From positions 10,568 through 74,567 of IMG/VR virus record IMGVR_UViG_3300031707_000008: a stretch of DNA of 64,000 bases. One strand, given 5' to 3'. The notes under the pieces were generated by a model. That model had not been told where the DNA came from, did no database searches, and saw only the letters and a program-made list of their open reading frames with translations. How positions within the stretch are numbered: the stretch's first letter is position 1; each line of letters opens with the position of its first letter. Below are positions 1-64,000 of this stretch, one piece after another. This stretch comes from a virus. The translations under genes were made by a program, and so were the position numbers.

Positions 1-1
1 A

Positions 2-292
2 TTCGTCATTGATGAAGTTGTTTCCGGTGGGGCTTCGGGTGTTGATAGATTAGGCGAGCAATGGGCGACTCGCTACTCAAAACCCATAATAAGATTTCTT
101 GCTAATTGGAACAAATTTGGTCGAGGTGCAGGTTTCGTTCGAAATGCGGAGATGGCAAGATATGGGGATGTGTTAATCGCCATTTGGGATGGCAAAAGTC
201 CCGGAACGAAAAATATGATTAAAGTTATGCAGAAATATGGCAAGCCCGTACATGTAAAGGACTTGTCGGAAGTGTTATCTCACAAAGGTTGA
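2..292 (+). CDS. SLOG-superfamily (DUF2493/YspA-like) protein, 5'-truncated by window edge
   Basis: Manual translation of frame 2 (not in ORF track): VVSGGASGVDRLGEQWA...GAGFVRNAEMA...LIAIWDGKSPGTKNMI, typical SLOG motifs. Confidence 0.85.
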   Translation, partial: FVIDEVVSGGASGVDRLGEQWATRYSKPIIRFLANWNKFGRGAGFVRNAEMARYGDVLIAIWDGKSPGTKNMIKVMQKYGKPVHVKDLSEVLSHKG

Positions 293-296
293 AATT

Positions 297-890
297 ATGA
301 AACAACATACGTATCGTGAAGTCTTAACGATGTTCCCGCAACTTGTTGTGGAGGAACAACATGGTTCTTTCTTCGTTTCTATAGTGTCTGAATGGTTAAT
401 GCGTCTTCGCCCAAGACTTGTTTTTGATGTGGGGATTGGTGTAGAAGGTTTTTGGGGGAGTTATATGCGAAAGTTGGGAATTCCTTGTGTGGGTATAGAG
501 ATTTGGGATAAGTACTTGACGCAACCCGCAATGCATGATTTTTACGATGGGATTATTGTTGGGGATATAGTCAATTTAGCTTCATCACTTTATGGTGATG
601 TCATTATATTGGGGAACGTTCTTGAACATCTGACGCAGGAAACAGCGTTGTCTGTGACGCGTTTATTGGCGGGGCATTGTAGGTGGTTAATTATTATGTC
701 ACCTTTAGGATTTCACGAACAAGCAGAGACAGATGATTGTCCATACTCAAAGCATGTGTGTGGGTTTAGTCCAGAACATTTTGATTTCCTTTCGATTGTT
801 GAATTGATACTTTTGAAGGAACCAGATGTTGTAGGTAGCGAATGCACTAAACCTTCGTGGTTCGCATTGCTTGCGAAGGGGAGCATGTGA
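297..890 (+). CDS. Class I SAM-dependent methyltransferase
   Basis: VFDVGIGVEG motif I, GIEIW, VGDI, ILGNVLEHL. Confidence 0.75.
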   Translation: MKQHTYREVLTMFPQLVVEEQHGSFFVSIVSEWLMRLRPRLVFDVGIGVEGFWGSYMRKLGIPCVGIEIWDKYLTQPAMHDFYDGIIVGDIVNLASSLYGDVIILGNVLEHLTQETALSVTRLLAGHCRWLIIMSPLGFHEQAETDDCPYSKHVCGFSPEHFDFLSIVELILLKEPDVVGSECTKPSWFALLAKGSM

Positions 891-1672
891 TGCCCTTTAC
901 GAATGAAGTTAATATACTTCTTAAGCAATTCGAGTTTGATTGGTCTGGAAGTTATAAACACATTCGAGACGCTATTTATTTAATAACAAGATTGGTTGAA
1001 GCGCGAACGTATTTGGAGGTTGGTGCACCGAAAGACACATACTCGATACAATGTTTTAACGCACTTCCTGTGAAGATGAAGTTAACTATTGACAGGGACT
1101 TGAATGGAAGTGAAAATATTAACCCCACACAAAAATTGCAAATATCGAGTGACGACTTCTTTGGTTTACATGCTTTGAAGTATTTTCCTGAAGGTATAGA
1201 TGTTGTTTTTATTGATGGGGATCATTCTTATATTCAGTCGCGCCAAGATATAATAAACGCGTTGCAGTTTCTCACATCCCCCGGCGTGATACTCGTTCAT
1301 GATTGTTTGCCGTCGAGTGAATATGCAACTGGGAAACAAACGTTTGAGGAACACCTTCAGTATTGTTCTTCACTTGAGGAATACACTCAAGCGGTTGCGA
1401 TTTGGGTAGGTGAAGTATGGAAATCGATTGTGTATTTTAGAAGTTTTCGTTCTGACGTGTATACGCGTGTCTTGAATTTTCCATTTATGGGGTTGGGTGT
1501 ACTTTTCCCTACAAACATGTTTCAGAATACACAGTTGAATCTTGACTTGGCAACTATTGAAAACTTGCAATGGAAAGACGTTGAAAAAGATTTGAAGAAG
1601 TTCATTGGTTTAACGGAAATGCCTTACTTCACAAGAGTTTTGAGTAACATAACTCAGAGGCGGGTTTCATGA
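890..1672 (+). CDS. Class I SAM-dependent methyltransferase (Methyltransf_24-like)
   Basis: TYLEVG, SSDDFF, DVVFIDGDHSY, GVILVHDCLP, W-x-GEVWK; ATG 890 overlaps upstream stop. Confidence 0.85.
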   Translation: MPFTNEVNILLKQFEFDWSGSYKHIRDAIYLITRLVEARTYLEVGAPKDTYSIQCFNALPVKMKLTIDRDLNGSENINPTQKLQISSDDFFGLHALKYFPEGIDVVFIDGDHSYIQSRQDIINALQFLTSPGVILVHDCLPSSEYATGKQTFEEHLQYCSSLEEYTQAVAIWVGEVWKSIVYFRSFRSDVYTRVLNFPFMGLGVLFPTNMFQNTQLNLDLATIENLQWKDVEKDLKKFIGLTEMPYFTRVLSNITQRRVS

Positions 1673-1917
1673 CACCATCTTGCGGCATTAAAGTGAAGAG
1701 AATATTTCATCACGATGCGTGGGTTTTTGTAAAAGAAGAACTTGAGGGGAGAAGTTGGGATTTTTGTCTTTGCGCAATTTGCGCAAATTTGACACCAGAA
1801 GATGTTTTACACAATTGCCAAATCGCAAATGCATTATATAGATTTTGCGTTGAGAACAACCTTGTTGCACCAATCTTTGAATGTCCTGTTTTTAGGGAGA
1901 AGGTCGAGAAGAAATGA
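1669..1917 (+). CDS. Small Cys-rich hypothetical protein
   Basis: ATGA overlaps at both ends; CLCAIC, CPVF. Confidence 0.6.
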   Translation: MTPSCGIKVKRIFHHDAWVFVKEELEGRSWDFCLCAICANLTPEDVLHNCQIANALYRFCVENNLVAPIFECPVFREKVEKK

Positions 1918-2888
1918 CGACGATTTGTGCAGAAATTCAAGTCAAGGACGCCGACTGGATTCTTGGGGAGTGTTTAAGACATTTAAGTGACTTCGTCGAT
2001 GAAGTCGTTGCCTTTGACGATGGATCTTCCGACTTAACTCTTCCTTTATTACTATCATGGCCGTGCGTGAAGAAAATCTTCCGCAAACCCACTTCCGGTG
2101 TTTGGACCGAAAGTGAGAATCGTGCATTGCTTTTAGATATGGCAAAGACTTCTGGAAAGGAGTGGATTCTTTTCATTGACAGTGACGAAATTCTTGAGGC
2201 ACGCGCTGCGAGAGGAATTAAGACGTTTTTACAAGAACGCCCGGAGATTTCAACTTGGAAGTGTGGAGAAATTAACTTGTGGAATAGTACGCATACGTAT
2301 AGATGTGACGATTGGTTTGGTTTTGGGAAAGACAACTTTCCACAGTTCGTGCGTTTTTTCCGAAATGATCCCGACTTGGTGTATCGACATACAGAAGGTT
2401 TGCATGGGAATCTTGTTCCAGTTAACGTAAAGTACCCTGTCTTGAATAGTGGCTTCAATATTTTGCATTTTGCCTTTTTTGATCCAATTCGTCGCCAACG
2501 CAAAGCTGCATATTATCGTGAACGTGACGTTTCGTTGAGAAACGCCTCGGAAGATGATCCTTTACTGATTATGAATGTGAAGAGGTTGGTGTCAACTCCA
2601 AAACTCCCTCTCGTTGAAGTTGATACGTCTTGGTGGACACACGGGCAAGTTGAACTTCCATTGTTGGATTGTGACGCTCCAGTTGGACCATTCATTCAAC
2701 ACGATAGCGATACACGAAATCGTGTATGGGGGAAGGCCTTGTGGGGTAACTGGGATAAGAGTGGGAAAGTTTGGTTTGGAACACCTACGTGTGAGTCTAG
2801 AGAAGTTACGCGTCACGAACTTGTGTTACTTTATTTCGAGGCGAAAAGAAGCGGAAAAGATATTTGTGAACTTTTCCAAAGGAGTTGA
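1914..2888 (+). CDS. GT2-family glycosyltransferase
   Basis: VKD, FDDGSSD, WILFIDSDE (DxD), ILHF. Confidence 0.85.
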   Translation: MTTICAEIQVKDADWILGECLRHLSDFVDEVVAFDDGSSDLTLPLLLSWPCVKKIFRKPTSGVWTESENRALLLDMAKTSGKEWILFIDSDEILEARAARGIKTFLQERPEISTWKCGEINLWNSTHTYRCDDWFGFGKDNFPQFVRFFRNDPDLVYRHTEGLHGNLVPVNVKYPVLNSGFNILHFAFFDPIRRQRKAAYYRERDVSLRNASEDDPLLIMNVKRLVSTPKLPLVEVDTSWWTHGQVELPLLDCDAPVGPFIQHDSDTRNRVWGKALWGNWDKSGKVWFGTPTCESREVTRHELVLLYFEAKRSGKDICELFQRS

Positions 2889-2889
2889 C

Positions 2890-3969
2890 ATGCCGTCTCC
2901 AAAATTGAGAATTCTCGTCACAGGTGATACCGGAACAATTGGTTGGTATCTTGTTCGTGAATTAAGACGCCGCGGGCATGAAGTTTTTGGTTGTTCGCGA
3001 AGACACGTTCCCGATGAGAAACATCTTCGTGCCGATGTGCGAGATTACCGTCAACTTGAACGGGTTTTTAGACAAGTTGAACCTACTGTGGTGTATCATC
3101 TCGCGGCTGAGTTTGGGCGTCATAATGGTGACATGTTTTACGAACAATGTTGGGATACAAACGTGATTGGTGTTGAGAATGTTGCACTTCTATGCGCCGA
3201 ATTTGGTGCGACTTTGATTTTTGCTTCTTCTAGTGAGGCGTATGGTGAAATAGATTTAGGTGACGACTTTATTCGTGAAGAGTATTTAAGTACACAACCT
3301 ATTCACCACCTCAATAGTTACGCGATGTCGAAATGGTGTGGTGAACACATTATTTTGAATGCTCAACGCAAATTCGATCTTCAGGCAGTTCGTTTGCGTT
3401 TCTTCAACGTTTACGGTCCGGGTGAGTTCTATCATCCTTATCGCTCTGTTGTGTGTTTATTTTGTTATCGCGCTTTACATGGATTGCCTTACGAAGTGTA
3501 TGACGGTTACCATAGAGTGTTTCAATTTGTTGGTGACTTCATTCCTACGGTAGCAAACGTTTGTGAATGTATTGATCCTCCAACAAGTCTCGCAATCAAT
3601 ATCGGCGGAGAAGAATACTGCTCCGTTGATTCAATGTCTGCCAAAGTGCTTTCACTCGTGGGGGTGACTGAAGGGGACTTGCATATTCGCCATATAGCAA
3701 AAGACGAACATAACGTTGTCAATAAACGTCCCGACAACACTTTAGCAAAAGGACTTTTGTCTCACAATCCTTCAACCCCCCTGTCTATCGGGTTAAAGGC
3801 CACGCTCGCTTGGATGACGAATATCTACGCGAACACAATTGTACATCCACCGGCATTCTTGAAAGAGTGTACTTGCGAAGGTGAATATCAGTTACCCGTT
3901 CTTCAAGAAACAGTTGCGAAGAATACAAACTCCGAAACGAAGGAGACAGTAGACAATGTCGGTTTTTGA
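2890..3969 (+). CDS. NAD-dependent NDP-sugar epimerase/dehydratase (extended SDR)
   Basis: VTGDTGTIG, HLAAE, FASSSEAYG, YAMSK (YxxxK), RFFNVYGPGE; start re-set to ATG 2890 after AAGGAG. Confidence 0.92.
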   Translation: MPSPKLRILVTGDTGTIGWYLVRELRRRGHEVFGCSRRHVPDEKHLRADVRDYRQLERVFRQVEPTVVYHLAAEFGRHNGDMFYEQCWDTNVIGVENVALLCAEFGATLIFASSSEAYGEIDLGDDFIREEYLSTQPIHHLNSYAMSKWCGEHIILNAQRKFDLQAVRLRFFNVYGPGEFYHPYRSVVCLFCYRALHGLPYEVYDGYHRVFQFVGDFIPTVANVCECIDPPTSLAINIGGEEYCSVDSMSAKVLSLVGVTEGDLHIRHIAKDEHNVVNKRPDNTLAKGLLSHNPSTPLSIGLKATLAWMTNIYANTIVHPPAFLKECTCEGEYQLPVLQETVAKNTNSETKETVDNVGF

Positions 3970-4081
3970 GATGGCGTACGCTCATCCATGGACAACTGCT
4001 TTACTTGCTTTGTGTTGTTGCTTCTTTGTCGTGGCGTTGGGGGCAATGGTAATAGAGGTTATTCGTGTGAGTAGGCATTGA
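3956..4081 (+). CDS. 41-aa membrane peptide
   Basis: Manual translation MSVFEMAYAHPWTTALLALCCCFFVVALGAMVIEVIRVSRH; AAGGAG upstream; fills the gap. Confidence 0.5.
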   Translation: MSVFEMAYAHPWTTALLALCCCFFVVALGAMVIEVIRVSRH

Positions 4082-4090
4082 GGGGATGCG

Positions 4091-4435
4091 ATGAAAATAT
4101 TCATTGTTTGTCCGGTTCGTAAAATATCGGATTTGCTGAAATCAACAATCGAGGCAAAAATATTAGAATTAGAAAACGCAGGATATCTTGTTTATTACCC
4201 CGCTAGAGATACTGAACAGAATGATCCGACTGGATATTCCATTTGTGCAACGAATAGAGAGGCAATTCGTGATGCGGATGAAATTCTGATCGCGTGGGAT
4301 GGAAGTTCGGAGGGTGTTTTATTTGATATTGGGATGGCATTTATGATGGGGAAGGCAATTAAGATTATAGAACCATTTCCTCCAAAAACCGAGGGTAAAT
4401 CCTTCGCTTCAATGATACGGGAATGGGCAAGATGA
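4091..4435 (+). CDS. Nucleoside 2-deoxyribosyltransferase-like protein
   Basis: KIFIVCP, VYYPARD, NREAIRDAD, SEGVLFDIGMA (Asp at the usual catalytic Glu). Confidence 0.7.
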   Translation: MKIFIVCPVRKISDLLKSTIEAKILELENAGYLVYYPARDTEQNDPTGYSICATNREAIRDADEILIAWDGSSEGVLFDIGMAFMMGKAIKIIEPFPPKTEGKSFASMIREWAR

Positions 4436-4436
4436 A

Positions 4437-4528
4437 TCTCGGCTCGCGGCGGCGTGATAGCGTCGGGGATGCGATGTAGAGCACTTATTAGCGGAGCCGG
4501 TTGTAGGAGCCCGGCCCGCGAGCCGAGA
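4437..4528 (+). ncRNA. Candidate structured RNA, copy A (13-bp closing stem + two hairpins)
   Basis: tctcggctcgcgg (4437-4449) is the exact reverse complement of ccgcgagccgaga (4516-4528); hairpins cggcg/cgtcg and gccgg/ccggc; related copy at 53067-53144. Confidence 0.7.
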
Positions 4529-4542
4529 GAAAAGGAGGCGTG

Positions 4543-4719
4543 ATGGAGGAGTTGAAGAAGTGTGCTCATTGTGGAGGTGTTGCCATTTGGCGCGTTTATG
4601 ATGTATTCACAGGATGGGCACAATGCACAGAATGCGGTATATCCACCCAAACAAGCACGCGAGAAATCGTGACAGAGATATGGAACCGCCGCGTGGAGGT
4701 GAAAGATGAGCAAGACTGA
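4543..4719 (+). CDS. Lar-like (restriction alleviation family) zinc-ribbon protein, 58 aa
   Basis: Not in ORF track; MEELKKCAHCGG...CTECG...EIWNRR; AAGGAGG at 4532. Confidence 0.75.
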   Translation: MEELKKCAHCGGVAIWRVYDVFTGWAQCTECGISTQTSTREIVTEIWNRRVEVKDEQD

Positions 4720-5290
4720 AAGAGAGGCATACGTATCTGGCTCTTTCGATGGGCAAGCAAGGAATTTAACGCCAAACGCAGCCGTTGAGATGGCGTTGGC
4801 ATTATTCCCCAACAAGCCGTGCAAGAACGTAGAGGAAATAGTCGAACAATTTTTAGAGACACAAGAATGTGCGGGAACAGGATATCCTTCGGATATTTGC
4901 CCAAATTGTTTACGAGATAATCTACGAAGATTCTATGAATTCTTGAGAATAAACGAAGAAACGGAGGAAATATGTACTATTAATACGTGTCGGTTCTACG
5001 ACGGAACGGTGGAGGAGCATTGTGCCGCAGAGGAACGATGCCCCAATCTGACAAAGAAGTCGTGCAAGGATGTACGGAAGATCGTCGATAAGTATTGCGC
5101 GGACGAAGACTATCAGGGCCTATTCAATGAAAGAAAACATTGCCAGTGTACGATTGGTATTAGTATCGAGGGAGAACCACCGTGGATGTGTTGTGAATGT
5201 GTCACAAGCGACTGTAAACCCGGCGTCTGGAGCGAGGGAAAGATTGTAGCGAAAGAAGGTGGTCAAGAACATGAATTTAGAGGAATTTAA
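4706..5290 (+). CDS. Cys-rich hypothetical protein
   Basis: 194-aa ORF with GGAGG SD and many Cys pairs. Confidence 0.55.
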   Translation: MSKTEREAYVSGSFDGQARNLTPNAAVEMALALFPNKPCKNVEEIVEQFLETQECAGTGYPSDICPNCLRDNLRRFYEFLRINEETEEICTINTCRFYDGTVEEHCAAEERCPNLTKKSCKDVRKIVDKYCADEDYQGLFNERKHCQCTIGISIEGEPPWMCCECVTSDCKPGVWSEGKIVAKEGGQEHEFRGI

Positions 5291-5558
5291 GGCGTGGGTA
5301 GATAAAGAGCGTTACTATGCCGAAATAGAAACTAGTATGGAAGCCTTAAATGTATGGCGCAAGGTTGAGGAGAATGTAAAGACAATTCCAAGTGATTTTA
5401 ATTTGCGTGAATGGCAAAGATGCCCCGTTTGCGAAGGACATGGGTTAGTTCCTTACCCGCCTGGCGTTGCTGTAAGCATGCCTTTTACGAGTAGTTCTAT
5501 GGGTCCGTGGGTATGTCCGACGTGTAAAGGAATAGGAAAAATTGAGAAACCGTTGTAA
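5271..5558 (+). CDS. Small protein with DnaJ-type zinc finger
   Basis: CPVCEGHG and CPTCKGIG (CxxCxGxG x2). Confidence 0.65.
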   Translation: MNLEEFKAWVDKERYYAEIETSMEALNVWRKVEENVKTIPSDFNLREWQRCPVCEGHGLVPYPPGVAVSMPFTSSSMGPWVCPTCKGIGKIEKPL

Positions 5559-5579
5559 ACCAGAGAAGGAGAATTCGCA

Positions 5580-6728
5580 ATGAAGAAATTGTGGAGACCA
5601 AAAATTTTTTGGGGTATATTTTTCATGGTCTTGTTTCTGGGAATGGGTTGCGACAATGATCCTGCTGTAATGTACCCACATCGAGCGGTAATCCATTGCG
5701 CAAGTCTTGCAGATTGGAGTGATGCAAAAATCACGGAAGCGGCAAAGGGTTGGTTTATTGTTGTTCCAATGGATCGCATTTTCGCACCTGCAGAGAAAGT
5801 CGTTCTTGACAAAATTTACGCGGAAAATACATCTATGCAATTTCTCGGATATGTTACGGTATTGGGTGTGTATACATTGTGGCCGGATACTACGGGGTTT
5901 CGTGAGACTTTGCCTTTCAACTTGGACTATTATTATGCGTGTCGGAGTGATTGGGTGTGGACGACAACTGGTGACACTGCAATGATTTGGCCGGGATTGG
6001 TCTTGTTGAATCCTATCAAAGATGGAATTGTAAATAGAGCATTAATTTCACGAATTACGCGCTTGATCTATCATTACAAAATGCTTGGAACGTATCGCAA
6101 CGACGGAATTTTTCATGATTACATAATGACTAGTGTTATAACTGGTTTGCCTACAATGTTTGGGAATGTTGATTTAGATGGTGATGGCGTGATTTTTCAG
6201 AATGATATTTCAGAAAAAGCACTTTTGTTGCAGTACCAAAGCGAATATTTAGACTCTTTACGAAGTGTCTTGGGTACGGATTACATCCAGATTGCGAATG
6301 GCAAGGCTGCTCAAGATGTCAACGAAATACGCAGACGATTAAATGGGATTAACTTCGAGAGTTTCCCCCGGCAACCGTGGCGCTTTACGGATCAAATGGG
6401 ATTTCTTCGAATGTTAATAACGCAACGTCCGGGTTATTTATTGCCAGCGAAATCACGAACTTGGTCAATCGTGAACGATATTTCTGGTACGGGCAATTAC
6501 CGTGTCTTCATTTGTAGTTTATTGGGAGGGACGTTCTACAATGAATTTTTCAATGGGGAGTCATTGTTCGATCATTGGAGTGTGAATGTTTCTACGGGGG
6601 CACCGATCGGATATTTGTCCGCGGTGAAATCCGGGAGTGACATCGTTATCACAAGGAAGTTTACCGGTGGAACTGCGACACTTTCGTTTGACTCAACAGG
6701 CACGATTAAGACGTGTATTTTTCAATAG
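5580..6728 (+). CDS. Lipoprotein, putative glycoside hydrolase-like TIM barrel
   Basis: Signal peptide ending LGMGC; DGIFHDY, DLDGDG, IANG, NGINFESFP resemble putative GH (GHL15-like) proteins. Confidence 0.55.
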   Translation: MKKLWRPKIFWGIFFMVLFLGMGCDNDPAVMYPHRAVIHCASLADWSDAKITEAAKGWFIVVPMDRIFAPAEKVVLDKIYAENTSMQFLGYVTVLGVYTLWPDTTGFRETLPFNLDYYYACRSDWVWTTTGDTAMIWPGLVLLNPIKDGIVNRALISRITRLIYHYKMLGTYRNDGIFHDYIMTSVITGLPTMFGNVDLDGDGVIFQNDISEKALLLQYQSEYLDSLRSVLGTDYIQIANGKAAQDVNEIRRRLNGINFESFPRQPWRFTDQMGFLRMLITQRPGYLLPAKSRTWSIVNDISGTGNYRVFICSLLGGTFYNEFFNGESLFDHWSVNVSTGAPIGYLSAVKSGSDIVITRKFTGGTATLSFDSTGTIKTCIFQ

Positions 6729-6752
6729 TGTTTGTTAACTAGGAGGTGTATC

Positions 6753-8408
6753 ATGCCTTACCCCAACGAGCATGCGTGTAGGTTGCGGCAACCTGGGGCA
6801 TTCTTGCGGAATACTTTCGCAAGAATGTCACGTAAATCGGCTGAGTTTCATAAGGTGTATTCTGTAATCTTAGCGAAACTCATTAAGGATGGTATTCGAG
6901 GACCCTTGACGGAGCAAGCCTATCGTTACAAAAAGTTAGTTTGGGCGGTTTCGCAAGCACGCTCGCATTGCAAGAGTCATAAAGGAATTTCTTTTGAACC
7001 CGCTAGTGAGTCGAAGTACTTCGTTGAATCCCGCATGAAGGAATCTGTGGATGGTTGTTGTGGTGGAGAGGAGCGATGCATGCAAGAACCTGACTTTTAC
7101 TTTGCCCGCCCATCTATTACAGAACTTGCGGGGTCATTAATTTTCATCGATGAATTTCTTGAAGGCGAGTACGAGGCGTTGCATAATGGGATTGTGGCAA
7201 TACGCAATCGGTTGGATGAGGATCTTCTTCTTGGGAATTTTCCGAATCCCATTTTAGAAGAGATGAAGGAGGCAGCTTCTGTTGGTAGATTGGAACCTGG
7301 GCAAGCTTCATTTATAGCGTCAGCGTCTTGTTTATCTCGGGTAGGAGGAAAAAATACGTTTTCGGGCGTAGAGGGTGCACTCAAGTATTTCGTTGACACA
7401 TTCCCAAATACGCGTATCCTTGCGGAGAAGATGATAATGGGTGTTGGATGTCTTCTTATCAAGTCGCATGACAGTGTTCGAATTATATCTTCTCAAGGAA
7501 GAGATTTAACCAGTAAGTTGCCATCTTTGGTACAAGCCGTACTTGCGTTGCCAGATAAGTATGTTACGTTGCATGGAATATTGGAGAAGTGGGAGGAAAC
7601 TCAAACGGGATTGCGCCCAGCAAGCAAGTTGGAATTGATGAATTACTTATTCTTCGCGCAAGACGTTGGAGATAAGACGATTGTTTGCAACGTTGTAGAT
7701 GTTGTTTTTGCTATGGAGGATGTACACAACCTTCCTTTGACAGCACGCAAGACTTTACTTCGTAGTATCTTAATAACTTCTTCAGCGTGTCAAGAATTGA
7801 AGTATTCAGAAAAAGCGATTCCGACATTGACAAAGAAGTTAGTATTGTTGCCATACACAATTGAAATGTGTGCTGGATCGATCTCGCACGCGGTAGAGTT
7901 AAATGGAATCTTGCCGGGGTCGCTTGGGGTTATACTCAAATGCGCGAGTTCAACGTATCCACTTTCTGGAGTTTGTTCTGCTTGGGCAGAACTTCCTCGT
8001 GGGGAAACTTGCAATTGCGTAATTTGGCAGAAAGATGTTGTACCTGGCGGTTTATTCCAGTATCATTTGGGTTTAGGTTGTACTGAGGAAGAGTCCTATG
8101 AGGCGCTAAATGTAGTTTCTCTTCAAAAGGAGGATGTTGTCAATATTGGTTTATCTTCTCCTGTGAGTTTTTCTTTTGGGGAGGGAGAGGTCGTTCGCGT
8201 TAGTTTTGAGAAGATGAACGTTTTTGCCTGCGAAGGGATTTACCGTATAATACTATCGAATGCTAAGATTTTAAGCCAATTCGATGGGGATATAGTGTCT
8301 ACGGTTGCTGAAGTTCGAGAACAAGTTCGGGAGAAGAATTTGTTAATCGAAAGTGACTTTACGCAGAGGCATTTGGAACATCTTTTACGAGAAAGTGAAA
8401 GGCGGTGA
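6753..8408 (+). CDS. PYPNEH N-terminal domain fused to a degenerate ATP-dependent DNA ligase fold
   Basis: Ligase motif spacing retained (AEKMIMG, IISSQGRDLTSKLP, LHGIL, VVDVVF..DVHNLPLTARKTLL, GVILK..S.Y..WAEL) but catalytic residues replaced. Confidence 0.6.
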   Translation: MPYPNEHACRLRQPGAFLRNTFARMSRKSAEFHKVYSVILAKLIKDGIRGPLTEQAYRYKKLVWAVSQARSHCKSHKGISFEPASESKYFVESRMKESVDGCCGGEERCMQEPDFYFARPSITELAGSLIFIDEFLEGEYEALHNGIVAIRNRLDEDLLLGNFPNPILEEMKEAASVGRLEPGQASFIASASCLSRVGGKNTFSGVEGALKYFVDTFPNTRILAEKMIMGVGCLLIKSHDSVRIISSQGRDLTSKLPSLVQAVLALPDKYVTLHGILEKWEETQTGLRPASKLELMNYLFFAQDVGDKTIVCNVVDVVFAMEDVHNLPLTARKTLLRSILITSSACQELKYSEKAIPTLTKKLVLLPYTIEMCAGSISHAVELNGILPGSLGVILKCASSTYPLSGVCSAWAELPRGETCNCVIWQKDVVPGGLFQYHLGLGCTEEESYEALNVVSLQKEDVVNIGLSSPVSFSFGEGEVVRVSFEKMNVFACEGIYRIILSNAKILSQFDGDIVSTVAEVREQVREKNLLIESDFTQRHLEHLLRESERR

Positions 8409-8412
8409 CGCG

Positions 8413-9726
8413 TTGAAAGAAGAGGGTGTTTTTATTATACAGACAGACGTCCCATTCGATTTTCTCATTAGTCCAACGAAAGTCGCTGCTGAGACGGATG
8501 CATCTACGGGAGAAGAGTTGTGGATTTTAGAGGCGTTGGCGTGTACGTCGGACGTCGATCTTGGGGATGATGTCATTCTCCCAATCGCAATTAAGAATTC
8601 CGAAAGCGATTTGCTCGAGTATAGTACCGTCCTCGAGAATCATGACACTGATAAGCGCGTGGGCAAGATAATTGACTCAAGGGCAATTGATGTTGGTTTG
8701 TGGGTCAAAATCATGATTTCGAAGACCGTTCCTGCTGTGTGGCAACAGGTTCAAGAAGGTGTTTTGAGTAAACTTTCTATTCGTGGAAGAATTCTTGAAG
8801 TTATTAAGCATTCCGTGAATGGAAAGCCAGTACGTGGTATTCAAAAGATGAAACTTGTTGAGACTTCTCTTGTGAGTGTTCCTATGAATGTGAAGGCAAG
8901 AGCACTACGGTGGTACGTATCGAAAGCTCTCGACTCCGTCATGTGGGATAAAATAACTCCTGAAGGAGGTGAAAATATGCAAAGGAATCCTCGAGATGAA
9001 ACGACACCCCTCCCTGCGGAGATACTCAAGGAAGCGGTGGTAGTCGAGAATTTGATTGTTCTTCCTGCGGTTGAGCAAAAGTCACTACCTATCGCTGGTG
9101 AAAGAAACGTTGAGATTCCTCCTGAGGTGAATCTTGCTGCACGACCAGATGTAGAAACTCGTAGTGTATTGCACAAAGAGACACCGGATCCCAATGACGC
9201 ACCCGCTGAGGAAGAGACACCGGAAGAGGTACTAATTGAGAAAGTGATAAAAGTGCCTCTTGTTGAAAGTGTAGTAGAAGTTACTCCTTCTGAGATAGTG
9301 AAGGAGAAAGTGCTTCCTGCGGCAGAAGAGTCGGCTAAAGCGATTGCTCAAACGATTAACGTTTTGAAGGATGCTTTACCACACGTGATTGACAAGACTT
9401 CTCTTCCAGGAGAAGGTCTTTCTGTGGAAATGGCGAAGATAGCGAAAGACGTCGTGGATTTGCAAAACATTCTTGTTGCGGTCCAACAGGGTTTGGCGTT
9501 GGCTGAAAGCGTTGAGACCTTGAAGCAAGAGATTGTTGGCTTGCGCAATCGTGTTGAGCAAACTCCTCTTCGTAAGGGTATTGACACCAAGCAACTTCCG
9601 AATGCACTCCCCACCCGCGATGCAATTTTGAAGGAATTGCGTGCATCAGAAGAGTTTAAACTATCAACCGCTCCCGAGCAACTTCGCATGGTGTTGGAAG
9701 TAATTGCTGCGACCATTTCAGCGTAA
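8413..9726 (+). CDS. HK97-type prohead protease fused to scaffold-like C-terminus
   Basis: DLGDDVI, LENHD...VG, GLWVK, LSIRG, LVETSLVSVPMN; acidic coiled-coil tail; precedes MCP. Confidence 0.88.
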   Translation: MKEEGVFIIQTDVPFDFLISPTKVAAETDASTGEELWILEALACTSDVDLGDDVILPIAIKNSESDLLEYSTVLENHDTDKRVGKIIDSRAIDVGLWVKIMISKTVPAVWQQVQEGVLSKLSIRGRILEVIKHSVNGKPVRGIQKMKLVETSLVSVPMNVKARALRWYVSKALDSVMWDKITPEGGENMQRNPRDETTPLPAEILKEAVVVENLIVLPAVEQKSLPIAGERNVEIPPEVNLAARPDVETRSVLHKETPDPNDAPAEEETPEEVLIEKVIKVPLVESVVEVTPSEIVKEKVLPAAEESAKAIAQTINVLKDALPHVIDKTSLPGEGLSVEMAKIAKDVVDLQNILVAVQQGLALAESVETLKQEIVGLRNRVEQTPLRKGIDTKQLPNALPTRDAILKELRASEEFKLSTAPEQLRMVLEVIAATISA

Positions 9727-9788
9727 GTTTCTTTCGTATAAAGAAGTCGCTTGTGTTTTTTTCTTTTTGAATTAAGGAGGTGAAAAAA

Positions 9789-10751
9789 ATGGAAAGACCC
9801 GACATTCTAAAGGCATTGTCTGGAGTCGTTGAGAAGGGAATTGCCGCGACTAATATCGCGTCAATTCTGGAGCAACCTGAGGTTGATGCCGTTGTAGCGC
9901 ATCTGATTGATTATCAGAACCCGTTTCGGCAGAATTTGCCGCGTAGGCCTGGTTCTGGTGCGGCTTACTTGTCAAACACTCGTACTGCGGGCAATACACC
10001 CGCGCAGTTTGTTGCTGACACGGATACGCTAATGGAGGATACCGGAACGTATGGACGCATACCTTGGACGTACAAGACTATTGCGACGCGTGGAAAGATC
10101 ACGCGTAAGGCGCAAAAGATTGGGATGTCTTTGTTGGACATCATGGCGGAAGAGTTAGAAGGGAAATCGGAAGACTTCCGCAACTACGAAGAGTGGGCCA
10201 TTATCTATGGTAACTCCTCCACAGCGACACAATTCGATGGACTCGACAAGATTTTCGTTGTGACGACTCCGGGAGCGCAATGCGTTGCAATGACGACAAC
10301 GTCTGGCGGTCAAGCACTTTCGTTGACGAAGCTTGATCAGGCAATTGATAAGTGTGCACTACCTCCGAACATGCTTGTGATGTCTCGGAGGACGCGGAGG
10401 CAGTTGAGAACCCTTCTTCAGGCAAGTCAACGCTTTGTAAATACAGTAGAGGTGGTTGGTGGATTCAAGGTGTTGTCGTATGACGATATCCCGGTCTTTG
10501 TTTCGACGCAGATTTTGGATACGTATACGTTCAACGGTACTGCCGATTCTGCATCTACAGGTGGAACTTGCACGAATCTTTACGCGTTGAATACCGCGGA
10601 TTGCTTCATGTCGGTTTTAACGGATGTGACCGTGGAGCCGTTGGCGAAGGATTCTTCGCAATACCAACAGTTTGACATTTACGAGGATGTAGCTCTCGTA
10701 ATGAAGAACATAAAGAAGCATGTGTGCTTAATCGGTATCAAGGATTCGTAA
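9789..10751 (+). CDS. Major capsid protein (HK97 fold)
   Basis: 320 aa, strong AAGGAGGTG SD, follows protease; IIYGN..QFDGL, LTKLDQAID, YDDIPV. Confidence 0.88.
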   Translation: MERPDILKALSGVVEKGIAATNIASILEQPEVDAVVAHLIDYQNPFRQNLPRRPGSGAAYLSNTRTAGNTPAQFVADTDTLMEDTGTYGRIPWTYKTIATRGKITRKAQKIGMSLLDIMAEELEGKSEDFRNYEEWAIIYGNSSTATQFDGLDKIFVVTTPGAQCVAMTTTSGGQALSLTKLDQAIDKCALPPNMLVMSRRTRRQLRTLLQASQRFVNTVEVVGGFKVLSYDDIPVFVSTQILDTYTFNGTADSASTGGTCTNLYALNTADCFMSVLTDVTVEPLAKDSSQYQQFDIYEDVALVMKNIKKHVCLIGIKDS

Positions 10752-10768
10752 GGTAGGGGTGAAACGTT

Positions 10769-10815
10769 GTGAAAATGGAGTTGAACTCATGTTCGAGTGC
10801 AACTCCGTTTTTCAC
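10769..10815 (+). terminator. Long hairpin / probable intrinsic terminator after MCP
   Basis: gtgaaaatggagttg...caactccgtttttcac; core ggagttg/caactcc followed by gttttt. Confidence 0.6.
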
Positions 10816-10831
10816 CTAGGAGGAAAACTGC

Positions 10832-11044
10832 ATGTTCGTGTTGAAATACCAAACTCAACCGTGTCCAACTGAATGGAATGAGTTTCCACGTGACGAGACC
10901 ATCAAGGTTGTAAATGGAATTGCTGTAATGGAGAAGGAAGTTTCTCGATTGCATTTGCTCTTTCGGGGGTTTGAAGATATTACGGAGACACCTGAGGGGA
11001 TCGAAATTCGAAAAACGCATGGAGAACGTATTAGTAAAAAGTAG
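10832..11044 (+). CDS. Small hypothetical protein after MCP
   Basis: AGGAGG SD, 70 aa. Confidence 0.6.
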   Translation: MFVLKYQTQPCPTEWNEFPRDETIKVVNGIAVMEKEVSRLHLLFRGFEDITETPEGIEIRKTHGERISKK

Positions 11045-11053
11045 GAAACACGC

Positions 11054-11638
11054 GTGATTGGGAACTTGACTGACTTGAAAGTCTTTTGTGAGATTGTGGG
11101 AACAACGTATGATTCTCTTTTGAATATGTTGTTGGCACAAAAGAGTGCGTCTCTCGAGAGTGCGTGTAATCGTAGATTTGAATTGCATTCTAGGTGCGAT
11201 CTTATAACGGTTAAACGCAATGTGTCACAAATTCACTTAGGGGATTATCCTGTCGTTAGCGTGGCAGCAATTACAATTGGTGACATAACGACAATTAACC
11301 CTTCAGAGTATTACGTTTCGAAGGCGCAAGGTACTATTTACTTCTCTGACGGGGTTATTTTAGCAGGAACTACCGTGTGTGTTACGTATTCAGCGGGTTA
11401 CACACCTTCTACATACATTCCGCAAGATATTGTTTTCGCTGTTTATTCTTGGGTTAATAGTCATTTTGTAACGAGGAAGTTACTTGGAATTCGTAGAGAA
11501 CGTGTTGGGGATCGATCGATTGAGTTGGACACTTTAGGTTCAACAACGGATTTGCCGTCGTACGTTCGAGAAGTTGTCTACAATCGCAAACGCACTTTGA
11601 CTCGCTATCATGATATTCTTGAGATAACAGGAGCGTAA
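11054..11638 (+). CDS. Head-tail adaptor (gp6/gp15-like)
   Basis: LESACNRRF, YPVVSV, VTYSAGY...IPQDI, ERVGDRSI; synteny. Confidence 0.8.
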   Translation: MIGNLTDLKVFCEIVGTTYDSLLNMLLAQKSASLESACNRRFELHSRCDLITVKRNVSQIHLGDYPVVSVAAITIGDITTINPSEYYVSKAQGTIYFSDGVILAGTTVCVTYSAGYTPSTYIPQDIVFAVYSWVNSHFVTRKLLGIRRERVGDRSIELDTLGSTTDLPSYVREVVYNRKRTLTRYHDILEITGA

Positions 11639-11645
11639 TGTTAAC

Positions 11646-12254
11646 GTGGCAGGAAATTTATTTTTCAACCAAGTTTTTAGTTTGTTGCGCTTTTCTGAAG
11701 TGGCGTATACACATGCTTTAGATTCTATGGTGTTGAACGTTCCCACTCTCACTTTTGAAAGGACTCCCTTCAAGATTTGGGTGGAACTTTCTGGAAGTGT
11801 AGCGGGAAATACATTTGATCTTGGTATCGTTGGATTTGATGTCAATGCTGGGGTGACGTATGCTACTTTGGAGTTTACGGCGATTGGATTTCAATTGACA
11901 CCTTGCGAATTCGGTACGTTAACTGCAGTGGCAACCGGAGTGGTAGAACCCGCAGTTACAGTTACTTTATCGGGTTCGAATGATATGCACGAACGAATTC
12001 GCGTAAAAACTACGCAGTCAATTCTGGGGTATATAGCGGAGAGAGGAGGTTTTTTTAGCAACCAACCTTATGGCAGTATTGTCCAAGGGGATGCTGCACT
12101 TTACGTGGAGTCTTTGAATGTCATCCAGGTTGGTGATATTATACTTTTTGGCGCGAAACAGTACTTGATTGAAGACGTTGTTGAAAAGTCAAGTTTGACT
12201 GGACAACTGAATTATGTTGTTGGCACGCTTCGCCATCAAGAAGGGAAACCATAA
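11646..12254 (+). CDS. Putative head-closure/neck protein
   Basis: Position after adaptor; C-terminal IQVGDII..G.KQYLIEDV. Confidence 0.5.
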   Translation: MAGNLFFNQVFSLLRFSEVAYTHALDSMVLNVPTLTFERTPFKIWVELSGSVAGNTFDLGIVGFDVNAGVTYATLEFTAIGFQLTPCEFGTLTAVATGVVEPAVTVTLSGSNDMHERIRVKTTQSILGYIAERGGFFSNQPYGSIVQGDAALYVESLNVIQVGDIILFGAKQYLIEDVVEKSSLTGQLNYVVGTLRHQEGKP

Positions 12255-14656
12255 TGCGAGAGAAAGTCTCTATCGTAACGGTGTTGTTCAACGAAGTTGA
12301 ACACACAATTCGTTTCGTTGAATCGTTGCGCAAGTACACGAGAGAATATGAGTTGATCGTAATTGACAATTGCAGTACAGATGGGACATGTGGTTTTTTA
12401 ACAGAACTTGCAAGCAAAGGTGAAATTCCTATTCGAGTTTATCATAATGACACCAACTTGGGATATGTGAAGGGGATAAATCAAGGAATTAGGTTGGCGG
12501 AATTTTCTCTTATTTGCATAGTTAATAATGATATTGTTTTCTCTCCAGGTTGGTTGGATAAGTTGCGTTGGGGATTGCTTACTGGGGTGAAGAAAGTGAA
12601 AACCCTGACGGGGCCTGTTGGTGCTGTCGGACCTACTGCTGACAATGTATCTGGAATGCAGGTTGTTCAGTTAAATCCTATACCGCGTGAATGGAACGAT
12701 ACTACAATGCGTTCCGTGAATGCGGAAGTCAGAAAGGGCAATCTCATAGAAACTGGATTCCTTGTTGGTTTTTGCATGTTGATAAGGCGTGAAGTTTTCG
12801 ATTCGATTGGTTTGTTTGATGAAGAGAATTTTTCCAATGGTGGTTTTGACGATAACGATTTTTGCTTGCGTATGTTGCATGCTGGGTGGAAGATGTTGAT
12901 AGTAGGAAATTGCTTTTTGCATCATGTGGGCGGGGCAACGATACGACATTTTCCTGAATTGAAGCGTGGTACGTCTAGTCGTTTTCAATTTTACAAGAAG
13001 TGGCATAATCCCAATCCTACGCGTGTGATTGCAGCATACCGGGTTAAAGATGGTGGGGAATTGTTCGCGAAGAGTTTGGCAAACGTGAGTGAGTTTGTTG
13101 ATGGAATCGTCGTGTTTGATGATAACTCAACTGATAACACTAGTGCAGTAGCACGAGCGTGTCCTAAAGTTCTTGAAGTTAAACGCACAAGTCGTACGAC
13201 TTTTGATGAGAGAATGGATCGCAATGACGCACTCGAATTGGCACGAATGCATGGTGCGGAATGGATCCTTGCAATTGATTCCGACGAGCTTTTTGGACCG
13301 GAAATGACTTACGCGCGTATGCAGAATTTGACACATCCAGTCAATCCGCAATACTTGAGTTTTGGTTTTTACTGGTACAATTTCTGGAATTCGTTGACGC
13401 ATTACCGTACTGATGGCATTTGGGGACAAATGCGTGGAAGTCGTTTGTTTAAGGTGCTACCCAATCAACGAATTGTTCTTGGATCTACTCAAGGATTGCA
13501 TTGTGGAAATATTCCTTACTTCGCCCCAACGAATGTGATGCAAACTTGTATTCGTATCAAACATTACGGATATGTTTCTCCGCAACAGCGTTTGGATAAG
13601 TATAAATTTTACAGCAACGTAGATCAAGACTTGCGTCCAGAATTGGTGGGTGCGGAAAATTACAATCATCTTATTCATGACTCGGATATGCACATAAGAC
13701 GTTGGCTCGACACGAATGGCATTTCTCTTGCCATTATGGGGAAGAATGAAGCAGATGATTTGACTGCCGTTCTTGAGTTTATGCGATATCTCGTGGATGA
13801 AGTGATATACCTTGACACGGGGAGTTCTGATGCATCACTGGATGTGGCGCGTGCATTGGGCGCACGCGTATTCGAAAAAGAATGGGTTGATGACTTTTCC
13901 GAGATGCGCAACTATTTGATTTCGCAGTCGACTCAACGCTGGATTTTTCATATGGATCCAGACGAGAGAATGTCCCCCGTTGACGCATTCAAGTTGCGTC
14001 ACGTCATTGATGATACCGACACGGTTGCGTTTTTTGTGCCATTAATCAATCACCACCCGGATGGACGTCAAACGATGAACGAGAACGTGAGAATCTTCAG
14101 AAATTTGCCTATTATGAAGTATACTGGAAGAGTGCATGAAACATTCGATTTGGCATTGCGCCAGTTGCGAAATCAGGCCCCAATGCGTATGGCGCCTTTT
14201 GCAATCAACCATTTTGGATACATGAAACCGAAACCGCGTGTGCAAGAAAAGTTGGACTTGTACGAACGCTTGAATATGGCACAATACAAAGAGTCTCCTG
14301 GGGATCCTCGCCCGTGTTTAAATCTTGCATTGCAACGATTAAACGATGGGAATATCGAGGAAGGTTCTGCATTACTTTGGGAAGCGTTGAAGCGTGATCC
14401 TAACTACTATCAGGCAGCGAAAGAATTGGCTTGCGTCAACGTCGAACAAGCAAAGGGTTTGTTGCGTTTGACAGTTAGCAAGCTGCCACCCAACTTCCCT
14501 TTGAGAGTTTGGGCGGAGAAATCTCTTGCCGCGATGGATGAACACTTCCCGAATAGAGTTTATGCTGGTGAACCGAAGAAGTATAAAAAGCGTAGCAAGA
14601 ATACGTTTGCAGGAAAATCTGAAGAACTGAAGAAGTTGGTGGAAGAAGTTGCCTGA
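12254..14656 (+). CDS. Multidomain glycosyltransferase: three tandem GT2 domains + TPR
   Basis: D1: IDNCSTD, NLGY, VNND, GFCMLIRR, DDNDF; D2: FDDNSTD, IDSDE, IKHYGY; D3: KNE, DTGSSD, DDFSEMRN, MDPDE, GRVHE, HFGY; helical TPR-like tail. Confidence 0.9.
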   Translation: MREKVSIVTVLFNEVEHTIRFVESLRKYTREYELIVIDNCSTDGTCGFLTELASKGEIPIRVYHNDTNLGYVKGINQGIRLAEFSLICIVNNDIVFSPGWLDKLRWGLLTGVKKVKTLTGPVGAVGPTADNVSGMQVVQLNPIPREWNDTTMRSVNAEVRKGNLIETGFLVGFCMLIRREVFDSIGLFDEENFSNGGFDDNDFCLRMLHAGWKMLIVGNCFLHHVGGATIRHFPELKRGTSSRFQFYKKWHNPNPTRVIAAYRVKDGGELFAKSLANVSEFVDGIVVFDDNSTDNTSAVARACPKVLEVKRTSRTTFDERMDRNDALELARMHGAEWILAIDSDELFGPEMTYARMQNLTHPVNPQYLSFGFYWYNFWNSLTHYRTDGIWGQMRGSRLFKVLPNQRIVLGSTQGLHCGNIPYFAPTNVMQTCIRIKHYGYVSPQQRLDKYKFYSNVDQDLRPELVGAENYNHLIHDSDMHIRRWLDTNGISLAIMGKNEADDLTAVLEFMRYLVDEVIYLDTGSSDASLDVARALGARVFEKEWVDDFSEMRNYLISQSTQRWIFHMDPDERMSPVDAFKLRHVIDDTDTVAFFVPLINHHPDGRQTMNENVRIFRNLPIMKYTGRVHETFDLALRQLRNQAPMRMAPFAINHFGYMKPKPRVQEKLDLYERLNMAQYKESPGDPRPCLNLALQRLNDGNIEEGSALLWEALKRDPNYYQAAKELACVNVEQAKGLLRLTVSKLPPNFPLRVWAEKSLAAMDEHFPNRVYAGEPKKYKKRSKNTFAGKSEELKKLVEEVA

Positions 14657-15125
14657 TTATGACGTTCGCATTCTAGGAAAGGAAAAAGTACTCGCGAAGA
14701 TTGCTCATAAGAAGATGCAAATTACTTCGGGAATTCATCTTGGTGTGGTTAAAGCAACACGCTCGTTGAAACAAGGTGTTGTTGCGAACGCTTCTCGAAC
14801 GGACTATTCTTTAAATGAGTTGGAAGACATGGGGTACCCTTATGCACGTCGTGATCCTCATCCGCCGTTAGAACCACCTTGGCTGGTGCATACACGTTCT
14901 GGGAAGTTGGTTTCAGCAATTATGTCATTCACACATAAAGAATCTTGGGGGTCTCTCGGGAGGGTATATATAGATGCAACCATTGCCCCCCACGCTCCAG
15001 CGGTACTATTCGGGACCACGCGCATGATTGGAAGAGATTTTTTAAGAGAAACGCGCATTATTATGTCAGCGCAAATCCGGAAAACCATCGTAGATACCTT
15101 GCGTTTGGAGGTTCGTGGTGGTTGA
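14649..15125 (+). CDS. Neck/tail-completion protein (HK97 gp10-like)
   Basis: HTRSGKLVSAI, APHAPAVLFGTTRMIGRDFL. Confidence 0.75.
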   Translation: MPDYDVRILGKEKVLAKIAHKKMQITSGIHLGVVKATRSLKQGVVANASRTDYSLNELEDMGYPYARRDPHPPLEPPWLVHTRSGKLVSAIMSFTHKESWGSLGRVYIDATIAPHAPAVLFGTTRMIGRDFLRETRIIMSAQIRKTIVDTLRLEVRGG

Positions 15126-15564
15126 TACATACTTTGACTTTGAATCTGTTGTTTCTCGGGTTTTGACAACCGTTTTAATCGGGAATACGGACGTTTCGAC
15201 CGAGGTACGGGATAAAGTATACCACGCCGAACTCGCTGAGGTGAACAATCCTGTGTTTCCGTGTGTTTGTTTCAAGATGTGGGGAAATCCTCCACTCTTC
15301 CGTGGTTTGCAAGGAGCCGAATATACGTTACGCATTTGGTCTTGGGCGCAATCGCAAGTAGGTGCCTCATTGTTGTTGGCGAAAGTTTCTGCCGCGTTGG
15401 AGCCACGCCGCTTTACGGACGCCGACAAAACTTTTGCGATTGTATTTGAACCATCCGTGGGGGGAGGAGTTTACGTCGACACTACCGGAAACGTATTTGG
15501 TTCGGTTGAGACTTACCGCGTGAGGGCAATTGCTAGAAAATCTACAGAAAGACCCTTCCATTGA
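15115..15564 (+). CDS. Putative tail terminator
   Basis: Size and position before tail tube; KVYH...FPCV. Confidence 0.6.
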   Translation: MVVDTYFDFESVVSRVLTTVLIGNTDVSTEVRDKVYHAELAEVNNPVFPCVCFKMWGNPPLFRGLQGAEYTLRIWSWAQSQVGASLLLAKVSAALEPRRFTDADKTFAIVFEPSVGGGVYVDTTGNVFGSVETYRVRAIARKSTERPFH

Positions 15565-15821
15565 AGGATGGTGATAACGTGCAAGAAGAACAAAATGCTC
15601 TACGGAAAACTGGAAAACGTGTAAGTGATGACAGTAGGTGGGCTTGTGAAGGTTGTCATGCAACTTTGGGTTATGTTGATAAAACTGGGAAAATTCTACG
15701 TGTAAAGTACAGAGATTTGTACATTACCGTAGAAGGTGGAACTACCACTGTAGTGTGTCGCGTTTGTGGGCGTCATGCCCGACTCGAATACATCGAGGAT
15801 GGCGAGACGAAACAAACGTAA
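15561..15821 (+). CDS. Zinc-ribbon protein (Mu Com-like)
   Basis: WACEGCHATLG...VCRVCG. Confidence 0.55.
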   Translation: MKDGDNVQEEQNALRKTGKRVSDDSRWACEGCHATLGYVDKTGKILRVKYRDLYITVEGGTTTVVCRVCGRHARLEYIEDGETKQT

Positions 15822-15858
15822 ATTTTCTTCTTTAACTCTTCGAAGGAGGTGAAATATT

Positions 15859-16401
15859 GTGGGTTATAACATTCCTTCTTATTCCGTTGACAATATCACT
15901 TTCGGACCAGGTATTTTGTACCTTGGCACTTCCGGTGCTACACCGACAGTTGATATTGGTGCCGTGACGTCTGCGAAGCTTACGATGACGCGTGCCAAAC
16001 TCGAGATCAAACAAGGTTCGCCAAAACAACTTGTCAAGCGTTACGCTTCGGAAGAGACCGTACAGTTCTCAATCACTGGTATCGAGTGGAAGCCAAATAA
16101 CATCGCACGTGCTTTGGGTGCGGGTGTTACATCAGGATCGGCGACGACTGACATCCTTGAGTACGGTGGAGATATGAACTTTACTTCAGTAGCATTGAAG
16201 TTCGTTCATGTTATGCCATCGGGTGATACCATCAACTTATTCATTTGGTCAGCGCATGGTTCTGGTGATATGGAAATCACGTTCGGTGATGACGTTCATG
16301 AGATACCGTTGGCGTTTGACGCATTACGTTCCTCGACCGACTGGGCGGGTGCAACACTTGCGTCAAACAAACAGTTTTTCAAACTTCTTAAGGAGATATA
16401 G
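15859..16401 (+). CDS. Major tail tube protein
   Basis: Strong SD; NITFGPGILY..DIGAV; precedes chaperone and TMP; no sheath gene. Confidence 0.82.
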   Translation: MGYNIPSYSVDNITFGPGILYLGTSGATPTVDIGAVTSAKLTMTRAKLEIKQGSPKQLVKRYASEETVQFSITGIEWKPNNIARALGAGVTSGSATTDILEYGGDMNFTSVALKFVHVMPSGDTINLFIWSAHGSGDMEITFGDDVHEIPLAFDALRSSTDWAGATLASNKQFFKLLKEI

Positions 16402-16403
16402 GC

Positions 16404-16835
16404 ATGGTTGATCAAACCGCCAAGGAACTTGACTTGTTCGCCCCCGGTGGAACAAAAGTGAAGACTATAGCAGGAGAAGAGTGCACTGTAGGTGCGGTCA
16501 CTTGGGGCAAAGAGATCCAGATCATGAAATCGGTCAAACTTGTACTGGCGAATTTACGTGAAGTCGTTCCAGACATGACGAACGCAAGCGGAAGTACTAT
16601 CTTGAAGATTATAGAGGTAGCCCTAGAAGTGGCTCCCGAGCAAATGACGAAGATTTGCGCAACTCTCCTTGACAAAGACCCACAATGGATTTCAGACAAT
16701 CTTGATGGGGATGCAGTATATGGTTTGGTGGTGCCTTTTTTCAAGTGGAAGAAGCAGTCACTTCTAGGACTCCTCGCAAAGACTGGGTTGAAACTGCCTC
16801 CGGCAGTATCATCGCGCATGTCGTTGCATACTTAG
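16404..16835 (+). CDS. Tail assembly chaperone (G-like)
   Basis: Between tube and TMP; contains T TTT TTC at 16736-16742. Confidence 0.75.
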   Translation: MVDQTAKELDLFAPGGTKVKTIAGEECTVGAVTWGKEIQIMKSVKLVLANLREVVPDMTNASGSTILKIIEVALEVAPEQMTKICATLLDKDPQWISDNLDGDAVYGLVVPFFKWKKQSLLGLLAKTGLKLPPAVSSRMSLHT

Positions 16836-17044
16836 GTAGATTCTGTAGTTGTTCGCCGGAGGATGTTTTCAAATTGACGCGTGCGCAAGTAGAAGCTTTG
16901 TATATGGAGGCGATAGATTTACGCGAACGTGACTACGAGGTACTAGCAACAATGTTGGGGGCGAAAGTAGAGAAACGTACGCGAAAAAGTGTACCAATTG
17001 AAGATGCACTGAACAAAGGGAATCTTCCGGTTGAGGTTGCGTAG
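16736..17044 (+). CDS. Tail chaperone -1 frameshift extension (GT-like)
   Basis: Open -1 frame from slippery heptamer to TAG 17044, just before TMP ATG. Confidence 0.7.
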   Translation, partial: FFQVEEAVTSRTPRKDWVETASGSIIAHVVAYLGRFCSCSPEDVFKLTRAQVEALYMEAIDLRERDYEVLATMLGAKVEKRTRKSVPIEDALNKGNLPVEVA

Positions 17045-17046
17045 CG

Positions 17047-20000
17047 ATGGCATTTACCGAATCACTTGGATCACTCGTAGTTGATATTCAAGGACGAGTA
17101 ACTGGTTTGGCAAACGCCTTGAATGAAGCTGGCTCGAAGATTGAGACTTTTTCCAGTCGCGCAACTACTAATCTTGATAGAACTTCAAAACGTTTTAGAC
17201 GTGCAGCCTTTGGCATGGCTATTGAATTTACCGTCATGGCGATGGCCATGAAGAGTTTTCTTAAGATGGGTGTGGAGTGGGAAGATCAACTTGCTTTGAT
17301 TTCGACTGTGTTAACTGAGGACATGTCGAAAGGTCTTCATGAAGTTTCGACATATCTAGTTGAATATGACAAACGTATGCAAGAATTGATGGTAACTTAC
17401 GGACAGAGTGCGAAAACTGTAACGAAAGCTACATATGATCTTTTAAGTTCAGAAGTTCCCGCTGCAGAAGCGATGGATATTTTGAATGGTGCGATGCGCG
17501 CATCCGTTGCCGGGTTCACAACAGTTGATATTGCAACTATGGCACTTATCAAGACGTTAAAGGGTTACGGAATGGCTACAAGTGAAGTCAATCACGTTAA
17601 CGATGTGATGTTTGCTATGGTCAAGAAAGGTCTTGGATACTACGCAGATTTCGCTGGGGTGGTTGGTGATACGGCATCGTTGACACGCTTCGCGGGCATG
17701 CGTTTCGAAGAAGAAGCTGCTGCACTTGCGTTACTTTCGTTGGTACTGGGTAGCGCAGAGAAGGCCTCAACTGCGTATAAAGCAATTTTAATAAAATTGC
17801 TTGTTCCGGAAAAGGCTGCTGTTGATGTTGGTAAAAAATACGGTTTGAACTTGAAAGAGAATGTCCTGCGTACACATGGTTTGATTGGCGTGGTTGAGAA
17901 GTTGCGTTACGCCAACGAAAAAGATATTGCAACCATGTTCCGGCGAAGTCAGTCTATGGTTGGTATGATGACGTTGTTAACGAACCTTACGAAGTTTTAC
18001 GACATGTACGACGCGATGTTGGGTTCTGTGGGAGAAACGGAAACTGCTTTTGCAAAACAATCTCAAGCTCCTGGGTTTGCTTTGAAGCAATTAGTAGCGA
18101 CTTCACAAGTTCTTGCAATTCAGTTTGCCAGAACGTTAAATCCCACATTGAAGGATACCGCACTTGCGTTAATGACGGTAGAGCGCGGACTTCTTTGGTT
18201 GCCTAAAGAGACAATGACGTTTTGGACGAAAACGATAGGAGTTTTTGTATTATTTACTGGGGCAGTTCTTGTAGGATCCTTCGCAGTGTCAATGTTCTCG
18301 CGCGCGTTTGCAAGTTTGTTGGGCTCATTGAAACCTATAGCGAACCTCATAACAGGAAAAGGTTTAACTGGAGCACTTCTTACGGGCAGGGGTGTCGTCT
18401 TAGGGTGGGTTTTTGTCATCTTTATTGCGATTTCAGCAATTTTGACCCTCAAGGGAAAATTGCAAGAGTTAGATGACACGTTACTAACCTCTGGTGCTGG
18501 ATGGAGAGAATTTGGTCTTCAAATGATTGACACTTGGAATTGGATGCATGGTGGAATGTCACTTGGTGCAGCAGCACTCGAACGCCGAATGGAACGCATG
18601 CGGTTGGGGATGAACCGTACTGCAGAAGATACGAAGAAGGGTGCGGCCGAAGCGAAGGCACGTTTGGTAGAACTCCTTCGTGCATATGGATATTCAGAAG
18701 AACAAATTCAGCATATGTTAGAGATGGGAGAAGACCTTGGGGCTAGTGACACAAAACACATTCAAGAAGTTCAAAAATTCGTTGAGAATTTGACGATAGA
18801 ACTTGCTGGGGATTACGACAAACTCCGACTTATACGCGACCGTGATCTAAAAGAGTATGGCGATAATGCGGAAGCGGTTAAGTTAATTAATCAACGTTAC
18901 GCAAAAGACGTTGGTGAATTGATGCAAAAGGAGTTGGAGACTTTCAACGAACAAGTTGAAGGATATGAAGACGCCTTGGTGGGGTACTATCGGAAAACGC
19001 AAATGTCAACTCACGAGATGGATCTGACGTATTACGCAAAACGTTTGGATGCTTTGCGGTCAAATGGGAAGGAATACACTGCAGAATTCGTGCGTTTCCA
19101 AACAGAATTTTTGGGTGTTGTAGAGGAGTGGGATTCAAGTTGGATTGAAAATCATAAGAAAGCACTCAAACAAATTTTGCAGTTGACGGAAGAGGCATAT
19201 AGAGAATTGTTGAAAAAGGTGAAGGAAAATGAGGAGAAAAAAGCCGAGAGTGCGAAGACATCTATGTATACGGGAACACCTATGTCACCCTTTTTCGCCT
19301 TGGAACCTATGATTCCTGAGGCATACGCCGCTGAGCGCGCACTTGATGCGGTTGGTGATTCCTTACGCGACTTGGGTATTGCTGGTATTTTCGCTACGGA
19401 TGCCTTGCAACCCATCACGAGAGCTTTACGAAACTTCATGTCCTCCGGTGATTGGATGAGTGAAACTATCCTTAAGGGTGGAAAGGCACTTACCTCTGGA
19501 ATGAATATGTTTATAACTGGGTTTATTGGTGGAGTTGCCGGCGTAATGGTTGACTCCTTAATGAAAACTTTTGGTGTTGGAAATGAAGCTTGGTCGAAAG
19601 CGATAGAACGTCAAACGCAGGCCTTGGAAGCCCTGAAGCAATCATTGGATGCCGCCCGTAATGCTATTGAAAGTATGACGATGACTGAACTTACGGGTAG
19701 TGCCAAATCTTTGCAGAAGTACGTAGACGAAATGTCGGCTGCTAAAGAATCCGGACGAACGATTGTTTATGGCAAACGTTACAACAAAGAGACTGGCAAA
19801 TGGGAAGAGCCAAACGTCCTTGGAGTTCCTATCAAGATGGAGAATTTGGAGTCTTTAAAAGAGTTGTTGAAATGGCTTAATGAAGCTATCGTGGGTTATG
19901 GCTCGTTAGATGTAATGAACGTGTCCGAACAGTTGAGTGCGTTGCAACAACAATTTGACCTTTTCGACATTCACGATCCCGCAACACAACTGGCGAAGAT

Positions 20001-20544
20001 TGTAGAACACTTCAAGAAGATGTTGGGAATTGAACTCCCGCAAAACATTGACGATCTTCAACAGTATATAGAAGACTTGTATAATGCTTTGCGCGGCGGG
20101 ACACTTTTGACTGATCCACGTTGGGCAGCATGGCAAGCAATGTCTCCTGATGAGATTCTTACTTCACTTGTGGAATTGAAGAAGTTACTTGATGCGATTC
20201 GCGAACAGAATGGCACGTATAACGAAAACGCTATTGAGTCACAAGGTTTCACGATTTCGCGAATGATCACAGAAGCACAAGGAAATGCTGTTATTGATTG
20301 GTTGTCTACGATTGCCTTCCACACACGTGGAGTCTTTGACATTCTCCGAGGCAATTACGAAGGTGTTCCAGGTTGGGCAGCTGGGGGTTCAAGGGGGGTA
20401 AATGTAACCATTGGAGACATCATCGTTGCTGTTAATGTAGACAGCGTAGCTACCAAGGAGGCAGCCACGGATGCCGCAACGACAATAGGTCAATCGATCA
20501 AGGATCAACTTCGTAGTTCGGGGGTTTCAATATATGCAAGCTAA
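17047..20544 (+). CDS. Tape measure protein (TP901-like)
   Basis: 1165 aa; LGSLVVDI N-terminus, Ala/Gly helical core, hydrophobic segments. Confidence 0.92.
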   Translation: MAFTESLGSLVVDIQGRVTGLANALNEAGSKIETFSSRATTNLDRTSKRFRRAAFGMAIEFTVMAMAMKSFLKMGVEWEDQLALISTVLTEDMSKGLHEVSTYLVEYDKRMQELMVTYGQSAKTVTKATYDLLSSEVPAAEAMDILNGAMRASVAGFTTVDIATMALIKTLKGYGMATSEVNHVNDVMFAMVKKGLGYYADFAGVVGDTASLTRFAGMRFEEEAAALALLSLVLGSAEKASTAYKAILIKLLVPEKAAVDVGKKYGLNLKENVLRTHGLIGVVEKLRYANEKDIATMFRRSQSMVGMMTLLTNLTKFYDMYDAMLGSVGETETAFAKQSQAPGFALKQLVATSQVLAIQFARTLNPTLKDTALALMTVERGLLWLPKETMTFWTKTIGVFVLFTGAVLVGSFAVSMFSRAFASLLGSLKPIANLITGKGLTGALLTGRGVVLGWVFVIFIAISAILTLKGKLQELDDTLLTSGAGWREFGLQMIDTWNWMHGGMSLGAAALERRMERMRLGMNRTAEDTKKGAAEAKARLVELLRAYGYSEEQIQHMLEMGEDLGASDTKHIQEVQKFVENLTIELAGDYDKLRLIRDRDLKEYGDNAEAVKLINQRYAKDVGELMQKELETFNEQVEGYEDALVGYYRKTQMSTHEMDLTYYAKRLDALRSNGKEYTAEFVRFQTEFLGVVEEWDSSWIENHKKALKQILQLTEEAYRELLKKVKENEEKKAESAKTSMYTGTPMSPFFALEPMIPEAYAAERALDAVGDSLRDLGIAGIFATDALQPITRALRNFMSSGDWMSETILKGGKALTSGMNMFITGFIGGVAGVMVDSLMKTFGVGNEAWSKAIERQTQALEALKQSLDAARNAIESMTMTELTGSAKSLQKYVDEMSAAKESGRTIVYGKRYNKETGKWEEPNVLGVPIKMENLESLKELLKWLNEAIVGYGSLDVMNVSEQLSALQQQFDLFDIHDPATQLAKIVEHFKKMLGIELPQNIDDLQQYIEDLYNALRGGTLLTDPRWAAWQAMSPDEILTSLVELKKLLDAIREQNGTYNENAIESQGFTISRMITEAQGNAVIDWLSTIAFHTRGVFDILRGNYEGVPGWAAGGSRGVNVTIGDIIVAVNVDSVATKEAATDAATTIGQSIKDQLRSSGVSIYAS

Positions 20545-22765
20545 TATCATTTACAAAGGAATCGATCTCGAAGTCGATTTGGGTATGGAAATTTTAACTG
20601 AACCTCCTGATGGAAGAGGTTATCCCCTCGCGAAAACTTTTACGTCAGAAGTCGCAACTGTGGCCGGACAACTTCTGCATAAGATTCAACATGGAATACG
20701 TTTAATTGAAATCCGCGGAATGATTGTGGGAACTTCGAATTCTGACTTGATGGTGAAGTTGGATTCTATTAAACAAACGTTGGATAATGTTACGTCTAAC
20801 ACTCCTGGGAAGTTGACAATAACTTCGGGGCGTTACTACAAAGCTTTATTTACAGAGTTGATATTTGGTGAAATGGGGCCCTGGCGTGAAACTTTTCACG
20901 CGGAATTCACGTTACGTTTCACGTGTACAGATCCGTTTGAGTATGCCGATCCAACTGTAGTATGTAAAGCTACTGCAGCGAATGAAGTAATTCGTCTTGA
21001 TGGGGGGAACGTTGATACTCGCCCCGATATTCTTGTTCAAGGAAAGACAACCTCGGGTGTGAAAGTGATTTCTAGTCGTCAACAGTGTGTTGGGAACTTT
21101 GACAAAAATGTTGAACTCTTACTTAATTCCGGCGGACATGCTGACGGTATATTGTTTTGTCCTTTCAACTATTTAACCGATGGTGATATGGAATTGGATG
21201 GTGTCACCAATTGGTCTGCAGGCGTAAATGCGACTGTCGTTAAGTCTAGTGATTACGTACGCCATGGCAGTCAGTCATTAAAGGTTACGACAACTGCCGC
21301 CAATGGTTATGCCGCGCAAGCATTTAATGGTGGGAGTATGTGGTACGGGTCGTGGGAAGTTTGGATTTTTGATCCACTTGCGGCGGGTTTAGCCGTAGAA
21401 GTAATTATTTACGATACTGGTGGAGCAGGAACCGAACTAGATAAGATTTCGTTTAGTACGAATGGTAAGTGGCAGTGCGCTTCCGGAACTTTTACTTATC
21501 TCACAAATGCGTATCAAGTGCGCATCAAAATTGGTCCAACTGCTTCGACTGTGTACGTGAGTGAAGCGTGGGTAACTGATAATGTGGTGGTAAATCCTGG
21601 ATTTGAACATGCAACACCTTTGTATGGTTGGACGCAGGGTGGAGGAGCTGGAACGTGTGGAGTATCTGCTGGGAGTAAACACTCTGGAAGTCAAGGTGCG
21701 TATATTTATCCGACAACACCTACTGATCGCTATTTGTATCAAACTATAACGGGATTGACCAATGGGCAATACTACTTGTTGCGTTTGTTTGCTTCTGCTC
21801 CTGTCATTGGGAGTGGGGGTTCGGTTTCTTCTTACTACGTGAATACCGAACCACCTAGAGCATTATATACGGCAACGTCTGGGATGACGCTAACCGAACA
21901 CGTTATAAAAATGAGTGGAACGTCTATAACAATTTATTTGCGCGCTGGCACGAATACTACAATTGGATTATTTGATGACGTATCATTGATTCCGTTGTAT
22001 CTTACGGATTTGCCACGTTATAGACAATCGCGTCATCACTCAGGCGTTGTAGTACGTTCGGGGGAGGTATTAGCATTTTCTCCGTTGAATGATCAAGTAG
22101 AGTTTTCATTGCACGTTCGTGCAAAATTGTTGTGGAGTGCCGTAGGACCTTGGTATGAGACGTTACATCGTGAAGTTATAACTTTATGTAGATTATTCGT
22201 AGGTAACTTGCGTGATTGCGCAATTGAGTTCGATTGTAAAACTTCTAAATGGCGTGCACACTTGTTCTCTAATGTTGGCGAAACTCAACTTGCGGGTACG
22301 CCTGCTAGTTCGCATACTGAGAATGATGTAGTGGACATTGTTGTTGTTGTCAACAGCATTGGTTTGTACTTGTACGTTAATGGTGTGTTGTTGGGGACGG
22401 GGACGACACGCGCTATCGAAAATCCCTTAACATTCTTGGCATTCAATGGTGATATTGTGGTGGAAGCTTGCCAAGTATTTTTTGTTGCACTAACTTCAAG
22501 AGAAGTTAAAATACTTTGCAAAGAAGAGACCTTTTCGTATAAGGGAACACTTTTGAACACTACAGCGAATTTGGCGGAAAATGATACGTTGCAATTAAAG
22601 TGTGATCAAACTGCATGGTTTTACGATCAAAGTGCCGAAACGTTAACGAATATTGATGGATCTTTCACGGGTGATTTTCCTATAGTGTATGCCTCGCGTG
22701 GGGCTTTGGTATTCGTGCGAGATTTGAGATATGTTGAGATTGCATACCAGAAGCGGTGGTTATAA
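20534..22765 (+). CDS. Distal tail (Dit-like) protein with inserted carbohydrate-binding modules
   Basis: RLIEIRG...FTLRFTCTDPFEY Dit motif; two NxxFE/ME...W CBM-like repeats; LamG-like LYVNG. Confidence 0.75.
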   Translation: MQANIIYKGIDLEVDLGMEILTEPPDGRGYPLAKTFTSEVATVAGQLLHKIQHGIRLIEIRGMIVGTSNSDLMVKLDSIKQTLDNVTSNTPGKLTITSGRYYKALFTELIFGEMGPWRETFHAEFTLRFTCTDPFEYADPTVVCKATAANEVIRLDGGNVDTRPDILVQGKTTSGVKVISSRQQCVGNFDKNVELLLNSGGHADGILFCPFNYLTDGDMELDGVTNWSAGVNATVVKSSDYVRHGSQSLKVTTTAANGYAAQAFNGGSMWYGSWEVWIFDPLAAGLAVEVIIYDTGGAGTELDKISFSTNGKWQCASGTFTYLTNAYQVRIKIGPTASTVYVSEAWVTDNVVVNPGFEHATPLYGWTQGGGAGTCGVSAGSKHSGSQGAYIYPTTPTDRYLYQTITGLTNGQYYLLRLFASAPVIGSGGSVSSYYVNTEPPRALYTATSGMTLTEHVIKMSGTSITIYLRAGTNTTIGLFDDVSLIPLYLTDLPRYRQSRHHSGVVVRSGEVLAFSPLNDQVEFSLHVRAKLLWSAVGPWYETLHREVITLCRLFVGNLRDCAIEFDCKTSKWRAHLFSNVGETQLAGTPASSHTENDVVDIVVVVNSIGLYLYVNGVLLGTGTTRAIENPLTFLAFNGDIVVEACQVFFVALTSREVKILCKEETFSYKGTLLNTTANLAENDTLQLKCDQTAWFYDQSAETLTNIDGSFTGDFPIVYASRGALVFVRDLRYVEIAYQKRWL

Positions 22766-22812
22766 ATACACCCATCTTAAACTGTTACGTGTATTTAAAG
22801 AAGGATGAAATA

Positions 22813-24261
22813 ATGTCTATCAGAAAATGGTATGTGGGTGACCCACCTATAAATGATGACGATTGGAATGCTGCTACTGACGAAATTAATGGTATGGATA
22901 CTGCTTTCGAAGCGAAGAACGCGAACATTCAAGCACACATTGGGTCACCGCATGCACCTTCCAATGCACAGAAGAACTCGGATATCGCGAAGGTAGAGAT
23001 TGAGGCGAAACTAACTGGTGACATATCCTCACACGGACATCCAACATACATTACTCAAGCCGATGCCGTAATTCCAAATGCGGCTATCACAGCGGCAACT
23101 AAAACCAAAATAACCTATGATGCCAAAGGTTTGGTGACTACCGGCGCGAATGCTACTACGGTTGATATCGCCGATTCAGCCGATAAACGGTATTGCACGG
23201 ATGCTCAAAAGACAATTATCGGAAATACTTCAGGGGCAAACACCGGAGACCAAACAGCCATTCCAAACTCCAATCTAGCGACGATGCCCACGAAAACCTA
23301 TAAGGGTAGGACTGCAGGGACAACAGGGGCACCGGAGGATGTGGTTGTGGCAACCTTGAAAACGGATTTGGTTTTGGTGAAGGGAGATGTGGGGCTGGGT
23401 AATGTAGATAATACAACTGATGTTGGTAAACCCGTTTCTTCCGCAACTCAAACGGCTCTTGATGGCAAGGCGGCAACTGCTCATGACCAAGCTGCCACCA
23501 CGATAACTACGGGAACATTGGATGGCGATAGATTACCTGCGATATCTACTACCAAAAAAGGTGGAGTGCCATTAACAGGAACGCCAACTGGAAAATACTT
23601 GAAAGATGATGGTACTTGGGCGACTGTTGCAGGTGGAAGTAATACCCTTTTAGACGGTTCATTTCATACCGATACAATCGTGGGGACTGTGGCTCGTGGG
23701 GATGTTATTACTGGTCAAGGAGCGACACCTAAATGGACGCGACTTGCTAAAGGAATAGCAGACCAAGTTTTAGCAATGGATGCGACAGCTACTGATGTGA
23801 TATGGAAAACTCCTGCTGGAGGTGGCGAAAGTGAAAATATAGTTGTGGCTACGTCAGACACGCAGAATGCTACGGTGAATTTAGTTAATGCTGAAGGGTT
23901 AACTTTTTCTGCTCTTGCTAATAGCACTTATATTATTGAAGTTTTTTTGCTTTGGGATTCATCTGCGACATCGGTCGGTATCAAAGTGAGTGCCACAGCA
24001 AGCGGAACCCCAACAATCACAGCAGGACGTTTTGCTAGTGATTCCGCCAATGGAACACCCGATAGTTCATCTTATAATGCTAATGACGTTACAGTTACTA
24101 CTAGTGCTTCACCTTTTACTACATATTCTCTTGGTATGTTGTATGCAGTTTTAAAAACTGCAGCTAGCGCCAGCACGTGGCAATTAAGATTTGCGGCAGA
24201 AACGACGGGGACAATAACCATTAAGATAGGTTCAATCTTGAGGTACAGGAAAGTAGCTTAA
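22813..24261 (+). CDS. Tail fibre / receptor-binding protein
   Basis: HAPSNAQKNSDI, TKITYDAKGLVT, KGDVGLGNVDNTTD..KPVS, YLKDDGTW fibre motifs. Confidence 0.78.
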   Translation: MSIRKWYVGDPPINDDDWNAATDEINGMDTAFEAKNANIQAHIGSPHAPSNAQKNSDIAKVEIEAKLTGDISSHGHPTYITQADAVIPNAAITAATKTKITYDAKGLVTTGANATTVDIADSADKRYCTDAQKTIIGNTSGANTGDQTAIPNSNLATMPTKTYKGRTAGTTGAPEDVVVATLKTDLVLVKGDVGLGNVDNTTDVGKPVSSATQTALDGKAATAHDQAATTITTGTLDGDRLPAISTTKKGGVPLTGTPTGKYLKDDGTWATVAGGSNTLLDGSFHTDTIVGTVARGDVITGQGATPKWTRLAKGIADQVLAMDATATDVIWKTPAGGGESENIVVATSDTQNATVNLVNAEGLTFSALANSTYIIEVFLLWDSSATSVGIKVSATASGTPTITAGRFASDSANGTPDSSSYNANDVTVTTSASPFTTYSLGMLYAVLKTAASASTWQLRFAAETTGTITIKIGSILRYRKVA

Positions 24262-24328
24262 GAGGACAAAAATGAATGGGGTAAGGAGCACGCAGGTTTA
24301 GAAATACGTGAAAGAAAGATAACATGAT

Positions 24329-26329
24329 ATGTTTATATTATTTGATCCAATTGTTTTTGACGTGGAAGTTTTTACTCTTGCATTTGGTGGAGGTGACTTA
24401 CCCGAAATGATAGATGGTGTAATAGAAATTTATTCACCGAGTCTTGTTAAATTAACGCAGTTCGAAGAGAACGAGTTAGTCTCTTGCGTTAGAACCACTG
24501 CATTGGATCAGGAACAGAGTCTTGTCTTTGGTGTACCTCAAGAAAGTATTACTAAGGCGGATTCGTTGATTTGTCGAAACGTTGTGGGGATAACAACAGC
24601 AACTTACACAGATCTTTATCGTATAGTACGGGTTGATTCCCCAACTTCTTCTTCGGGTGAGGGTATTTTTAAAGTCACGTGTGATCCTCTTCTTAATGAT
24701 TTGTCTTCACAAATTGCTACTTTTGAAAGCAAGAAGTGGTTTACGTTGAAGCAGACTTCCCCGGATGCAATTTTGTATCAACTATTGCTTAATACGGGTT
24801 TTTATTATGGCAGTTGTCCATTGACACCTGTTGTGGATATCGAAATGCACTACCGTTCTGTGGTAGACACACTCCGTGAGATTGCCGAGAAGTGTGAAAA
24901 AGACTTGTATACAACGGTTGTTGGTATGAGTGTATTCGTTCATATAGGTACACGAGGAGAGACACGTTTAATTACTCTGCGTGAAGAACGTGACGGGCTT
25001 GAGGTTAACAAACTTATTCAATCGGATGAATTCGCGAATAAGTTGTTTGTTTATGGTTCTGCACTAAATGATGCTATGCCTAGTTCTATTCAACACGCTT
25101 ACATTCCAGTAATAAACAAGTTGGGCACCTTAATATACTTGCCAATTAATACTTTTGCTTTCGAAGATGACATGATTGGGATGAAGGGTTGTGTCGTAAA
25201 ACGCTTACCCGCTTATATGATACATGGTGTCCCCGGGGACATTTTTACAATTACGGATACTACCCGGAGTGCCACAGCAGATGTTATGATAATTAACGAC
25301 AGCACTAAGTTGTGGCCTGGGGATCAATTCGTCTTTCTTGATAGTGTACTTCAGTTTTTGGATTACGTAGAGAGTTCTGTTTCTCAAGCGGTTTATGGTG
25401 TGGCAGAAGGCACGTATGAAGATGGAAATGTCGCAATTGGATACAATTTCATTCAAACTCCCGCCTTGGATGGAATTTATACGGGTGGACTTTGCGAAAA
25501 TTGGCTAGACTCTTCAGGGGTGGGTCCTTCGCATCCACATACCTTTAGTGAATGTTCGGACTATACATTTATTCGTGCTGGAACGCGTTCGCAAAAAATT
25601 GAAACTTGTGCCTCTGGCGACGGGGTTTGGCAAGTACGATATTATACTTCGAACATGACGAGTTACTACGACACATTTGACGTGGGTGATTACGCGTCAT
25701 GTTTTGTTGATTTGTATGTTGCGGCAGGAACAATTGAAGTTATGCCGTATGGTGTTGACGCCTTGGGGGTTAACGCAATAACGTTAGGAACTGGTTGGAG
25801 ACGAATCTCGATTGAAGGTATGCGTGTGAATTCGCCATGGTGGATTGGTTTACGTCTAGCGCAATTTGGTGCTGCAGCTTGTTGCTTTTATCTTGATTTC
25901 GCTCAATTTGAAAAGGGGGCTTATTGTACGCAAGAACCTCTTATGGGGATGGAAGCGGTTAATTTAAGAAGTGTTGCTATACAAAAATTGCGTGAAATGG
26001 CTGAACCCAAAGTAATTTATGATGTGAGTGGAAAGGGTGAGGCATACGGAATATTGTCTGCCGGAGACGTAATTCGAGTAGAGGTTGATGATGCAATTGT
26101 AAGTACGCGTATTCAACAAGTTTCACAAGACTTGTTAATGGCACAAGAGACGTCATTCTCGGCTACCAATACTGATAAACGCATTCAAGAGATTATTACA
26201 CGTTTGTATGTTGAAGTACAAGATTTGAAGGTGCGGAATAGTGTGGGTGAAGAGAAGTTGCGTTCGCATACCGTGGGAAAGGTTGTTCGTGTAACTGAGT
26301 CGGATTTTTCTAGTATTAAACAATTGTAG
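24329..26329 (+). CDS. Baseplate hub / Tal-like tail protein
   Basis: YRIVRV, DTLREIAEK, NKLFVYG, YGVAEG, GDVIRV; CBM-like insert. Confidence 0.72.
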   Translation: MFILFDPIVFDVEVFTLAFGGGDLPEMIDGVIEIYSPSLVKLTQFEENELVSCVRTTALDQEQSLVFGVPQESITKADSLICRNVVGITTATYTDLYRIVRVDSPTSSSGEGIFKVTCDPLLNDLSSQIATFESKKWFTLKQTSPDAILYQLLLNTGFYYGSCPLTPVVDIEMHYRSVVDTLREIAEKCEKDLYTTVVGMSVFVHIGTRGETRLITLREERDGLEVNKLIQSDEFANKLFVYGSALNDAMPSSIQHAYIPVINKLGTLIYLPINTFAFEDDMIGMKGCVVKRLPAYMIHGVPGDIFTITDTTRSATADVMIINDSTKLWPGDQFVFLDSVLQFLDYVESSVSQAVYGVAEGTYEDGNVAIGYNFIQTPALDGIYTGGLCENWLDSSGVGPSHPHTFSECSDYTFIRAGTRSQKIETCASGDGVWQVRYYTSNMTSYYDTFDVGDYASCFVDLYVAAGTIEVMPYGVDALGVNAITLGTGWRRISIEGMRVNSPWWIGLRLAQFGAAACCFYLDFAQFEKGAYCTQEPLMGMEAVNLRSVAIQKLREMAEPKVIYDVSGKGEAYGILSAGDVIRVEVDDAIVSTRIQQVSQDLLMAQETSFSATNTDKRIQEIITRLYVEVQDLKVRNSVGEEKLRSHTVGKVVRVTESDFSSIKQL

Positions 26330-26358
26330 GTGTTCGAAGTAGAAAGGTTTGTGACGAA

Positions 26359-26700
26359 ATGGAAATAAAACCTGTCACTTTAAAAAATGGTGGCGTGTTT
26401 ACTTTTTTGCAAGTGACGTTACTTTTACTTGCGATTGGGAGTATACTCTTCAATATTGGATTTAGTTACGCAAGGCAAGTTACACGAAGTGACTTAGATA
26501 TTTTGAAGGAACGCGTGTACGCAAATGAATCCAAAAGTGTTGAAGTAATAACGCGTTTGGGCACGCAAGAACAATGTGTACTTGAGATCAAGAAGTCTAT
26601 AGATGTGATTTTGCAACGTCAACTTGAAAACATGCGCGCCCTTGAGGAATTGAAAGGAATGCAACGTAAAAACTACTTACAAGAAACGAAGGGAGGTTGA
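26359..26700 (+). CDS. Membrane-anchored coiled-coil protein (lysis region)
   Basis: One N-terminal TM then coiled coil. Confidence 0.5.
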   Translation: MEIKPVTLKNGGVFTFLQVTLLLLAIGSILFNIGFSYARQVTRSDLDILKERVYANESKSVEVITRLGTQEQCVLEIKKSIDVILQRQLENMRALEELKGMQRKNYLQETKGG

Positions 26701-26705
26701 ATACT

Positions 26706-26933
26706 ATGTGGAAGGGTTTTGACTTTTTTGGCGGTAGAAAGTCGTTTTTTGCTTTAGTCATTATCGTTCTCACGTACATAATGGTGTGGACGAAGACTCC
26801 GTTGACAGAGCAACATGTCGAGATTCTTAAGACCGTCATACAATGGTTCTTCATTGGTAATGCGGGAATAGGAATTGCTTCCGGTATTGCGACTGCAATG
26901 GGGAAGAATGGGCAGGTGGCGAATGGTAAGTAA
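26706..26933 (+). CDS. Putative holin
   Basis: 75 aa, two TM segments, GGRKS motif. Confidence 0.6.
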   Translation: MWKGFDFFGGRKSFFALVIIVLTYIMVWTKTPLTEQHVEILKTVIQWFFIGNAGIGIASGIATAMGKNGQVANGK

Positions 26934-27195
26934 ATTCAAGTTTATTTTTTGGTCGGTAGTTCTCGTTGGACTCTTGGTGTTGGTTTTCTTCTTGCGAAGT
27001 AAGTTTCGTCAAACTGAATCGCGTGCAACAGTAGAGGATTTGTTGAACAGAATTGAATCACACCGTCAACGCGAGAGTAAAATCGATGAAGTTGCGGCGG
27101 GAAAAAAGGAAACCGCCGAGAAGGAACGCAATGATGCGAAGAAATCTTCTATTGCTAATCGCATTCATGATTTGTTGGACTCTAACAAGTCGTGA
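26923..27195 (+). CDS. Putative i-spanin-like protein
   Basis: N-terminal TM + charged coiled coil; overlaps next gene. Confidence 0.45.
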   Translation: MVSKFKFIFWSVVLVGLLVLVFFLRSKFRQTESRATVEDLLNRIESHRQRESKIDEVAAGKKETAEKERNDAKKSSIANRIHDLLDSNKS

Positions 27196-27526
27196 GGTAA
27201 CGCCTGCGGCACGTGGTGAAATTCGAACATTGTCCCCCGGGGAAACTTTGTGTGTTAACACATCGGGGACGTTTCTTGATTCGTTAACACTCGATTCCTT
27301 ATTGACAACCGCAGAAGAATTTCGTTACAAATTTCGTGTTTGCTCAATAGATCTTGAGCGACAACGTGAATTGTGTGACGAAAGTATTGCCTTCCGGGAT
27401 ACTTTGTGGCAAATGCGTTTAGATGCTGTGGTTGAGCAACACCCTTGGTTTTCGAATGCGTATTTCGTTTACATGTGGGGAGTTGTGTCTACAATCGGAA
27501 TCTTTTTTGTTGCTTCACGTTTTTGA
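27131..27526 (+). CDS. Putative spanin-like protein
   Basis: N-terminal signal with Cys, coiled coil, C-terminal TM. Confidence 0.4.
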   Translation: MMRRNLLLLIAFMICWTLTSREVTPAARGEIRTLSPGETLCVNTSGTFLDSLTLDSLLTTAEEFRYKFRVCSIDLERQRELCDESIAFRDTLWQMRLDAVVEQHPWFSNAYFVYMWGVVSTIGIFFVASRF

Positions 27527-27547
27527 TGTGTGAAGACACGGGACCAT

Positions 27548-27559
27548 TCCGTATAATTT
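27548..27559 (+). promoter_or_regulatory. Candidate -10-like promoter element TCCGTATAATTT upstream of queD
   Basis: Identical 12-mer at 58410-58421 upstream of terS. Confidence 0.45.
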
Positions 27560-27598
27560 TTTGAAGGATTGAAGTTCTTTTCTTTATGGAGGTGATTC

Positions 27599-28048
27599 GT
27601 GCCTACTTTTGAATATGTTGTTGAAGGTTCTTTCGATGCGGCACATTCTTTACCAAATTATGATGGTCCTTGTAAGTTCTTGCATGGTCATACATGGAAG
27701 GTGAGGATTCTTGTATCAGTTTTCGTGATGGAGCAGTTATTTCGAGAATTAGAAGGATTGTTGATTGATTTCAAGTTGATAAAGAGTTGTTTCCGCAAAT
27801 ATGACCATACACATCTTAATGCTTCCTTCCCGTTTCCCTTTCGCCCAACTGCAGAAACACTTGCGTGTACAATTTGGAGTGATTGTTATAACGCGATTAC
27901 GCGTGTTGATCCGACACTAACAATTCAACGTTTGTGTGTTGAATTGTGGGAGTCTGTTGATTCTTGCGTAACTATTCGTGCGGGTGCAGAATGTGCTTGT
28001 TGTGTTGATACGATGAAGCGCTATGTGGAAGGTTGTATAACTCCATGA
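27599..28048 (+). CDS. queD: 6-carboxy-tetrahydropterin synthase
   Basis: FDAAH, C..LHGHTW, DHTHLN, PTAE, VELWES. Confidence 0.93.
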   Translation: MPTFEYVVEGSFDAAHSLPNYDGPCKFLHGHTWKVRILVSVFVMEQLFRELEGLLIDFKLIKSCFRKYDHTHLNASFPFPFRPTAETLACTIWSDCYNAITRVDPTLTIQRLCVELWESVDSCVTIRAGAECACCVDTMKRYVEGCITP

Positions 28049-28704
28049 TAAAGGAATGTCTTGAGTCCTTGCAAATAACATTGCGTTCCTTGGGTTTACC
28101 CATTGGCAAAATTGATGGGATTTGTGGCCCAAGGACAGAGTTTTGTACAACGTTTGCAATGCATGAACTATGCAAGACGGGTATAATTGAAGAAGTGTTG
28201 CATTCACCCTTGGATAATAACTTGAGTAAGGCACTTGTGTCACTCTTGCAAAGTTATATGCAAACATATTACGGCGTAGGGTGTCGTTTGAATTGGTGGA
28301 TTACGTTGTTGCATCGTCAAGTAGGAAAACCTTACAATTTTGGCATTGAAATTTCCGCGACGGATCCCAATCCGTCAGCATTCGATTGTAGTGAATTGAT
28401 TGAGTGGTCTTTAAAGCAGTTCGACATTGATATCCCGGATGGGGCGAACAATCAATTTGAGTTTTGTGTGAAAAACGGTAGAGTTATTCCGAAGGAACGT
28501 TTGTTGGATACAAAAGGTGCGTTTGGTTTTATTCATGGTAAACGTGACCACTTTGTGGGGAAGATTCACGTGGGTGTTGCCGATGGGGTAGGAAATATGA
28601 TTGAAGCTCGTGGCAAAGCTTATGGTGTAATCGTTTCCCCTGTCGATTTGTCGCGATGGACGCACGCGTGTGTGTTACCCTTTTTGCAAGAAGGAGTGGT
28701 GTAG
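28045..28704 (+). CDS. Endolysin: PG-binding domain + NlpC/P60 peptidase
   Basis: IDGICGPRT; GKPY, FDCSEL (catalytic Cys), HVGV, MIEARG. Confidence 0.8.
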   Translation: MIKECLESLQITLRSLGLPIGKIDGICGPRTEFCTTFAMHELCKTGIIEEVLHSPLDNNLSKALVSLLQSYMQTYYGVGCRLNWWITLLHRQVGKPYNFGIEISATDPNPSAFDCSELIEWSLKQFDIDIPDGANNQFEFCVKNGRVIPKERLLDTKGAFGFIHGKRDHFVGKIHVGVADGVGNMIEARGKAYGVIVSPVDLSRWTHACVLPFLQEGVV

Positions 28705-29336
28705 TGGAAGAAAAAGATGATGTAGAGTGTTGCGAAGCAGAAGAAGAACTTTTTGCAAGATTGTACTGGAAGCGGTTACTACCAATTGCTGTACGAAAGA
28801 TGCTTGATGATTTCGGTTTGGTAGGGCAGCACTTTGTTGAAACACCAGAGCGTGTGACGAAAGCTTTCGCGGAATTACTTGAGTTTACACATGACGATGT
28901 AAGATTGGCGGAATTACATGAATTATTTACGAGACGTTTCTCGACTAACTCGTCGGGTATGGTTATATACCGTGATTTACAGGCGAGTTCTGTGTGTCCG
29001 CATCACCTTCTTCCGGTTTTGTATGAGGTAGTGATAGGGTATATTCCGCGGGAGTTTGTCCTAGGTGCATCGAAATTCGCGCGAGCTGTTCGCGTTATTG
29101 CTGCCCAACCTGTCACACAAGAAGCCTTTACGGACCAGGTTGCAGACGAATTCTTTAAAGCTTTAGACGCACGTGGGGTTATTGTTATGGTTCAGGGCAC
29201 GCATACATGTATGTGTTCACGCGGGGCGAAGACAAATTCGAAGATGTTGACTTCTTCAGTTCGTGGTATTTTTGCTGCAGAAGATACCGCGAAACAAGAA
29301 TTCTTTAATGTGTTGCGAACCATGCCGGGAAATTGA
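28704..29336 (+). CDS. folE: GTP cyclohydrolase I
   Basis: ETPERV, SVCPHHLLP, GASKFAR, QE, HTCMCSRG. Confidence 0.95.
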   Translation: MEEKDDVECCEAEEELFARLYWKRLLPIAVRKMLDDFGLVGQHFVETPERVTKAFAELLEFTHDDVRLAELHELFTRRFSTNSSGMVIYRDLQASSVCPHHLLPVLYEVVIGYIPREFVLGASKFARAVRVIAAQPVTQEAFTDQVADEFFKALDARGVIVMVQGTHTCMCSRGAKTNSKMLTSSVRGIFAAEDTAKQEFFNVLRTMPGN

Positions 29337-29349
29337 GGAGGTTAACTAA

Positions 29350-31035
29350 ATGTGTTCGGTTGGAGGTTTTATTGTACACGAATTTAATCTTGCGAATGCT
29401 TCAAGAATTCAGCGGATTTTGTCTAGATTCGATTCTTTGATTTTAGAAGGGACTGAACGCGGAAGAGATGCATGGGGGAGTGTCTTGTTGTGGAAGGACG
29501 GGGAAGCATTCCATAAGTTGGTGTCAAAGGGAATTGGTTGTGCGACTTCTGAAGAACTTGAAAACAAAATGTGGAAGGGCATTCGGGAATTTTTAACTAC
29601 ATCGCCTAAAGCAAAACTTGTTGCAGGCATTTTTAATAATCGTGCAGAACCCACAACAGAATGGATCAAAGAGAAAACTCTTGAAACGGTACAACCGTTT
29701 TCGTTTGGTGATATTGATCTTGCGCATAATGGTACGATCGCGAACGATAAGGATTTGTACGCAACGTTGGGTTTACCTGTCGGTAGTGTGGATTCTCAAG
29801 TTCTCCCCCGAGTATTGCAATCGAATTGGTCACCGAATGCGCATAGACACTTGGGTGAGTTGTGGAATTTATTCACGAATACTGTAAAGGGGAGTTTTGC
29901 AATTACTTTCTTGCATAAGGCAGATCCTGAGGCACTTTACGTTGGTACAAACTATAAACCGTTGTTTTTGATTCGCGATCGACAACTTGATACGACGTTT
30001 GTCACTTCGATCCCGCATACATACTCAATTTTTAGCGAACGTTCTGCAGCAGAACAAGTTTCTCCATATTCGTGGATGCGCTTAACTGCTAAAAGAGAAG
30101 TTGAATCATGTGATTTGTGGACGGAAGAATCTTTGTTACCTTGCACACAAGAAGATTTGATGTCTCTTAAACCTCGCCCTGTCGTTGTCATTTGCAGTGG
30201 AGGTTTGGACTCAGTAACAGCCGCCACTTTATATGTAAAGGATTCACGAAGAATCTTTAACGTACACTTGTTTCATGCATTATACAAATGTAATGCAGAA
30301 ACAAGTGAAATTTCTGCTATAGAACGTGTTGCCAACACTTTAGGAGTTCCTTATGTGACCGCGTGTGTTCCTTTCTTCAAGGAATGGGGGCATTCTCCGA
30401 TCTTAGATGACAACGTCACCGATTACTCGCATCGTAATGCTGGCGAGAGTGGAGCGGAATTTGCCTTCGAATGGGTCCCTGCACGAAATCTTGTATTGTA
30501 CGCGATGGGGTTGGCTTACTTGGAAACGTTAGGTGGTGGAGAGTTAATTTCCGGAATCAATTTGGAGGAAGCGGGTGCGTATCCCGATAACGAACAAGCT
30601 TTTATACGAGCTTTACGCAAAGTTGTTCCCTTTGCAGTGCGTGCTTACATCAACATTCGATTGCAATTACCGGTTGCAAATTTGATGAAGCACGAGATCG
30701 TGAAGTTGGGAATTGGTCTTGATGCGCCTCTTCAACATACATGGAGTTGTTACAATAGTGCAAAACAACATTGTGGATCGTGTGGTCCTTGTTACATGAG
30801 ACAAAGAGCTTTTGCGATGAATCACGCGATCGACCCCGTTGATTACAAGTTTGTTCCTGAAGGTTTGTGGAAAGATTGTGAAACTTGGGTTGTTGCCCAA
30901 AAACGAATTGTTGTCAGCAAAGACTTTCAAGAATTGTTAGCAATGGTGAGGTTGCAATGTCAGATGCAATCCTATCCGTTGGAAGTATTTGGACGCGCGT
31001 TGACGCAGTCAATCCCAACGGTTCAGCAAGAATAA
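29350..31035 (+). CDS. queC: Class II glutamine amidotransferase-QueC fusion (Gat-QueC)
   Basis: N-terminal MCSVGG, RGRD, RAEPTTE, QPF, HNGTIAND, DS; QueC SGGLDS, VPARN, YPDN, TWSCY..HCGSCGPC. Confidence 0.95.
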   Translation: MCSVGGFIVHEFNLANASRIQRILSRFDSLILEGTERGRDAWGSVLLWKDGEAFHKLVSKGIGCATSEELENKMWKGIREFLTTSPKAKLVAGIFNNRAEPTTEWIKEKTLETVQPFSFGDIDLAHNGTIANDKDLYATLGLPVGSVDSQVLPRVLQSNWSPNAHRHLGELWNLFTNTVKGSFAITFLHKADPEALYVGTNYKPLFLIRDRQLDTTFVTSIPHTYSIFSERSAAEQVSPYSWMRLTAKREVESCDLWTEESLLPCTQEDLMSLKPRPVVVICSGGLDSVTAATLYVKDSRRIFNVHLFHALYKCNAETSEISAIERVANTLGVPYVTACVPFFKEWGHSPILDDNVTDYSHRNAGESGAEFAFEWVPARNLVLYAMGLAYLETLGGGELISGINLEEAGAYPDNEQAFIRALRKVVPFAVRAYINIRLQLPVANLMKHEIVKLGIGLDAPLQHTWSCYNSAKQHCGSCGPCYMRQRAFAMNHAIDPVDYKFVPEGLWKDCETWVVAQKRIVVSKDFQELLAMVRLQCQMQSYPLEVFGRALTQSIPTVQQE

Positions 31036-32375
31036 TTGAATTGGTAGATGAAGCATCTTCCTTTCTGGTAGAGGGGCATTGGTATGCCGAAGTTTATCGT
31101 ATGCGTTTATGGGATGGGAAGAAACATCTTTACCACAAGGGTTTCAAACGGTTCCCCGCTGGATTAACTTCTCGTGTAAAAGTGCATTTGGAAGCGAATG
31201 GTTTCTCGGTTGCAATCACATCGGAAATACGTCGCCCGCGTTTAAGTCCTTTCTCGCGAGAAGCGTTACGACTTCGTGGAATTGAATTGCGCCCTTATCA
31301 GATTGAAGCTATTACGAATTGTATAAACCAACAACGGGGTTTTGTAGAATCTCCACCGGGTTCCGGAAAGACTGAAATTATTTGTGCAATTTCTAAGATT
31401 CTAAACCAATATGGTTTGCGTGTACTCGTTTTAACACATGCTCAAGAAATTTTTGAACAATTAATCGAGCGATTCGATATGCGGAATGACGTGCGTGTAG
31501 GCAAAATTCAATCAAAGAATTTTTGTGACCCCACACAATTCCCTGTTGTAGTGGGTATGATTCCAACAATGGGTTTGCGTGCACGTGGTAGTATTACGAC
31601 TGCCTTGTCGCAATACTTGAGTTTTTTTCATTGTTGCGTTTCAGATGAATGTCATCATGAAGCTGCGGATTCTTGGTATCGCGTGGTGATGCATTGTCCG
31701 GCTACGTGGAGATTTGGTTTTTCGGCAACTCCCACGAAACGCGGTGACGGTCGTGACATAATGTTAGTTGGTGCAACAGGGGAGTGTCTTTTTCGGATTT
31801 CTGCAAAGGAACTTGTTGAATTGGGTTTTGTCGTTCCACCCACGTGCGTTTTCTTTAACGTAAAACGAAATCACGCTTCCGATATGTCTTTTGCGGAAAT
31901 TGAAGATCAATTTATTGTTCACAATGATATAAGAAATCGTCAGATTTTGAACGTTACTAGAAAGGCGGTTGAAGCTGGGGAGCAAGTTTTGATTCGTGTG
32001 CGAAGAATCGAACACGGCGTTACTCTAAGTGCAATGAGTGAATTTCCCTTTGTCTCAGGGCAAAGTGATAGTAACGATCGACGGGAGACTTTACGTGATT
32101 TTCGTGAAGGAAGAACGCGCGCGATTATATCCACAGTTTTGGGTGAAGGAGTGGATATTCCTGCAATTGATGTTGTGATTAATGCCGCTGGTGGGGAGTC
32201 TCGAATTCAGACCGAACAACTGCTTGGTCGGGGGATGCGCTTGAGGGAAGGGAAGACATACTTCAAGTATTTTGATTTTAATGATCAAACACGTTTGTTA
32301 CAAAAGCAAGCCAACCACCGGAAGCACGCGATAGAGGAATTGGGATTTCAAGTACATTTGGAGGAAGTGAAATGA
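30957..32375 (+). CDS. Superfamily 2 helicase (UvsW-like)
   Basis: WDGK, LRPYQ, PPGSGKT, DECHH, SAT, EGVDIP, QLLGRGMR. Confidence 0.92.
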   Translation: MSDAILSVGSIWTRVDAVNPNGSARIIELVDEASSFLVEGHWYAEVYRMRLWDGKKHLYHKGFKRFPAGLTSRVKVHLEANGFSVAITSEIRRPRLSPFSREALRLRGIELRPYQIEAITNCINQQRGFVESPPGSGKTEIICAISKILNQYGLRVLVLTHAQEIFEQLIERFDMRNDVRVGKIQSKNFCDPTQFPVVVGMIPTMGLRARGSITTALSQYLSFFHCCVSDECHHEAADSWYRVVMHCPATWRFGFSATPTKRGDGRDIMLVGATGECLFRISAKELVELGFVVPPTCVFFNVKRNHASDMSFAEIEDQFIVHNDIRNRQILNVTRKAVEAGEQVLIRVRRIEHGVTLSAMSEFPFVSGQSDSNDRRETLRDFREGRTRAIISTVLGEGVDIPAIDVVINAAGGESRIQTEQLLGRGMRLREGKTYFKYFDFNDQTRLLQKQANHRKHAIEELGFQVHLEEVK

Positions 32376-32638
32376 TTGCACGCGCTTTCGGGTTGCTCCC
32401 ACAGCAAATTGGCATACAACGTAATTGGTTGGAACCGGGTCAGTATAACGTATTTGATTGGATTATCCGACGAAGGTTTTTTTATTGTGAAATTTGTGGA
32501 ACACGAAAAGGTTTCCCGGATACACTTACGAAAGAAATTGCGCAAAAATGTGGTTGGGGGTGTGGTGGGGTTGCTACGCGTGAATGTTTTGTTACGAAAC
32601 ATGTAAAGCGTTACCCCCGAAGGAGGATACCTCGATGA
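32372..32638 (+). CDS. Hypothetical Cys-containing protein
   Basis: ATGA-coupled on both sides, GGAGG SD, CEIC/CGWGC. Confidence 0.45.
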   Translation: MIARAFGLLPQQIGIQRNWLEPGQYNVFDWIIRRRFFYCEICGTRKGFPDTLTKEIAQKCGWGCGGVATRECFVTKHVKRYPRRRIPR

Positions 32639-33429
32639 GAAGGAATTGTTTGATGTTGTTTACGTTATTGTGGGGTTTGCTTGCATTTTTGGGGTGCGGT
32701 ATTTTGAAACAAAACCTGCCTGTCGCAATTGCACTTGAGGATACCATAACGGCAATTTTTACACCGGATACTTCGTTGGCAATTGCTTTTGAAGACTTCT
32801 TGTACGATCCAGAAGCGTTTGCTAAACGCGTCCCCGCTGCAGTTTTGGCACAAGTCGATACCGTAGATGCACATCTTGTTTTCTTTGGTTCAGTTAGTGG
32901 ATTAACTAAAACGTTTCTTTATTCAGCTCTCCAACCCGACACACTAAAGATGAACGTTATTGGAGTGGTTGATAGTTGTCTCCCTTCGAAACGTTATACC
33001 TATCCTGTAAAATTATTGAATGGGAGAAGACACTATTATGCAGCGAAGGCTGAGTGGGTTCCCGCACACGGATCTCAATCACCATTTTCATCACTTGTAA
33101 GTATCATGACGGTTAATTTTACACAAGGTGCAACTCAACCTGCTTTAATTGAACGTGTAGATTCTGTTACGATTCCTCACGTGAAATACACGCAATTGTG
33201 GGTGTGGACAACAAATCCGTATTGGGAAATTTCGTGGACACTGTCACCTACACGCGAGAAAGTTTTGGGATCGTGCTCGCACTACGATGTGTACAAACCG
33301 TTGTGTTTTTTAAACCTTTCCGACTTGGTTTTTCTCGCTAGAAAGCCTTACACGCTAACAGATTTGGTGTGGTTCGCGGGATCTTATCAAAAACCAACTT
33401 GTGATACACTCGAAATGATTAACCCGTAG
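32635..33429 (+). CDS. Predicted lipoprotein
   Basis: MRRNCLMLFTLLWGLLAFLGC lipobox. Confidence 0.6.
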   Translation: MRRNCLMLFTLLWGLLAFLGCGILKQNLPVAIALEDTITAIFTPDTSLAIAFEDFLYDPEAFAKRVPAAVLAQVDTVDAHLVFFGSVSGLTKTFLYSALQPDTLKMNVIGVVDSCLPSKRYTYPVKLLNGRRHYYAAKAEWVPAHGSQSPFSSLVSIMTVNFTQGATQPALIERVDSVTIPHVKYTQLWVWTTNPYWEISWTLSPTREKVLGSCSHYDVYKPLCFLNLSDLVFLARKPYTLTDLVWFAGSYQKPTCDTLEMINP

Positions 33430-33453
33430 TAAGTTTGAAGGGAGAATTCTGTT

Positions 33454-33720
33454 GTGTTTTTAAAGTTGATGTACTTCATGGGTCCCGGGTGCAATGCTTG
33501 TAGAATTTCTTTGCCAATTATACAACGTGTCGCAACGGAATTGTCACTGCCTTTGGAAGTTGTTGATGTGTTTTTGCACCCGGAAATATCGCATAAGTTT
33601 GGTGTGAGGAGTTTACCCACAACATTGATATTATGCGATGACGAACCCGTTGATTTTTGGATAGGTTGTTTAGAGGAAGCCAATATGTTAAAGAGGTTGT
33701 TGGTGCATGTTGCGAAATGA
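33454..33720 (+). CDS. Thioredoxin-like protein
   Basis: GCNAC, FGVRSLPT. Confidence 0.8.
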   Translation: MFLKLMYFMGPGCNACRISLPIIQRVATELSLPLEVVDVFLHPEISHKFGVRSLPTTLILCDDEPVDFWIGCLEEANMLKRLLVHVAK

Positions 33721-34288
33721 AAATTTACGCACAATCGACTTTATGCGCGCGTATCAAGAAGTGCGCCATGCGTTTGGAGACGATTCGTATTATTGCATGC
33801 GTGATCCACTTCAGCATCCGCGTTTTGAAATATTCGAAAAAGCTCGTCAAAATGCTGATGTGGTGGGGGCAAACTACCGAAGTTTTGTGATGGCTTCTTT
33901 TCATGTGTTTAAAAAAATTGTCTTCCCGGAAATGTTGATTGGCAGAGTTGCACAACAAATTTACTTGAATGCGCGTTTTTCCTTCAACAAATCCGTAGAG
34001 AATATATCTCGCGCACGCGAGATGACTGTAAATGAAGCCTTAATAGAACAACTTCATGTATTTGACGATGTTGTAGACGTACGTGCATTCGTGTGCGATG
34101 AGAGCAATTGGGACAAGTTTCTTAACGATGCGGTTTTAGTTACGTTGATGCGTGTACTTTGTGTAGAACCCGAAAGTGAATTGAAATTATCTTCAGAGGC
34201 CTTCTTGCAAGATTGTTCTCCCGAGTGGTTGTGTGGTTTGCGGTTGTTGAAGGATAAATTTATTAATACATACGCGAGATTTGTTTGA
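33707..34288 (+). CDS. Hypothetical protein
   Basis: 193-aa ORF tiling with neighbours. Confidence 0.55.
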   Translation: MLRNENLRTIDFMRAYQEVRHAFGDDSYYCMRDPLQHPRFEIFEKARQNADVVGANYRSFVMASFHVFKKIVFPEMLIGRVAQQIYLNARFSFNKSVENISRAREMTVNEALIEQLHVFDDVVDVRAFVCDESNWDKFLNDAVLVTLMRVLCVEPESELKLSSEAFLQDCSPEWLCGLRLLKDKFINTYARFV

Positions 34289-34316
34289 ACAAAACGTATA
34301 TTATTAGTATAGGAGG

Positions 34317-34565
34317 TTGTTTGTGTGGGAGTTTGAAAAAGATTCATTTGCGTTGAAGGATGACAAGTTGTCGCATATGGGTATGTGTTTTCTTTTTATG
34401 CATATACTTTATAGATTAGATGTTATTTATTTTCCTGCGGGGGTACTCGTCTTTGGATGTGGAATCTTTGTAGAGATTTATCAAGTATACGTAAAAGTTG
34501 CGAAAGTTTCGTTGCACGATATTGCGTACAACTTCTTCGGGATTATATTGGCTGGGTGGTTTTGA
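34317..34565 (+). CDS. VanZ-like small membrane protein
   Basis: DKLSH, VEIYQ, SLHDIAYNFFG. Confidence 0.6.
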   Translation: MFVWEFEKDSFALKDDKLSHMGMCFLFMHILYRLDVIYFPAGVLVFGCGIFVEIYQVYVKVAKVSLHDIAYNFFGIILAGWF

Positions 34566-34666
34566 TTCCAAAGGATTTTTTTCTTGAGTTTTTTTGTGGG
34601 TGACGTTGGTTTCTACCGTCCCACGACGTAAACCTTAATCCTATGGGATTTAGGTAGGCTTTGGGA
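34566..34666 (+). ncRNA. Candidate structured leader overlapping an SD
   Basis: ttccaaag/ctttggga closing stem; hairpins gtggg/cccac and acct-aatcc/ggatt-aggt. Confidence 0.4.
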
Positions 34667-34675
34667 GGTCTGCGA

Positions 34676-34855
34676 TTGGATGAGGTAACTGTAAGTTTGT
34701 TGATGCGGGAAAGGACAAACTATCTTGAAATTTGGACATTTTCACTTGCGACAGGGAAGGTAATAATAAAACGTGTTCTCACGCGTGTTATTCGGAAGAA
34801 GTCTGATGAATGGATACTCGTTCACGAAGGAGCGATTCTTGATGCAAAATCGTAA
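34676..34855 (+). CDS. Small hypothetical protein
   Basis: GGAGGT SD then TTG; overlaps next ORF. Confidence 0.45.
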   Translation: MDEVTVSLLMRERTNYLEIWTFSLATGKVIIKRVLTRVIRKKSDEWILVHEGAILDAKS

Positions 34856-35165
34856 CTGGGAAGGATTGCGTCGTCGAATGTTGTTGGCGGAGAATCAATC
34901 CTTTACAGGGAAAGATATTTTACGAATGATGGTGGAACTCGATCAAAAGTTAAGTGAGACTCCCGGAGAGTTGTTAAAACATGTTGGTGTTGGGGAGCGT
35001 TTACAATTGTTGACTGCCTTGATTGATTCTTTGTTGAAAGAGACTCGTGAACTTTCGCGTGACGAATTGAGTTGTTATGTCGAACATATCGAAAGTGTCC
35101 GCGAAAGTCTGCGACGAGTGCATGAAGGCAAATCAATTGACAATTCTTCAGAAAGTAATTCCTGA
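34842..35165 (+). CDS. Hypothetical helical protein
   Basis: AAGGAG SD, ATG 34842. Confidence 0.55.
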   Translation: MQNRNWEGLRRRMLLAENQSFTGKDILRMMVELDQKLSETPGELLKHVGVGERLQLLTALIDSLLKETRELSRDELSCYVEHIESVRESLRRVHEGKSIDNSSESNS

Positions 35166-35182
35166 ACGTCAAGGATGTGTGA

Positions 35183-35380
35183 ATGCAAACACCCCAAAAT
35201 GAGTTCATGTTGTTTATGATGTCGAATATGGTGGTGTCGATTTTTATGTGTGTTGCTTTGAGAATTTTTATGCTTTCTGCAGGATTTCTTGAAGTGACGT
35301 TTTTGAAGGTTTGCGTTGGTGTATTTGCTTGGATTTTTTTACAGTTGTTGTGGGTGATTGTGAGGGCAAAATGTCAATAA
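35183..35380 (+). CDS. Small two-TM membrane protein
   Basis: Hydrophobic 65-aa ORF. Confidence 0.5.
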   Translation: MQTPQNEFMLFMMSNMVVSIFMCVALRIFMLSAGFLEVTFLKVCVGVFAWIFLQLLWVIVRAKCQ

Positions 35381-35604
35381 AGTGCAATTGTAATTTTTGT
35401 CGTTTGCAAGATCTCCGACGAGAGGCAAAGCGCGAAGGAAAAAAACTATCCGTTTTTAGCGATGTGTGTTGGGGTGCGTATGTTTATATACATCCGAAGA
35501 ATGTCATTATAGATAAGTCAATGATTGCTACATCTGTAGTTGAAAAATATTTAGTTATGTGGCAACCAGCGTTGTCTAATCATTGTGTTGGAGGTGTTCA
35601 ATGA
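35371..35604 (+). CDS. Small Cys-containing hypothetical protein
   Basis: CNCNFC; coupled to sbcD-like gene. Confidence 0.5.
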   Translation: MSIKCNCNFCRLQDLRREAKREGKKLSVFSDVCWGAYVYIHPKNVIIDKSMIATSVVEKYLVMWQPALSNHCVGGVQ

Positions 35605-36932
35605 ACAACTCGTGGAAGGTCTTGCACCTTTCCGACCTTCATTTTTCGCGGCGTAATTACGATGAACTTTACAAAATCATAGATGAACAGGTTCGTCCGC
35701 GTGTAGAGGAAAGTGATGTCATTGTATTTGCGGGTGATTTGTGGGAACATCTCGTGCCTAATAACGAACTCCCATTCGAAGGCGTTATGGAGTTGTTGAC
35801 GTCTTTGTTCTTTAACAAACGTCTTGTTGTGTTATATGGCACCCCCAACCACGACGTCGCAGGATCATTGGGTTTTCTCAGAAGTTTACCACAAGCAATA
35901 ATTGTTGACTACCCCACGATGGTCAACTTTGGTGATCCTTCAAATCCTTCACGTGGAGAAATTTATTTCGCTTGCTGCCCAGGCAATACACCTTACGCTG
36001 AAGCAATTGAGTTTTTCGACAAGGTTAAACATAAAGCACGTACAATCGCTGTTGCACATCACCATCTCTGGGGGGCAAATTTATCGGCGGGGATCTTGCC
36101 CCCCACGACCGAGGTATTACTTCCTGAACACTTTAAGGATTTCGCTGCCGCTATGCTAGGTCACATTCATAAACCTCAAGTACATGCCATTTCTCGAAAA
36201 ACACTTCGATTGGAAAATCTAGAGAGTCATTCTGAATCTCCCACATCCCCGTGTGTCTATACGCCACCGTTGCAAATAATTCCGATTGCCTATTCGGGCT
36301 CGCTAATTCAGCTAACATCAGGGGAGTTAGAAGAGAAAACATTCTTTCTTTGGGAGTTTTGCACGGAACTCGATCCTCATATAGGGACGCCTGCTTGTGA
36401 TGTGACATCAGTGCAGTCACAAATAATTGCTGAATCGGGGGGTTTATTCGCGAGACGCATCACCGCGTATCCAACTTTCGCCGTCCCAATTTTGAAAGAA
36501 GAATTTGATCTTACGACATGCTCTTTAGAACAATGTTTTGAACGCGTTCGTCCTTTTATCAAAGGCGCACGCTTTTTTGTTACCGTAATTTCATCACCAA
36601 GTTGTTGGGGGAAAACCGAATCACAAACGCTTCGATTAAGGGCATTAGAGTTGGGGGCGGTAGAGGTTCAATTGACACTGGTGTACTCCCAACACATTGC
36701 TACACGCATGAGAGAGATTGCACTTGTCCCGGAAGATGAGAAATTCCGTATGTATTTTGCTTCTACGCAACGTGAATTGACTCCACATGTTTTGGAATTG
36801 TTACAAGCGTTGCAAGGTGAAAACCTTCTTGCGTGTGAGATTGCTTCTATGGAAAAACAACTAGTGCCCGGGAGTGTTTGTGAAAAACTTTTTGGTGAAG
36901 CTGTAATTCGAAAGAAAGTTAAACGCGATTGA
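35601..36932 (+). CDS. sbcD: SbcD/Mre11-like nuclease
   Basis: HLSDLH, AGDL, GTPNHD, LGHIH, YSGS. Confidence 0.88.
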   Translation: MNNSWKVLHLSDLHFSRRNYDELYKIIDEQVRPRVEESDVIVFAGDLWEHLVPNNELPFEGVMELLTSLFFNKRLVVLYGTPNHDVAGSLGFLRSLPQAIIVDYPTMVNFGDPSNPSRGEIYFACCPGNTPYAEAIEFFDKVKHKARTIAVAHHHLWGANLSAGILPPTTEVLLPEHFKDFAAAMLGHIHKPQVHAISRKTLRLENLESHSESPTSPCVYTPPLQIIPIAYSGSLIQLTSGELEEKTFFLWEFCTELDPHIGTPACDVTSVQSQIIAESGGLFARRITAYPTFAVPILKEEFDLTTCSLEQCFERVRPFIKGARFFVTVISSPSCWGKTESQTLRLRALELGAVEVQLTLVYSQHIATRMREIALVPEDEKFRMYFASTQRELTPHVLELLQALQGENLLACEIASMEKQLVPGSVCEKLFGEAVIRKKVKRD

Positions 36933-36979
36933 AAAAAGCTAAAATATTTTGAGAAGTGTTGTTGCAGGAGGGATGTCCG

Positions 36980-37510
36980 TTGACAGAACGAAGTGAGAGA
37001 GAGGCATTGAATAATTGCGAACCCGTCTTAACCCATGCGCAAATTCGTAAAGCAATTTTTCGGATTGCACGCGAAATTGATTCTCGGCATAATGGTCAAG
37101 AGGTTGAGTTCGTGGTAGTATTGAAGGGTGCGTTACCATTCTTTGCGTTCTTGTTAGTAGAATTGGTGGATTGTGGAGTTGGGTACAATTACCACTTTGT
37201 TCGAGAATTGCGTGGTGGAAGGGATGAATGTTTTCTTTTTTCACCCGCAACCGTGTTGGAAGGGAAGATTGTGATCATTGTGGAGGATATTGTAGACGAA
37301 GGACTCACATTGAAGCATTTGTTAAAAAGTATTTGTGGAGTTTGCAAACCTGCTTCAATTGAGATTGCTGCGCTGGTTTCTAGGCAAGATAACCACGATT
37401 TAAAGTTAGATTACACCGGGTTTACATTGCCAGCGGGATACTTATATGGCTTTGGTTTAGACATTAATGAACGTTTTCGTGATTTGTGCAACATTTATGT
37501 GTCGAAATGA
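36980..37510 (+). CDS. hpt: Hypoxanthine/guanine phosphoribosyltransferase-like
   Basis: VLKGA, IIVEDIVDEGLTL, DYTGF, YGFGLD..ERFRDL. Confidence 0.85.
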   Translation: MTERSEREALNNCEPVLTHAQIRKAIFRIAREIDSRHNGQEVEFVVVLKGALPFFAFLLVELVDCGVGYNYHFVRELRGGRDECFLFSPATVLEGKIVIIVEDIVDEGLTLKHLLKSICGVCKPASIEIAALVSRQDNHDLKLDYTGFTLPAGYLYGFGLDINERFRDLCNIYVSK

Positions 37511-37542
37511 GAGAAAATACATTTTTGCGGAGGAAATATCCT

Positions 37543-37917
37543 ATGTTGTGTGTATATGTTGCAGGAAAATATTCTGCTAATAGCGTTCTCGGGGTGTTTG
37601 AAAATATGCGTTTGGGGATGCAAATGTCCGCGAAACTTTTGCATTTAGGGTATGCTGTGTATTCTCCTTGGATGGACTATCATTTTAATTTGATGTCTCC
37701 TGAAGGGGAGATGTGTACTTTAGAGATGCTATACGAAAACGGCTTGGCGTGGTTGGAAGTCTCTGACATTCTTTTCGTAATGCTCGATAGTAAAGATTCC
37801 GTTGGCGTTCAACAAGAAATAGCATTCGCAAACGCCCACGGCATTCCTGTCGTTTTATATGACGTGTTCGAATTGCTTAAACGTTTTCCCCCGGAGGGAC
37901 CAGATGCGACTCCGTAA
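37543..37917 (+). CDS. NDT-like fold protein (DUF4406/DUF1937-like)
   Basis: VYVAGKYS, VYSP, WLEVSD, SVGVQQEIAFA..GIPV. Confidence 0.7.
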   Translation: MLCVYVAGKYSANSVLGVFENMRLGMQMSAKLLHLGYAVYSPWMDYHFNLMSPEGEMCTLEMLYENGLAWLEVSDILFVMLDSKDSVGVQQEIAFANAHGIPVVLYDVFELLKRFPPEGPDATP

Positions 37918-39913
37918 GTTGTATTTGAGTGGTTTTAAGGGCCTCAAATACGGTTTGATGAACGTTAACGAATTGAAGATTAACTTTGACGAAATCCCTG
38001 AAGGGTTGTGTGCAATTGTGGGTGAAAATGGTTGTGGAAAAACAACCATCATGGACAATTGTCAACCATACGTGACGTTACCTTCGCGGGTTGGGAAATT
38101 GTCAGAACACGTAATAGGTGAAGGTGTACGCGATTTGGAGTTTACGGTTGGTGCAAAAACTTATCGCTCGATTATACGTGTTTCGGAAAAAGGAAAACAT
38201 GATGTAGAATTGTCGTGTGATGGTGAATCGTTAACAAAATCATATCGAGAGTATGAGGAGAGACTCGAGAAACTTCTTGGGCCCCTTGAAGTGTTTCTCG
38301 CAGGAGTTTTTTGCGCGCAAAAGCGTGTACTTTTTGGGCAGATGGAACGTGGAACGCGCAAGGAGTTATTCTTTCATCTTTATGATTTACGCAAGTATTT
38401 GAAGTGGTTCGAAGACTTGGGGAATTTACAAGGGTTGTTGACAACGTACATTTCGTTGCTGGATGGAGCGATTGCAAGTACACGTGATCGTTTAAGCAAC
38501 AAAATCGCACAATTGCCAACGTATAACGTTCACCCAGCAAAGAGTGCAACTTCTCGCGTGTTTTTAGATACGGCGGATGCGTTACACAAACGCCAAAGTG
38601 TAGTGAACAACCTAGAGAAGAATTCTACATTACTTGAAGAATTACAACGTAGTTTGAGTGAGACGATTGCAGAAAAGATTTCTATAGATACGCGAGTAAA
38701 TTACTACAGAGAAACTTTATTGAGTTTGTCGAACGAAGAGAACGTCTTGCTTTCGCAGATACTTAGTGTTGGGGAACTTGAACTTTGGACGGAAGATGCT
38801 CTTCGTGGAGTGCGTGTTTCTTTGGATGAATTGTCGCGATTACAAACGTTACAAGCACAATTGCGCGACCGTTTAGCGAATGCTGCGATTGCAGAGAGTG
38901 TACCATGTGTTCGGACGACGTATGCAGATGCTTGTCCGTTGTTGGAGAAGTTTCTTGTAGAAGGTTCGAAGGCTTCCTTGGAAGAAACATGGAAGGAAAC
39001 GACAGAGAAGATTGATGCCTTACTAAAAGAACGCGACCGCTGGAATACTTATTTGACAACGGTCTCACTTTTAAAATCAACTCAGGACAAGCAAGCGCGT
39101 TTGACGCAAGTGCGGGAACGCATATCGTCTGGCCAAAAGTTTTTTGAAGAGGCACAATCTAAGCAATGTGAACTTATACTTAAGTTGACGACTTTGAACG
39201 AACGCGTTGAGTCCTTGCGTGAGGACTTCACAGTTCTGTCTAGTGCGCGAATGGAATTGTCCGAAACCTCACAAATTTTCACGAGATTACGTAAAGAACT
39301 TGATTTGTTTTTCGATGGTACTTTGGAAATTGAACGTTTGAACCAAGAAGTACGCGATTTCAACAAGGCGTTGATATTGGCACACGCGCGACTTTTGGAT
39401 GTTTTGTCTTTGAAGGACGCTTGTGGGAAAAACGGTATTCCGGCACTTGAATTGGATGCGGCGGGGGAAGAATTTGCCTCGATTGCGAATACGTTGCTAG
39501 AAGAGTTTGGTTATCGTTTATGGTTGACTACACTGAAAAGGAATCGTGATGGTTCTCTTGCGGAAGATTTTTCTGTGCAAGTTTCCCATGGGGATGGGGT
39601 CGTAACACCCTTACAATGGCTTTCTGGAGGAGAAGCGGTTTGGGTTGAAGCGGCTATCGCTGTAGCTGTACAAATTGTGCATTGTCGCCGGGCAGTTGCG
39701 CCGTTCGCTACTGCGTTTATCGATGAATTTGACGGGAGTCTTTCCCACGAGAATCGCGTAAAATATTATAGATTGTTGCGTCTTGCTCATGATTTAACAA
39801 ATCGCCGTCATACGTTCGTGATAACGCAAGACAGAACTTTAGCATCTATGCTTGGCAACGCGTTAATTTGTGAACCCGGTGGCGTGCGAATTTCAACTTT
39901 ACCCGTGAGGTAA
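37904..39913 (+). CDS. sbcC: SbcC/Rad50-like ATPase
   Basis: GENGCGKTT, coiled coil with central C-x8-CP, LSGGE, FIDE. Confidence 0.9.
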   Translation: MRLRKLYLSGFKGLKYGLMNVNELKINFDEIPEGLCAIVGENGCGKTTIMDNCQPYVTLPSRVGKLSEHVIGEGVRDLEFTVGAKTYRSIIRVSEKGKHDVELSCDGESLTKSYREYEERLEKLLGPLEVFLAGVFCAQKRVLFGQMERGTRKELFFHLYDLRKYLKWFEDLGNLQGLLTTYISLLDGAIASTRDRLSNKIAQLPTYNVHPAKSATSRVFLDTADALHKRQSVVNNLEKNSTLLEELQRSLSETIAEKISIDTRVNYYRETLLSLSNEENVLLSQILSVGELELWTEDALRGVRVSLDELSRLQTLQAQLRDRLANAAIAESVPCVRTTYADACPLLEKFLVEGSKASLEETWKETTEKIDALLKERDRWNTYLTTVSLLKSTQDKQARLTQVRERISSGQKFFEEAQSKQCELILKLTTLNERVESLREDFTVLSSARMELSETSQIFTRLRKELDLFFDGTLEIERLNQEVRDFNKALILAHARLLDVLSLKDACGKNGIPALELDAAGEEFASIANTLLEEFGYRLWLTTLKRNRDGSLAEDFSVQVSHGDGVVTPLQWLSGGEAVWVEAAIAVAVQIVHCRRAVAPFATAFIDEFDGSLSHENRVKYYRLLRLAHDLTNRRHTFVITQDRTLASMLGNALICEPGGVRISTLPVR

Positions 39914-39917
39914 ATAA

Positions 39918-41177
39918 GTGAGAAAACGTGGAGGAATTCCTTCGAATGTTGATGCACGTGAACGACTTTTAACGAAGGCGGTTGAGTTCGTAAGAACTTG
40001 TAGAGGTGCCGCATTCAAGATAAATCAAGAACGGTTTGAACGGTTCGCTACAACGGACAGAAATACCATCAGGAAGCACTTTACCTCTTTCGCGGGGATG
40101 ATAGTGGAAGCCTTGATGGAGAATCAGGATGCGATTGAGGCAATATCTGGGGAGAATCGCTTTTATTCATCTGTGTTGAAACAATTGTTGAAAGAACGTG
40201 GGTCGGCGAATCGTTTGATTGCTGCAGTTGAAGAACGTTTATGCGCGGCGAAGTTTGCGACAGTAGATCCGCCACATCCTCGGGCAGTTCGTGCGGGATC
40301 GGAGTTGGTGTTTTTTCTGTTGATGTCTGATCATCATATAGGAAGTTTCGTGTCTTCACCGGATACGGCGGGTTTGGAAGTATATAACTTTGGTGTATAT
40401 CAAAAGCGTTTGGATACACTACTCGATCGTGTTTTGCTTTTCAAATCCCTTCACAGTTCTCATTCGGTTGTGAGAAAGATTATTCTTCCGGTATTGGGTG
40501 ACGTTGTGGAAGGTGCCAATATTTACGCGACGCAAGCTTACGAAGTGGATCGTGTGGTTGTCGATCAAGTATTTTCAGGACTTGAATTGTGGCATCAGTT
40601 TTTGTTGAAACTTTGTGCGGAGTTCGAGGTGGTAGAGTTGTTTTGTGTTTGGGGCAATCATGGAAGACTTGGTAAAGAACACCCAACACGCGTGAATTGG
40701 GATTATGTTTTTTATCGTTTCTTGCAAAACTTGTTTAGGGAGAAGCAATCTAATTTGAGAATTTACGTTTCGGAAACGCCCTTTATGATCTTTCGCGAAG
40801 GAGAGAAGCATTTTTACTTGCATCACGGAGATAATGTACAACGGTATGTTTCTTTGCCCTTTTACGGACTGGATAGAATGGCTCGGCGTTTAAGTGGACT
40901 TTTTCGTGTATTTTTGGATTACGTAATGATTGGGCACTTTCACCAACCCGCGACATTACCTTTCACTTATGGTAAAATGTTTATAAATGGTAGTATGCGG
41001 GGGACGTCTCAGTTTGCGATTGAACGTTTGACTGAAGGAGGAATCCCTTCGCAAACATTGTTGACTTTTCATGCGCAACAAGGTGTAACAGGAATACACG
41101 AGTTAGTTCTAAGCACTCAACCGAAGTTGCGTGCGAATGCTCGGGGAATTTTTACAAAAACTTCACGTGGGAGTTGA
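39918..41177 (+). CDS. Calcineurin-like metallophosphoesterase
   Basis: SDHHIG, LGDVVEG, GNHGR, HHGD, GHFH. Confidence 0.85.
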   Translation: MRKRGGIPSNVDARERLLTKAVEFVRTCRGAAFKINQERFERFATTDRNTIRKHFTSFAGMIVEALMENQDAIEAISGENRFYSSVLKQLLKERGSANRLIAAVEERLCAAKFATVDPPHPRAVRAGSELVFFLLMSDHHIGSFVSSPDTAGLEVYNFGVYQKRLDTLLDRVLLFKSLHSSHSVVRKIILPVLGDVVEGANIYATQAYEVDRVVVDQVFSGLELWHQFLLKLCAEFEVVELFCVWGNHGRLGKEHPTRVNWDYVFYRFLQNLFREKQSNLRIYVSETPFMIFREGEKHFYLHHGDNVQRYVSLPFYGLDRMARRLSGLFRVFLDYVMIGHFHQPATLPFTYGKMFINGSMRGTSQFAIERLTEGGIPSQTLLTFHAQQGVTGIHELVLSTQPKLRANARGIFTKTSRGS

Positions 41178-41179
41178 TT

Positions 41180-41560
41180 ATGAGTAAGTTACCGCGAGAT
41201 GAAACGACTTGTAAGCAGTTTATAGCGCGTGGAAATTCTGTCGATTATGCAGAGAAGAAGGCACTGGGGGAATTGTTGGCAATTGTCGAGTTAATGAGGA
41301 AAACGTTCAACAAGTTAAATTCGCTTTCACTTGCGAAGGAATTAGTTTTGCGCGAAGGGGATTTTGGATTATGTTTGTACACTCATTGTGCACCGGGGTG
41401 TTACGCGGATGTGATTTTTTCGCCTTCTTCCAAAGAAGTTCAAGTGGATGTATTCGTTGCAGAAACTCGTGAAAAAATTGCCTCGAACACATTTCTTCCT
41501 CAGGTGACGGAAGCAGAAATTTTACACTTTATTGATAAGGTTTTTTGGACGAATACGTGA
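41180..41560 (+). CDS. Hypothetical protein
   Basis: ORF tiling between neighbours. Confidence 0.5.
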   Translation: MSKLPRDETTCKQFIARGNSVDYAEKKALGELLAIVELMRKTFNKLNSLSLAKELVLREGDFGLCLYTHCAPGCYADVIFSPSSKEVQVDVFVAETREKIASNTFLPQVTEAEILHFIDKVFWTNT

Positions 41561-41567
41561 GGTGTGT

Positions 41568-42830
41568 GTGGAATTTACACTGGATTTTCAACGCAAAATT
41601 TTAGCGTGTCTTTATCGTCTTCCTGTATTTATGCAACAAAATTGTACTTTGGTGTCAGAAGGGATGTTTGACGCGGCAACGTATTCACTTTTGTCTACAG
41701 TGTTGACGACTTTTTGGAATGAGCATACTGTTCTTCCCTCGAAGACGTCAATCTTGCAAGTGTTAACCAATGCGGGGCAGGCTTCTGGAACTATTGAGGG
41801 TATAAGTTCTTTGTTGGACGAATTGGATAAAGAGAATTTGGAAGATATTGTCTTTGTCGAACAACAAATCTCGATATTTGCTCGCGTTCAAGCGATTGTT
41901 AGAGCTATTGAGGAGAATAATCGTTTGTTAACTGTAGGCGAAGTAGAAGACTTTCAGAGTATTCTACAAAAAGCCTTTCTAGTAGGAACCCACCGCGAAT
42001 TTGGGATTGATTTCTTTGATCATGAACCTGAGTTTGAAGAAGATATTGTTAATGCCGTCCCGACACTGATTCCTCCATTGGATGCGAGAATTGGTTGGGG
42101 TTTGTTGCCGGGCGAATTGGGTGTGTGGTTAGGTGATACTGGGATGGGGAAAACTCATGCATTGATTCACTGCGCGAAGGCGGGAGTGTATTTTCGCAAG
42201 AACGTTGTGATGTACACGTTCGAAATGTCGCATGAGCAATTGGTGGTGCGTTTATCTTCAAGTTTTATTGGTGTTCCCCCGCAACAGTTGCGTTTTTCTC
42301 GTGCGAAGTTGAGAGCATTCCGGAATCATATGCGTCTTTGCGCGGGCAAATTGTTAATAAAAGAGTTTCCTATGGGTGGCGCCACTGTGGCACAATTGAA
42401 AGAACATTTGTATAGTTTGGATTTTGTTCCGGGGTTGGTCGTAGTCGATTACGCAGACGTAATGAAACCTACGAAGGATTACGACGATTTGTACCGCACG
42501 ATTGGTGCGGTATATGAGCAATTGAAAGGTCTCGCTCAAGAGTTTCATGTTCCTGTTTGGACGGCTTCACAAGCTTCTCGAGAAAGCCGAAAAGTGGAGC
42601 AAGTAGATTTAATTCATATCGCGGATTCTTACGAGAAGGCGCGAAAAGCGGATGTTATCGTTGGAATGTCGCAGAACGAACAGGAGAGACAAGATCACAT
42701 TATGCGTTTAACTTTAAACAAAAGCCGAAAGTCCGCTGGTGGAATGACCTTTGAGATTCGACAGGACTACAATCGCATGTTATTTTACAAAATTGATGTG
42801 AATACCGCGTCTTTTGCGAATAGGGGATAG
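41568..42830 (+). CDS. DnaB-like replicative helicase
   Basis: GDTGMGKT, TFEMS, VVDYAD, VWTASQ, ADS, KSR. Confidence 0.93.
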   Translation: MEFTLDFQRKILACLYRLPVFMQQNCTLVSEGMFDAATYSLLSTVLTTFWNEHTVLPSKTSILQVLTNAGQASGTIEGISSLLDELDKENLEDIVFVEQQISIFARVQAIVRAIEENNRLLTVGEVEDFQSILQKAFLVGTHREFGIDFFDHEPEFEEDIVNAVPTLIPPLDARIGWGLLPGELGVWLGDTGMGKTHALIHCAKAGVYFRKNVVMYTFEMSHEQLVVRLSSSFIGVPPQQLRFSRAKLRAFRNHMRLCAGKLLIKEFPMGGATVAQLKEHLYSLDFVPGLVVVDYADVMKPTKDYDDLYRTIGAVYEQLKGLAQEFHVPVWTASQASRESRKVEQVDLIHIADSYEKARKADVIVGMSQNEQERQDHIMRLTLNKSRKSAGGMTFEIRQDYNRMLFYKIDVNTASFANRG

Positions 42831-42834
42831 TTTG

Positions 42835-43815
42835 ATGTCAAACTTTTCGCGTGGGGCGGCTAGGACGATGCATGAGTATTTAGAAACTCTCCCAGGATTT
42901 CATACGCAAACTGGTGAAGAAGTTTCTATAAATTGCTTGAAGCGTAATTGTGGTGACGTACGTTCTCACTTATGGTTTAACACACAGATAGGTTTGGGGT
43001 ATTGTTATAAGTGCCGTAGTCGGTGGAGTATGACTACAGTTATTCAAGTTATCGAAGGTCTCCCTCGCCCACCCGCGTTGATGCGGGCGAAGCAGTTGGG
43101 ATTTGTTGAAAATCCTTTGTTGCGCCCGCGTCTCGAGGAGACGGACTTGGATAAATTTACTTTACCTCAAAGTGTTGATCTTGAAAAGTTGGGTTTTATG
43201 AAAGCCGCTTGGAATGAGATAGCACGAACGTACTTGCACAATCGTGGTGTATCTTATCAGCAAATGTGGGAGTTTAATATTCAATTTGGGATTAATGGCA
43301 AGTATCGCGGACGGATTGGTTTCCCGATTGAAATGTTTGGGAGGTGTCGGGGTTTCGTTAGTCGTGATTTAGCACCAAAGGGTTCTTGGCGAATAATGTC
43401 TGGACTCTCACGCGATAGTGTGATTTATAACTTTGATGTTTGTCGGAATTCTTTGCATATAGTTTTAGTTGAAGGACCCTTCGATGTGATTCATATGCCG
43501 TTTGTTGCTGGTGGTTTGCTTTCTAATAACATTTCTGACAAACAAATCGCGTTATTGCGTTGTAGCAAAGTCGAAACTGTTTACGTCATGCTCGATAGCG
43601 ATGCCGGACCAGAGGCAGCTGGTGTTTGTCGGAAATTGTTACCTTATTTTCACGTAATGTTGTGCCCTATTAAGGGTGATCCGACAGATGTGCCTCAAGA
43701 ACGCTTGCGAACTCTTTTGCGTTGTGCGAAACCTTATGATATAAAAGAGTCGTTTAATTTCGTAGCAACTTCGCTGCGAGAAAGGGTGTTTGGCCATGCC
43801 GCTGTTCATAAATGA
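42835..43815 (+). CDS. DNA primase (zinc finger + TOPRIM)
   Basis: C..C.D..H...CYKC, YLHNRG, RIGFP, VEGPFD, LDSDA. Confidence 0.9.
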   Translation: MSNFSRGAARTMHEYLETLPGFHTQTGEEVSINCLKRNCGDVRSHLWFNTQIGLGYCYKCRSRWSMTTVIQVIEGLPRPPALMRAKQLGFVENPLLRPRLEETDLDKFTLPQSVDLEKLGFMKAAWNEIARTYLHNRGVSYQQMWEFNIQFGINGKYRGRIGFPIEMFGRCRGFVSRDLAPKGSWRIMSGLSRDSVIYNFDVCRNSLHIVLVEGPFDVIHMPFVAGGLLSNNISDKQIALLRCSKVETVYVMLDSDAGPEAAGVCRKLLPYFHVMLCPIKGDPTDVPQERLRTLLRCAKPYDIKESFNFVATSLRERVFGHAAVHK

Positions 43816-44509
43816 AATTTTCGATAGCTTCCAGGGTGAGGGAATTCATGCTGGTAGATTTTGTACGTTCGTGAGATTCGAAGGATGCTCCGTGGGTTGC
43901 CCCTGGTGTGACACAAAATATGCCGCACGATATCATACGGGTTGCGTTACCCCCCCGGAAGACATCGAGAAAGGATGTTTGCCTTTTGTAGTACTAACTG
44001 GTGGTGAACCACTTGAGCAAGATTTAAAGTCACTTGACTACTTGTGTGGAGTCTTGTTGAATACGGGGCATCAAGTTTGTATTGAAACAGCGGGACACAT
44101 TTTATTTCCCCACGCAACTTGCAACTTACGCGCAGTTGATGGTATTGGTGTTTCTCCTAAAGTAGGTTTTTGGTTGGACATGAAAGTTAAACAAGCCATC
44201 CTTCGTTGGAACAACTATCATGTCTTGTACGATATTCCCGTGTGGTTTAAGTTCGTGGTTGACTCTCTGGAGGATGTTTATCACGTAATTGAAGTGTTAA
44301 AACCTCTACAGAAAATTATGTGTACTGGAAAGTGCCCTTTTATTTTGCAACCTCAAGGTTTGCGTAGCATCCCGGAAATAAAACGCTTGCAGTTGCAGAT
44401 AGTGCGTGACTTGCGTGTGAAGAGTTTCGTGAAACAAAGTGGATTCGATATACGTTTGTTGCCACAACAACACAGATTATTGTGGGGTCGCGGAAAAAGG
44501 GGTGTTTAA
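43796..44509 (+). CDS. queE: 7-carboxy-7-deazaguanine synthase (radical SAM)
   Basis: SFQGEG, FVRFEGCSVGCPWCDT, TGGEP, IET, VSPK, PQQH. Confidence 0.93.
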   Translation: MPLFINEIFDSFQGEGIHAGRFCTFVRFEGCSVGCPWCDTKYAARYHTGCVTPPEDIEKGCLPFVVLTGGEPLEQDLKSLDYLCGVLLNTGHQVCIETAGHILFPHATCNLRAVDGIGVSPKVGFWLDMKVKQAILRWNNYHVLYDIPVWFKFVVDSLEDVYHVIEVLKPLQKIMCTGKCPFILQPQGLRSIPEIKRLQLQIVRDLRVKSFVKQSGFDIRLLPQQHRLLWGRGKRGV

Positions 44510-45003
44510 TGCAAGAAGTGCAAACACCGAATAACTTTACGTCAGTTGCGTTACGTTTTTGGGACAAACCTAAAATTTTACGTATTTTCTTTATAGCTTG
44601 GCATGTCCATACTCACACCAACGAAGAAATACACGAACTGGATGTTATCCTCAAAGTTGCCGTAGAGAGAGTTTTCGAAAAAGTTCGTGATCGTTGTATT
44701 GCACCCGTAAAACGTTGGAGCGAAATGCAACACAAGGAAGATAACTTCTCTTATTTCATGTTTGATGCAGATTCCTTGAATTGTACTCACTTGTTTGAGA
44801 ATATGCTTTTTCGTGCAGCGTTACGGAAGAAGAGTGCATTATTAGATTTTCACAACTTCCGCGATATAGGTTTCGAGATTCGTGAAGCAGTCTCCGCAAC
44901 AACACATGTCCCGGTAGATTATACGGTTCGCGTGCGACTTGTACGTTTTATGCCTCCCGTTGTTTTTTCTCGTGAAGATGTGAAGAGATGGCAAAATGGG
45001 TAG
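44509..45003 (+). CDS. Hypothetical protein
   Basis: TAATG overlap with queE. Confidence 0.5.
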   Translation: MQEVQTPNNFTSVALRFWDKPKILRIFFIAWHVHTHTNEEIHELDVILKVAVERVFEKVRDRCIAPVKRWSEMQHKEDNFSYFMFDADSLNCTHLFENMLFRAALRKKSALLDFHNFRDIGFEIREAVSATTHVPVDYTVRVRLVRFMPPVVFSREDVKRWQNG

Positions 45004-45556
45004 AGGAAGAACACGTATTTGTGGGAATTGTGCTGCATGGGAACGTTTGGGTGAAGGATGTATATGGGGAAGGTGTATTAACGATAACGTTCTTGCACAC
45101 GTGTTAGATAGGCGAGTATTTTATCATGAACAGATGCTCCGATGTGCTTTCTTCAAGAACGCTAGTGATCGCGAAGCGATTGCGACGTCTCACCTCAAAA
45201 AGCATTTTGCGAGTGAGGATTTGATTTCTTTGCGTGAACTTCAGCAAGTATCTCATACGCATGCATTGGTGAAGCATTTTTGGGAAGACTCGCTTGATAC
45301 GATTCCTACTAAGTTGGCATTAATTCATTCTGAAGTCTCGGAAGCGCTTGAAGAATTTCGTTGTGGGGGGGAATTGAGGGGTTTTACCCTTGGAATCGAT
45401 GGTAAACCAGAAGGGTTTTCAATAGAGTTAGCTGATATCATAATTCGTGTTGCTGATTTAGCAGAACACTTCGGGATTGATTTGACGGATGCAGTTCGCG
45501 TGAAAACTACTTTTAACTTTACTCGTCCCACACGTCACGGGGGCAAGAAACTATGA
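44996..45556 (+). CDS. MazG-like NTP pyrophosphohydrolase with N-terminal Cys domain
   Basis: LALIHSEVSEALE, ELADIIIR..D, RPTRHGGK. Confidence 0.85.
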   Translation: MGRGRTRICGNCAAWERLGEGCIWGRCINDNVLAHVLDRRVFYHEQMLRCAFFKNASDREAIATSHLKKHFASEDLISLRELQQVSHTHALVKHFWEDSLDTIPTKLALIHSEVSEALEEFRCGGELRGFTLGIDGKPEGFSIELADIIIRVADLAEHFGIDLTDAVRVKTTFNFTRPTRHGGKKL

Positions 45557-46149
45557 AAAAAAAAGCGTTGCGTGTAGTTACCTCCAAGAAGAAACGTCTG
45601 CTGAATAAGAATCCTGTGGAAGACTTGTTGAAACGACACATCCTTTTTGTCCCAGATGACATTTCCGCGAGTTCGTGTGCACAACTCTTGAAAGAATTGA
45701 TAGCAATAGCTACCTCGCGTTGTAGGCGGGATGTACATTTATTTGTGTGTAGTTCTGGCGGGCAGGTTGATATTTCTCGCGCTCTTGTTGAGGTCTTACT
45801 CGCAATGCCGCAGAAAGTTGTGACTTATGGAATTGGAACAGTTTGTTCTGCAGCGTTGACGATCTTTCTCGCGGGCAAGGAACGTATTACACTTCCCAGT
45901 ACGATTTTCTTGTTGCACCAATTTTCTTGGGGGGAGGCTCACGTGAAATATCACGAGTTGGTGGGTCGTCGCGAAATTGAGGATACTGTTTACAAGTTGA
46001 CGGAAGAGTATTACTATGCTCGTACTCGTAGTGATCTTGTTCGGGTTTTGTGTAGGGAAAAGACAGATAAATGGTTTACAGGGAAGCAGGCTTTTACGTG
46101 GAATATCGCAACGAAGTTGGTTGATCACTTAACGATTCCTCAAGTGTAA
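45553..46149 (+). CDS. clpP: ClpP-like protease
   Basis: SSGG, G.VCSAA..IFLAG.ER, LLHQ, DKWF. Confidence 0.8.
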   Translation: MKKKALRVVTSKKKRLLNKNPVEDLLKRHILFVPDDISASSCAQLLKELIAIATSRCRRDVHLFVCSSGGQVDISRALVEVLLAMPQKVVTYGIGTVCSAALTIFLAGKERITLPSTIFLLHQFSWGEAHVKYHELVGRREIEDTVYKLTEEYYYARTRSDLVRVLCREKTDKWFTGKQAFTWNIATKLVDHLTIPQV

Positions 46150-46244
46150 GTTGTTAGAAAGGAATGAAGCAATTCTATTGCAACACTGAAGAATAGGGTT
46201 GCTACTACCTCACAGATGAAAAGGTATTTCGATAAAAAATTTAC

Positions 46245-46273
46245 TTGATTTTTGGATTGGCATATCGTATATT
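46245..46273 (+). promoter_or_regulatory. sigma70-type promoter upstream of phage sigma factor
   Basis: TTGATT-17 nt-TATATT with A/T tract upstream. Confidence 0.55.
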
Positions 46274-46317
46274 ATTATTGAAGGCAAGCGAAATGAAAGA
46301 ACACGTAAATCTGCGAG

Positions 46318-46893
46318 GTGATTGTGAAACAGAATGAAGTTTCTGAGAAGAAGTTCGAAGAGGCTTTGAAGGAATTGCAAGGTTTGATAGTGTGGCAGGC
46401 AAAGAGATTTCAACCAAGTTTGTACAGTTTAGGTGCAGAACTTGATGATCTTATTCAAGTTGGCAAGATTGTATTACTTCGTGCCATGAGAACTTACTCT
46501 GAGGGGCATAAGGCGTCTTTTCGAACGTGGTTTACGCAATGTCTCGAAAATGAATTTCGCGAAATGGCGGATTCGGCAAAAGTTCGACAACGCGTTGCTT
46601 TTTACGAAGATATTTCGCCTTTGTGTATGGGGATGACTTCACAACCCGTTGGGGATGAACATCTTTACGTCGAAGAGATATCGGCACGATTAAGTCAGAA
46701 GGCGCGTTCAATTTTTATGTGTCTTGTTAGACCGTCTATGGAGTTTATGGAGTTTGTACTTGAACGTAAGGCGGGAAGAAGTCTGGTAACGGTAAATCAA
46801 ATCGACATTGCTGAGTTTCTTCACTTGTCTGACGTTTGTGTGGGCGACTACATGAAAGAAGTTCGTAAAGTTTCTTTGGAGATTTTAACATGA
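46318..46893 (+). CDS. RNA polymerase sigma factor (sigma70 region 2 + HTH)
   Basis: LDDLIQVG.I.L..A..TY...SFRTW; C-terminal QIDIAEFLHLS. Confidence 0.85.
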   Translation: MIVKQNEVSEKKFEEALKELQGLIVWQAKRFQPSLYSLGAELDDLIQVGKIVLLRAMRTYSEGHKASFRTWFTQCLENEFREMADSAKVRQRVAFYEDISPLCMGMTSQPVGDEHLYVEEISARLSQKARSIFMCLVRPSMEFMEFVLERKAGRSLVTVNQIDIAEFLHLSDVCVGDYMKEVRKVSLEILT

Positions 46894-46959
46894 GGGTGTT
46901 CCGAGTGGCAACCATCTCGCAGTGGTTGACGCATGCCGGACACCCTCACCCTTCGGGGT
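46891..46959 (+). ncRNA. Candidate structured leader
   Basis: tgagggtgt/acaccctca stem, inner caacca/tggttg, then accc-ttcg-gggt before AAGGAGGTG. Confidence 0.5.
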
Positions 46960-46980
46960 TTAAGGAGGTGTGTTCGCTTG

Positions 46981-47475
46981 GTGGATAATGTTTCGGGTGG
47001 TGAAGATTGTTTTGGGAAGTATTTCGATTCTACTTGTGAAGATTGTATGAGGTGTTCCGCAAAGGATGCATGTTCGAAAGGAACCGCTGCATTCGTTACG
47101 AATGTGTCCGATTCACTTGTAACAAAACAGAAGGAGGTGCCAAATATTATGGTAGAGGAAACCAAGACTGCCGCGAGTGCCACAACGGAAGTAGTTGACG
47201 AGAAGGATCCTATCGCTGTAAAGGCGTTAGAGATTTGCAAGAAGACGGGTATTCGTTACAACACGATCGGTGGTGGAGTAATTCGCTGGCTTATTCAGGG
47301 AGAGGGACAACTAACGGTAGATGAAATCATCGCCAAGTTGGCCGAGGCTCACCCTGGCAAGGAAGCCAAGAATATCCGTACTCGCTTCTACGAGACTGTA
47401 GCCAAGGTACGTGAGACGCTTGGTGCAGACGCCGTCGTTCGCGAGGACAAGAAGTGGTTTATGAAGCTTGCCTAG
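46981..47475 (+). CDS. CFG-type Cys4 motif + winged-helix-like protein
   Basis: DCFGKYFDSTCEDCMRCSAKDAC; C-terminal LTVDEIIAKL...RFYETV; strong SD and downstream terminator. Confidence 0.6.
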   Translation: MDNVSGGEDCFGKYFDSTCEDCMRCSAKDACSKGTAAFVTNVSDSLVTKQKEVPNIMVEETKTAASATTEVVDEKDPIAVKALEICKKTGIRYNTIGGGVIRWLIQGEGQLTVDEIIAKLAEAHPGKEAKNIRTRFYETVAKVRETLGADAVVREDKKWFMKLA

Positions 47476-47508
47476 ACAGCAAACTCTTTGATTACTTCTT
47501 GAGTTGAT

Positions 47509-47548
47509 GATGGGGTGAGCCATCGTGGGTCCCACCCCATCTTTTTTT
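47509..47548 (+). terminator. Intrinsic terminator
   Basis: gatggggtg...caccccatc followed by T7. Confidence 0.85.
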
Positions 47549-47561
47549 CTTGGAGGAGGTT

Positions 47562-48203
47562 ATGGAAACGACGAAGGAAGCTTTAACGAATTTTTCACAC
47601 CGAATAAAAAAGCGTGTTGTTAGTTTGTCAGGTTTAATGCGCACGCGACCCGTTTGCTTGAGTTATACTGTAGGTGTTTATACATTTGGTGGGGTAGCTG
47701 ATGTGTTGTTGAGGGCTAGAGAGAATTTCTTTCCTGATCGTGGATTGACTTTACTTGAATCGGAAGATTCTTTGCAAACATGTGGGAGTTTATTTCTTTT
47801 GGCTGCAAGTATTGAGGCTTGGTTGAAAGACGCGGAAACGTTGCTGCCCCAAGAGATTGACGATCCCTTTCAGTTACCACTTGAAGCGTATGCCTTGACG
47901 GCTACACGTGTTGGAATACTTTTCCCCCCCATTCAATGTGCTCAAGATTTGGTTATTGCACGATATGAGACGCATGGTGAAACCTATCTTGAGGCGGGCA
48001 AAACTCATTTAATTTCGACGATTTGTGACAAGATCGATAGATTTCGACATGTTGTGAATTCTATGCAGGGAGACGCTCGGAAAATGCGTGAACCTTGGGT
48101 TCAACATGGATTGCACGATCCAAGTATTGACATTGTTGGATATTGCATTCTCTTACTTGATTGCTGCTTGTACCGAGGAGAAAACGTGGGCAATGGGTTT
48201 TAA
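47562..48203 (+). CDS. Nucleotide-modification-associated domain 1 (DUF1599-like) protein
   Basis: C-terminal RYETHG..ICDKIDRF...DPSIDIVGYCIL. Confidence 0.55.
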   Translation: METTKEALTNFSHRIKKRVVSLSGLMRTRPVCLSYTVGVYTFGGVADVLLRARENFFPDRGLTLLESEDSLQTCGSLFLLAASIEAWLKDAETLLPQEIDDPFQLPLEAYALTATRVGILFPPIQCAQDLVIARYETHGETYLEAGKTHLISTICDKIDRFRHVVNSMQGDARKMREPWVQHGLHDPSIDIVGYCILLLDCCLYRGENVGNGF

Positions 48204-48720
48204 GAAAGTGGTTTTTGATCTGGAAATTTCCGTCAGTCCGGATGACGTTGGTGGGTGGAAGCATGATTTGTTGCCGGTTTCAGTTGCTGTGGTATCTGCT
48301 CTTGATGATACAAGGTATTTGGTATTTTTGGAACATCAAATGCCTGCATTGATTGATTTACTTTCGCGTGTAGAAGTAATTGGTTTTAACACGGAGGCTT
48401 TCGATTTTAACGTTTTAAGAAAATATGGGTTTGTTTCCCCCGGTGGATCGATTGATATGCTTGCTTACTTGATGAAGAATCTTACGCGTCGTGTTTCTCT
48501 TGCGCACTTATTGGAAGTGAACTTTTGTGATTGGCACAAGAAAGAAAAGGGGGAGGATGCCCCACGATTGTGGCAAGCCGGAGAAAAAACACGCGTAATT
48601 GAGTATTGTCGTGAAGATGTTCGTCAAACGAAAATGTTGTACTTGTTGGGGAGAGAACGGGGTTGGTTGTATGCACGTTACGGCGGATGGGATATCAAAA
48701 AGGTTGTAGTTGATTGGTAA
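48193..48720 (+). CDS. RNase H-fold DEDD exonuclease (YprB-like)
   Basis: VFDLE, GFNTEAFD, EYCREDV. Confidence 0.85.
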   Translation: MGFKKVVFDLEISVSPDDVGGWKHDLLPVSVAVVSALDDTRYLVFLEHQMPALIDLLSRVEVIGFNTEAFDFNVLRKYGFVSPGGSIDMLAYLMKNLTRRVSLAHLLEVNFCDWHKKEKGEDAPRLWQAGEKTRVIEYCREDVRQTKMLYLLGRERGWLYARYGGWDIKKVVVDW

Positions 48721-48731
48721 GGAGGCGTGGG

Positions 48732-48920
48732 ATGAAGGTAACAACCAAATTCATGGACAAGTTCAAAAACGAGAGTTTTACTGGCGAGATTGCTGAATGT
48801 TGTGGAAAGACATTGTTTGACGAATGCGGAAATGTAGATACGTTCGTCCTAAATGATTTTCTTGTACTACTCACAAAGGAATTAATAGAGATAAGGCGTG
48901 AAAGATACAAGGTGTTTTAA
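48732..48920 (+). CDS. Small hypothetical protein
   Basis: AAGGAGG SD. Confidence 0.5.
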   Translation: MKVTTKFMDKFKNESFTGEIAECCGKTLFDECGNVDTFVLNDFLVLLTKELIEIRRERYKVF

Positions 48921-49017
48921 GTTTCTTGATACGCGGGCGCGGAAGACATTGCTTAATAGATTTCAAATACGTACTCATCAAGGAAATCTTAACAAGACTT
49001 TTCGAAAGAGGTGAAAC

Positions 49018-49878
49018 GTGAAGTTGGCGTTTGAAGTGCCTTTAACTTGCTTGGAATTTTTTGAACCCTTAGAGGATTATGGTTTTGCTCTTTCGAAATA
49101 TGTTTTGTCGGATGCGAATTACGCAGCGTTTTTTCGTAAAAGGTCCCCCACGATTCTTGATTGTATGACGTATGAGGAAGGGGATTCTGGATCGTTCGAG
49201 TCCATTCTACAGGCAATTGACTTAATTGATCCGAGTGCAATTATCATTCCGGATACGTTGTACGAATGTGATAAGACAATCGAGAAGGGTCGAAATTTTA
49301 TTCAATTGTTAAAGAAGACGCAGTTGTGGAAAGGTCAATCATTGATTGGGGTGTTGCAAGGACGTACACCGGACGAATATATGAAGTGCTTGCACTTTTT
49401 TCGCTCGTACACGGACTTTTTCGCGTTACCTACTTCTCCTCGTATTGGGGAAGAGGCTGCCGAAGGGGTTTCACTCAAGGAACGTTTGGAGTTGCGTTCG
49501 GCTTTTCGCGCAAGAATTCTTCAACAATTAAGATTCGAGTCAGGAGAAAGTGTGCATTTGTTAGGAATAGACAACCCAATTGAGGTGAGTTTCTTCAAGG
49601 AATTTCCCTTTATTGTTTCTGCGGATACATCAAAACCGATCAAATATGGTTTTGCTGATATTATGTTTGAACCCCTACAAGGGTTACCTGAAGACGCATC
49701 ATTAAATGTTCGTAAGGATATGCTAGTTGAAGAATTGAATCGTGGGGCGCTATATCGTGCTGCTTATAACATTATCGTGATGCGTTATTGGTTGGGTGAG
49801 TCCTTTGATAGTGTGTTTGCAAAGTTATTGCGCTTGACTCGTGGGGCGTTTGTGTTTGGAAGGTCACCAGTCGCATGA
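49018..49878 (+). CDS. TGT-fold protein, candidate DNA base-exchange transglycosylase (DpdA-like)
   Basis: ILD, IIPD, GVLQG, VHLLG, SADTS in TGT order; adjacent to DNA polymerase; complete preQ0 pathway in window. Confidence 0.65.
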   Translation: MKLAFEVPLTCLEFFEPLEDYGFALSKYVLSDANYAAFFRKRSPTILDCMTYEEGDSGSFESILQAIDLIDPSAIIIPDTLYECDKTIEKGRNFIQLLKKTQLWKGQSLIGVLQGRTPDEYMKCLHFFRSYTDFFALPTSPRIGEEAAEGVSLKERLELRSAFRARILQQLRFESGESVHLLGIDNPIEVSFFKEFPFIVSADTSKPIKYGFADIMFEPLQGLPEDASLNVRKDMLVEELNRGALYRAAYNIIVMRYWLGESFDSVFAKLLRLTRGAFVFGRSPVA

Positions 49879-52382
49879 GTTTTTGTGGAAGATGCGAGTT
49901 ATGTAAGGGTTTACCCCCACAATTTCGCCATCCTACTGAAGGTGTTGGAAATCCTCATGCTGAAATAATGTTCGTAGGAGAAGCACCAGGTTATAACGAA
50001 ATGGTGCAAGGTCAACCCTTTGTGGGGAGAGCAGGGAAAGTCTTAGATAAAATGTTGTCTGTTATGGGGTTATGGCGCGCGGATGTTCGCCTTGAAAATG
50101 CAGTAAGATGCAAACCCCCCGACAATCGCGATCCGAACAAACATGAGATGGTGGCATGCAAACCCTATTTGGATGACACGATTGTGAAGTTAAAACCCAA
50201 GTTGATTGTTACTTTGGGGCACATTCCGTTGGAGACGCTTTTAGGTTTCAAGACAATTACTGCTGGTAGAGGTGTTCACAAACTCGAAGTTGAAAATCGT
50301 TCTGGTGAAAAACATGTTTGTTGGTGTTGCAGTACTTACCACCCCGCAGCCGTTTCTCGTAATTGGGGTTTGCTTGAATCAGTTTTGTGTGATATCGAAC
50401 GTTTTTTGACGTTTAAGGATCAACCAATTACTGCCTCCGTCCCGCCGTTCCAACCAATTTACCGAATTTTAACGGTGGAAGACATGGTGAAATTGGCTGC
50501 AACAACCACCGGAAGAATTTTTTCTCTCGATCTAGAAACGACAGGGTTTCATTGGAGACGCGATAAGATTTTATGCGCGGGTTTTTGTGATGTGGAGGTA
50601 TCTTTGCAAGAAATGGTTTACATTCTTCCTTTGCACGGATATGCTACTACAAAACTTTGCACAGAGTATTGGACGCCTGAAGATAAGGCAATTGTACTCG
50701 CTGCCTTCAAGAAGTTCTTGAGCAATAACCGTTTCTTTGGGCACAACATCAAGTTTGATTTTCGGTTTTTGTTAGCGCAATTGGGTGTCGAATTGGATAT
50801 TGAGTTTGACACCATGTTGGCACATCATACGTTAGATGAGAATTCACCCCACGATATTTATTATTGTGCTGCAACATATCTCGGAATCGATCGTTGGGAC
50901 AATAACTTGAAGGCTTACTTGCCAAATAGCAAAGTACCTTATAGTCGCGTTCCTAATGTGGTTTTGTGGGAGTACTTGTCGAAGGATGTTGCGTCATGCA
51001 AGTTGTTGCGTGAGGTTTTCTTGCGTCGCTTGAAAAAGGAAAATTTGCTCGATTTTTATAAAGAGTTTGTTGTCCCAATGATCACGGCCTTGGTGCATGT
51101 AGAGTCACGAGGAATTTTGCTTGATTTGAGTTTGCTTGATGTTTTGAGTGAACAACTGACAAGTGATATTGAAGATAAAACCGAACAGTTATTTAAGTTG
51201 ACGGGTAAATTCAATTACCGTTCGGTACAACAATTGCGCACAATTTTGTTCGAGCAATTGCATTTTCCTACTATTAAGAAAACGCCTACAGGCGCACCTA
51301 GTACAGACAAGGAGATTTTGGAAAGATATCAGAATTTAGACTTTTTCTGTAGTGGCGATAAGACGAGATTTCGTGAAGCAGCAAACGTTCCACGTTTGTT
51401 GCTTGAACTGAGAGGGCTCGAAAATGATTTGTCTCGCTTCAAGAGTGATGCTGGGTTGAAGGCAAGTGTTTGGGCGGATGGAAGAATTCACTCGAACTTT
51501 AACATTCATGGTACGCGTAATGGACGTTTGTCGAGTTCGGAACCCAACATTCATACATTACCTCGAGCGGGGGCTCTTGAGGGGATGGCAAGATTATTGT
51601 TTACTGCCCCCAAGGATTGGAAGATACTGGAGGCGGACTACTCCCAAGCCGAATTGAGAGTTGCTGCTTGGTTGTCACAGGATTACGCAATGTGTGAGAG
51701 TTTTAGAAACAAGAAAGATATTCATGTTCTCTCAGCGTCAGCGATGTACAACAAACCTCCTGAGGAAATCACTGACGACGAACGCTATCTTGCAAAGTTT
51801 ATCAATTTCGGTTTGTTGTACGGACGAGGTTATAAGTCACTTGCAGAACAATTTAAGGTGTCAGAACAACAAGCGCAAGAGTATATTGCACGCTACTTCA
51901 AATTGTATGAGGGTTTGAATCGGTGGATTGATGATTTACATGAGCATGCGAAGGCGTTGGGGGAATTGCGGAATGTCTTTGGAAGAAGGAGAACATTTCC
52001 TGGACACATTAGTGATGAAGAGTGGGAGTTGTCGGAAATTGAGAGGCAGGCCGTAAACTTCCCATGTGCATCAACGGTCTCGGATTGCATCACACGTTCG
52101 ACTATCATGTTAGACAAAGTTGGGAAACAACTTGGTTTGCGAGGCGGAATGACAATGAGTCTTCATGACTCAATTTTTATCGAGAGTCCGCCGGATGAAA
52201 TCCGTATATTTCTTAAACTGATCCGTTGCTTTATGTTGATACCTGTCAAAGGTGATTTTGCGATTCCCGTGGATGTGAAAATAGGTCCACGTTGGGGAGA
52301 TGCGGAAGAGAAGCATTCGTTCTCGGAAGGAGACTACATACCATGGTCGGTATTGAAGGAAGAACTCTTGCCGAGCAACTGA
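49875..52382 (+). CDS. polA: Family A DNA polymerase with N-terminal family-4 UDG domain and 3'-5' exonuclease
   Basis: CxxCxxC, VGEAPG, PFVG, YHPA; DLET, HNIKFD; GRLSS..PN, ADYSQAELR, R..AKFINFGLLYG, HDS. Confidence 0.95.
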   Translation: MSFCGRCELCKGLPPQFRHPTEGVGNPHAEIMFVGEAPGYNEMVQGQPFVGRAGKVLDKMLSVMGLWRADVRLENAVRCKPPDNRDPNKHEMVACKPYLDDTIVKLKPKLIVTLGHIPLETLLGFKTITAGRGVHKLEVENRSGEKHVCWCCSTYHPAAVSRNWGLLESVLCDIERFLTFKDQPITASVPPFQPIYRILTVEDMVKLAATTTGRIFSLDLETTGFHWRRDKILCAGFCDVEVSLQEMVYILPLHGYATTKLCTEYWTPEDKAIVLAAFKKFLSNNRFFGHNIKFDFRFLLAQLGVELDIEFDTMLAHHTLDENSPHDIYYCAATYLGIDRWDNNLKAYLPNSKVPYSRVPNVVLWEYLSKDVASCKLLREVFLRRLKKENLLDFYKEFVVPMITALVHVESRGILLDLSLLDVLSEQLTSDIEDKTEQLFKLTGKFNYRSVQQLRTILFEQLHFPTIKKTPTGAPSTDKEILERYQNLDFFCSGDKTRFREAANVPRLLLELRGLENDLSRFKSDAGLKASVWADGRIHSNFNIHGTRNGRLSSSEPNIHTLPRAGALEGMARLLFTAPKDWKILEADYSQAELRVAAWLSQDYAMCESFRNKKDIHVLSASAMYNKPPEEITDDERYLAKFINFGLLYGRGYKSLAEQFKVSEQQAQEYIARYFKLYEGLNRWIDDLHEHAKALGELRNVFGRRRTFPGHISDEEWELSEIERQAVNFPCASTVSDCITRSTIMLDKVGKQLGLRGGMTMSLHDSIFIESPPDEIRIFLKLIRCFMLIPVKGDFAIPVDVKIGPRWGDAEEKHSFSEGDYIPWSVLKEELLPSN

Positions 52383-52759
52383 ACGTACGTGCAGACGTAA
52401 AAATCTCGACGCGTGCGGAACTCGTTCACGAGTTAGCGGTTGTCCCAGCAGAATTTTATGCCGTGATTGGAGAATTGTCGGCTGCACGGCGCGCGTTGAA
52501 TCAAGCTAAACGTGACTTGAGAATATACGAGGGAGAGTCCGACTTGAAATCTCGTCGGCAACTAACTATTGGGAATTGGGCACCTTCTGATAAACAGGTG
52601 GATCGCGCAATTCAGGCAACTGTGCGTTGGCGAGAGTTGGATGAGCGATTCTCTAGTGCTCAAGAGTATACGAAGAGTCTTGAAGATTTGCGTGAGTTGT
52701 TGTTAATCAAAAAAGAGATGTTGCAATCCATTGGTGGACAATTACGTGGTGATGAGTAG
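52343..52759 (+). CDS. UvsY-like recombination mediator
   Basis: Helical ~138 aa, SDKQVDRAI...KKEMLQSIG..LR; near SSB and RecA. Confidence 0.55.
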   Translation: MVGIEGRTLAEQLNVRADVKISTRAELVHELAVVPAEFYAVIGELSAARRALNQAKRDLRIYEGESDLKSRRQLTIGNWAPSDKQVDRAIQATVRWRELDERFSSAQEYTKSLEDLRELLLIKKEMLQSIGGQLRGDE

Positions 52760-52783
52760 TTTTAACTTGTGAAGGAGGACGAG

Positions 52784-53050
52784 ATGGATAAGGCAACTAG
52801 GGCGACTCAGGTATCAGAGCAGGTGTGTGCGAATAGTTCCGTTATTGGCACGATTGAGCAACAAACAACAGAACTTTTCAAGAGGTTGAAGCCATTAATA
52901 CGTGATTGCCCTCCTCCACCCCCCTCCGGATCGGTGGACAAAGCGGAAGAAGTTTTAGTCGATCATGCCGCAACCCTAAAAGGAATGCACATGCGACTAA
53001 CGCTTATTAGTGAAACGCTCGATTCTATTATTGACCGGCTTGAATTTTAG
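52784..53050 (+). CDS. Small hypothetical protein
   Basis: AAGGAGG SD, 88 aa. Confidence 0.65.
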   Translation: MDKATRATQVSEQVCANSSVIGTIEQQTTELFKRLKPLIRDCPPPPPSGSVDKAEEVLVDHAATLKGMHMRLTLISETLDSIIDRLEF

Positions 53051-53066
53051 TAACGCAAGAAGGAAT

Positions 53067-53144
53067 TCTCGGCTTGTGGTGGTGCCACAGATGAAAACGG
53101 CATTACCTGATAGTGGCTTAACGGTAGCCGCCCGCGAGCCGAGA
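53067..53144 (+). ncRNA. Candidate structured RNA, copy B
   Basis: tctcggcttgtgg pairs with ccgcgagccgaga (two G-U); hairpins tggtgcc/ggcatta and gtggct/agccgc. Confidence 0.7.
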
Positions 53145-53159
53145 GAGAAGGAGGACGAG

Positions 53160-54050
53160 ATGGATCTCGAGAAGATTAAGAAGCGCTTCGGCGAATTGCA
53201 AACGGGGAGTTATTTCACTCCCAAGCCGGGGCAAAATCGCGTTCGTTTTTTGCCTCCCAAGGAACCGACGGATGTTTACTATCGTGAAGTATACGTCCAT
53301 TGGAACGTTGGGCCTGCTAAACAAATGGTATTGTGTTTGGCAAAGAGTCGTGGTCAAAGGTGTTTCATTTGTGAGCAGATTGCTGCGTTACGCGCAGTAA
53401 ATGATCCCGCACGCGCACCCCATTCGCAAGCACTTGCTGAAGACATGCAGGCGAATTATCGTGCGTATTACAACATCATCGATCTCGGTGGTGACGTTAG
53501 TAAACCCTTGGTGTTTTCTTCGGGTTCAACAATTTTCAAGGGGGTTATGGCATTCGTTGTGGATCCGGACTGGGGAGATGTCACGAATCCGCAGACTGGG
53601 TTCGACATGGTTATCGAGCGTCAAGGAACGGACATCAACACGGATTATACCGTTCGTGCCGTACGCGAACCATCTGCTTTAAAAGATATGTCGATTCTTG
53701 AGAAGATGCGTACGTTGGATGAAATCATCGCGGATTTCACATTTGATTACGAACAGCAAAAGGGGATTTTTGAGGGAACGGCTGGAAATACGCGCACACG
53801 CGCCGGGGCAACAGCTAGTGCGGCGCCTTTAAGTGCACCCACTAAGAGTGTGCCACCTCCAACTGCTGGCGTTTCTCAAGCATTGGGTTCACCTGTAGCG
53901 AGTACTGCATCAAATGATGAGATGAACGTGGATTGCTTCGGCAGGTTGTTCAAAGATGGTGACGAGATTTGCGATGCTTGCGGGAAGAAGGCCGAGTGCA
54001 AAGAAGTTATGTTCCCTAAACCGCAACGAAACGCGCGTGTATCGAAGTAA
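53160..54050 (+). CDS. gp32-like single-stranded DNA-binding protein
   Basis: NRVRFLPP, VHW, C..C.IC, YYNII, DVTNPQTGFD, TDY; start re-set to ATG 53160. Confidence 0.85.
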   Translation: MDLEKIKKRFGELQTGSYFTPKPGQNRVRFLPPKEPTDVYYREVYVHWNVGPAKQMVLCLAKSRGQRCFICEQIAALRAVNDPARAPHSQALAEDMQANYRAYYNIIDLGGDVSKPLVFSSGSTIFKGVMAFVVDPDWGDVTNPQTGFDMVIERQGTDINTDYTVRAVREPSALKDMSILEKMRTLDEIIADFTFDYEQQKGIFEGTAGNTRTRAGATASAAPLSAPTKSVPPPTAGVSQALGSPVASTASNDEMNVDCFGRLFKDGDEICDACGKKAECKEVMFPKPQRNARVSK

Positions 54051-54053
54051 CGT

Positions 54054-54208
54054 GTGAACAACTGGTAGGGACAGACTCGATTGAGGGTGGTTACAATGCG
54101 TAGACCACAAACGGAATATGGGCACGTTGTCGTCGGAAAGTGATACTCGGCGCATGGAAGCATCACTTGAATAACGCCAACCGGATACCGTACCGGCCAG
54201 TTGTTCAT
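54054..54208 (+). ncRNA. Candidate 155-nt multibranch structured RNA
   Basis: gtgaacaactgg/ccagttgttcat closing stem; gtggtt/gaccac, cgttgt/ataacg, aagtgat/atcactt, ccgg/ccgg. Confidence 0.6.
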
Positions 54209-54228
54209 GAAATTCGAGGTGTTAACTA

Positions 54229-54522
54229 ATGAATAAGCGAAAGTGGCATTATGTTAGTAAGCCAACGACTTTTGGAATTCGTTGCGACTTGTGCCACGGT
54301 GAAAACATATCGTGGTCTGAATTTGAACACATGATATGGTGCCATGATTGCCAGAAGGATACGTGTGGGACGGGCGGGATATTTGACGGACCAATTCTAA
54401 TTGAAACATGTAAGATGCTTGGGATTGTTTTCGATATATATGACATGGAAACGAATAGGGTAATACCCTTTCTTGATGGTGACAAAGAAAGTGATGAGTG
54501 GGGCAAGGTGGTGGGTACTTGA
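54229..54522 (+). CDS. Zinc-ribbon hypothetical protein
   Basis: CDLC...WSEF..IWCHDC, GIFDGPI. Confidence 0.6.
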   Translation: MNKRKWHYVSKPTTFGIRCDLCHGENISWSEFEHMIWCHDCQKDTCGTGGIFDGPILIETCKMLGIVFDIYDMETNRVIPFLDGDKESDEWGKVVGT

Positions 54523-55055
54523 ACGAGAAAGAAACCTTCTTGAAACCTGGAGAAGTTGTAAATCGTTTTCTCGAAGCTATTCGCTTGGGGAATCTTAGAA
54601 TGGCACTTAATTATTGCAGTCCTTCAGGACAAGCTATTTACAAGGATGACTTGCCAGGACTGCGACTCGTACTTGCAGACAGATTGCCCGGCTTTAGTTT
54701 TTTTCGTGTGGTCAAATTGCGCCGACGTGAACCTCTTATTAAGGTTTTAGTTGACTTGTACCGCGTGCGTGCGGATTTGCCAGAGAGTGCTGCTTGCGAC
54801 ACTTCGTTAGATGTTGCCATTAAATGCAAGTTGATTTTTTTCGTGAGACGCGTAATGTTTTCTTTGATTGATGAGTCATTTCCATGTATTACCAATTCGC
54901 GTTCACGTGGTGAGTTACCTTGTTGGGGTGTGATTCCACACACAATCGTCTCTGTGGAGGTGAAGAATGGGAAACTTGCAAAGAGGTGTTGTGATAACCT
55001 TGAAGATTTGTGTGAAGGAGAAGGACCCTCAAGCGACACTATCCTCGACAGTTGA
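54498..55055 (+). CDS. Hypothetical protein (start uncertain)
   Basis: 185-aa ORF tiling. Confidence 0.45.
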   Translation: MGQGGGYLNEKETFLKPGEVVNRFLEAIRLGNLRMALNYCSPSGQAIYKDDLPGLRLVLADRLPGFSFFRVVKLRRREPLIKVLVDLYRVRADLPESAACDTSLDVAIKCKLIFFVRRVMFSLIDESFPCITNSRSRGELPCWGVIPHTIVSVEVKNGKLAKRCCDNLEDLCEGEGPSSDTILDS

Positions 55056-55275
55056 ATGGCTTGATGGGGTGCATTTTGGATGTTCACAAGTTAGTATACC
55101 CCCACGATTACTCGTTGCTGGAAAGCGTTTCGAATTTCATAGAGGTGTCACACGTTTTTTGGAGTTAACATTGCGAAATATTTTTTACACGTTAAATATT
55201 CACCCGCAGGACGGGAATTCGGCTACGCGTACGAATTCGGAGGTTGTTTGTACTGAAAAAACCCACAACGGATAG
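54967..55275 (+). CDS. Hypothetical protein
   Basis: GGAGGTG SD before ATG 54967. Confidence 0.5.
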   Translation: MGNLQRGVVITLKICVKEKDPQATLSSTVEWLDGVHFGCSQVSIPPRLLVAGKRFEFHRGVTRFLELTLRNIFYTLNIHPQDGNSATRTNSEVVCTEKTHNG

Positions 55276-55321
55276 TGGTTTCCTTAAGGTTTGTTGCGCG
55301 AGATAGGAGGTTTGCGAGTAA

Positions 55322-55420
55322 ATGTATTACAGAGACAATGAACCGGGCGATAATCTCATGCTTTTCTTCCCCATTGCATTCGTGCTGCTGTTCGCCTTGG
55401 GTCTATTTCTTGGCCATTAA
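55322..55420 (+). CDS. 32-aa membrane peptide
   Basis: Manual translation MYYRDNEPGDNLMLFFPIAFVLLFALGLFLGH; AGGAGG upstream. Confidence 0.45.
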   Translation: MYYRDNEPGDNLMLFFPIAFVLLFALGLFLGH

Positions 55421-55457
55421 GGGTTAATAGCATTTGTATGGAAAGTGAGAAAAATTT

Positions 55458-56513
55458 ATGCGAGTGATTTGGTGCATTTTTTTCCTATTAATGATTTTGC
55501 CTTGTTTGTCTAATGCTAGAAATGCATTACTTGTTGTTGACCATACTTGTACGTATTTGAATCAAATTCCAATGCTGTGGATTGATTCAGCACAGAGTGT
55601 AATTAAATGGCATTACGCGACGACTTCTGATGGTGAGCAAATTCGATATGGACTGGACTCTCTTGAACTAGCTTTGCCTGTTTACAATGTAGAGTTGGGG
55701 AAGAAGTACTTGCCTTACGTACTCGATGCCTTAAATATCTTCTTCGGCAACGAGGGAACAACATATATCGAACCCCAACAATACTGGTCTACAACTACTG
55801 GTATGAATTTAACTCGTGCTGTCCTGCTTCACAATCCGCGGATAAATGTTTCAAGTTTTTCATGGTGTACTCAATTGTCAAGTGCAACTGAAGCATATGT
55901 TGATGCGTATCTTGATTCAATGACTGTTCTTGAGAATGAATTTCCAAACGTAACATTTGTCTACCAGACGAGTAATGCACGATCGGAAGGTGCGGCGAAG
56001 AATCGTTCCCTCAGAAACAAGCAGATTCGTGATTATTGTATTGCCAACAATAAGGTGCTTTTTGATTTTGAAGAACTCGATTGTTCTTGGTTCAACCCGG
56101 CAACACAAGAATGGGAATACTATATGATCTTGTTGAATGGTGTATATTATCCTGCACGCCATCCACAGTATTCTCTAAGTGAGGTTGTCGCACATACTAC
56201 TTGGACAAATTGTAAACAGAAGGCAAAGGCAACGTGGTGGATGATGGCATGTTTGGCCGGCTGGACCGGAACGACTACTGTGGATGTACCGCCAGTGACG
56301 CCTTCTTTGGAGATTTTTCCTAACCCATTTTCTTCTATTCTCAACATACGTGCATCTGATGAAGTAGATATTTTTGACGTAAATGGGCGCTTGGTTAATA
56401 AGATACACGCAGGTATTTGGCAGCCTGTAAATATGCAGGGTTTGGCGCTTACTTCGGGTGTTTACTATTTTAAGTGCGGAAATGTTGTGAAGAAGGGTGT
56501 TTTTCTCAAATGA
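55458..56513 (+). CDS. Secreted protein with T9SS type A C-terminal sorting domain-like tail
   Basis: Signal peptide; tail IFPNPF...IFDVNGRLV...W...G..LTSGVYY..KKGVFLK. Confidence 0.75.
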   Translation: MRVIWCIFFLLMILPCLSNARNALLVVDHTCTYLNQIPMLWIDSAQSVIKWHYATTSDGEQIRYGLDSLELALPVYNVELGKKYLPYVLDALNIFFGNEGTTYIEPQQYWSTTTGMNLTRAVLLHNPRINVSSFSWCTQLSSATEAYVDAYLDSMTVLENEFPNVTFVYQTSNARSEGAAKNRSLRNKQIRDYCIANNKVLFDFEELDCSWFNPATQEWEYYMILLNGVYYPARHPQYSLSEVVAHTTWTNCKQKAKATWWMMACLAGWTGTTTVDVPPVTPSLEIFPNPFSSILNIRASDEVDIFDVNGRLVNKIHAGIWQPVNMQGLALTSGVYYFKCGNVVKKGVFLK

Positions 56514-56524
56514 TGGGGGACAAA

Positions 56525-57553
56525 ATGGGGAAACCTGACATCAAAGCCTTAATCGCCACCATGCGGAAGGATTACAAGGACGTGGCAGTTTCTACCTTTG
56601 AAGAAGCAAACTCTGTACCATATTGGGTGAGTACACAGACTCCCTCGATTGACAAAGCAATTGGGCATGTTGGAATTCCCGGTGGAATGATTACAGCCAT
56701 CACGGGAAGAGAGTCACATGGGAAATCTGCGTTAGCAGCACACATTCTAGCAGAAGTTCAACGTATGGGGGGAATTGCTGTAATTTTCGATTCTGAAGGT
56801 GCGTACGACAAAAAGTTTGTGGGGAAGATTGGCGTGAACGTTTCGGAACTCATTTACTTTCCTGTCGTTACGGTAGAGAAGACGTTTGACGTTATTGATG
56901 GACTTATCAAACGTATTCGTGCAACTGATGAGAGTATTCCTGTAGTGATTGCATGGGACTCAGTTTCGGCTACGCCAACCGACCCCGAAGTGAATGCTAG
57001 TGCGGAAGATTATCATATTGGAATTCATGCACGTAGAATCTCACAAGGTTTGCGTAAGTTGCAAGGAAATTTATTGTCACAGAAAATTGCTTTAGTGTTG
57101 GTGAATCAACTAAAGGAAAAAATCGACTTGGCTTTTGGTTCTGGGACGACGTTTATGGGTGAACATCCTATCAGTTTTCACGCACAGTTGATTCTTGAGG
57201 TAAGACGCATGCAAATTATACGTCGCGACCAAGACAAAGAACCTTTGGGGATTCAATGTGTTGCTACTGTGCAAAAGAATCGTTTAGCTCCTCCTTTCCA
57301 GAAAGCGCAGTTCCGGATTTTGTTTGATAGGGGCATAGATAAAGTTGACTCTTTGATTTGTGCCGCGGAGGAATTTGGTTTAGCAATTGCGTTGGGTGGG
57401 GGTTGGTATTCATTTCAAAACGAGAAGTTCTCGCGAAAGATGACGACGTCAGAGGCGATTTTTGTAAAGTTGTTGGAAGTCGTAAATGCGCGAATCGTTT
57501 CTGGCCCGCCTTTTACGAATGACACACCACCGGTTGTTGTAGAGAAAGCATAA
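56525..57553 (+). CDS. recA: RecA/UvsX recombinase
   Basis: GIPGG, GRESHGKS, FDSE, WDSV, ARRISQGLRKL, VNQL, KNRLAPPF. Confidence 0.95.
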   Translation: MGKPDIKALIATMRKDYKDVAVSTFEEANSVPYWVSTQTPSIDKAIGHVGIPGGMITAITGRESHGKSALAAHILAEVQRMGGIAVIFDSEGAYDKKFVGKIGVNVSELIYFPVVTVEKTFDVIDGLIKRIRATDESIPVVIAWDSVSATPTDPEVNASAEDYHIGIHARRISQGLRKLQGNLLSQKIALVLVNQLKEKIDLAFGSGTTFMGEHPISFHAQLILEVRRMQIIRRDQDKEPLGIQCVATVQKNRLAPPFQKAQFRILFDRGIDKVDSLICAAEEFGLAIALGGGWYSFQNEKFSRKMTTSEAIFVKLLEVVNARIVSGPPFTNDTPPVVVEKA

Positions 57554-57557
57554 GAAA

Positions 57558-58394
57558 ATGGAAACACCAAAAGATCTTGCGAAAAAATTGTCTACGCATG
57601 TTTCGCATGTGTCGCCTGTAGGCAGGAAGGAAAAAGGTCGCAGTTTCGAAGACGTGGTTTGCAAGGAATTGAAAGAAGTATTTCCTGAATTCACATTCTC
57701 CCCAACACCGTATTCCGGCGTGTTTAAGGATTTGCAAGGGGACGTTTACTCGGATCCACATTGGTGGCCGATTACGATTGAATGTAAAAAGATTGAGGGT
57801 TGGAACTTGTTAAATCTCTTCAAGAATCCCAACACTGGATTTTTCGCGAATTGTTTCCGTGAGGCGGTACGCGAATGCGTATCAATGACGATTCCTTGGT
57901 TGGTGTTTTCTCGTAACTGGGACAAGGCGTACGCTTGCGTTCCTGCGTCTTGTGTCGAAAGTGCTTGGGGGGAAAACCCTAAATTTTCTGCTGAAGTGTT
58001 GTTCCGTGTGTCACCATCGGGGGATCCTGAACAACAAGTTTCACTAAAAATTGTGTTACTCTCTGAAGTTTTGGAGTTTTTGCGACGGATACACGATAGA
58101 GTTTTTAATCTTGATGAACCCACCACGAAGTTGTTCTTTCGCGAAGTTGTTCAAAAAGGTGAAACTTATACGAGTAATAGGTGTTTATCGGGAAAGTTGT
58201 CGATGTCGCAGGCAATTGGCCTGAATTGGTTTTTTCATTATGAAGAACTCTCTTCGAAGGTTGTTTTTGACAAACGCACTTTTGAGACACGTGTAGTAGT
58301 CGAGGGAAAACGTAGTTCTGAAAGAGCAGCATATTTTTTGATGTTAAGTTCTTCAACAAATGTCTCCTCCCCGATACGGCGGCCGCGGAGTTAG
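57558..58394 (+). CDS. PD-(D/E)xK Holliday junction resolvase-like with C-terminal extension
   Basis: KGRSFE, TPYSG, GDV, IECKK. Confidence 0.78.
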   Translation: METPKDLAKKLSTHVSHVSPVGRKEKGRSFEDVVCKELKEVFPEFTFSPTPYSGVFKDLQGDVYSDPHWWPITIECKKIEGWNLLNLFKNPNTGFFANCFREAVRECVSMTIPWLVFSRNWDKAYACVPASCVESAWGENPKFSAEVLFRVSPSGDPEQQVSLKIVLLSEVLEFLRRIHDRVFNLDEPTTKLFFREVVQKGETYTSNRCLSGKLSMSQAIGLNWFFHYEELSSKVVFDKRTFETRVVVEGKRSSERAAYFLMLSSSTNVSSPIRRPRS

Positions 58395-58409
58395 GGTGTT
58401 GGGCGTATC

Positions 58410-58421
58410 TCCGTATAATTT
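58410..58421 (+). promoter_or_regulatory. Candidate -10-like promoter element TCCGTATAATTT upstream of terS
   Basis: Identical to 27548-27559; 5 nt before ATG 58427, no SD. Confidence 0.45.
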
Positions 58422-58426
58422 ATTCA

Positions 58427-59008
58427 ATGGAAGCAAATTCTGAGAAAATCGTTCGTCACGTGCGGGAAGCCTTGACGGACGAATATGTTGTGGAAGAAGA
58501 GATTCAACCTAGTGTTTTGGAAGCGACGCTTGAGAGCAAGAAGCTTTCGAGAGAGATTGGTTTGTTGGCGATTTCGTTAGGTGTTGAACCGGAACAAGTT
58601 GCGGAGACTTTAGGTTTGTCCATACACACGATAAAGGGTTGGATAAATGACACTCAGTACGATCCAATCCCTGTTGTTGCTGCACGCATTAGTGAGAAGG
58701 TTGCACTTGTGTATTCCGCGTGGGGATTGATGAGTGTTGGCATGATGGTTTTGGCGAAACGCATGCCTGAAGCGGATATAAAAGAAGCTATTCTTGCGAT
58801 GGAATTTTTAGCTAAACGCATTGAAATATGGGGTGAAAAAGCAAGCGCCGCGGGGTCGCATAAGGGAGATGTTGTTCGAATAACAGAAACCCTGCAGAAG
58901 ATTTTTGAGTATGAACGAAGAACTCAACAGGTTGAAGCTTCCACAGGAGAAGTTGTTGTCTGTGTCGGATCTCCTGAGAGTGTTGGAAGCTCCAGCGACG
59001 CCAACTAA
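58427..59008 (+). CDS. Putative terminase small subunit
   Basis: HTH EQVAETLGLSIHTIKGW; directly upstream of terL. Confidence 0.65.
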   Translation: MEANSEKIVRHVREALTDEYVVEEEIQPSVLEATLESKKLSREIGLLAISLGVEPEQVAETLGLSIHTIKGWINDTQYDPIPVVAARISEKVALVYSAWGLMSVGMMVLAKRMPEADIKEAILAMEFLAKRIEIWGEKASAAGSHKGDVVRITETLQKIFEYERRTQQVEASTGEVVVCVGSPESVGSSSDAN

Positions 59009-60443
59009 TGTCGTTAATGATGCTGTAAAGGCGTATCAACGTGATTTGTGTCGTAGAAACTTTAGGTATTTGTGCGAACAAATTCTTGATACGGAAATCT
59101 TTACGTTTCAACTTCCTTGGTTGAAGATGCATGTTAACACTCCTCGCTCAATAGAAGTTGCCTTTCGTGGTTCGCGTAAATCGCAAGTGTTAACGATTTG
59201 TTACACTGTATATAAGATTATTCGCGACAACGATACGCGTTGTTTACTATGGTCTCAAGTTTCATCTTTGGCGTCGCATTTTGCTACGCAAGTAAAGACG
59301 ATTTTTGAAGAAAATCGCAAGTTTAGAGATTTATTTGGTGACTGGGTAGGTTATCCTTGGAACAACAACGAATTCACGGTAAGGACGCGTTTGAATAAAC
59401 GCTTACGAGAACCAACTGTTATGACTGCAGGTGTAGGAACGTCCCTGACGGGGAATCACTTTGATGTTATTACTGCGGATGATGCTGAGGATGAAAAGTC
59501 TGTCAAGTCCCCCGCACGTCGAACAGCTACGTCCGATTTTTTCTGGACGACGGTGTATCCCGCACGCGTATTGGGGAGGCATCCTCCTACAGAGTTTCAC
59601 AATGTTGGAGTTTTTTTGCATCCTAGAGCCTTTCTAGAGACGTTGATGAAGAATCCTGAGTATGCGGGGAACATCTCGGTTATTCCTGCAATGGATCCAA
59701 CTGAAACGAAGTCTGTTGCTGAGGAATTTGTCTCCACGGAAGAGTTGTTAAAAACGCGTGAGGGTATGCCAGAACGACCTTGGAAAACGCAGTTTATGTG
59801 TTCACATAATTATAACGATCGTACGTATCCCGAGCATTTTTTTATTGGCACTGGCTTTTCTGAGATCCCACAGTTGGACCGTGTTGCTGTAGGTGTTGAC
59901 TGGGCGGCGGCAATGTCGAGTGATGCTGCACATTTTTCGGTAACGACTGCTGGAATTCGTCGTTTAGACAACAAGAAGATTTTTGTGTTGGACTCTGTGA
60001 AGACGAAATGCTCCTTGCGGGAGAAGTTTGATATTATTGCTACGCAGATTGATCAATGGAAACCGCAAGTTGTAGTTATGGAAGGAAATGCTGTTCAATC
60101 CTTGATGAAAGAAGCTTTCGCGTTGTATTTGGAGTTGTTGGGTTTACTTGGTATTTCGAATGGTATGTTGGATGAGAAAAAGATAAAGTTAATCTATACT
60201 CAACAAGATAAGGTGACGCGCGCGGAGAATTTGCAACCCAAGTTTCGTGCTGGTGGATTCAAGTTTCGCAGTGGTTTTTGTGATGAGTTGATTGCCGACT
60301 TGATGGAGATGCCTTACGAAGGGTTTGATTCTTTTGATTCTTGGGAGTTTGCTGTGAGAGAGTTAGATCCTTCACACATCGGAGGATTCAAATTGGAACG
60401 TTGGGCACGCAATAAGGACGTGCACGAAAGGGGAAAGACGTGA
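58905..60443 (+). CDS. terL: Terminase large subunit
   Basis: FRGSRKS, LTGNHFDVITADD, VGVDWA, VMEGN, DSFDS. Confidence 0.9.
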   Translation: MSMNEELNRLKLPQEKLLSVSDLLRVLEAPATPTNVVNDAVKAYQRDLCRRNFRYLCEQILDTEIFTFQLPWLKMHVNTPRSIEVAFRGSRKSQVLTICYTVYKIIRDNDTRCLLWSQVSSLASHFATQVKTIFEENRKFRDLFGDWVGYPWNNNEFTVRTRLNKRLREPTVMTAGVGTSLTGNHFDVITADDAEDEKSVKSPARRTATSDFFWTTVYPARVLGRHPPTEFHNVGVFLHPRAFLETLMKNPEYAGNISVIPAMDPTETKSVAEEFVSTEELLKTREGMPERPWKTQFMCSHNYNDRTYPEHFFIGTGFSEIPQLDRVAVGVDWAAAMSSDAAHFSVTTAGIRRLDNKKIFVLDSVKTKCSLREKFDIIATQIDQWKPQVVVMEGNAVQSLMKEAFALYLELLGLLGISNGMLDEKKIKLIYTQQDKVTRAENLQPKFRAGGFKFRSGFCDELIADLMEMPYEGFDSFDSWEFAVRELDPSHIGGFKLERWARNKDVHERGKT

Positions 60444-63058
60444 CGCGGGAAGATGAAAAAGACCCCTCGGGTTTTTTCATGGGTGCAGACGAAAGAGAAA
60501 AGAAAGAACGCACTCGGCGTTTTCGTCAGAAAGATACGTGGCGGAAACAACAAGGTGTTTTTATAAAGAGAGATTCGGCGGTGTCTCCAAAGGGTGTTTC
60601 TTCTATTGCCACAACCCAAAACGTCCTGCCCTTTTTCGCCAATACGTTTCGCGGAAAGTTAACGACTAGTGTTTTAAGAGAAATCTATCGACAGCAATCT
60701 ACCGTGCGATATTGTGTTGATCGCGTTTGTCGGGAGATTACTTCGCTTCCTTGGTCTGCGGAGGTTCGTAGTGACGCAAGTGTTACAAGTTTCTTTCAAA
60801 GTGTGAACACAAATGGCGAATCACTTCTTGATGTTTTTAATGACGCACTTGTAGATCTATTGGTGATAGATAAGTTTGCCATTGAAGTTGTTCGCGCTGC
60901 GGGGAGCAACAAGATTGTAGAATTGTACGCACGCGATGCTGCGACGATTTATGAAGTTACGGACGTTTCCGGTGTGGTTCTTCGTTATGAGCAACGTCTT
61001 CCGTATACGGATAAGGTAATTCCCTTCAACACGAATGAGATGTTGTTTTTCTCGCGCTTTCGTACGACGTACGCGAGAGAAATGCCTCTTATCGATAGCA
61101 TTGTAAATGAAGTTGCTGCAATGTTATTTTCGATCATGCATTTAGCGAAGTCCTTTAGTGACGATGAGATCCCTGGAGGAATTCTTGCCATTGAACGTAT
61201 TTCCGAGGAAGACTATCAACGTGCTAAAGATGACTTTACCGAAGGTGGAGATTTGGGTTTACAGGTTCTCGCGAATGCTGCAGGCGTCAATTGGCTTGAG
61301 TTTAAACGCAACAACCGTGATGTTCAAATGGACGAGTTGCGCCAATCAATTGATCGTATCATCTATCGTACTTTCTGCGTTATTCCTACAACTGCTTGGG
61401 GAACACAAAAGACTTCCGGAAGCGATGTTACAAGTTACTATATCAACTACCGCGAGATGATATTTCCTCTTGTGAGATTGCTTCAAAGCAAGTTCCGGTG
61501 GGTAATGCAAGAAATGTTCCCGAAGACGAAGTTTGCGTTTATGTTTACCGTTATAGATCCCGCACGTGCTGAGAAGTTACTTGATCGCGCTGTTATCGAT
61601 CGTAATGACGTACGTGCGTCTTTGAATTTACCTGAAGTTGAAAAGGGTAACATTTTGACAGTGCGCCTCTCTGGTGGGGAAGACATTATGTCTTTCGATC
61701 ACGCGCTTGCACGTGGTGAGACTTCTGTCTCGCAAGGCAAACGTCCTTCTACAGAACCTCGTTCGTTAGCGATTGTTGATTCTCCAATTGATGAAACGTC
61801 TAAGAAGCATACACAGAACTTAAGTGATCGTCAACTTACTTTCTTGCGGGAGTTGCAAAGTATTCGTAATGATTTGCGTCGCACGCTCACGCGACACGCG
61901 TTGAATGCTGAAGCCACACTCTCTCGAGGGACAAATGTGAATGAAGTTATCGATCTTGCTGTAACGAAAATGGCAAAGGCTTTGAAGATTTCCTTGCACG
62001 CCGCGGCTGACGTTGGACTGGATAGGGTAACGAAGCTCCTCGATTGTCCCCCAAACACCATCAACAGTACTGTTGATGGTACGCATGTCGAGGAGCTTCT
62101 CCAACGTCTTCTTCTTCATGCGGGGGTTGATTTATTGGGGGAAGTGAGAAGGGCTCTCCTTCTTTCTCCCCACAGTGCTACCCCAGGAGAAGGAATGGAC
62201 CGCTTGCTCAAGAAGATTGATTCGATTGTAGGCATCACAAGAGCTGCTGCACATGTTCCATTGGTGCTAGCTTCGAAGAAAGAACCTCTTCATTGGATTT
62301 GTGCCGCACCAGAGGATTGTGAGACTTGTTTGACGTTCCAAAAAGGTGGACCTTACGCATGGAACAAGTTACCGGCACTTCCTGGTGATGGAACAACTCT
62401 TTGTGGTGGAGAGTGTACGTGTTTTCTTGCAAGAGATGAAGAGATGTACGAAAACACGCCAGTTAAAAGTTCATACCTCGCGAATTGGGAAACACCCCCG
62501 GAAGTTCCTCTTGTGGATCAAAGTAGTGTGTTTAAAATTCTGTTCGGGGTTAATTACGTGAACTCAGGTGGGTACACTTGGAGTGAGGTTTCTCCATTGT
62601 GGAAGACTTTTCAACGTTTTACACAAATTCATGCAACTTCTGTGAAGGCGGTGGATATAAGTAATTCGCCTCAAACGGAGTTGATTTACTCGTATGAACA
62701 CAATGAAGGAAAGTTAACGATATTTCTATCGTCTATTAATCGTTTGACGCCTACCCACTTGCATGGACGCAATTTGGCTTTGGCGATTGGGCATGCACTC
62801 GTTTACGCGTGCGGGGATAAAGAAGTTGACTACGTTCTTTTCGGGGAATTGACAAAAGATTTGTCTCCTAATGATTTACCAAGCACTATTAACGAGTTAA
62901 TGTTGGGGGGGGCAGATCGGCGCGCACTATTCTCTGAATACTGCGCGTGGTACTTGTATGAAGGTCGTGGCTTGAAAACGTCTTTCTCGAAGTTGTCTGC
63001 GTTGTACGATTGGTTGCGTGCAACAATATTTGAGGGGAAGGAGTTTCCTGCGCGATGA
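60440..63058 (+). CDS. Portal protein fused to MuF-like Cys domain and degenerate zincin-like domain
   Basis: N-half: VRYCVD.V..I.SLPW, DLLVID, DAATI, PGGIL; then CETC..LPGDG.TLC..CTC; tail LAIGHAL...LFSEY. Confidence 0.8.
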   Translation: MTREDEKDPSGFFMGADEREKKERTRRFRQKDTWRKQQGVFIKRDSAVSPKGVSSIATTQNVLPFFANTFRGKLTTSVLREIYRQQSTVRYCVDRVCREITSLPWSAEVRSDASVTSFFQSVNTNGESLLDVFNDALVDLLVIDKFAIEVVRAAGSNKIVELYARDAATIYEVTDVSGVVLRYEQRLPYTDKVIPFNTNEMLFFSRFRTTYAREMPLIDSIVNEVAAMLFSIMHLAKSFSDDEIPGGILAIERISEEDYQRAKDDFTEGGDLGLQVLANAAGVNWLEFKRNNRDVQMDELRQSIDRIIYRTFCVIPTTAWGTQKTSGSDVTSYYINYREMIFPLVRLLQSKFRWVMQEMFPKTKFAFMFTVIDPARAEKLLDRAVIDRNDVRASLNLPEVEKGNILTVRLSGGEDIMSFDHALARGETSVSQGKRPSTEPRSLAIVDSPIDETSKKHTQNLSDRQLTFLRELQSIRNDLRRTLTRHALNAEATLSRGTNVNEVIDLAVTKMAKALKISLHAAADVGLDRVTKLLDCPPNTINSTVDGTHVEELLQRLLLHAGVDLLGEVRRALLLSPHSATPGEGMDRLLKKIDSIVGITRAAAHVPLVLASKKEPLHWICAAPEDCETCLTFQKGGPYAWNKLPALPGDGTTLCGGECTCFLARDEEMYENTPVKSSYLANWETPPEVPLVDQSSVFKILFGVNYVNSGGYTWSEVSPLWKTFQRFTQIHATSVKAVDISNSPQTELIYSYEHNEGKLTIFLSSINRLTPTHLHGRNLALAIGHALVYACGDKEVDYVLFGELTKDLSPNDLPSTINELMLGGADRRALFSEYCAWYLYEGRGLKTSFSKLSALYDWLRATIFEGKEFPAR

Positions 63059-63381
63059 CGCAATTGCGTGTAAAGGTGTTTAATCATGAAGGTACTCACC
63101 GAGGAAATGTAACGTATTCTGAAAAGAAATACGTTCTCGAAACCACGCGAAGTAGTGATAAAACTTTTGGTGAAGTTGTAGGGAAAATCCTAAAAATGGA
63201 CTTGTTTGTTTGTACTGGTTGTGAAGGGAAGCGATTCTTCACACGTTTGACGCCTCCAAGTGAGATTCACTTGTTGGCATTCGCGTTTTTATTGAAGTCT
63301 TTAACGCGAGGAAAATATTGGGCTTTAAGTGAGTCTGTCGCAAGAGTTTCTTCACCTAGGAGGGAAGATCATGCCTCGTAG
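63055..63381 (+). CDS. Hypothetical protein
   Basis: ATGA-coupled to portal. Confidence 0.55.
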   Translation: MTQLRVKVFNHEGTHRGNVTYSEKKYVLETTRSSDKTFGEVVGKILKMDLFVCTGCEGKRFFTRLTPPSEIHLLAFAFLLKSLTRGKYWALSESVARVSSPRREDHAS

Positions 63382-63694
63382 ACCGATTGTGAGAGATGAT
63401 AATGGAACACCCATTCAAAATGCGTTTGGTTATGATACGCGAGAAGTTCTTACTATTGCGGTATCAGGAACGGCTACTTACGCGTCTTTTTCGCAAGAAG
63501 TTGATAAAATTGTCTTGTGCAACGTAAGCGACACGGTAGGTGTATACGTTTTGCCGGGGGCACAAACTGTTACAACAACTACGGGTTTTTACTTGCCTCC
63601 AAAGGCACTTCTGCCTCTTCCGTTAATGTGCAAAGACGTTGCAGCAATTACGGCAGCCGGAACGTCAACTTTAAAGGTGTTGGGTTTGCTTTGA
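63371..63694 (+). CDS. Small beta-rich protein, possibly virion-associated
   Basis: RDDNGTPIQ; VYV...TTTGFYLP. Confidence 0.5.
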   Translation: MPRRPIVRDDNGTPIQNAFGYDTREVLTIAVSGTATYASFSQEVDKIVLCNVSDTVGVYVLPGAQTVTTTTGFYLPPKALLPLPLMCKDVAAITAAGTSTLKVLGLL

Positions 63695-63702
63695 GGTGAG
63701 AC

Positions 63703-64000
63703 ATGTACACAAAATTTTATAGTTCGCCATTAGCAGATGGTGACGTTTTTCTCGACATAGATGACGCACTCGGTTATGTTGTTTCGGCTGCTGGAGAGAC
63801 AGCGCAAACGGGAGGGATAGAACCTGGAGCGTATCTTTGGGAAGGGCGATTATTTTTCTCTTTTGATACACTTCCGGTAACCGCCACTCCAACGGCTGCT
63901 ACACTTAGTTTCGTTGTAGCGCAAACGGTAGGGTTGGTTCCTCGTTTGCTTACGATTTCCGAAAAACACGACATGATTGGTGATACACTAACAAGTGCGG
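63703..64000 (+). CDS. Partial ORF, possible DNRLRE-like surface domain
   Basis: GAGGTG SD; MYTKFYS..DG...GRLFFSFDT...AATL; open to window end. Confidence 0.45.
   Translation, partial: MYTKFYSSPLADGDVFLDIDDALGYVVSAAGETAQTGGIEPGAYLWEGRLFFSFDTLPVTATPTAATLSFVVAQTVGLVPRLLTISEKHDMIGDTLTSA

Follow-up and report, generated by a model that had tools for sequence, protein, structure and literature searches.

A recurrent intercistronic element fused to the ribosome-binding site in an uncultivated tailed phage and its relatives

A short block of sequence fused to the ribosome-binding site (RBS) recurs before unrelated genes of an uncultivated tailed phage and its relatives, where it is usually preceded by a segment able to pair with it. 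The element is real and unclassified, and it is probably a phage leader or processing signal of an ordinary kind, not a new RNA class. Five copies are available from at least four phage genomes, three of them from one orthologous locus; the 3′ block is identical in all five and the neighbouring genes differ. As judged from comparison of the sequences, the invariant unit is this 3′ block together with the RBS, a core of ~23 nt consisting of CCGCGAGCCGAGAGA followed by (G/A)AAGGAGG, with 4–5 nt between the end of the block and the ATG in all five copies. In four of the five, the first 13 nt of the block are paired with a segment whose start lies 1–16 nt beyond the stop codon of the upstream gene. 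The resulting “clamp,” which is an optional extension of the unit, is G+C-rich (−23 to −27 kcal/mol) and loops out 52–107 nt of largely unconstrained sequence.

Two of the copies lie in the window analysed here, a 64,000-nucleotide stretch of a 74.6-kb record, and all of their features are given on the + strand. The first-pass annotation of this window had described two elements that share a block, each with a 13-nt upstream complement, and both descriptions are correct in coordinates and in sequence. A 16-mer, CCCGCGAGCCGAGAGA, is exact at 4515 and at 53131, and the block shared by the two copies, RBS included, agrees at 24 of 25 nt; no further copies of the 16-mer were found on the same strand at up to three mismatches, and none of 100 shuffles contained three or more matches. 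Copy A (4437–4538) is situated between a deoxyribosyltransferase-like gene, assigned by a match to Pfam PF05014 that falls below the curated cut-off, and a Lar-like gene (4543–4719) with matches to PF14354 and phrog_599. Copy B (53067–53154) follows an 88-aa orphan ORF (52784–53050) and precedes a gene (53160–54050; PF08804 and phrog_1192) for a gp32-like single-strand DNA-binding protein (SSB), for which only one, distant, homologue was found among 5.8 billion proteins.

In copy A, the 5′ strand of the closing helix (tctcggctcgcgg, 4437..4449) is a perfect 13-nt complement of 4516–4528, pairs with a probability of ~1, and recurs with identical sequence in two metagenomic contigs, L030 and L031. 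The corresponding strand of copy B (tctcggcttgtgg, 53067..53079) carries two C>T changes relative to copy A, each of which produces a U-G pair, and does so on the + strand only. The 3′ strand (ccgcgagccgaga; 4516..4528 in copy A, 53132..53144 in copy B) is exact in all five copies. Directly downstream, the purine run that leads through the Shine-Dalgarno sequence AAGGAGG to the ATG is predicted by the partition function to be unpaired in copy A (4529..4545, with AAGGAGG at 4532–4538 and ATG at 4543), as is the RBS within the equivalent run of copy B (53145..53162, with AAGGAGG at 53148–53154 and ATG at 53160); across all five copies, AAGGAGG and AUG have an unpaired probability of ~0.9–1. On the 5′ side, copy A is flanked by a purine-rich segment (gcaagatgaa, 4427..4436) that contains the stop codon of the upstream gene (TGA, 4433–4435). 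This flank is also present in L031, and it occurs in copy B in non-coding form, as cgcaagaaggaat.

Folding with RNAfold places the 13-nt helix as the closing helix of both copies, with free energies of −47.7 kcal/mol for copy A (z −3.2) and −39.1 kcal/mol for copy B (z −4.5); the closing helix by itself has −27.4 and −23.4 kcal/mol, respectively. In every copy, folding is better on the + strand than on the − strand. The elements are islands of high G+C content (0.58–0.66, and 0.77 in the arms, versus 0.435 for the genome). By estimate, ~0.2 perfect 13-nt inverted repeats within 250 nt are expected in 64 kb, and two 12-nt perfect inverted pairs are listed inside genes of the window. A lone repeat of this kind is thus not rare, and the significance of the element comes from its recurrence, the arms being repeated in copy B and in two metagenomic contigs, with a third contig having the 3′ block.

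These contigs, which belong to related phages and were recovered by a metagenome scan, supply the three further copies (in L030, L031, and L032). As each of the extra copies precedes a different gene, the recurrence is not due to chance. The closing helix is fully paired in all four full copies, its sole changes being the two C-G to U-G substitutions; no double compensatory change in this helix was found among these four. The locus in L032 is orthologous to that in L031, with upstream genes that are 55% identical, and it lacks the 5′ strand and the interior, the 3′ block and RBS being unchanged. The clamp is replaced in L032 by a small hairpin formed locally, in which part of the 3′ block (GAGCC, CCCG) is still paired.

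Searches of larger collections gave nothing beyond these copies. An exact 15-mer scan of IMG/VR returned 26 loci, all of them chance matches without a 5′ complement or an RBS, and a scan of the same database with a 19-mer comprising block and RBS returned zero matches. Scanning of GTDB genomes gave one chance match, in a coding region of a Lachnospiraceae genome, and the INPHARED phages gave none. A protein-guided search of IMG/VR with the SSB, the DNA polymerase, and a 194-aa neighbour did not find related loci, and fuzzy scans of the sequences examined, at up to four mismatches, yielded no further copies. In the 74.6-kb record, the number of element sites is two. When the general architecture of a bracket before an RBS is considered, only copies A and B and the stretch 54053–54209 stand out, all others matching random positions; an Rfam search of a third structured spacer gave nothing meaningful.

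The interior enclosed by the clamp represents a quite different pattern. In copy A, the minimum free energy (MFE) structure has a hairpin designated H1 (cggcgt/gcgtcg with loop gata, 4450..4465) that stacks straight on the 5′ strand, a variable linker (4466..4495), and a second hairpin, H3 (gccgg.../...ccggc, 4496..4515), that abuts the 3′ strand. Copy B has an H1 (tggtgcc/ggcatta with a 12-nt loop, 53080..53105) and an H3 (gtggct/agccgc, 53113..53131) that likewise abuts the 3′ strand in the MFE structure. Compared with shuffles of the interior, local pairing in copy A is 0.94 versus 0.24 for H1 (p 0.01) and 0.87 versus 0.26 for H3 (p 0.04), and in copy B it is 0.99 versus 0.19 for H1 and 0.99 versus 0.07 for H3 (p 0.003). 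Hairpins abutting the arms are thus far likelier than in shuffles in copies A and B, less so in L031, where H3 is significant, and not in L030, whose MFE structure forms neither H1 nor H3. Between copies A and B, H1 differs by six transitions, which convert two pairs from C-G to U-A, leave two more compatible through one-sided changes, and break none. Every substitution in the closing helix or H1 therefore keeps pairing, and the earlier proposal of a recurrent single-strand structure holds in the form of a sense-strand element.

The further proposal, that the copies share a three-way-junction topology, survives in part: the arm-abutting hairpins are upheld for copies A and B, and a structure of the whole interior is not. 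Nor does a conserved three-way junction serve as the defining trait of the element, given that the interiors of the four full copies measure 52, 66, 100, and 107 nt with predicted branching that differs among them, and that L032 is without the 5′ strand altogether. In stability the interiors do not exceed their dinucleotide shuffles (z +0.06 to −1.2). Only the first part of the copy A linker aligns with L030, and no part of it aligns with copy B or L031; reverse-complement comparisons gave no inverted homology between interiors (all p ≥0.36), and a short-word BLAST search of the contigs and the entire record gave nothing convincing as to their origin. Interiors that vary in length and sequence, with folding z-scores near zero, are the pattern that should be expected of a looped-out spacer. 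Near copy A, a 12-nt sequence, ggggatgcgatg, occurs at both 4082 and 4465; with a BLAST E of 0.23 against ~87 kb (the 74.6-kb record and the three contigs), this repeat is suggestive at most, being noteworthy only for the closeness of its two copies.

The phage that carries copies A and B belongs to a siphophage clade, and its large terminase has <30% identity to that of any cultured phage; it is unrelated to the Cluster K mycobacteriophages discussed below. The + strand carries all genes, no sigma-70-type promoter or intrinsic-terminator consensus was found inside 4437–4538 or 53067–53154, and no U-tract follows the helix in copy A or copy B. With all genes on one strand and without such consensus sequences inside either copy, the element is intercistronic. 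The copies lie amid small accessory ORFs. AAGGAGG itself is used sparingly in the window, standing ahead of an ORF start at only nine positions, the major head protein gene among these. Further, the RBS and start codon of the SSB gene form part of a 19-nt exact duplicate, gaaggaggacgagatggat, whose copies at 52771..52789 (+ strand) and 53147–53165 head, respectively, the 88-aa orphan ORF just upstream of copy B and the SSB gene; ~0.007 exact 19-mer repeats are expected by chance in 64 kb, by estimate.

How these features might work together is most readily envisaged if the element is an intercistronic leader on the sense strand, spread by recombination and serving as a signal for processing, stability, and the start of translation; this account is offered tentatively and at a little under even confidence. 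The conservation of the block, its pairing, the compatible substitutions, the exposure of the RBS, the varied neighbours, and the clamp-less variant are observed directly, and from them we infer transcription through the element, cleavage, stabilisation, and an effect on translation. In such a scheme the element would act in cis, as a leader module that is read on the + strand within long polycistronic transcripts of the phage. The boundary between cistrons would be marked by the clamp and its flanks, and the event thought most probable there is endonucleolytic processing. Cleavage could be of the RNase III type, within a coaxial stack of ~19–22 bp formed by the clamp and H1, or could occur in the conserved single-stranded, purine-rich 5′ flank (AAGAUGAAU). 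Either way, the upstream message would end in, or the downstream message would begin at, a stable structure, and a very strong Shine-Dalgarno sequence would stay permanently single-stranded, resulting in high, context-independent expression of the downstream gene, whether SSB, Lar-like, or others. The module would move between gene junctions via recombination in its conserved blocks. The roles of processing signal, translation enhancer, and recombination element, all suggested in the first-pass annotation, remain plausible.

There is precedent for this type of signal. Polycistronic phage mRNAs are cut at conserved stems just upstream of RBSs, as at the RNase III sites of T7 and SP82. The R sites of T7 and the early-region sites of SP82 each form one irregular hairpin of ~20 bp that contains an internal loop; once RNase III has cut, the upstream RNA retains a protective hairpin and the downstream RNA a short leader. 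Like these sites, the element is a repeated intercistronic stem whose copies share sequence, and it immediately precedes RBSs where genes are arrayed on one strand. Unlike them, it has a 13-bp perfect helix that closes a multi-branched variable loop, and cleavage here is only putative. As an RNase III substrate comprises about two turns of dsRNA, which may be coaxially stacked, a 13-bp helix would be short for the enzyme unless the predicted coaxial stacking of clamp and H1 is real; together these give 19–20 stacked pairs in copies A and B, a 2-nt junction interrupts the stack in L031, and the MFE structure of L030 does not form it. A second complication is that the closing helix could be invariant because its sequence as such is recognised, or because it spread recently. 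In addition, L032 keeps the 3′ block without the clamp, which points to a function of the block that the processing model leaves unexplained.

A parallel of another type is provided by the T4 gene 32 mRNA, which is exceptionally stable and has a structured leader (PMC3014915); its processing by RNase E is cited in the reference list of that review. Copy B is similarly a structured leader before a gp32-family SSB gene in a polycistronic unit. The T4 operator, which is specific to the SSB gene, consists of a 5′ pseudoknot and, after it, an unstructured A+U-rich tract over the RBS (PMC3014915, PMC535899), whereas the element has no pseudoknot, its structure is directly against the Shine-Dalgarno sequence and not ~40 nt away, and four of the five copies precede non-SSB genes.

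Autoregulation of T4 gp32 via its structured leader (PMC3014915), set beside the position of copy B before a gp32-like SSB gene, also bears on an unlikely but substantive alternative, in which the invariant 3′ block is an operator for a sequence-specific protein or RNA that represses or activates initiation. The factor could come from phage or host and could recognise the block either as duplex DNA or as RNA beside the Shine-Dalgarno sequence; the 5′ arm would be a second half-site or a cis-competitor. Conservation of the sequence as such, at 13 of 13 nt in both arms of copy A, L030, and L031, is consistent with an operator, as are retention of the 3′ block where the 5′ arm is missing and, from inspection of copies A and B, the extension of conserved positions well past possible pairing with the 16S rRNA tail. 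From a helix abutting the Shine-Dalgarno sequence, a repressor would also be in a good position to keep the 30S subunit away. Autoregulation on the gp32 model is harder to reconcile with the other copies, which precede unrelated genes, and with a G+C-rich leader that lacks the A+U-rich unstructured tract used by gp32. More generally, an operator is at odds with the presence of only two sites in 74.6 kb and of no isolated half-sites at ≤3–4 mismatches, and no candidate binding protein was found. DNA looping is made less likely by the centre-to-centre spacings of the arms (65, 79, 113, and 120 bp), which show no helical phasing.

Recognition of sequence is of special interest for comparison with the “start-associated” systems SAS and ESAS of the Cluster K mycobacteriophages, which were reported in 2011 (PMC3203893) and whose function was still open in 2025 (PMC12699233). 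SAS is defined as an asymmetric block with a Shine-Dalgarno core, 3–7 bp before the starts of unrelated genes, and is present in 11–19 copies per genome with the consensus GGGATAGGAGCCC; ESAS comprises 17-bp inverted repeats with a 4–13-bp spacer, both upstream of SAS (PMC3203893). Departures from the ESAS repeats do not support RNA pairing, and the authors, who argued also from conservation beyond 16S rRNA pairing, favoured DNA-binding proteins (PMC3203893). The element is analogous to SAS/ESAS and is not a member of it. Like SAS, it has an asymmetric, Shine-Dalgarno-containing block just before the ATG of unrelated non-structural genes, with conserved positions incapable of 16S rRNA pairing, and is confined to one phage clade; as with ESAS relative to SAS, the upstream inverted repeat with its variable spacer is optional, as seen in the full copies versus L032. 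It differs from SAS in sequence (GGGATAGGAGCCC versus CCGCGAGCCGAGAGARAAGGAGG here) and in having two copies in 74.6 kb, and from ESAS in its 13-nt arms, the location of the 3′ repeat inside the block, and a spacer of 52–107 nt. Further, all departures in the arms and in H1 are compatible with RNA pairing, the G-U pairs forming on the sense strand alone, whereas those of ESAS are not, and this too tells against an operator.

It is conceivable, if improbable, that the 3′ block is a dedicated recognition signal in a second, independently evolved start-associated system, read by some phage or host factor, with the clamp as an RNA-level switch. The clamp would then hide or present the block, for example by being opened by ribosomes that terminate 1 nt upstream. 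As the pairing is clearly compatible with RNA, such a system could make the SAS/ESAS question experimentally tractable.

Recombination, which the leader account takes as the means of spread, may instead be the main role of the conserved blocks, the repeat and hairpins being by-products of linkers used for modular gene shuffling; this is doubtful as a full explanation, but it is compatible with an intercistronic leader and not exclusive of it. The genes on either side differ from copy to copy, in regions populated by small accessory ORFs, and L032 resembles a recombinant that keeps the 3′ block alone. Copy B holds, as non-coding sequence, the last codons and stop context that are coding at the locus of the L031/A type, and was therefore copied from such a locus. 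The 19-nt exact duplicate of RBS and start brackets the orphan ORF and element B, much as in the ORF-plus-cassette units of the promoter-early stem-loop (PeSL) system of T4-type phages, where short conserved intergenic stem-loop cassettes flank variable small ORFs and serve as recombination points (Arbiol et al. 2010, PMC2839356; PMC4122927). A PeSL combines a strong sigma-70-type early promoter with an effective terminator hairpin (PMC2839356, PMC4122927). The element, unlike PeSLs, shows no promoter or terminator consensus, its conserved part is fused to the RBS, and its stem closes a long variable loop. A linker would also have no need of an inverted repeat, and it leaves the arm changes confined to G-U pairs and the compensated H1 unexplained. 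Finally, large indels separate the interiors and the arms are untouched; divergence of the one with preservation of the other points to purifying selection on the arms rather than to recent copying.

Mobile or invertible DNA is a much poorer candidate, and a MITE-like element with 13-bp terminal inverted repeats, an attC-like folded site, and a promoter inverton are all very unlikely. The copies do have perfect terminal inverted repeats around variable DNA, there are two intergenic copies per genome, and the one-strand preference seen in the G-T wobble would also fit a folded single-stranded DNA site. Conservation runs 10–13 nt past the 5′ arm, however, and through the RBS and ATG past the 3′ arm, so that the arms are not the ends of the element. 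No target-site duplication is found at the arm ends, the interiors are unrelated to each other, and L032 is not an empty site because one arm is kept. An inverton is opposed by the lack of reverse-complement similarity between interiors across the five copies and of a promoter consensus inside, and an attC site by the lack of its core (GTTRRRY; R′′/R′ RYYYAAC ... GTTRRRY) in the arms. Neither an integrase nor a transposase was found among the ORFs scanned.

Membership in a described RNA class, whether tRNA-like, three-way-junction ribozyme such as hammerhead or twister-sister, purine-type riboswitch, or another Rfam family, can be set aside almost entirely: apart from the loose three-helix topology of copies A and B, nothing recommends it, ARAGORN finds zero tRNAs or tmRNAs in the whole window, and Rfam 15 gives zero matches at gathering thresholds and, at E ≤10, nothing for copy A and two eukaryotic matches of 14–16 bits for copy B (gathering 45–55). 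The absence of a known class noted in the first-pass annotation is thereby confirmed, and its likeness to an acceptor stem and T-arm falls away, with neither a TTC-containing T-loop nor a CCA in copy A or B. In riboswitches and ribozymes, junction and loop nucleotides are conserved and the closing helix covaries and is free in sequence. The element reverses this pattern, with an invariant closing helix and a junction and loops that vary freely.

Several other readings were rejected. A coding or uORF reading fails because frames and lengths disagree between copies and copy B is without a start. A start codon does overlap the upstream stop in three copies (ATGA in copy A and L031, GTGA in L030), and a 50-codon ORF covers the whole element in L030; an NTG overlapping a TGA stop is expected by chance in three of four cases. 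Stop-codon readthrough and translational bypass are inconsistent with the downstream frames. A promoter for a phage sigma factor is likewise excluded, as the conserved block leaves no room for −35 and −10 elements upstream of a sensible start site and the left block is absent from copy B and L032.

With five copies, the case is a modest one, and nothing in it points to a mechanism of a categorically new type. The same logic as in SAS/ESAS nevertheless appears in an unrelated phage clade, here accompanied by substitutions that preserve RNA pairing and by a natural clamp-less variant. Should a dedicated factor prove to bind the block, a new post-transcriptional regulon would be defined, and if the clamp is a switch, a portable cassette would control post-transcriptionally a small set of genes for anti-restriction, SSB, and accessory functions. 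If instead the element is a cassette for processing, stability, and translation, it would constitute a compact, portable expression insulator and would show how phages keep expression constant while shuffling genes.

The two intergenic elements at 4437-4538 (copy A) and 53067-53154 (copy B), both on the + strand, represent a real, unclassified, clade-restricted cis element, defined not by a conserved three-way junction but by a start-associated block to which an RNA clamp is optionally added. The first-pass annotation, partly supported in its interpretation, was exact in its description of both stretches: the 16-mer CCCGCGAGCCGAGAGA occurs at 4515 and 53131, with no further same-strand match in the window at up to three mismatches (three or more matches in 0 of 100 shuffles); the block common to both copies, RBS included, agrees at 24 of 25 nt; and each has a 13-nt upstream complement, perfect in A (4437-4449) and altered in B (53067-53079) by C>T changes at two positions, each leaving a U-G pair. 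In 64 kb, one perfect 13-nt inverted repeat with its arms inside 250 nt is not unusual by itself, and two perfect 12-nt inverted pairs also lie inside genes of the window; it is therefore the recurrence that counts. Pairing of this 5' arm with the 3' arm (4516-4528 in A, 53132-53144 in B) closes the folds given by RNAfold, at -47.7 kcal/mol (z -3.2) for A and -39.1 kcal/mol (z -4.5) for B, with the bare closing helix at -27.4 and -23.4 kcal/mol and the opposite-strand folds 7-10 kcal/mol weaker. Both elements are G+C islands (0.66 in A and 0.58 in B, against 0.435 for the window).

Just these two copies occur in the whole 74.6-kb IMG/VR virus record, of which the window is bases 10568-74567 and in which all sizeable genes lie on the + strand. 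In copy A a single nucleotide separates the helix from the stop codon (4433-4435) of the deoxyribosyltransferase-like gene upstream, and the gene that follows is Lar-like (ATG 4543). In copy B the gap between the helix and the upstream stop codon (at 53050, ending an 88-aa orphan ORF) is 16 nt, and the gene that follows encodes a gp32-like single-strand DNA-binding protein (SSB). The database call for SSB (P0001, 319 aa) begins at ATG 53091, within element B; we favor ATG 53160 (296 aa) as the true start because of the AAGGAGG at 53148-53154 and the gp32 alignment. Throughout the window, AAGGAGG precedes an ORF start just nine times, one of these being at the major head protein gene.

The phage is of siphovirus type, with genes for a tape-measure protein, Dit, major head protein, head protease, portal, and large terminase (<30% identity to any cultured phage). 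It also encodes a family A DNA polymerase with a UDG-like domain, DnaB-like, primase, SbcCD-like, UvsX-like, and RusA replication/recombination functions, a small sigma factor, a ClpP-like protease, and 7-deazaguanine-type genes. In the polymerase (49875-52382), the uracil-DNA-glycosylase-superfamily domain is N-terminal within the same 835-aa ORF; the 191-aa sigma factor (46318-46893) matches Sigma70 region 2, and the protease is encoded at 45553-46149. TTTCTTGA and T-run motifs are found repeatedly in intergenic gaps (34576, 35285, 47542, 48922). Candidate modified-base genes (27599-31035, 36956-37917, 4091-4435) include PTPS/QueD-like, GTP cyclohydrolase I, glutamine amidotransferase/QueC-like, and phosphoribosyltransferase genes and two nucleoside 2-deoxyribosyltransferase-like genes scoring below the Pfam cut-off, a set that suggests a modified DNA base. 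Directly 3' of the major head protein gene, a strong hairpin with a T-run (10757-10832) resembles an intrinsic terminator or attenuator, its tail entering the AGGAGG of the next ORF. The record is probably a permuted, nearly complete genome, as against the CheckV estimate of 52%, because the terminase and portal genes occupy the last part of the window (58905-63058) and those for the protease and major head protein are near its start (8353-10751); an 88.6-kb contig is present in another assembly.

Relatives of the element are few. Exact-pattern scans of IMG/VR gave chance matches or none, GTDB genomes a single match by chance, cultured phages no match, and protein-guided searches of IMG/VR no relatives. 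A scan of metagenome contigs from JGI, using the 3' block (the conserved G+C-rich sequence that includes the 3' arm) plus the RBS, found three, L030, L031, and L032, which judged by sequence are related phages: L031 and L030 resemble, in DNA and protein, the stretch immediately following copy A, and the genes upstream of the element in L031 and L032 share 55% identity over their full length. Both 13-nt arms are unchanged in L030 (interior 107 nt) and L031 (interior 100 nt). In L032 the 3' block is unchanged, no 5' arm is found within 1300 nt upstream at up to four mismatches, and, in place of the clamp, a small hairpin formed locally takes up part of the block. As the block is thus retained without a clamp, it may be recognized in its own right, as an operator would be, a reading that seems unlikely overall.

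Alignment of the copies yields two conserved blocks. The left comprises (g)caaga(t/a)g(g)aa(t) and the 5' arm, followed in A, L030, and L031 by cggcgtg; the right comprises (ccggc), the 3' arm, GA, (G/A)AAGGAGG, 4-5 nt, and ATGGA. The substitutions had been read as compatible with pairing, and this holds: the four full copies keep the closing helix completely paired (11 pairs invariant, two C-G>U-G, none changed on both sides), and in H1, the hairpin abutting the 5' arm, six transitions between A and B give two C-G>U-A pairs and two compatible one-sided changes, with none broken. Across 5' arm and H1 (53067-53105 versus 4437-4465), all eight B-versus-A differences are transitions, four of them CpG>TpG on the + strand, and the 3' arm has kept its CpGs, a pattern that would fit deamination filtered by a pairing constraint.

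The shared three-helix topology fares less evenly. When local pairing probability was compared with that of shuffled interiors, hairpins abutting the arms were far likelier in A (H1 p 0.01; H3, abutting the 3' arm, p 0.04) and B (H1 p 0; H3 p 0.003) and, for H3, in L031 (p 0.03; H1 p 0.14); in L030 neither is significant, and a model with both lies 3.3 kcal/mol above the MFE. Taken whole, the interiors gain no stability over dinucleotide-shuffled sequence (z +0.06 to -1.2), and those of A and L030 align over the first ~30 nt only. Together with the clamp-less block in L032, this stability result speaks against the three-way junction as the defining feature. In all copies the Shine-Dalgarno sequence and AUG are predicted to be unpaired and the helix to have a pair probability near 1.

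That the element is mainly a recombination joint, a reading compatible with the clamp, is still less probable. Flanking genes differ at each copy (upstream, deoxyribosyltransferase-like, 88-aa orphan, 71-aa ORF, and 219/213-aa orthologues; downstream, Lar-like, SSB, and 68-, 58-, and 154-aa ORFs). The left flank, which in A and L031 is the last codons and stop codon of the upstream gene, has the same letters in B, where they are non-coding, so that B was copied from an A-type locus, in a unit exceeding the inverted repeat. A 19-nt exact direct repeat, gaaggaggacgagatggat (52771-52789 and 53147-53165), occurs once at the 88-aa orphan ORF and once at the SSB gene, each time taking in the RBS, the ATG, and the codon after it; it brackets orphan and element B like the footprint of a cassette insertion or crossover. 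Such features show the module to be also a recombination joint. A third bracketed spacer, intergenic and unrelated in sequence to A and B, lies just past the SSB stop codon (54053-54209). Its 13-14 bp long-range helix, tgtgaacaactggt / gccagttgttcatg, closes ~130 nt and ends ~7 nt before the next gene's RBS; the spacer has no Rfam match and an overall fold z-score of only -1.2. The 12-nt repeat ggggatgcgatg at 4082-4093 (RBS and start of the upstream gene) and 4465-4476 (element A linker) has a BLAST E of 0.23 against ~87 kb (record and three contigs) and is notable only for the ~380 nt between its copies.

That the element belongs to no known RNA class was borne out: ARAGORN found no tRNA or tmRNA, and Rfam 15 gave no match at gathering thresholds and, at E up to 10, only two 14-16 bit matches of copy B to eukaryotic families. 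MITE, attC, and inverton readings, tested along with uORF/coding and readthrough readings, are unsupported, as is a promoter, the interiors having no reverse-complement alignment in any pair and A and B no sigma-70-type promoter or intrinsic-terminator consensus.

The nearest analogue, of which the element is not a member, is SAS/ESAS of Cluster K mycobacteriophages, a conserved block with a Shine-Dalgarno core 3-7 bp before unrelated gene starts, about half of the SAS copies carrying an inverted-repeat extension (PMC3203893); no function had been assigned as of 2025 (PMC12699233). The sequences differ, as do copy number (2 versus 11-19) and repeat geometry: the element's 13-nt repeats are 52-107 nt apart and the 3' one lies within the block, whereas those of ESAS measure 17 bp with 4-13 bp between them. 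Departures are RNA-compatible only in the element. PeSL cassettes of T4-type phages are likewise shuffling joints beside small ORFs, but are promoter-plus-terminator units (PMC2839356), which the element is not.

An intercistronic leader module is the explanation we tentatively prefer, at somewhat less than an even chance. Because strand asymmetry, pairing-compatible substitutions, and a free-running interior fit it, a sense-strand RNA clamp is proposed that would loop out a spacer and sit between the stop codon and a very strong RBS left permanently exposed. RNase III sites are known in phages T7 and SP82. By analogy with these and with T4 gene 32, whose leader is structured, processed, and stable (PMC3014915), we infer that processing might proceed in one of two ways: an RNase III-type cut in the 19-22 bp stack of clamp and H1, or cleavage in the single-stranded purine-rich left flank. 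Neighboring messages would thereby acquire structured ends, and the downstream gene would gain high, context-independent translation.

What the first reader, a model, noticed from the sequence alone, without database searches (positions are those of the whole stretch)
52771..53165. Gene + structured element bracketed by a 19-nt duplication of the SSB translation start: cassette-like insertion
Seen: gaaggaggacgagatggat occurs exactly at 52771-52789 and 53147-53165. Between the copies lie one 88-aa orphan ORF and RNA element B. Removing one repeat plus the interval would leave the UvsY-like gene joined to SSB with an intact SD-ATG. Inference: a target-site duplication or crossover footprint of a gene-plus-hairpin cassette that inserts at RBS-ATG junctions, so both cargo and target stay expressed. 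This is integron-cassette-like in logic, but no integrase is visible; the phage RecA/UvsY/SSB set could supply microhomology recombination.
Basis: partly seen in the sequence, partly recalled or inferred. Interest (0 to 1): 0.78.

Follow-up and report, generated by a model that had tools for sequence, protein, structure and literature searches.

The report
Duplicated translation start flanking phage ORFan
In an uncultured phage, a small orphan gene and a folded RNA leader lie between two identical 19-base ribosome-site/start-codon copies just before the SSB gene; this looks like a short-homology gene-shuffling joint of a kind known from T4-type phages, but no close relative exists to prove it.

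Summary
GAAGGAGGACGAGATGGAT occurs exactly twice, at 52771-52789 and 53147-53165, each as the full ribosome site, ATG and codon 2 of adjacent genes: ORF88 and a gp32-like SSB. It is not a common RBS. Among 4,851 pairs of start-aligned windows in this phage the next longest shared run is 11 nt.

ORF88 looks like a real gene (native codon usage, confident helical hairpin) and is a complete orphan. Element B is a GC-rich branched hairpin with a 13-bp closing stem and has one sister, element A at 4437-4528.

The mobility reading could not be tested directly. No close relative exists in any collection searched; the best non-self SSB is about 40% identical. Distant syntenic phages show the slot is variable:
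- mediator-like gene directly next to SSB;
- a tRNA in the slot;
- another small ORF in the slot.

No integrase, resolvase, attC-type core sites, promoter, terminator or terminal inverted repeats were found. A RecA-type recombinase is present. Element A lacks the same flanking duplication.

My best reading (about 0.4) is a short start-associated linker that served as a homologous-recombination joint, like PeSL cassettes. A purely regulatory duplication, like mycobacteriophage SAS/ESAS, is the main rival. This scan has reported PeSL-type repeat-flanked ORFans on other phage DNA before. Interest is modest.

The parts
52343..52759 (+).
   Evidence: ORF. phrog_1069, unknown function, E 9.5e-07. 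No Pfam hit, including UvsY PF11056. Low-confidence helical model with no PDB match. Same PHROG family sits upstream of SSB in relatives L004 and L008.
52771..52789 (+). 19-mer copy 1: complete translation initiation region of ORF88 (SD GGAGG 52774-52778, ATG 52784, GAT)
   Evidence: Exact match; sequence; outlier among start windows.
52784..53050 (+). ORF88, an orphan 88-aa protein: two long helices joined by a CPPPPPSG linker
   Evidence: In-frame codon score 0.22 against 0.30 +/- 0.09 for genes and about -0.6 off-frame. AF2 helical hairpin, pLDDT 87. Only itself among 5.8 billion protein clusters. No Pfam or PHROG family. GC like its neighbours.
53067..53144 (+). RNA element B: 13-bp closing stem enclosing two hairpins, ending 5 nt before the SSB SD
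   Evidence: Fold -39.3 kcal/mol, z -2.6. Stem arms located. Among the most stable intergenic folds per nt, with element A. No Rfam family. No T-run, so not an intrinsic terminator.
53147..53165 (+). 19-mer copy 2: translation initiation region of the SSB gene
   Evidence: Exact match. The start at 53160 aligns with the N-terminus of the homologue P0002.
53160..54050 (+). gp32-like single-stranded DNA-binding protein
   Evidence: PF08804 gp32, 32.1 bits, above cut-off. phrog_1192 SSB, E 4e-29. 2,589 relatives, best non-self 39-41% identical.
54054..54208 (+). Element C: a second multibranch structure with a 13-bp closing stem, directly after the SSB stop and about 20 nt before the next gene's start region
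   Evidence: Fold -55.6 kcal/mol, z -2.1; intergenic fold list.
4437..4548 (+). Element A plus its tail: same 13-bp closing stem as B with a different interior, followed by AAGGAGGCGTGATGGAG, the start of a Lar-like gene
   Evidence: 25-nt repeat, 24/25 identical to B. Sequence and fold. Lar family PF14354.
56510..57553 (+). RecA/UvsX-type recombinase, the candidate enzyme for short-homology exchange
   Evidence: PF00154 RecA, E 1.2e-48. phrog_97 UvsX-like, E 3e-56.

Best explanation
The 19-mer is a complete translation initiation region: a purine-rich strong SD, a 5-nt spacer, ATG and codon 2. It belongs to a small family of start-associated sequences in this phage, AGGAGG(A)CG(A/T)G..ATG, found at four gene starts.

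I read the two identical copies as the joint left when a promoterless module was recombined in between the mediator-like gene and the SSB gene. The module is ORF88 plus the structured leader, element B. Recombination would have been homologous, across this short shared start sequence, and catalysed by the phage's own RecA/SSB/nuclease machinery. Because the crossover lies in the SD-ATG itself, both the incoming gene and SSB keep a full start signal. The reverse exchange would delete exactly 376 bp and release a 376-bp circle.

Element B itself most likely acts in RNA, not as a recombination site. Together with element C it brackets the SSB cistron. It is probably a processing or stability structure that lets SSB be expressed at a different level from the polymerase genes upstream.

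Shown: the anatomy, the non-randomness, the gene-likeness and orphan status of ORF88, the recombinase, and slot variability in distant relatives. Inferred: the recombination event, its direction, and the RNA role.
For: - Exact 19/19 repeat with sharp edges, unique in the genome. It is far beyond other start-site similarities, the next being 11 nt, and beyond Markov expectation.
- No residual similarity between the interval and its flanks, so it is not a decayed tandem duplication.
- ORF88 is an orphan with native codon usage and a confident fold, the typical cargo of phage shuffling.
- All four AGGAGG(N)CG sites in the record are gene starts, and the tails of elements A and B are related through the ATG. 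A shared linker family is therefore plausible.
- A RecA-type recombinase, an SbcCD-like nuclease, an exonuclease and a gp32-like SSB are encoded.
- In distant syntenic relatives the slot before SSB is empty, holds a tRNA, or holds an unrelated small ORF.
- Precedent: in RB49/phi1, ORFans flanked by repeated regulatory motifs are deleted, inserted and circularised. The mapped crossovers lie between the SD or ATG and the -10 box, and no dedicated recombinase is involved (PMC2839356; PMC4122927).
- RNA role of B and C: two C-to-T changes in B's stem keep G-U pairs on the sense strand only. Both elements end just before an SD and lack T-runs, while true terminators elsewhere in the phage do have T-runs.
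Against: - There is only one such repeat pair, and no relative close enough to show an indel. The event is therefore unobserved.
- The repeat is much shorter than PeSLs and has no promoter. The locus is in the core replication module, not a recognised hyperplastic region.
- Homologous insertion needs donor and recipient to have shared the same 19-mer beforehand. That rests on a weakly supported motif family: 2 perfect and 2 partial copies.
- ORF88's composition is indistinguishable from its neighbours, so nothing marks it as recently foreign.
- Element A, the only sister of B, is not bracketed in the same way.
- The RNA-processing role is pure inference from two or three structures without covariation statistics.
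Confidence: 0.4

Rival explanations
1. Regulatory duplication without mobility. The identical start regions are kept by selection so that ORF88 and SSB are translated at the same efficiency, or are controlled by the same factor binding the SD-ATG region (a translational repressor, or SSB itself as with T4 gp32). This would resemble the start-associated sequences (SAS) and extended SAS of Cluster K mycobacteriophages.
For: - SAS are 13-bp asymmetric repeats containing the SD core, 3-7 bp before start codons. About half of them carry inverted repeats immediately upstream (ESAS) (PMC3203893).
- Here the SD core lies 5 nt before the ATG. Two of the four related starts (the Lar-like gene and SSB) are preceded by a 13-bp inverted repeat, elements A and B.
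- The SSB is gp32-like, and T4 gp32 autoregulates translation through its leader (established knowledge).
- In the MFE fold the CCUCC motifs of ORF88's proline tract pair with both SD copies.
Against: - There are only 2 perfect copies, against 10-19 per genome for SAS.
- Operators are rarely identical over 19 nt including spacer and codon 2.
- No RegA-like gene was found.
- None of 80 other gp32-like SSB loci has a comparable duplicated start or structured leader, so it is not a general feature of SSB autoregulation.
- The SD/anti-SD pairing is trivial for any C-rich tract, and that MFE structure has a frequency of 0.0001.
Confidence: 0.27
2. Target-site duplication or site-specific cassette insertion: a transposase, casposase-like or integron-integrase type enzyme made a staggered cut or recombined at a specific site, duplicating 19 bp.
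For: A direct repeat immediately flanks a discrete insert. Element B sits 3' of the ORF, where an attC would sit, and like attC it has conserved inverted ends with a variable centre.
Against: - No tyrosine or serine recombinase in the record, though the record is only about 52% complete.
- The insert ends (AAGGCAAC... and ...GCCGAGAGA) are not inverted repeats.
- The element ends TCTCGGC/GCCGAGA are not RYYYAAC/GTTRRRY.
- 19 bp is longer than usual target-site duplications.
- The 19-mer is not an element end elsewhere. The only 2 hits in 2.9 million viral contigs are unrelated contexts.
- The stem pattern gave nothing in viral contigs and only chance-level GC-rich palindromes in bacterial genomes.
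Confidence: 0.04
3. Chance convergence of two strong ribosome-binding sites.
For: SD and ATG (about 10-12 of the 19 positions) are constrained in any strongly expressed gene. The phage often uses AAGGAGG: 15 copies on the + strand.
Against: - The remaining 7-9 free positions also match.
- The next best pair among 4,851 shares 11 nt.
- 0 of 100 shuffles gave two copies, and the Markov maximum was 17 nt in 200 simulations.
- The two copies belong to adjacent genes.
Confidence: 0.05

Closest known systems
PeSL (promoter-early stem-loop) cassettes of T4-type phages (Arbiol et al. 2010, PMC2839356; Comeau et al. 2014, PMC4122927)
   Same: An ORFan is bracketed by direct repeats of a regulatory sequence next to a stem-loop. 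Exchange between the repeats would delete the gene or release it as a mini-circle. No dedicated recombinase is needed, only the phage's own recombination system. Mapped PeSL crossovers lie between the SD or ATG and the -10 box. The authors themselves compare the logic with integrons.
   Different: The repeat here is only 19 nt and is purely a translation start, with no sigma70-type promoter. The stem-loop is a large branched structure without terminator features and is present at one copy only. There are two copies rather than dozens. The locus is inside the replication core. The phage is not shown to be T4-type (family A polymerase fused to UDG). No indel or circle has been observed.
Start-associated sequences (SAS) and extended SAS of Cluster K mycobacteriophages (Pope et al. 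2011, PMC3203893)
   Same: A short asymmetric repeat contains the SD core a few bases before start codons of non-structural genes. A subset is preceded by an inverted repeat with a variable spacer. The function is unknown but is thought to concern translation initiation.
   Different: SAS is 13 bp, with 10-19 copies per genome, conserved across subclusters. ESAS spacers are 4-13 bp and their arms do not support RNA pairing. Here there are 2 perfect and 2 partial copies, the spacers are 52-66 nt, and the arm changes keep G-U pairing.
Phage morons (as discussed in PMC2839356)
   Same: A small extra gene of unknown function is inserted between two conserved genes.
   Different: Morons carry their own promoter and terminator and lack conserved flanking repeats. 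Here no promoter or terminator was found, and a perfect flanking repeat is present.
Integron gene cassettes
   Same: A promoterless ORF is followed by a structured inverted-repeat element with a variable centre, and insertion preserves expression of the neighbours.
   Different: There is no IntI, no attC core sites, no attI/Pc and no array. The repeat is a ribosome site, not a 7-bp core site.

Membership tests
Integron gene cassette | IntI-type tyrosine recombinase nearby | tested here: not met
   PF00589 search of the whole 74.6-kb record gave 0 matches, while all 14 control genomes matched. Caveat: the record is about 52% complete.
Integron gene cassette | attC with RYYYAAC / GTTRRRY core sites at the cassette boundary | tested here: not met
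   The element B arms are TCTCGGCTTGTGG / CCGCGAGCCGAGA. There is no GTTRRRY at the 3' boundary.
PeSL cassette (T4-type phages) | Repeat contains a strong sigma70-like early promoter | tested here: not met
   No promoter-like site at 52700-53165 in the consensus scan. No TTGA-N18-20-TATAAT anywhere in the window.
PeSL cassette (T4-type phages) | Stem-loop (terminator/attenuator) adjacent to each repeat | tested here: not met
   Only the downstream copy is preceded by a structure, element B. That structure lacks a T-run. Copy 1 follows an 11-nt unstructured spacer.
PeSL cassette (T4-type phages) | ORFan bracketed by direct repeats of the motif | tested here: met
PeSL cassette (T4-type phages) | Indels of the bracketed gene among close relatives, or mini-circles | not testable with these tools
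   No close relative in phages, IMG/VR, JGI metagenomes or 15 billion proteins.
SAS / ESAS (Cluster K mycobacteriophages) | Asymmetric repeat with SD core 3-7 bp before start codons | tested here: met
   GGAGG lies 5 nt before the ATG at both copies. All four AGGAGG(N)CG sites are gene starts on the + strand.
SAS / ESAS (Cluster K mycobacteriophages) | Many copies per genome (10 or more), conserved across related phages | tested here: not met
   2 perfect and 2 partial copies in 74.6 kb. Conservation across relatives is not testable.
Transposable element with target-site duplication | Terminal inverted repeats at the insert ends and a transposase | tested here: not met
   The insert ends are not inverted repeats. 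No recombinase was found. ORF88 is a two-helix protein.
Moron | Own promoter and terminator | tested here: not met
UvsY recombination mediator (label given to the upstream gene) | Match to the UvsY family or fold | tested here: inconclusive
   No PF11056 match at E <= 1. No PDB sequence or fold match; the model is weak, pLDDT 62. The only link is phrog_1069, one member of which (in L008) also hits UvsY-like phrog_231 at E 0.0057.

The most novel reading that the evidence does not exclude
A start-codon-targeted gene cassette system in a phage lineage unrelated to T4. Small promoterless ORFs, each trailed by a branched RNA element of the A/B type, would move between SD-ATG junctions by RecA-mediated exchange across a shared start-associated sequence, so cargo and target are both expressed on arrival. 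The hint of a second case is the 12-nt RBS+ATG of the gene before element A, which recurs inside element A. That would make it a family rather than a one-off.
Probability: 0.12. Interest if true: 0.7.

Novelty: new variant of a known kind. Interest (0 to 1): 0.35.

Why it matters
If the 19-mer is a recombination joint, repeat-mediated ORFan shuffling is not confined to T4-type phages. It would then need neither promoter-sized repeats nor a dedicated recombinase: a bare ribosome site plus start codon would be enough homology. That would help explain how orphan genes enter even the core replication modules of phages without disturbing expression.

If instead the identity is regulatory, it would be a second example, after mycobacteriophage SAS/ESAS, of start-associated control sequences whose mechanism is still unknown.

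Either way the locus gives a clean, testable pair of predicted junctions.

Tried and rejected
- **Close relatives and empty-site alleles.** I searched blastn against 50,697 phage records, protein-seeded scans of IMG/VR with SSB and ORF88, exact element and 19-mer patterns in IMG/VR, JGI metagenomes with SSB, and 5.8 billion and 1.84 billion protein sets. Exact cluster look-up showed all three proteins are singletons.
- **19-mer hits in IMG/VR.** The two hits (L001, L002) are unrelated: a thyX-like start in a high-GC contig, and a site inside a coding region.
- **Decayed tandem duplication.** Rejected; the interval has no similarity to its flanks.
- **ORF88 paralogues in the genome.** None.
- **Known RNA families for elements A and B.** None at gathering or permissive thresholds. 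They are not tRNAs. No hammerhead-type core was seen by eye.
- **Stem pattern in bacterial genomes.** Five hits, all long GC-rich palindromes in Acetobacteraceae and others, at about the number expected by chance, with no Rfam family. Judged unrelated.
- **Foreign composition of ORF88.** Rejected.
- **SSB loci in general.** 80 loci checked for duplicated starts; none found.
- **UvsY identity of the upstream gene.** Not established.
- **Atlas look-alikes of ORF88.** Only unnamed viral clusters at about 0.9.
- **Assembly artefact.** Unlikely. The repeat is shorter than the k-mers assemblers normally use (my own knowledge, not tested here), and the same ORF88 and SSB proteins are on record from JGI/IMG, ENA and Logan.

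Full report
**What is there.** The window is part of a single 74,567-bp virus record (window = bases 10568-74567). It is classed as linear and about 52% complete. Almost all genes are on the + strand and tightly packed.

The finding lies in the replication and recombination module:
- a family A DNA polymerase fused to a UDG domain (49875-52382);
- a 138-aa helical protein (52343-52759; phrog_1069, function unknown);
- ORF88 (52784-53050);
- a 109-nt intergenic region holding element B;
- a gp32-like SSB (53160-54050; PF08804 and phrog_1192).

Further along are a protein with a T9SS sorting domain and a RecA-type recombinase (56510-57553; PF00154, E 1e-48). Upstream are helicase, primase, an SbcCD-like nuclease and an exonuclease.

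**The observation.** GAAGGAGGACGAGATGGAT occurs exactly at 52771-52789 and 53147-53165 and nowhere else in the window or the record, even with three mismatches. Each copy is a whole translation start: GGAGG, a five-base spacer, ATG, then GAT. The SSB start at 53160 is the true one, because it aligns with residue 4 of the nearest homologue. The public gene call that starts 23 codons earlier, inside element B, is probably wrong.

**Is it just a strong RBS?** No.
- About 90 SD-plus-start sites in the record have diverse spacers, and the common extended form is AGGAGGTG.
- When all 4,851 pairs of predicted start windows are aligned at the start codon, the longest shared run after this pair is 11 nt.
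- For direct repeats within 600 nt, 200 Markov-simulated genomes never exceeded 17 nt.
- Identity stops abruptly on both sides. The 357 nt between the copies show no similarity to the SSB gene, the upstream genes or the downstream DNA beyond shuffled controls. This rules out a decayed tandem duplication.

**The cargo.** ORF88 scores like a real gene of this phage: 0.22 in frame, against 0.30 +/- 0.09 for 264-nt pieces of long genes and about -0.6 off frame. It folds confidently as two long helices joined by a CPPPPPSG linker (pLDDT 87). It has no Pfam or PHROG family and no relative among 5.8 billion protein clusters. Its GC and GC3 match its neighbours.

Element B (53067-53144) has a 13-bp closing stem around two hairpins (-39.3 kcal/mol, z -2.6). 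It has one sister, element A (4437-4528), with the same stem, a different interior and a related tail, AAGGAGG-CGTGATGGAG, in front of a Lar-like gene.
- The two stem differences in B are C-to-T changes that keep G-U pairs on the sense strand only. This mildly favours an RNA role.
- With only two sequences, covariation carries no statistical weight.
- A and B are among the most stable intergenic folds per nucleotide.
- Neither has a T-run, whereas real hairpin-plus-T-run terminators exist elsewhere in the phage.
- No Rfam family matches.
- A third, unrelated multibranch structure with a 13-bp closing stem, element C (54054-54208), follows the SSB stop. The SSB cistron is therefore bracketed by long-stem structures that each end just before a ribosome site.

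I infer that these are RNA processing or stability elements. RNase III-type sites between phage genes are the obvious model (this is from my own knowledge, not tested here). Such elements would let SSB be expressed independently of the polymerase genes.

No close relative could be found by any of these searches:
- blastn against phage records;
- IMG/VR protein-seeded and pattern scans;
- JGI metagenomes;
- two very large protein sets;
- exact cluster look-ups, which show the three proteins of the locus are singletons.

Nucleotide-level empty-site or alternative-cargo alleles therefore cannot be shown or excluded.

At long range, eight IMG/VR loci keep the order PolA(UDG)...SSB. Seven were inspected (L011 gave BLAST coordinates identical to L010 and was not examined separately); they fall into four arrangements:
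- In L004, L006 and L007 a phrog_1069 protein is followed after 36 nt by SSB.
- In L008 a phrog_1069 protein is followed by a tRNA and then SSB.
- In L010 an unrelated 72-89 aa ORF sits in the slot.
- In L003 a 56-aa zinc-ribbon protein replaces everything.

So the slot is variable and an 'empty' order exists, but at this distance that is ordinary phage mosaicism. None of these relatives has a structured leader before SSB. None of 80 SSB loci has a duplicated start.

**Second cassette?** Element A is not bracketed by a duplicated start of the same geometry. The start region of the gene before it (GGGGATGCGATG) differs from that of the gene after it.
- Genome-wide, local 12-mers are near chance: 9 observed in the window against about 3.4 expected.
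- A copy of exactly the upstream gene's start in the 107-nt spacer has a prior chance of roughly 1e-4 (my calculation).
- It remains an unexplained hint rather than a replicate.

**Enzymes and signatures of site-specific mobility.**
- No tyrosine or serine recombinase in the record.
- No attC-type core sites, and no inverted repeats at the insert ends.
- No promoter or terminator in the interval.
- The 19-mer is not an element end elsewhere.
- The stem pattern occurs in bacterial genomes only as chance-level GC-rich palindromes.

Integron, transposon and moron readings therefore fail their defining features.

**Comparison with known systems.** The nearest precedent is PeSL-mediated modular shuffling in T4-type phages. 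There, ORFans flanked by repeated regulatory motifs are deleted, inserted and released as mini-circles by the phage's own recombination system. Mapped crossovers lie between the SD or ATG and the -10 box, and only short patches of homology are needed (PMC2839356; PMC4122927).

This locus shares the logic but not the defining features. It has no promoter, a 19-nt repeat, two copies, a core-module location and a non-T4 polymerase.

The main rival is a purely regulatory repeat like the SAS/ESAS of Cluster K mycobacteriophages: 13-bp SD-containing repeats 3-7 bp before starts, half of them preceded by inverted repeats (PMC3203893). In favour of the rival, all four AGGAGG(N)CG sites in the record are gene starts, and two of them follow the A/B inverted repeat. 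Against it:
- the copy number is very low;
- the identity is perfect, extending through spacer and codon 2;
- there is no RegA-like gene;
- no similar feature appears at other SSB loci.

The two readings are compatible. A start-associated motif family could serve both as a control sequence and as a recombination linker, exactly as PeSLs do.

**Verdict.** My best explanation is a short-homology recombination joint at a start-associated sequence, with element B as an RNA leader (confidence about 0.4).

This scan has already reported several PeSL-type repeat-flanked ORFans in T4-type phages. This case is a shorter, promoter-less variant in an isolated uncultured phage lineage. Interest is modest (0.35) unless reads or relatives reveal the predicted junctions.

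Noticed in passing
window 4082-4093 and 4465-4476: The 12-nt RBS+ATG of the deoxyribosyltransferase-like gene (GGGGATGCGATG) recurs inside element A, where the ATG is followed at once by TAG. Local 12-mers are near chance genome-wide, but this placement is specific.
   Followed up: partly
window 54054-54208: Element C is a 155-nt multibranch structure with a 13-bp closing stem, right after the SSB stop and about 20 nt before the next gene's start region. With element B it brackets the SSB cistron.
   Followed up: partly
window 52909-52927: ORF88's CPPPPPS codons form a C-rich tract with three CCTCC anti-SD motifs. In the MFE fold they pair with both copies of the SD. The five consecutive prolines could also stall ribosomes.
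   Followed up: partly
window 4533, 48720, 52773, 53149: All four occurrences of AGGAGG(N)CG in the 74.6-kb record are gene starts (Lar-like gene, a 62-aa ORF, ORF88, SSB). This may be a small start-associated sequence family.
   Followed up: partly
window 53091-53159: An ATG inside element B is in frame with SSB. A public gene call uses it to give a 319-aa protein. Alignment with homologues supports the start at 53160 instead.
   Followed up: yes
window 55458-56513: A phage protein carries a T9SS C-terminal sorting domain (PF18962, above cut-off). This hints at a host in the Bacteroidota/FCB group, yet the phage uses strong Shine-Dalgarno sites.
   Followed up: no
L008:3599-3687: In a distant syntenic relative, an unusually long (89-nt) predicted tRNA-Glu occupies the slot between the phrog_1069 gene and SSB.
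   Followed up: no
L084:6689-6771, L087:910-992, L088:1652-1734: Acidisphaera and Rhodopila genomes share a conserved ~85-nt long-armed palindromic element with conserved flanks and no Rfam family. It was picked up only because its outer arms match the search pattern.
   Followed up: no
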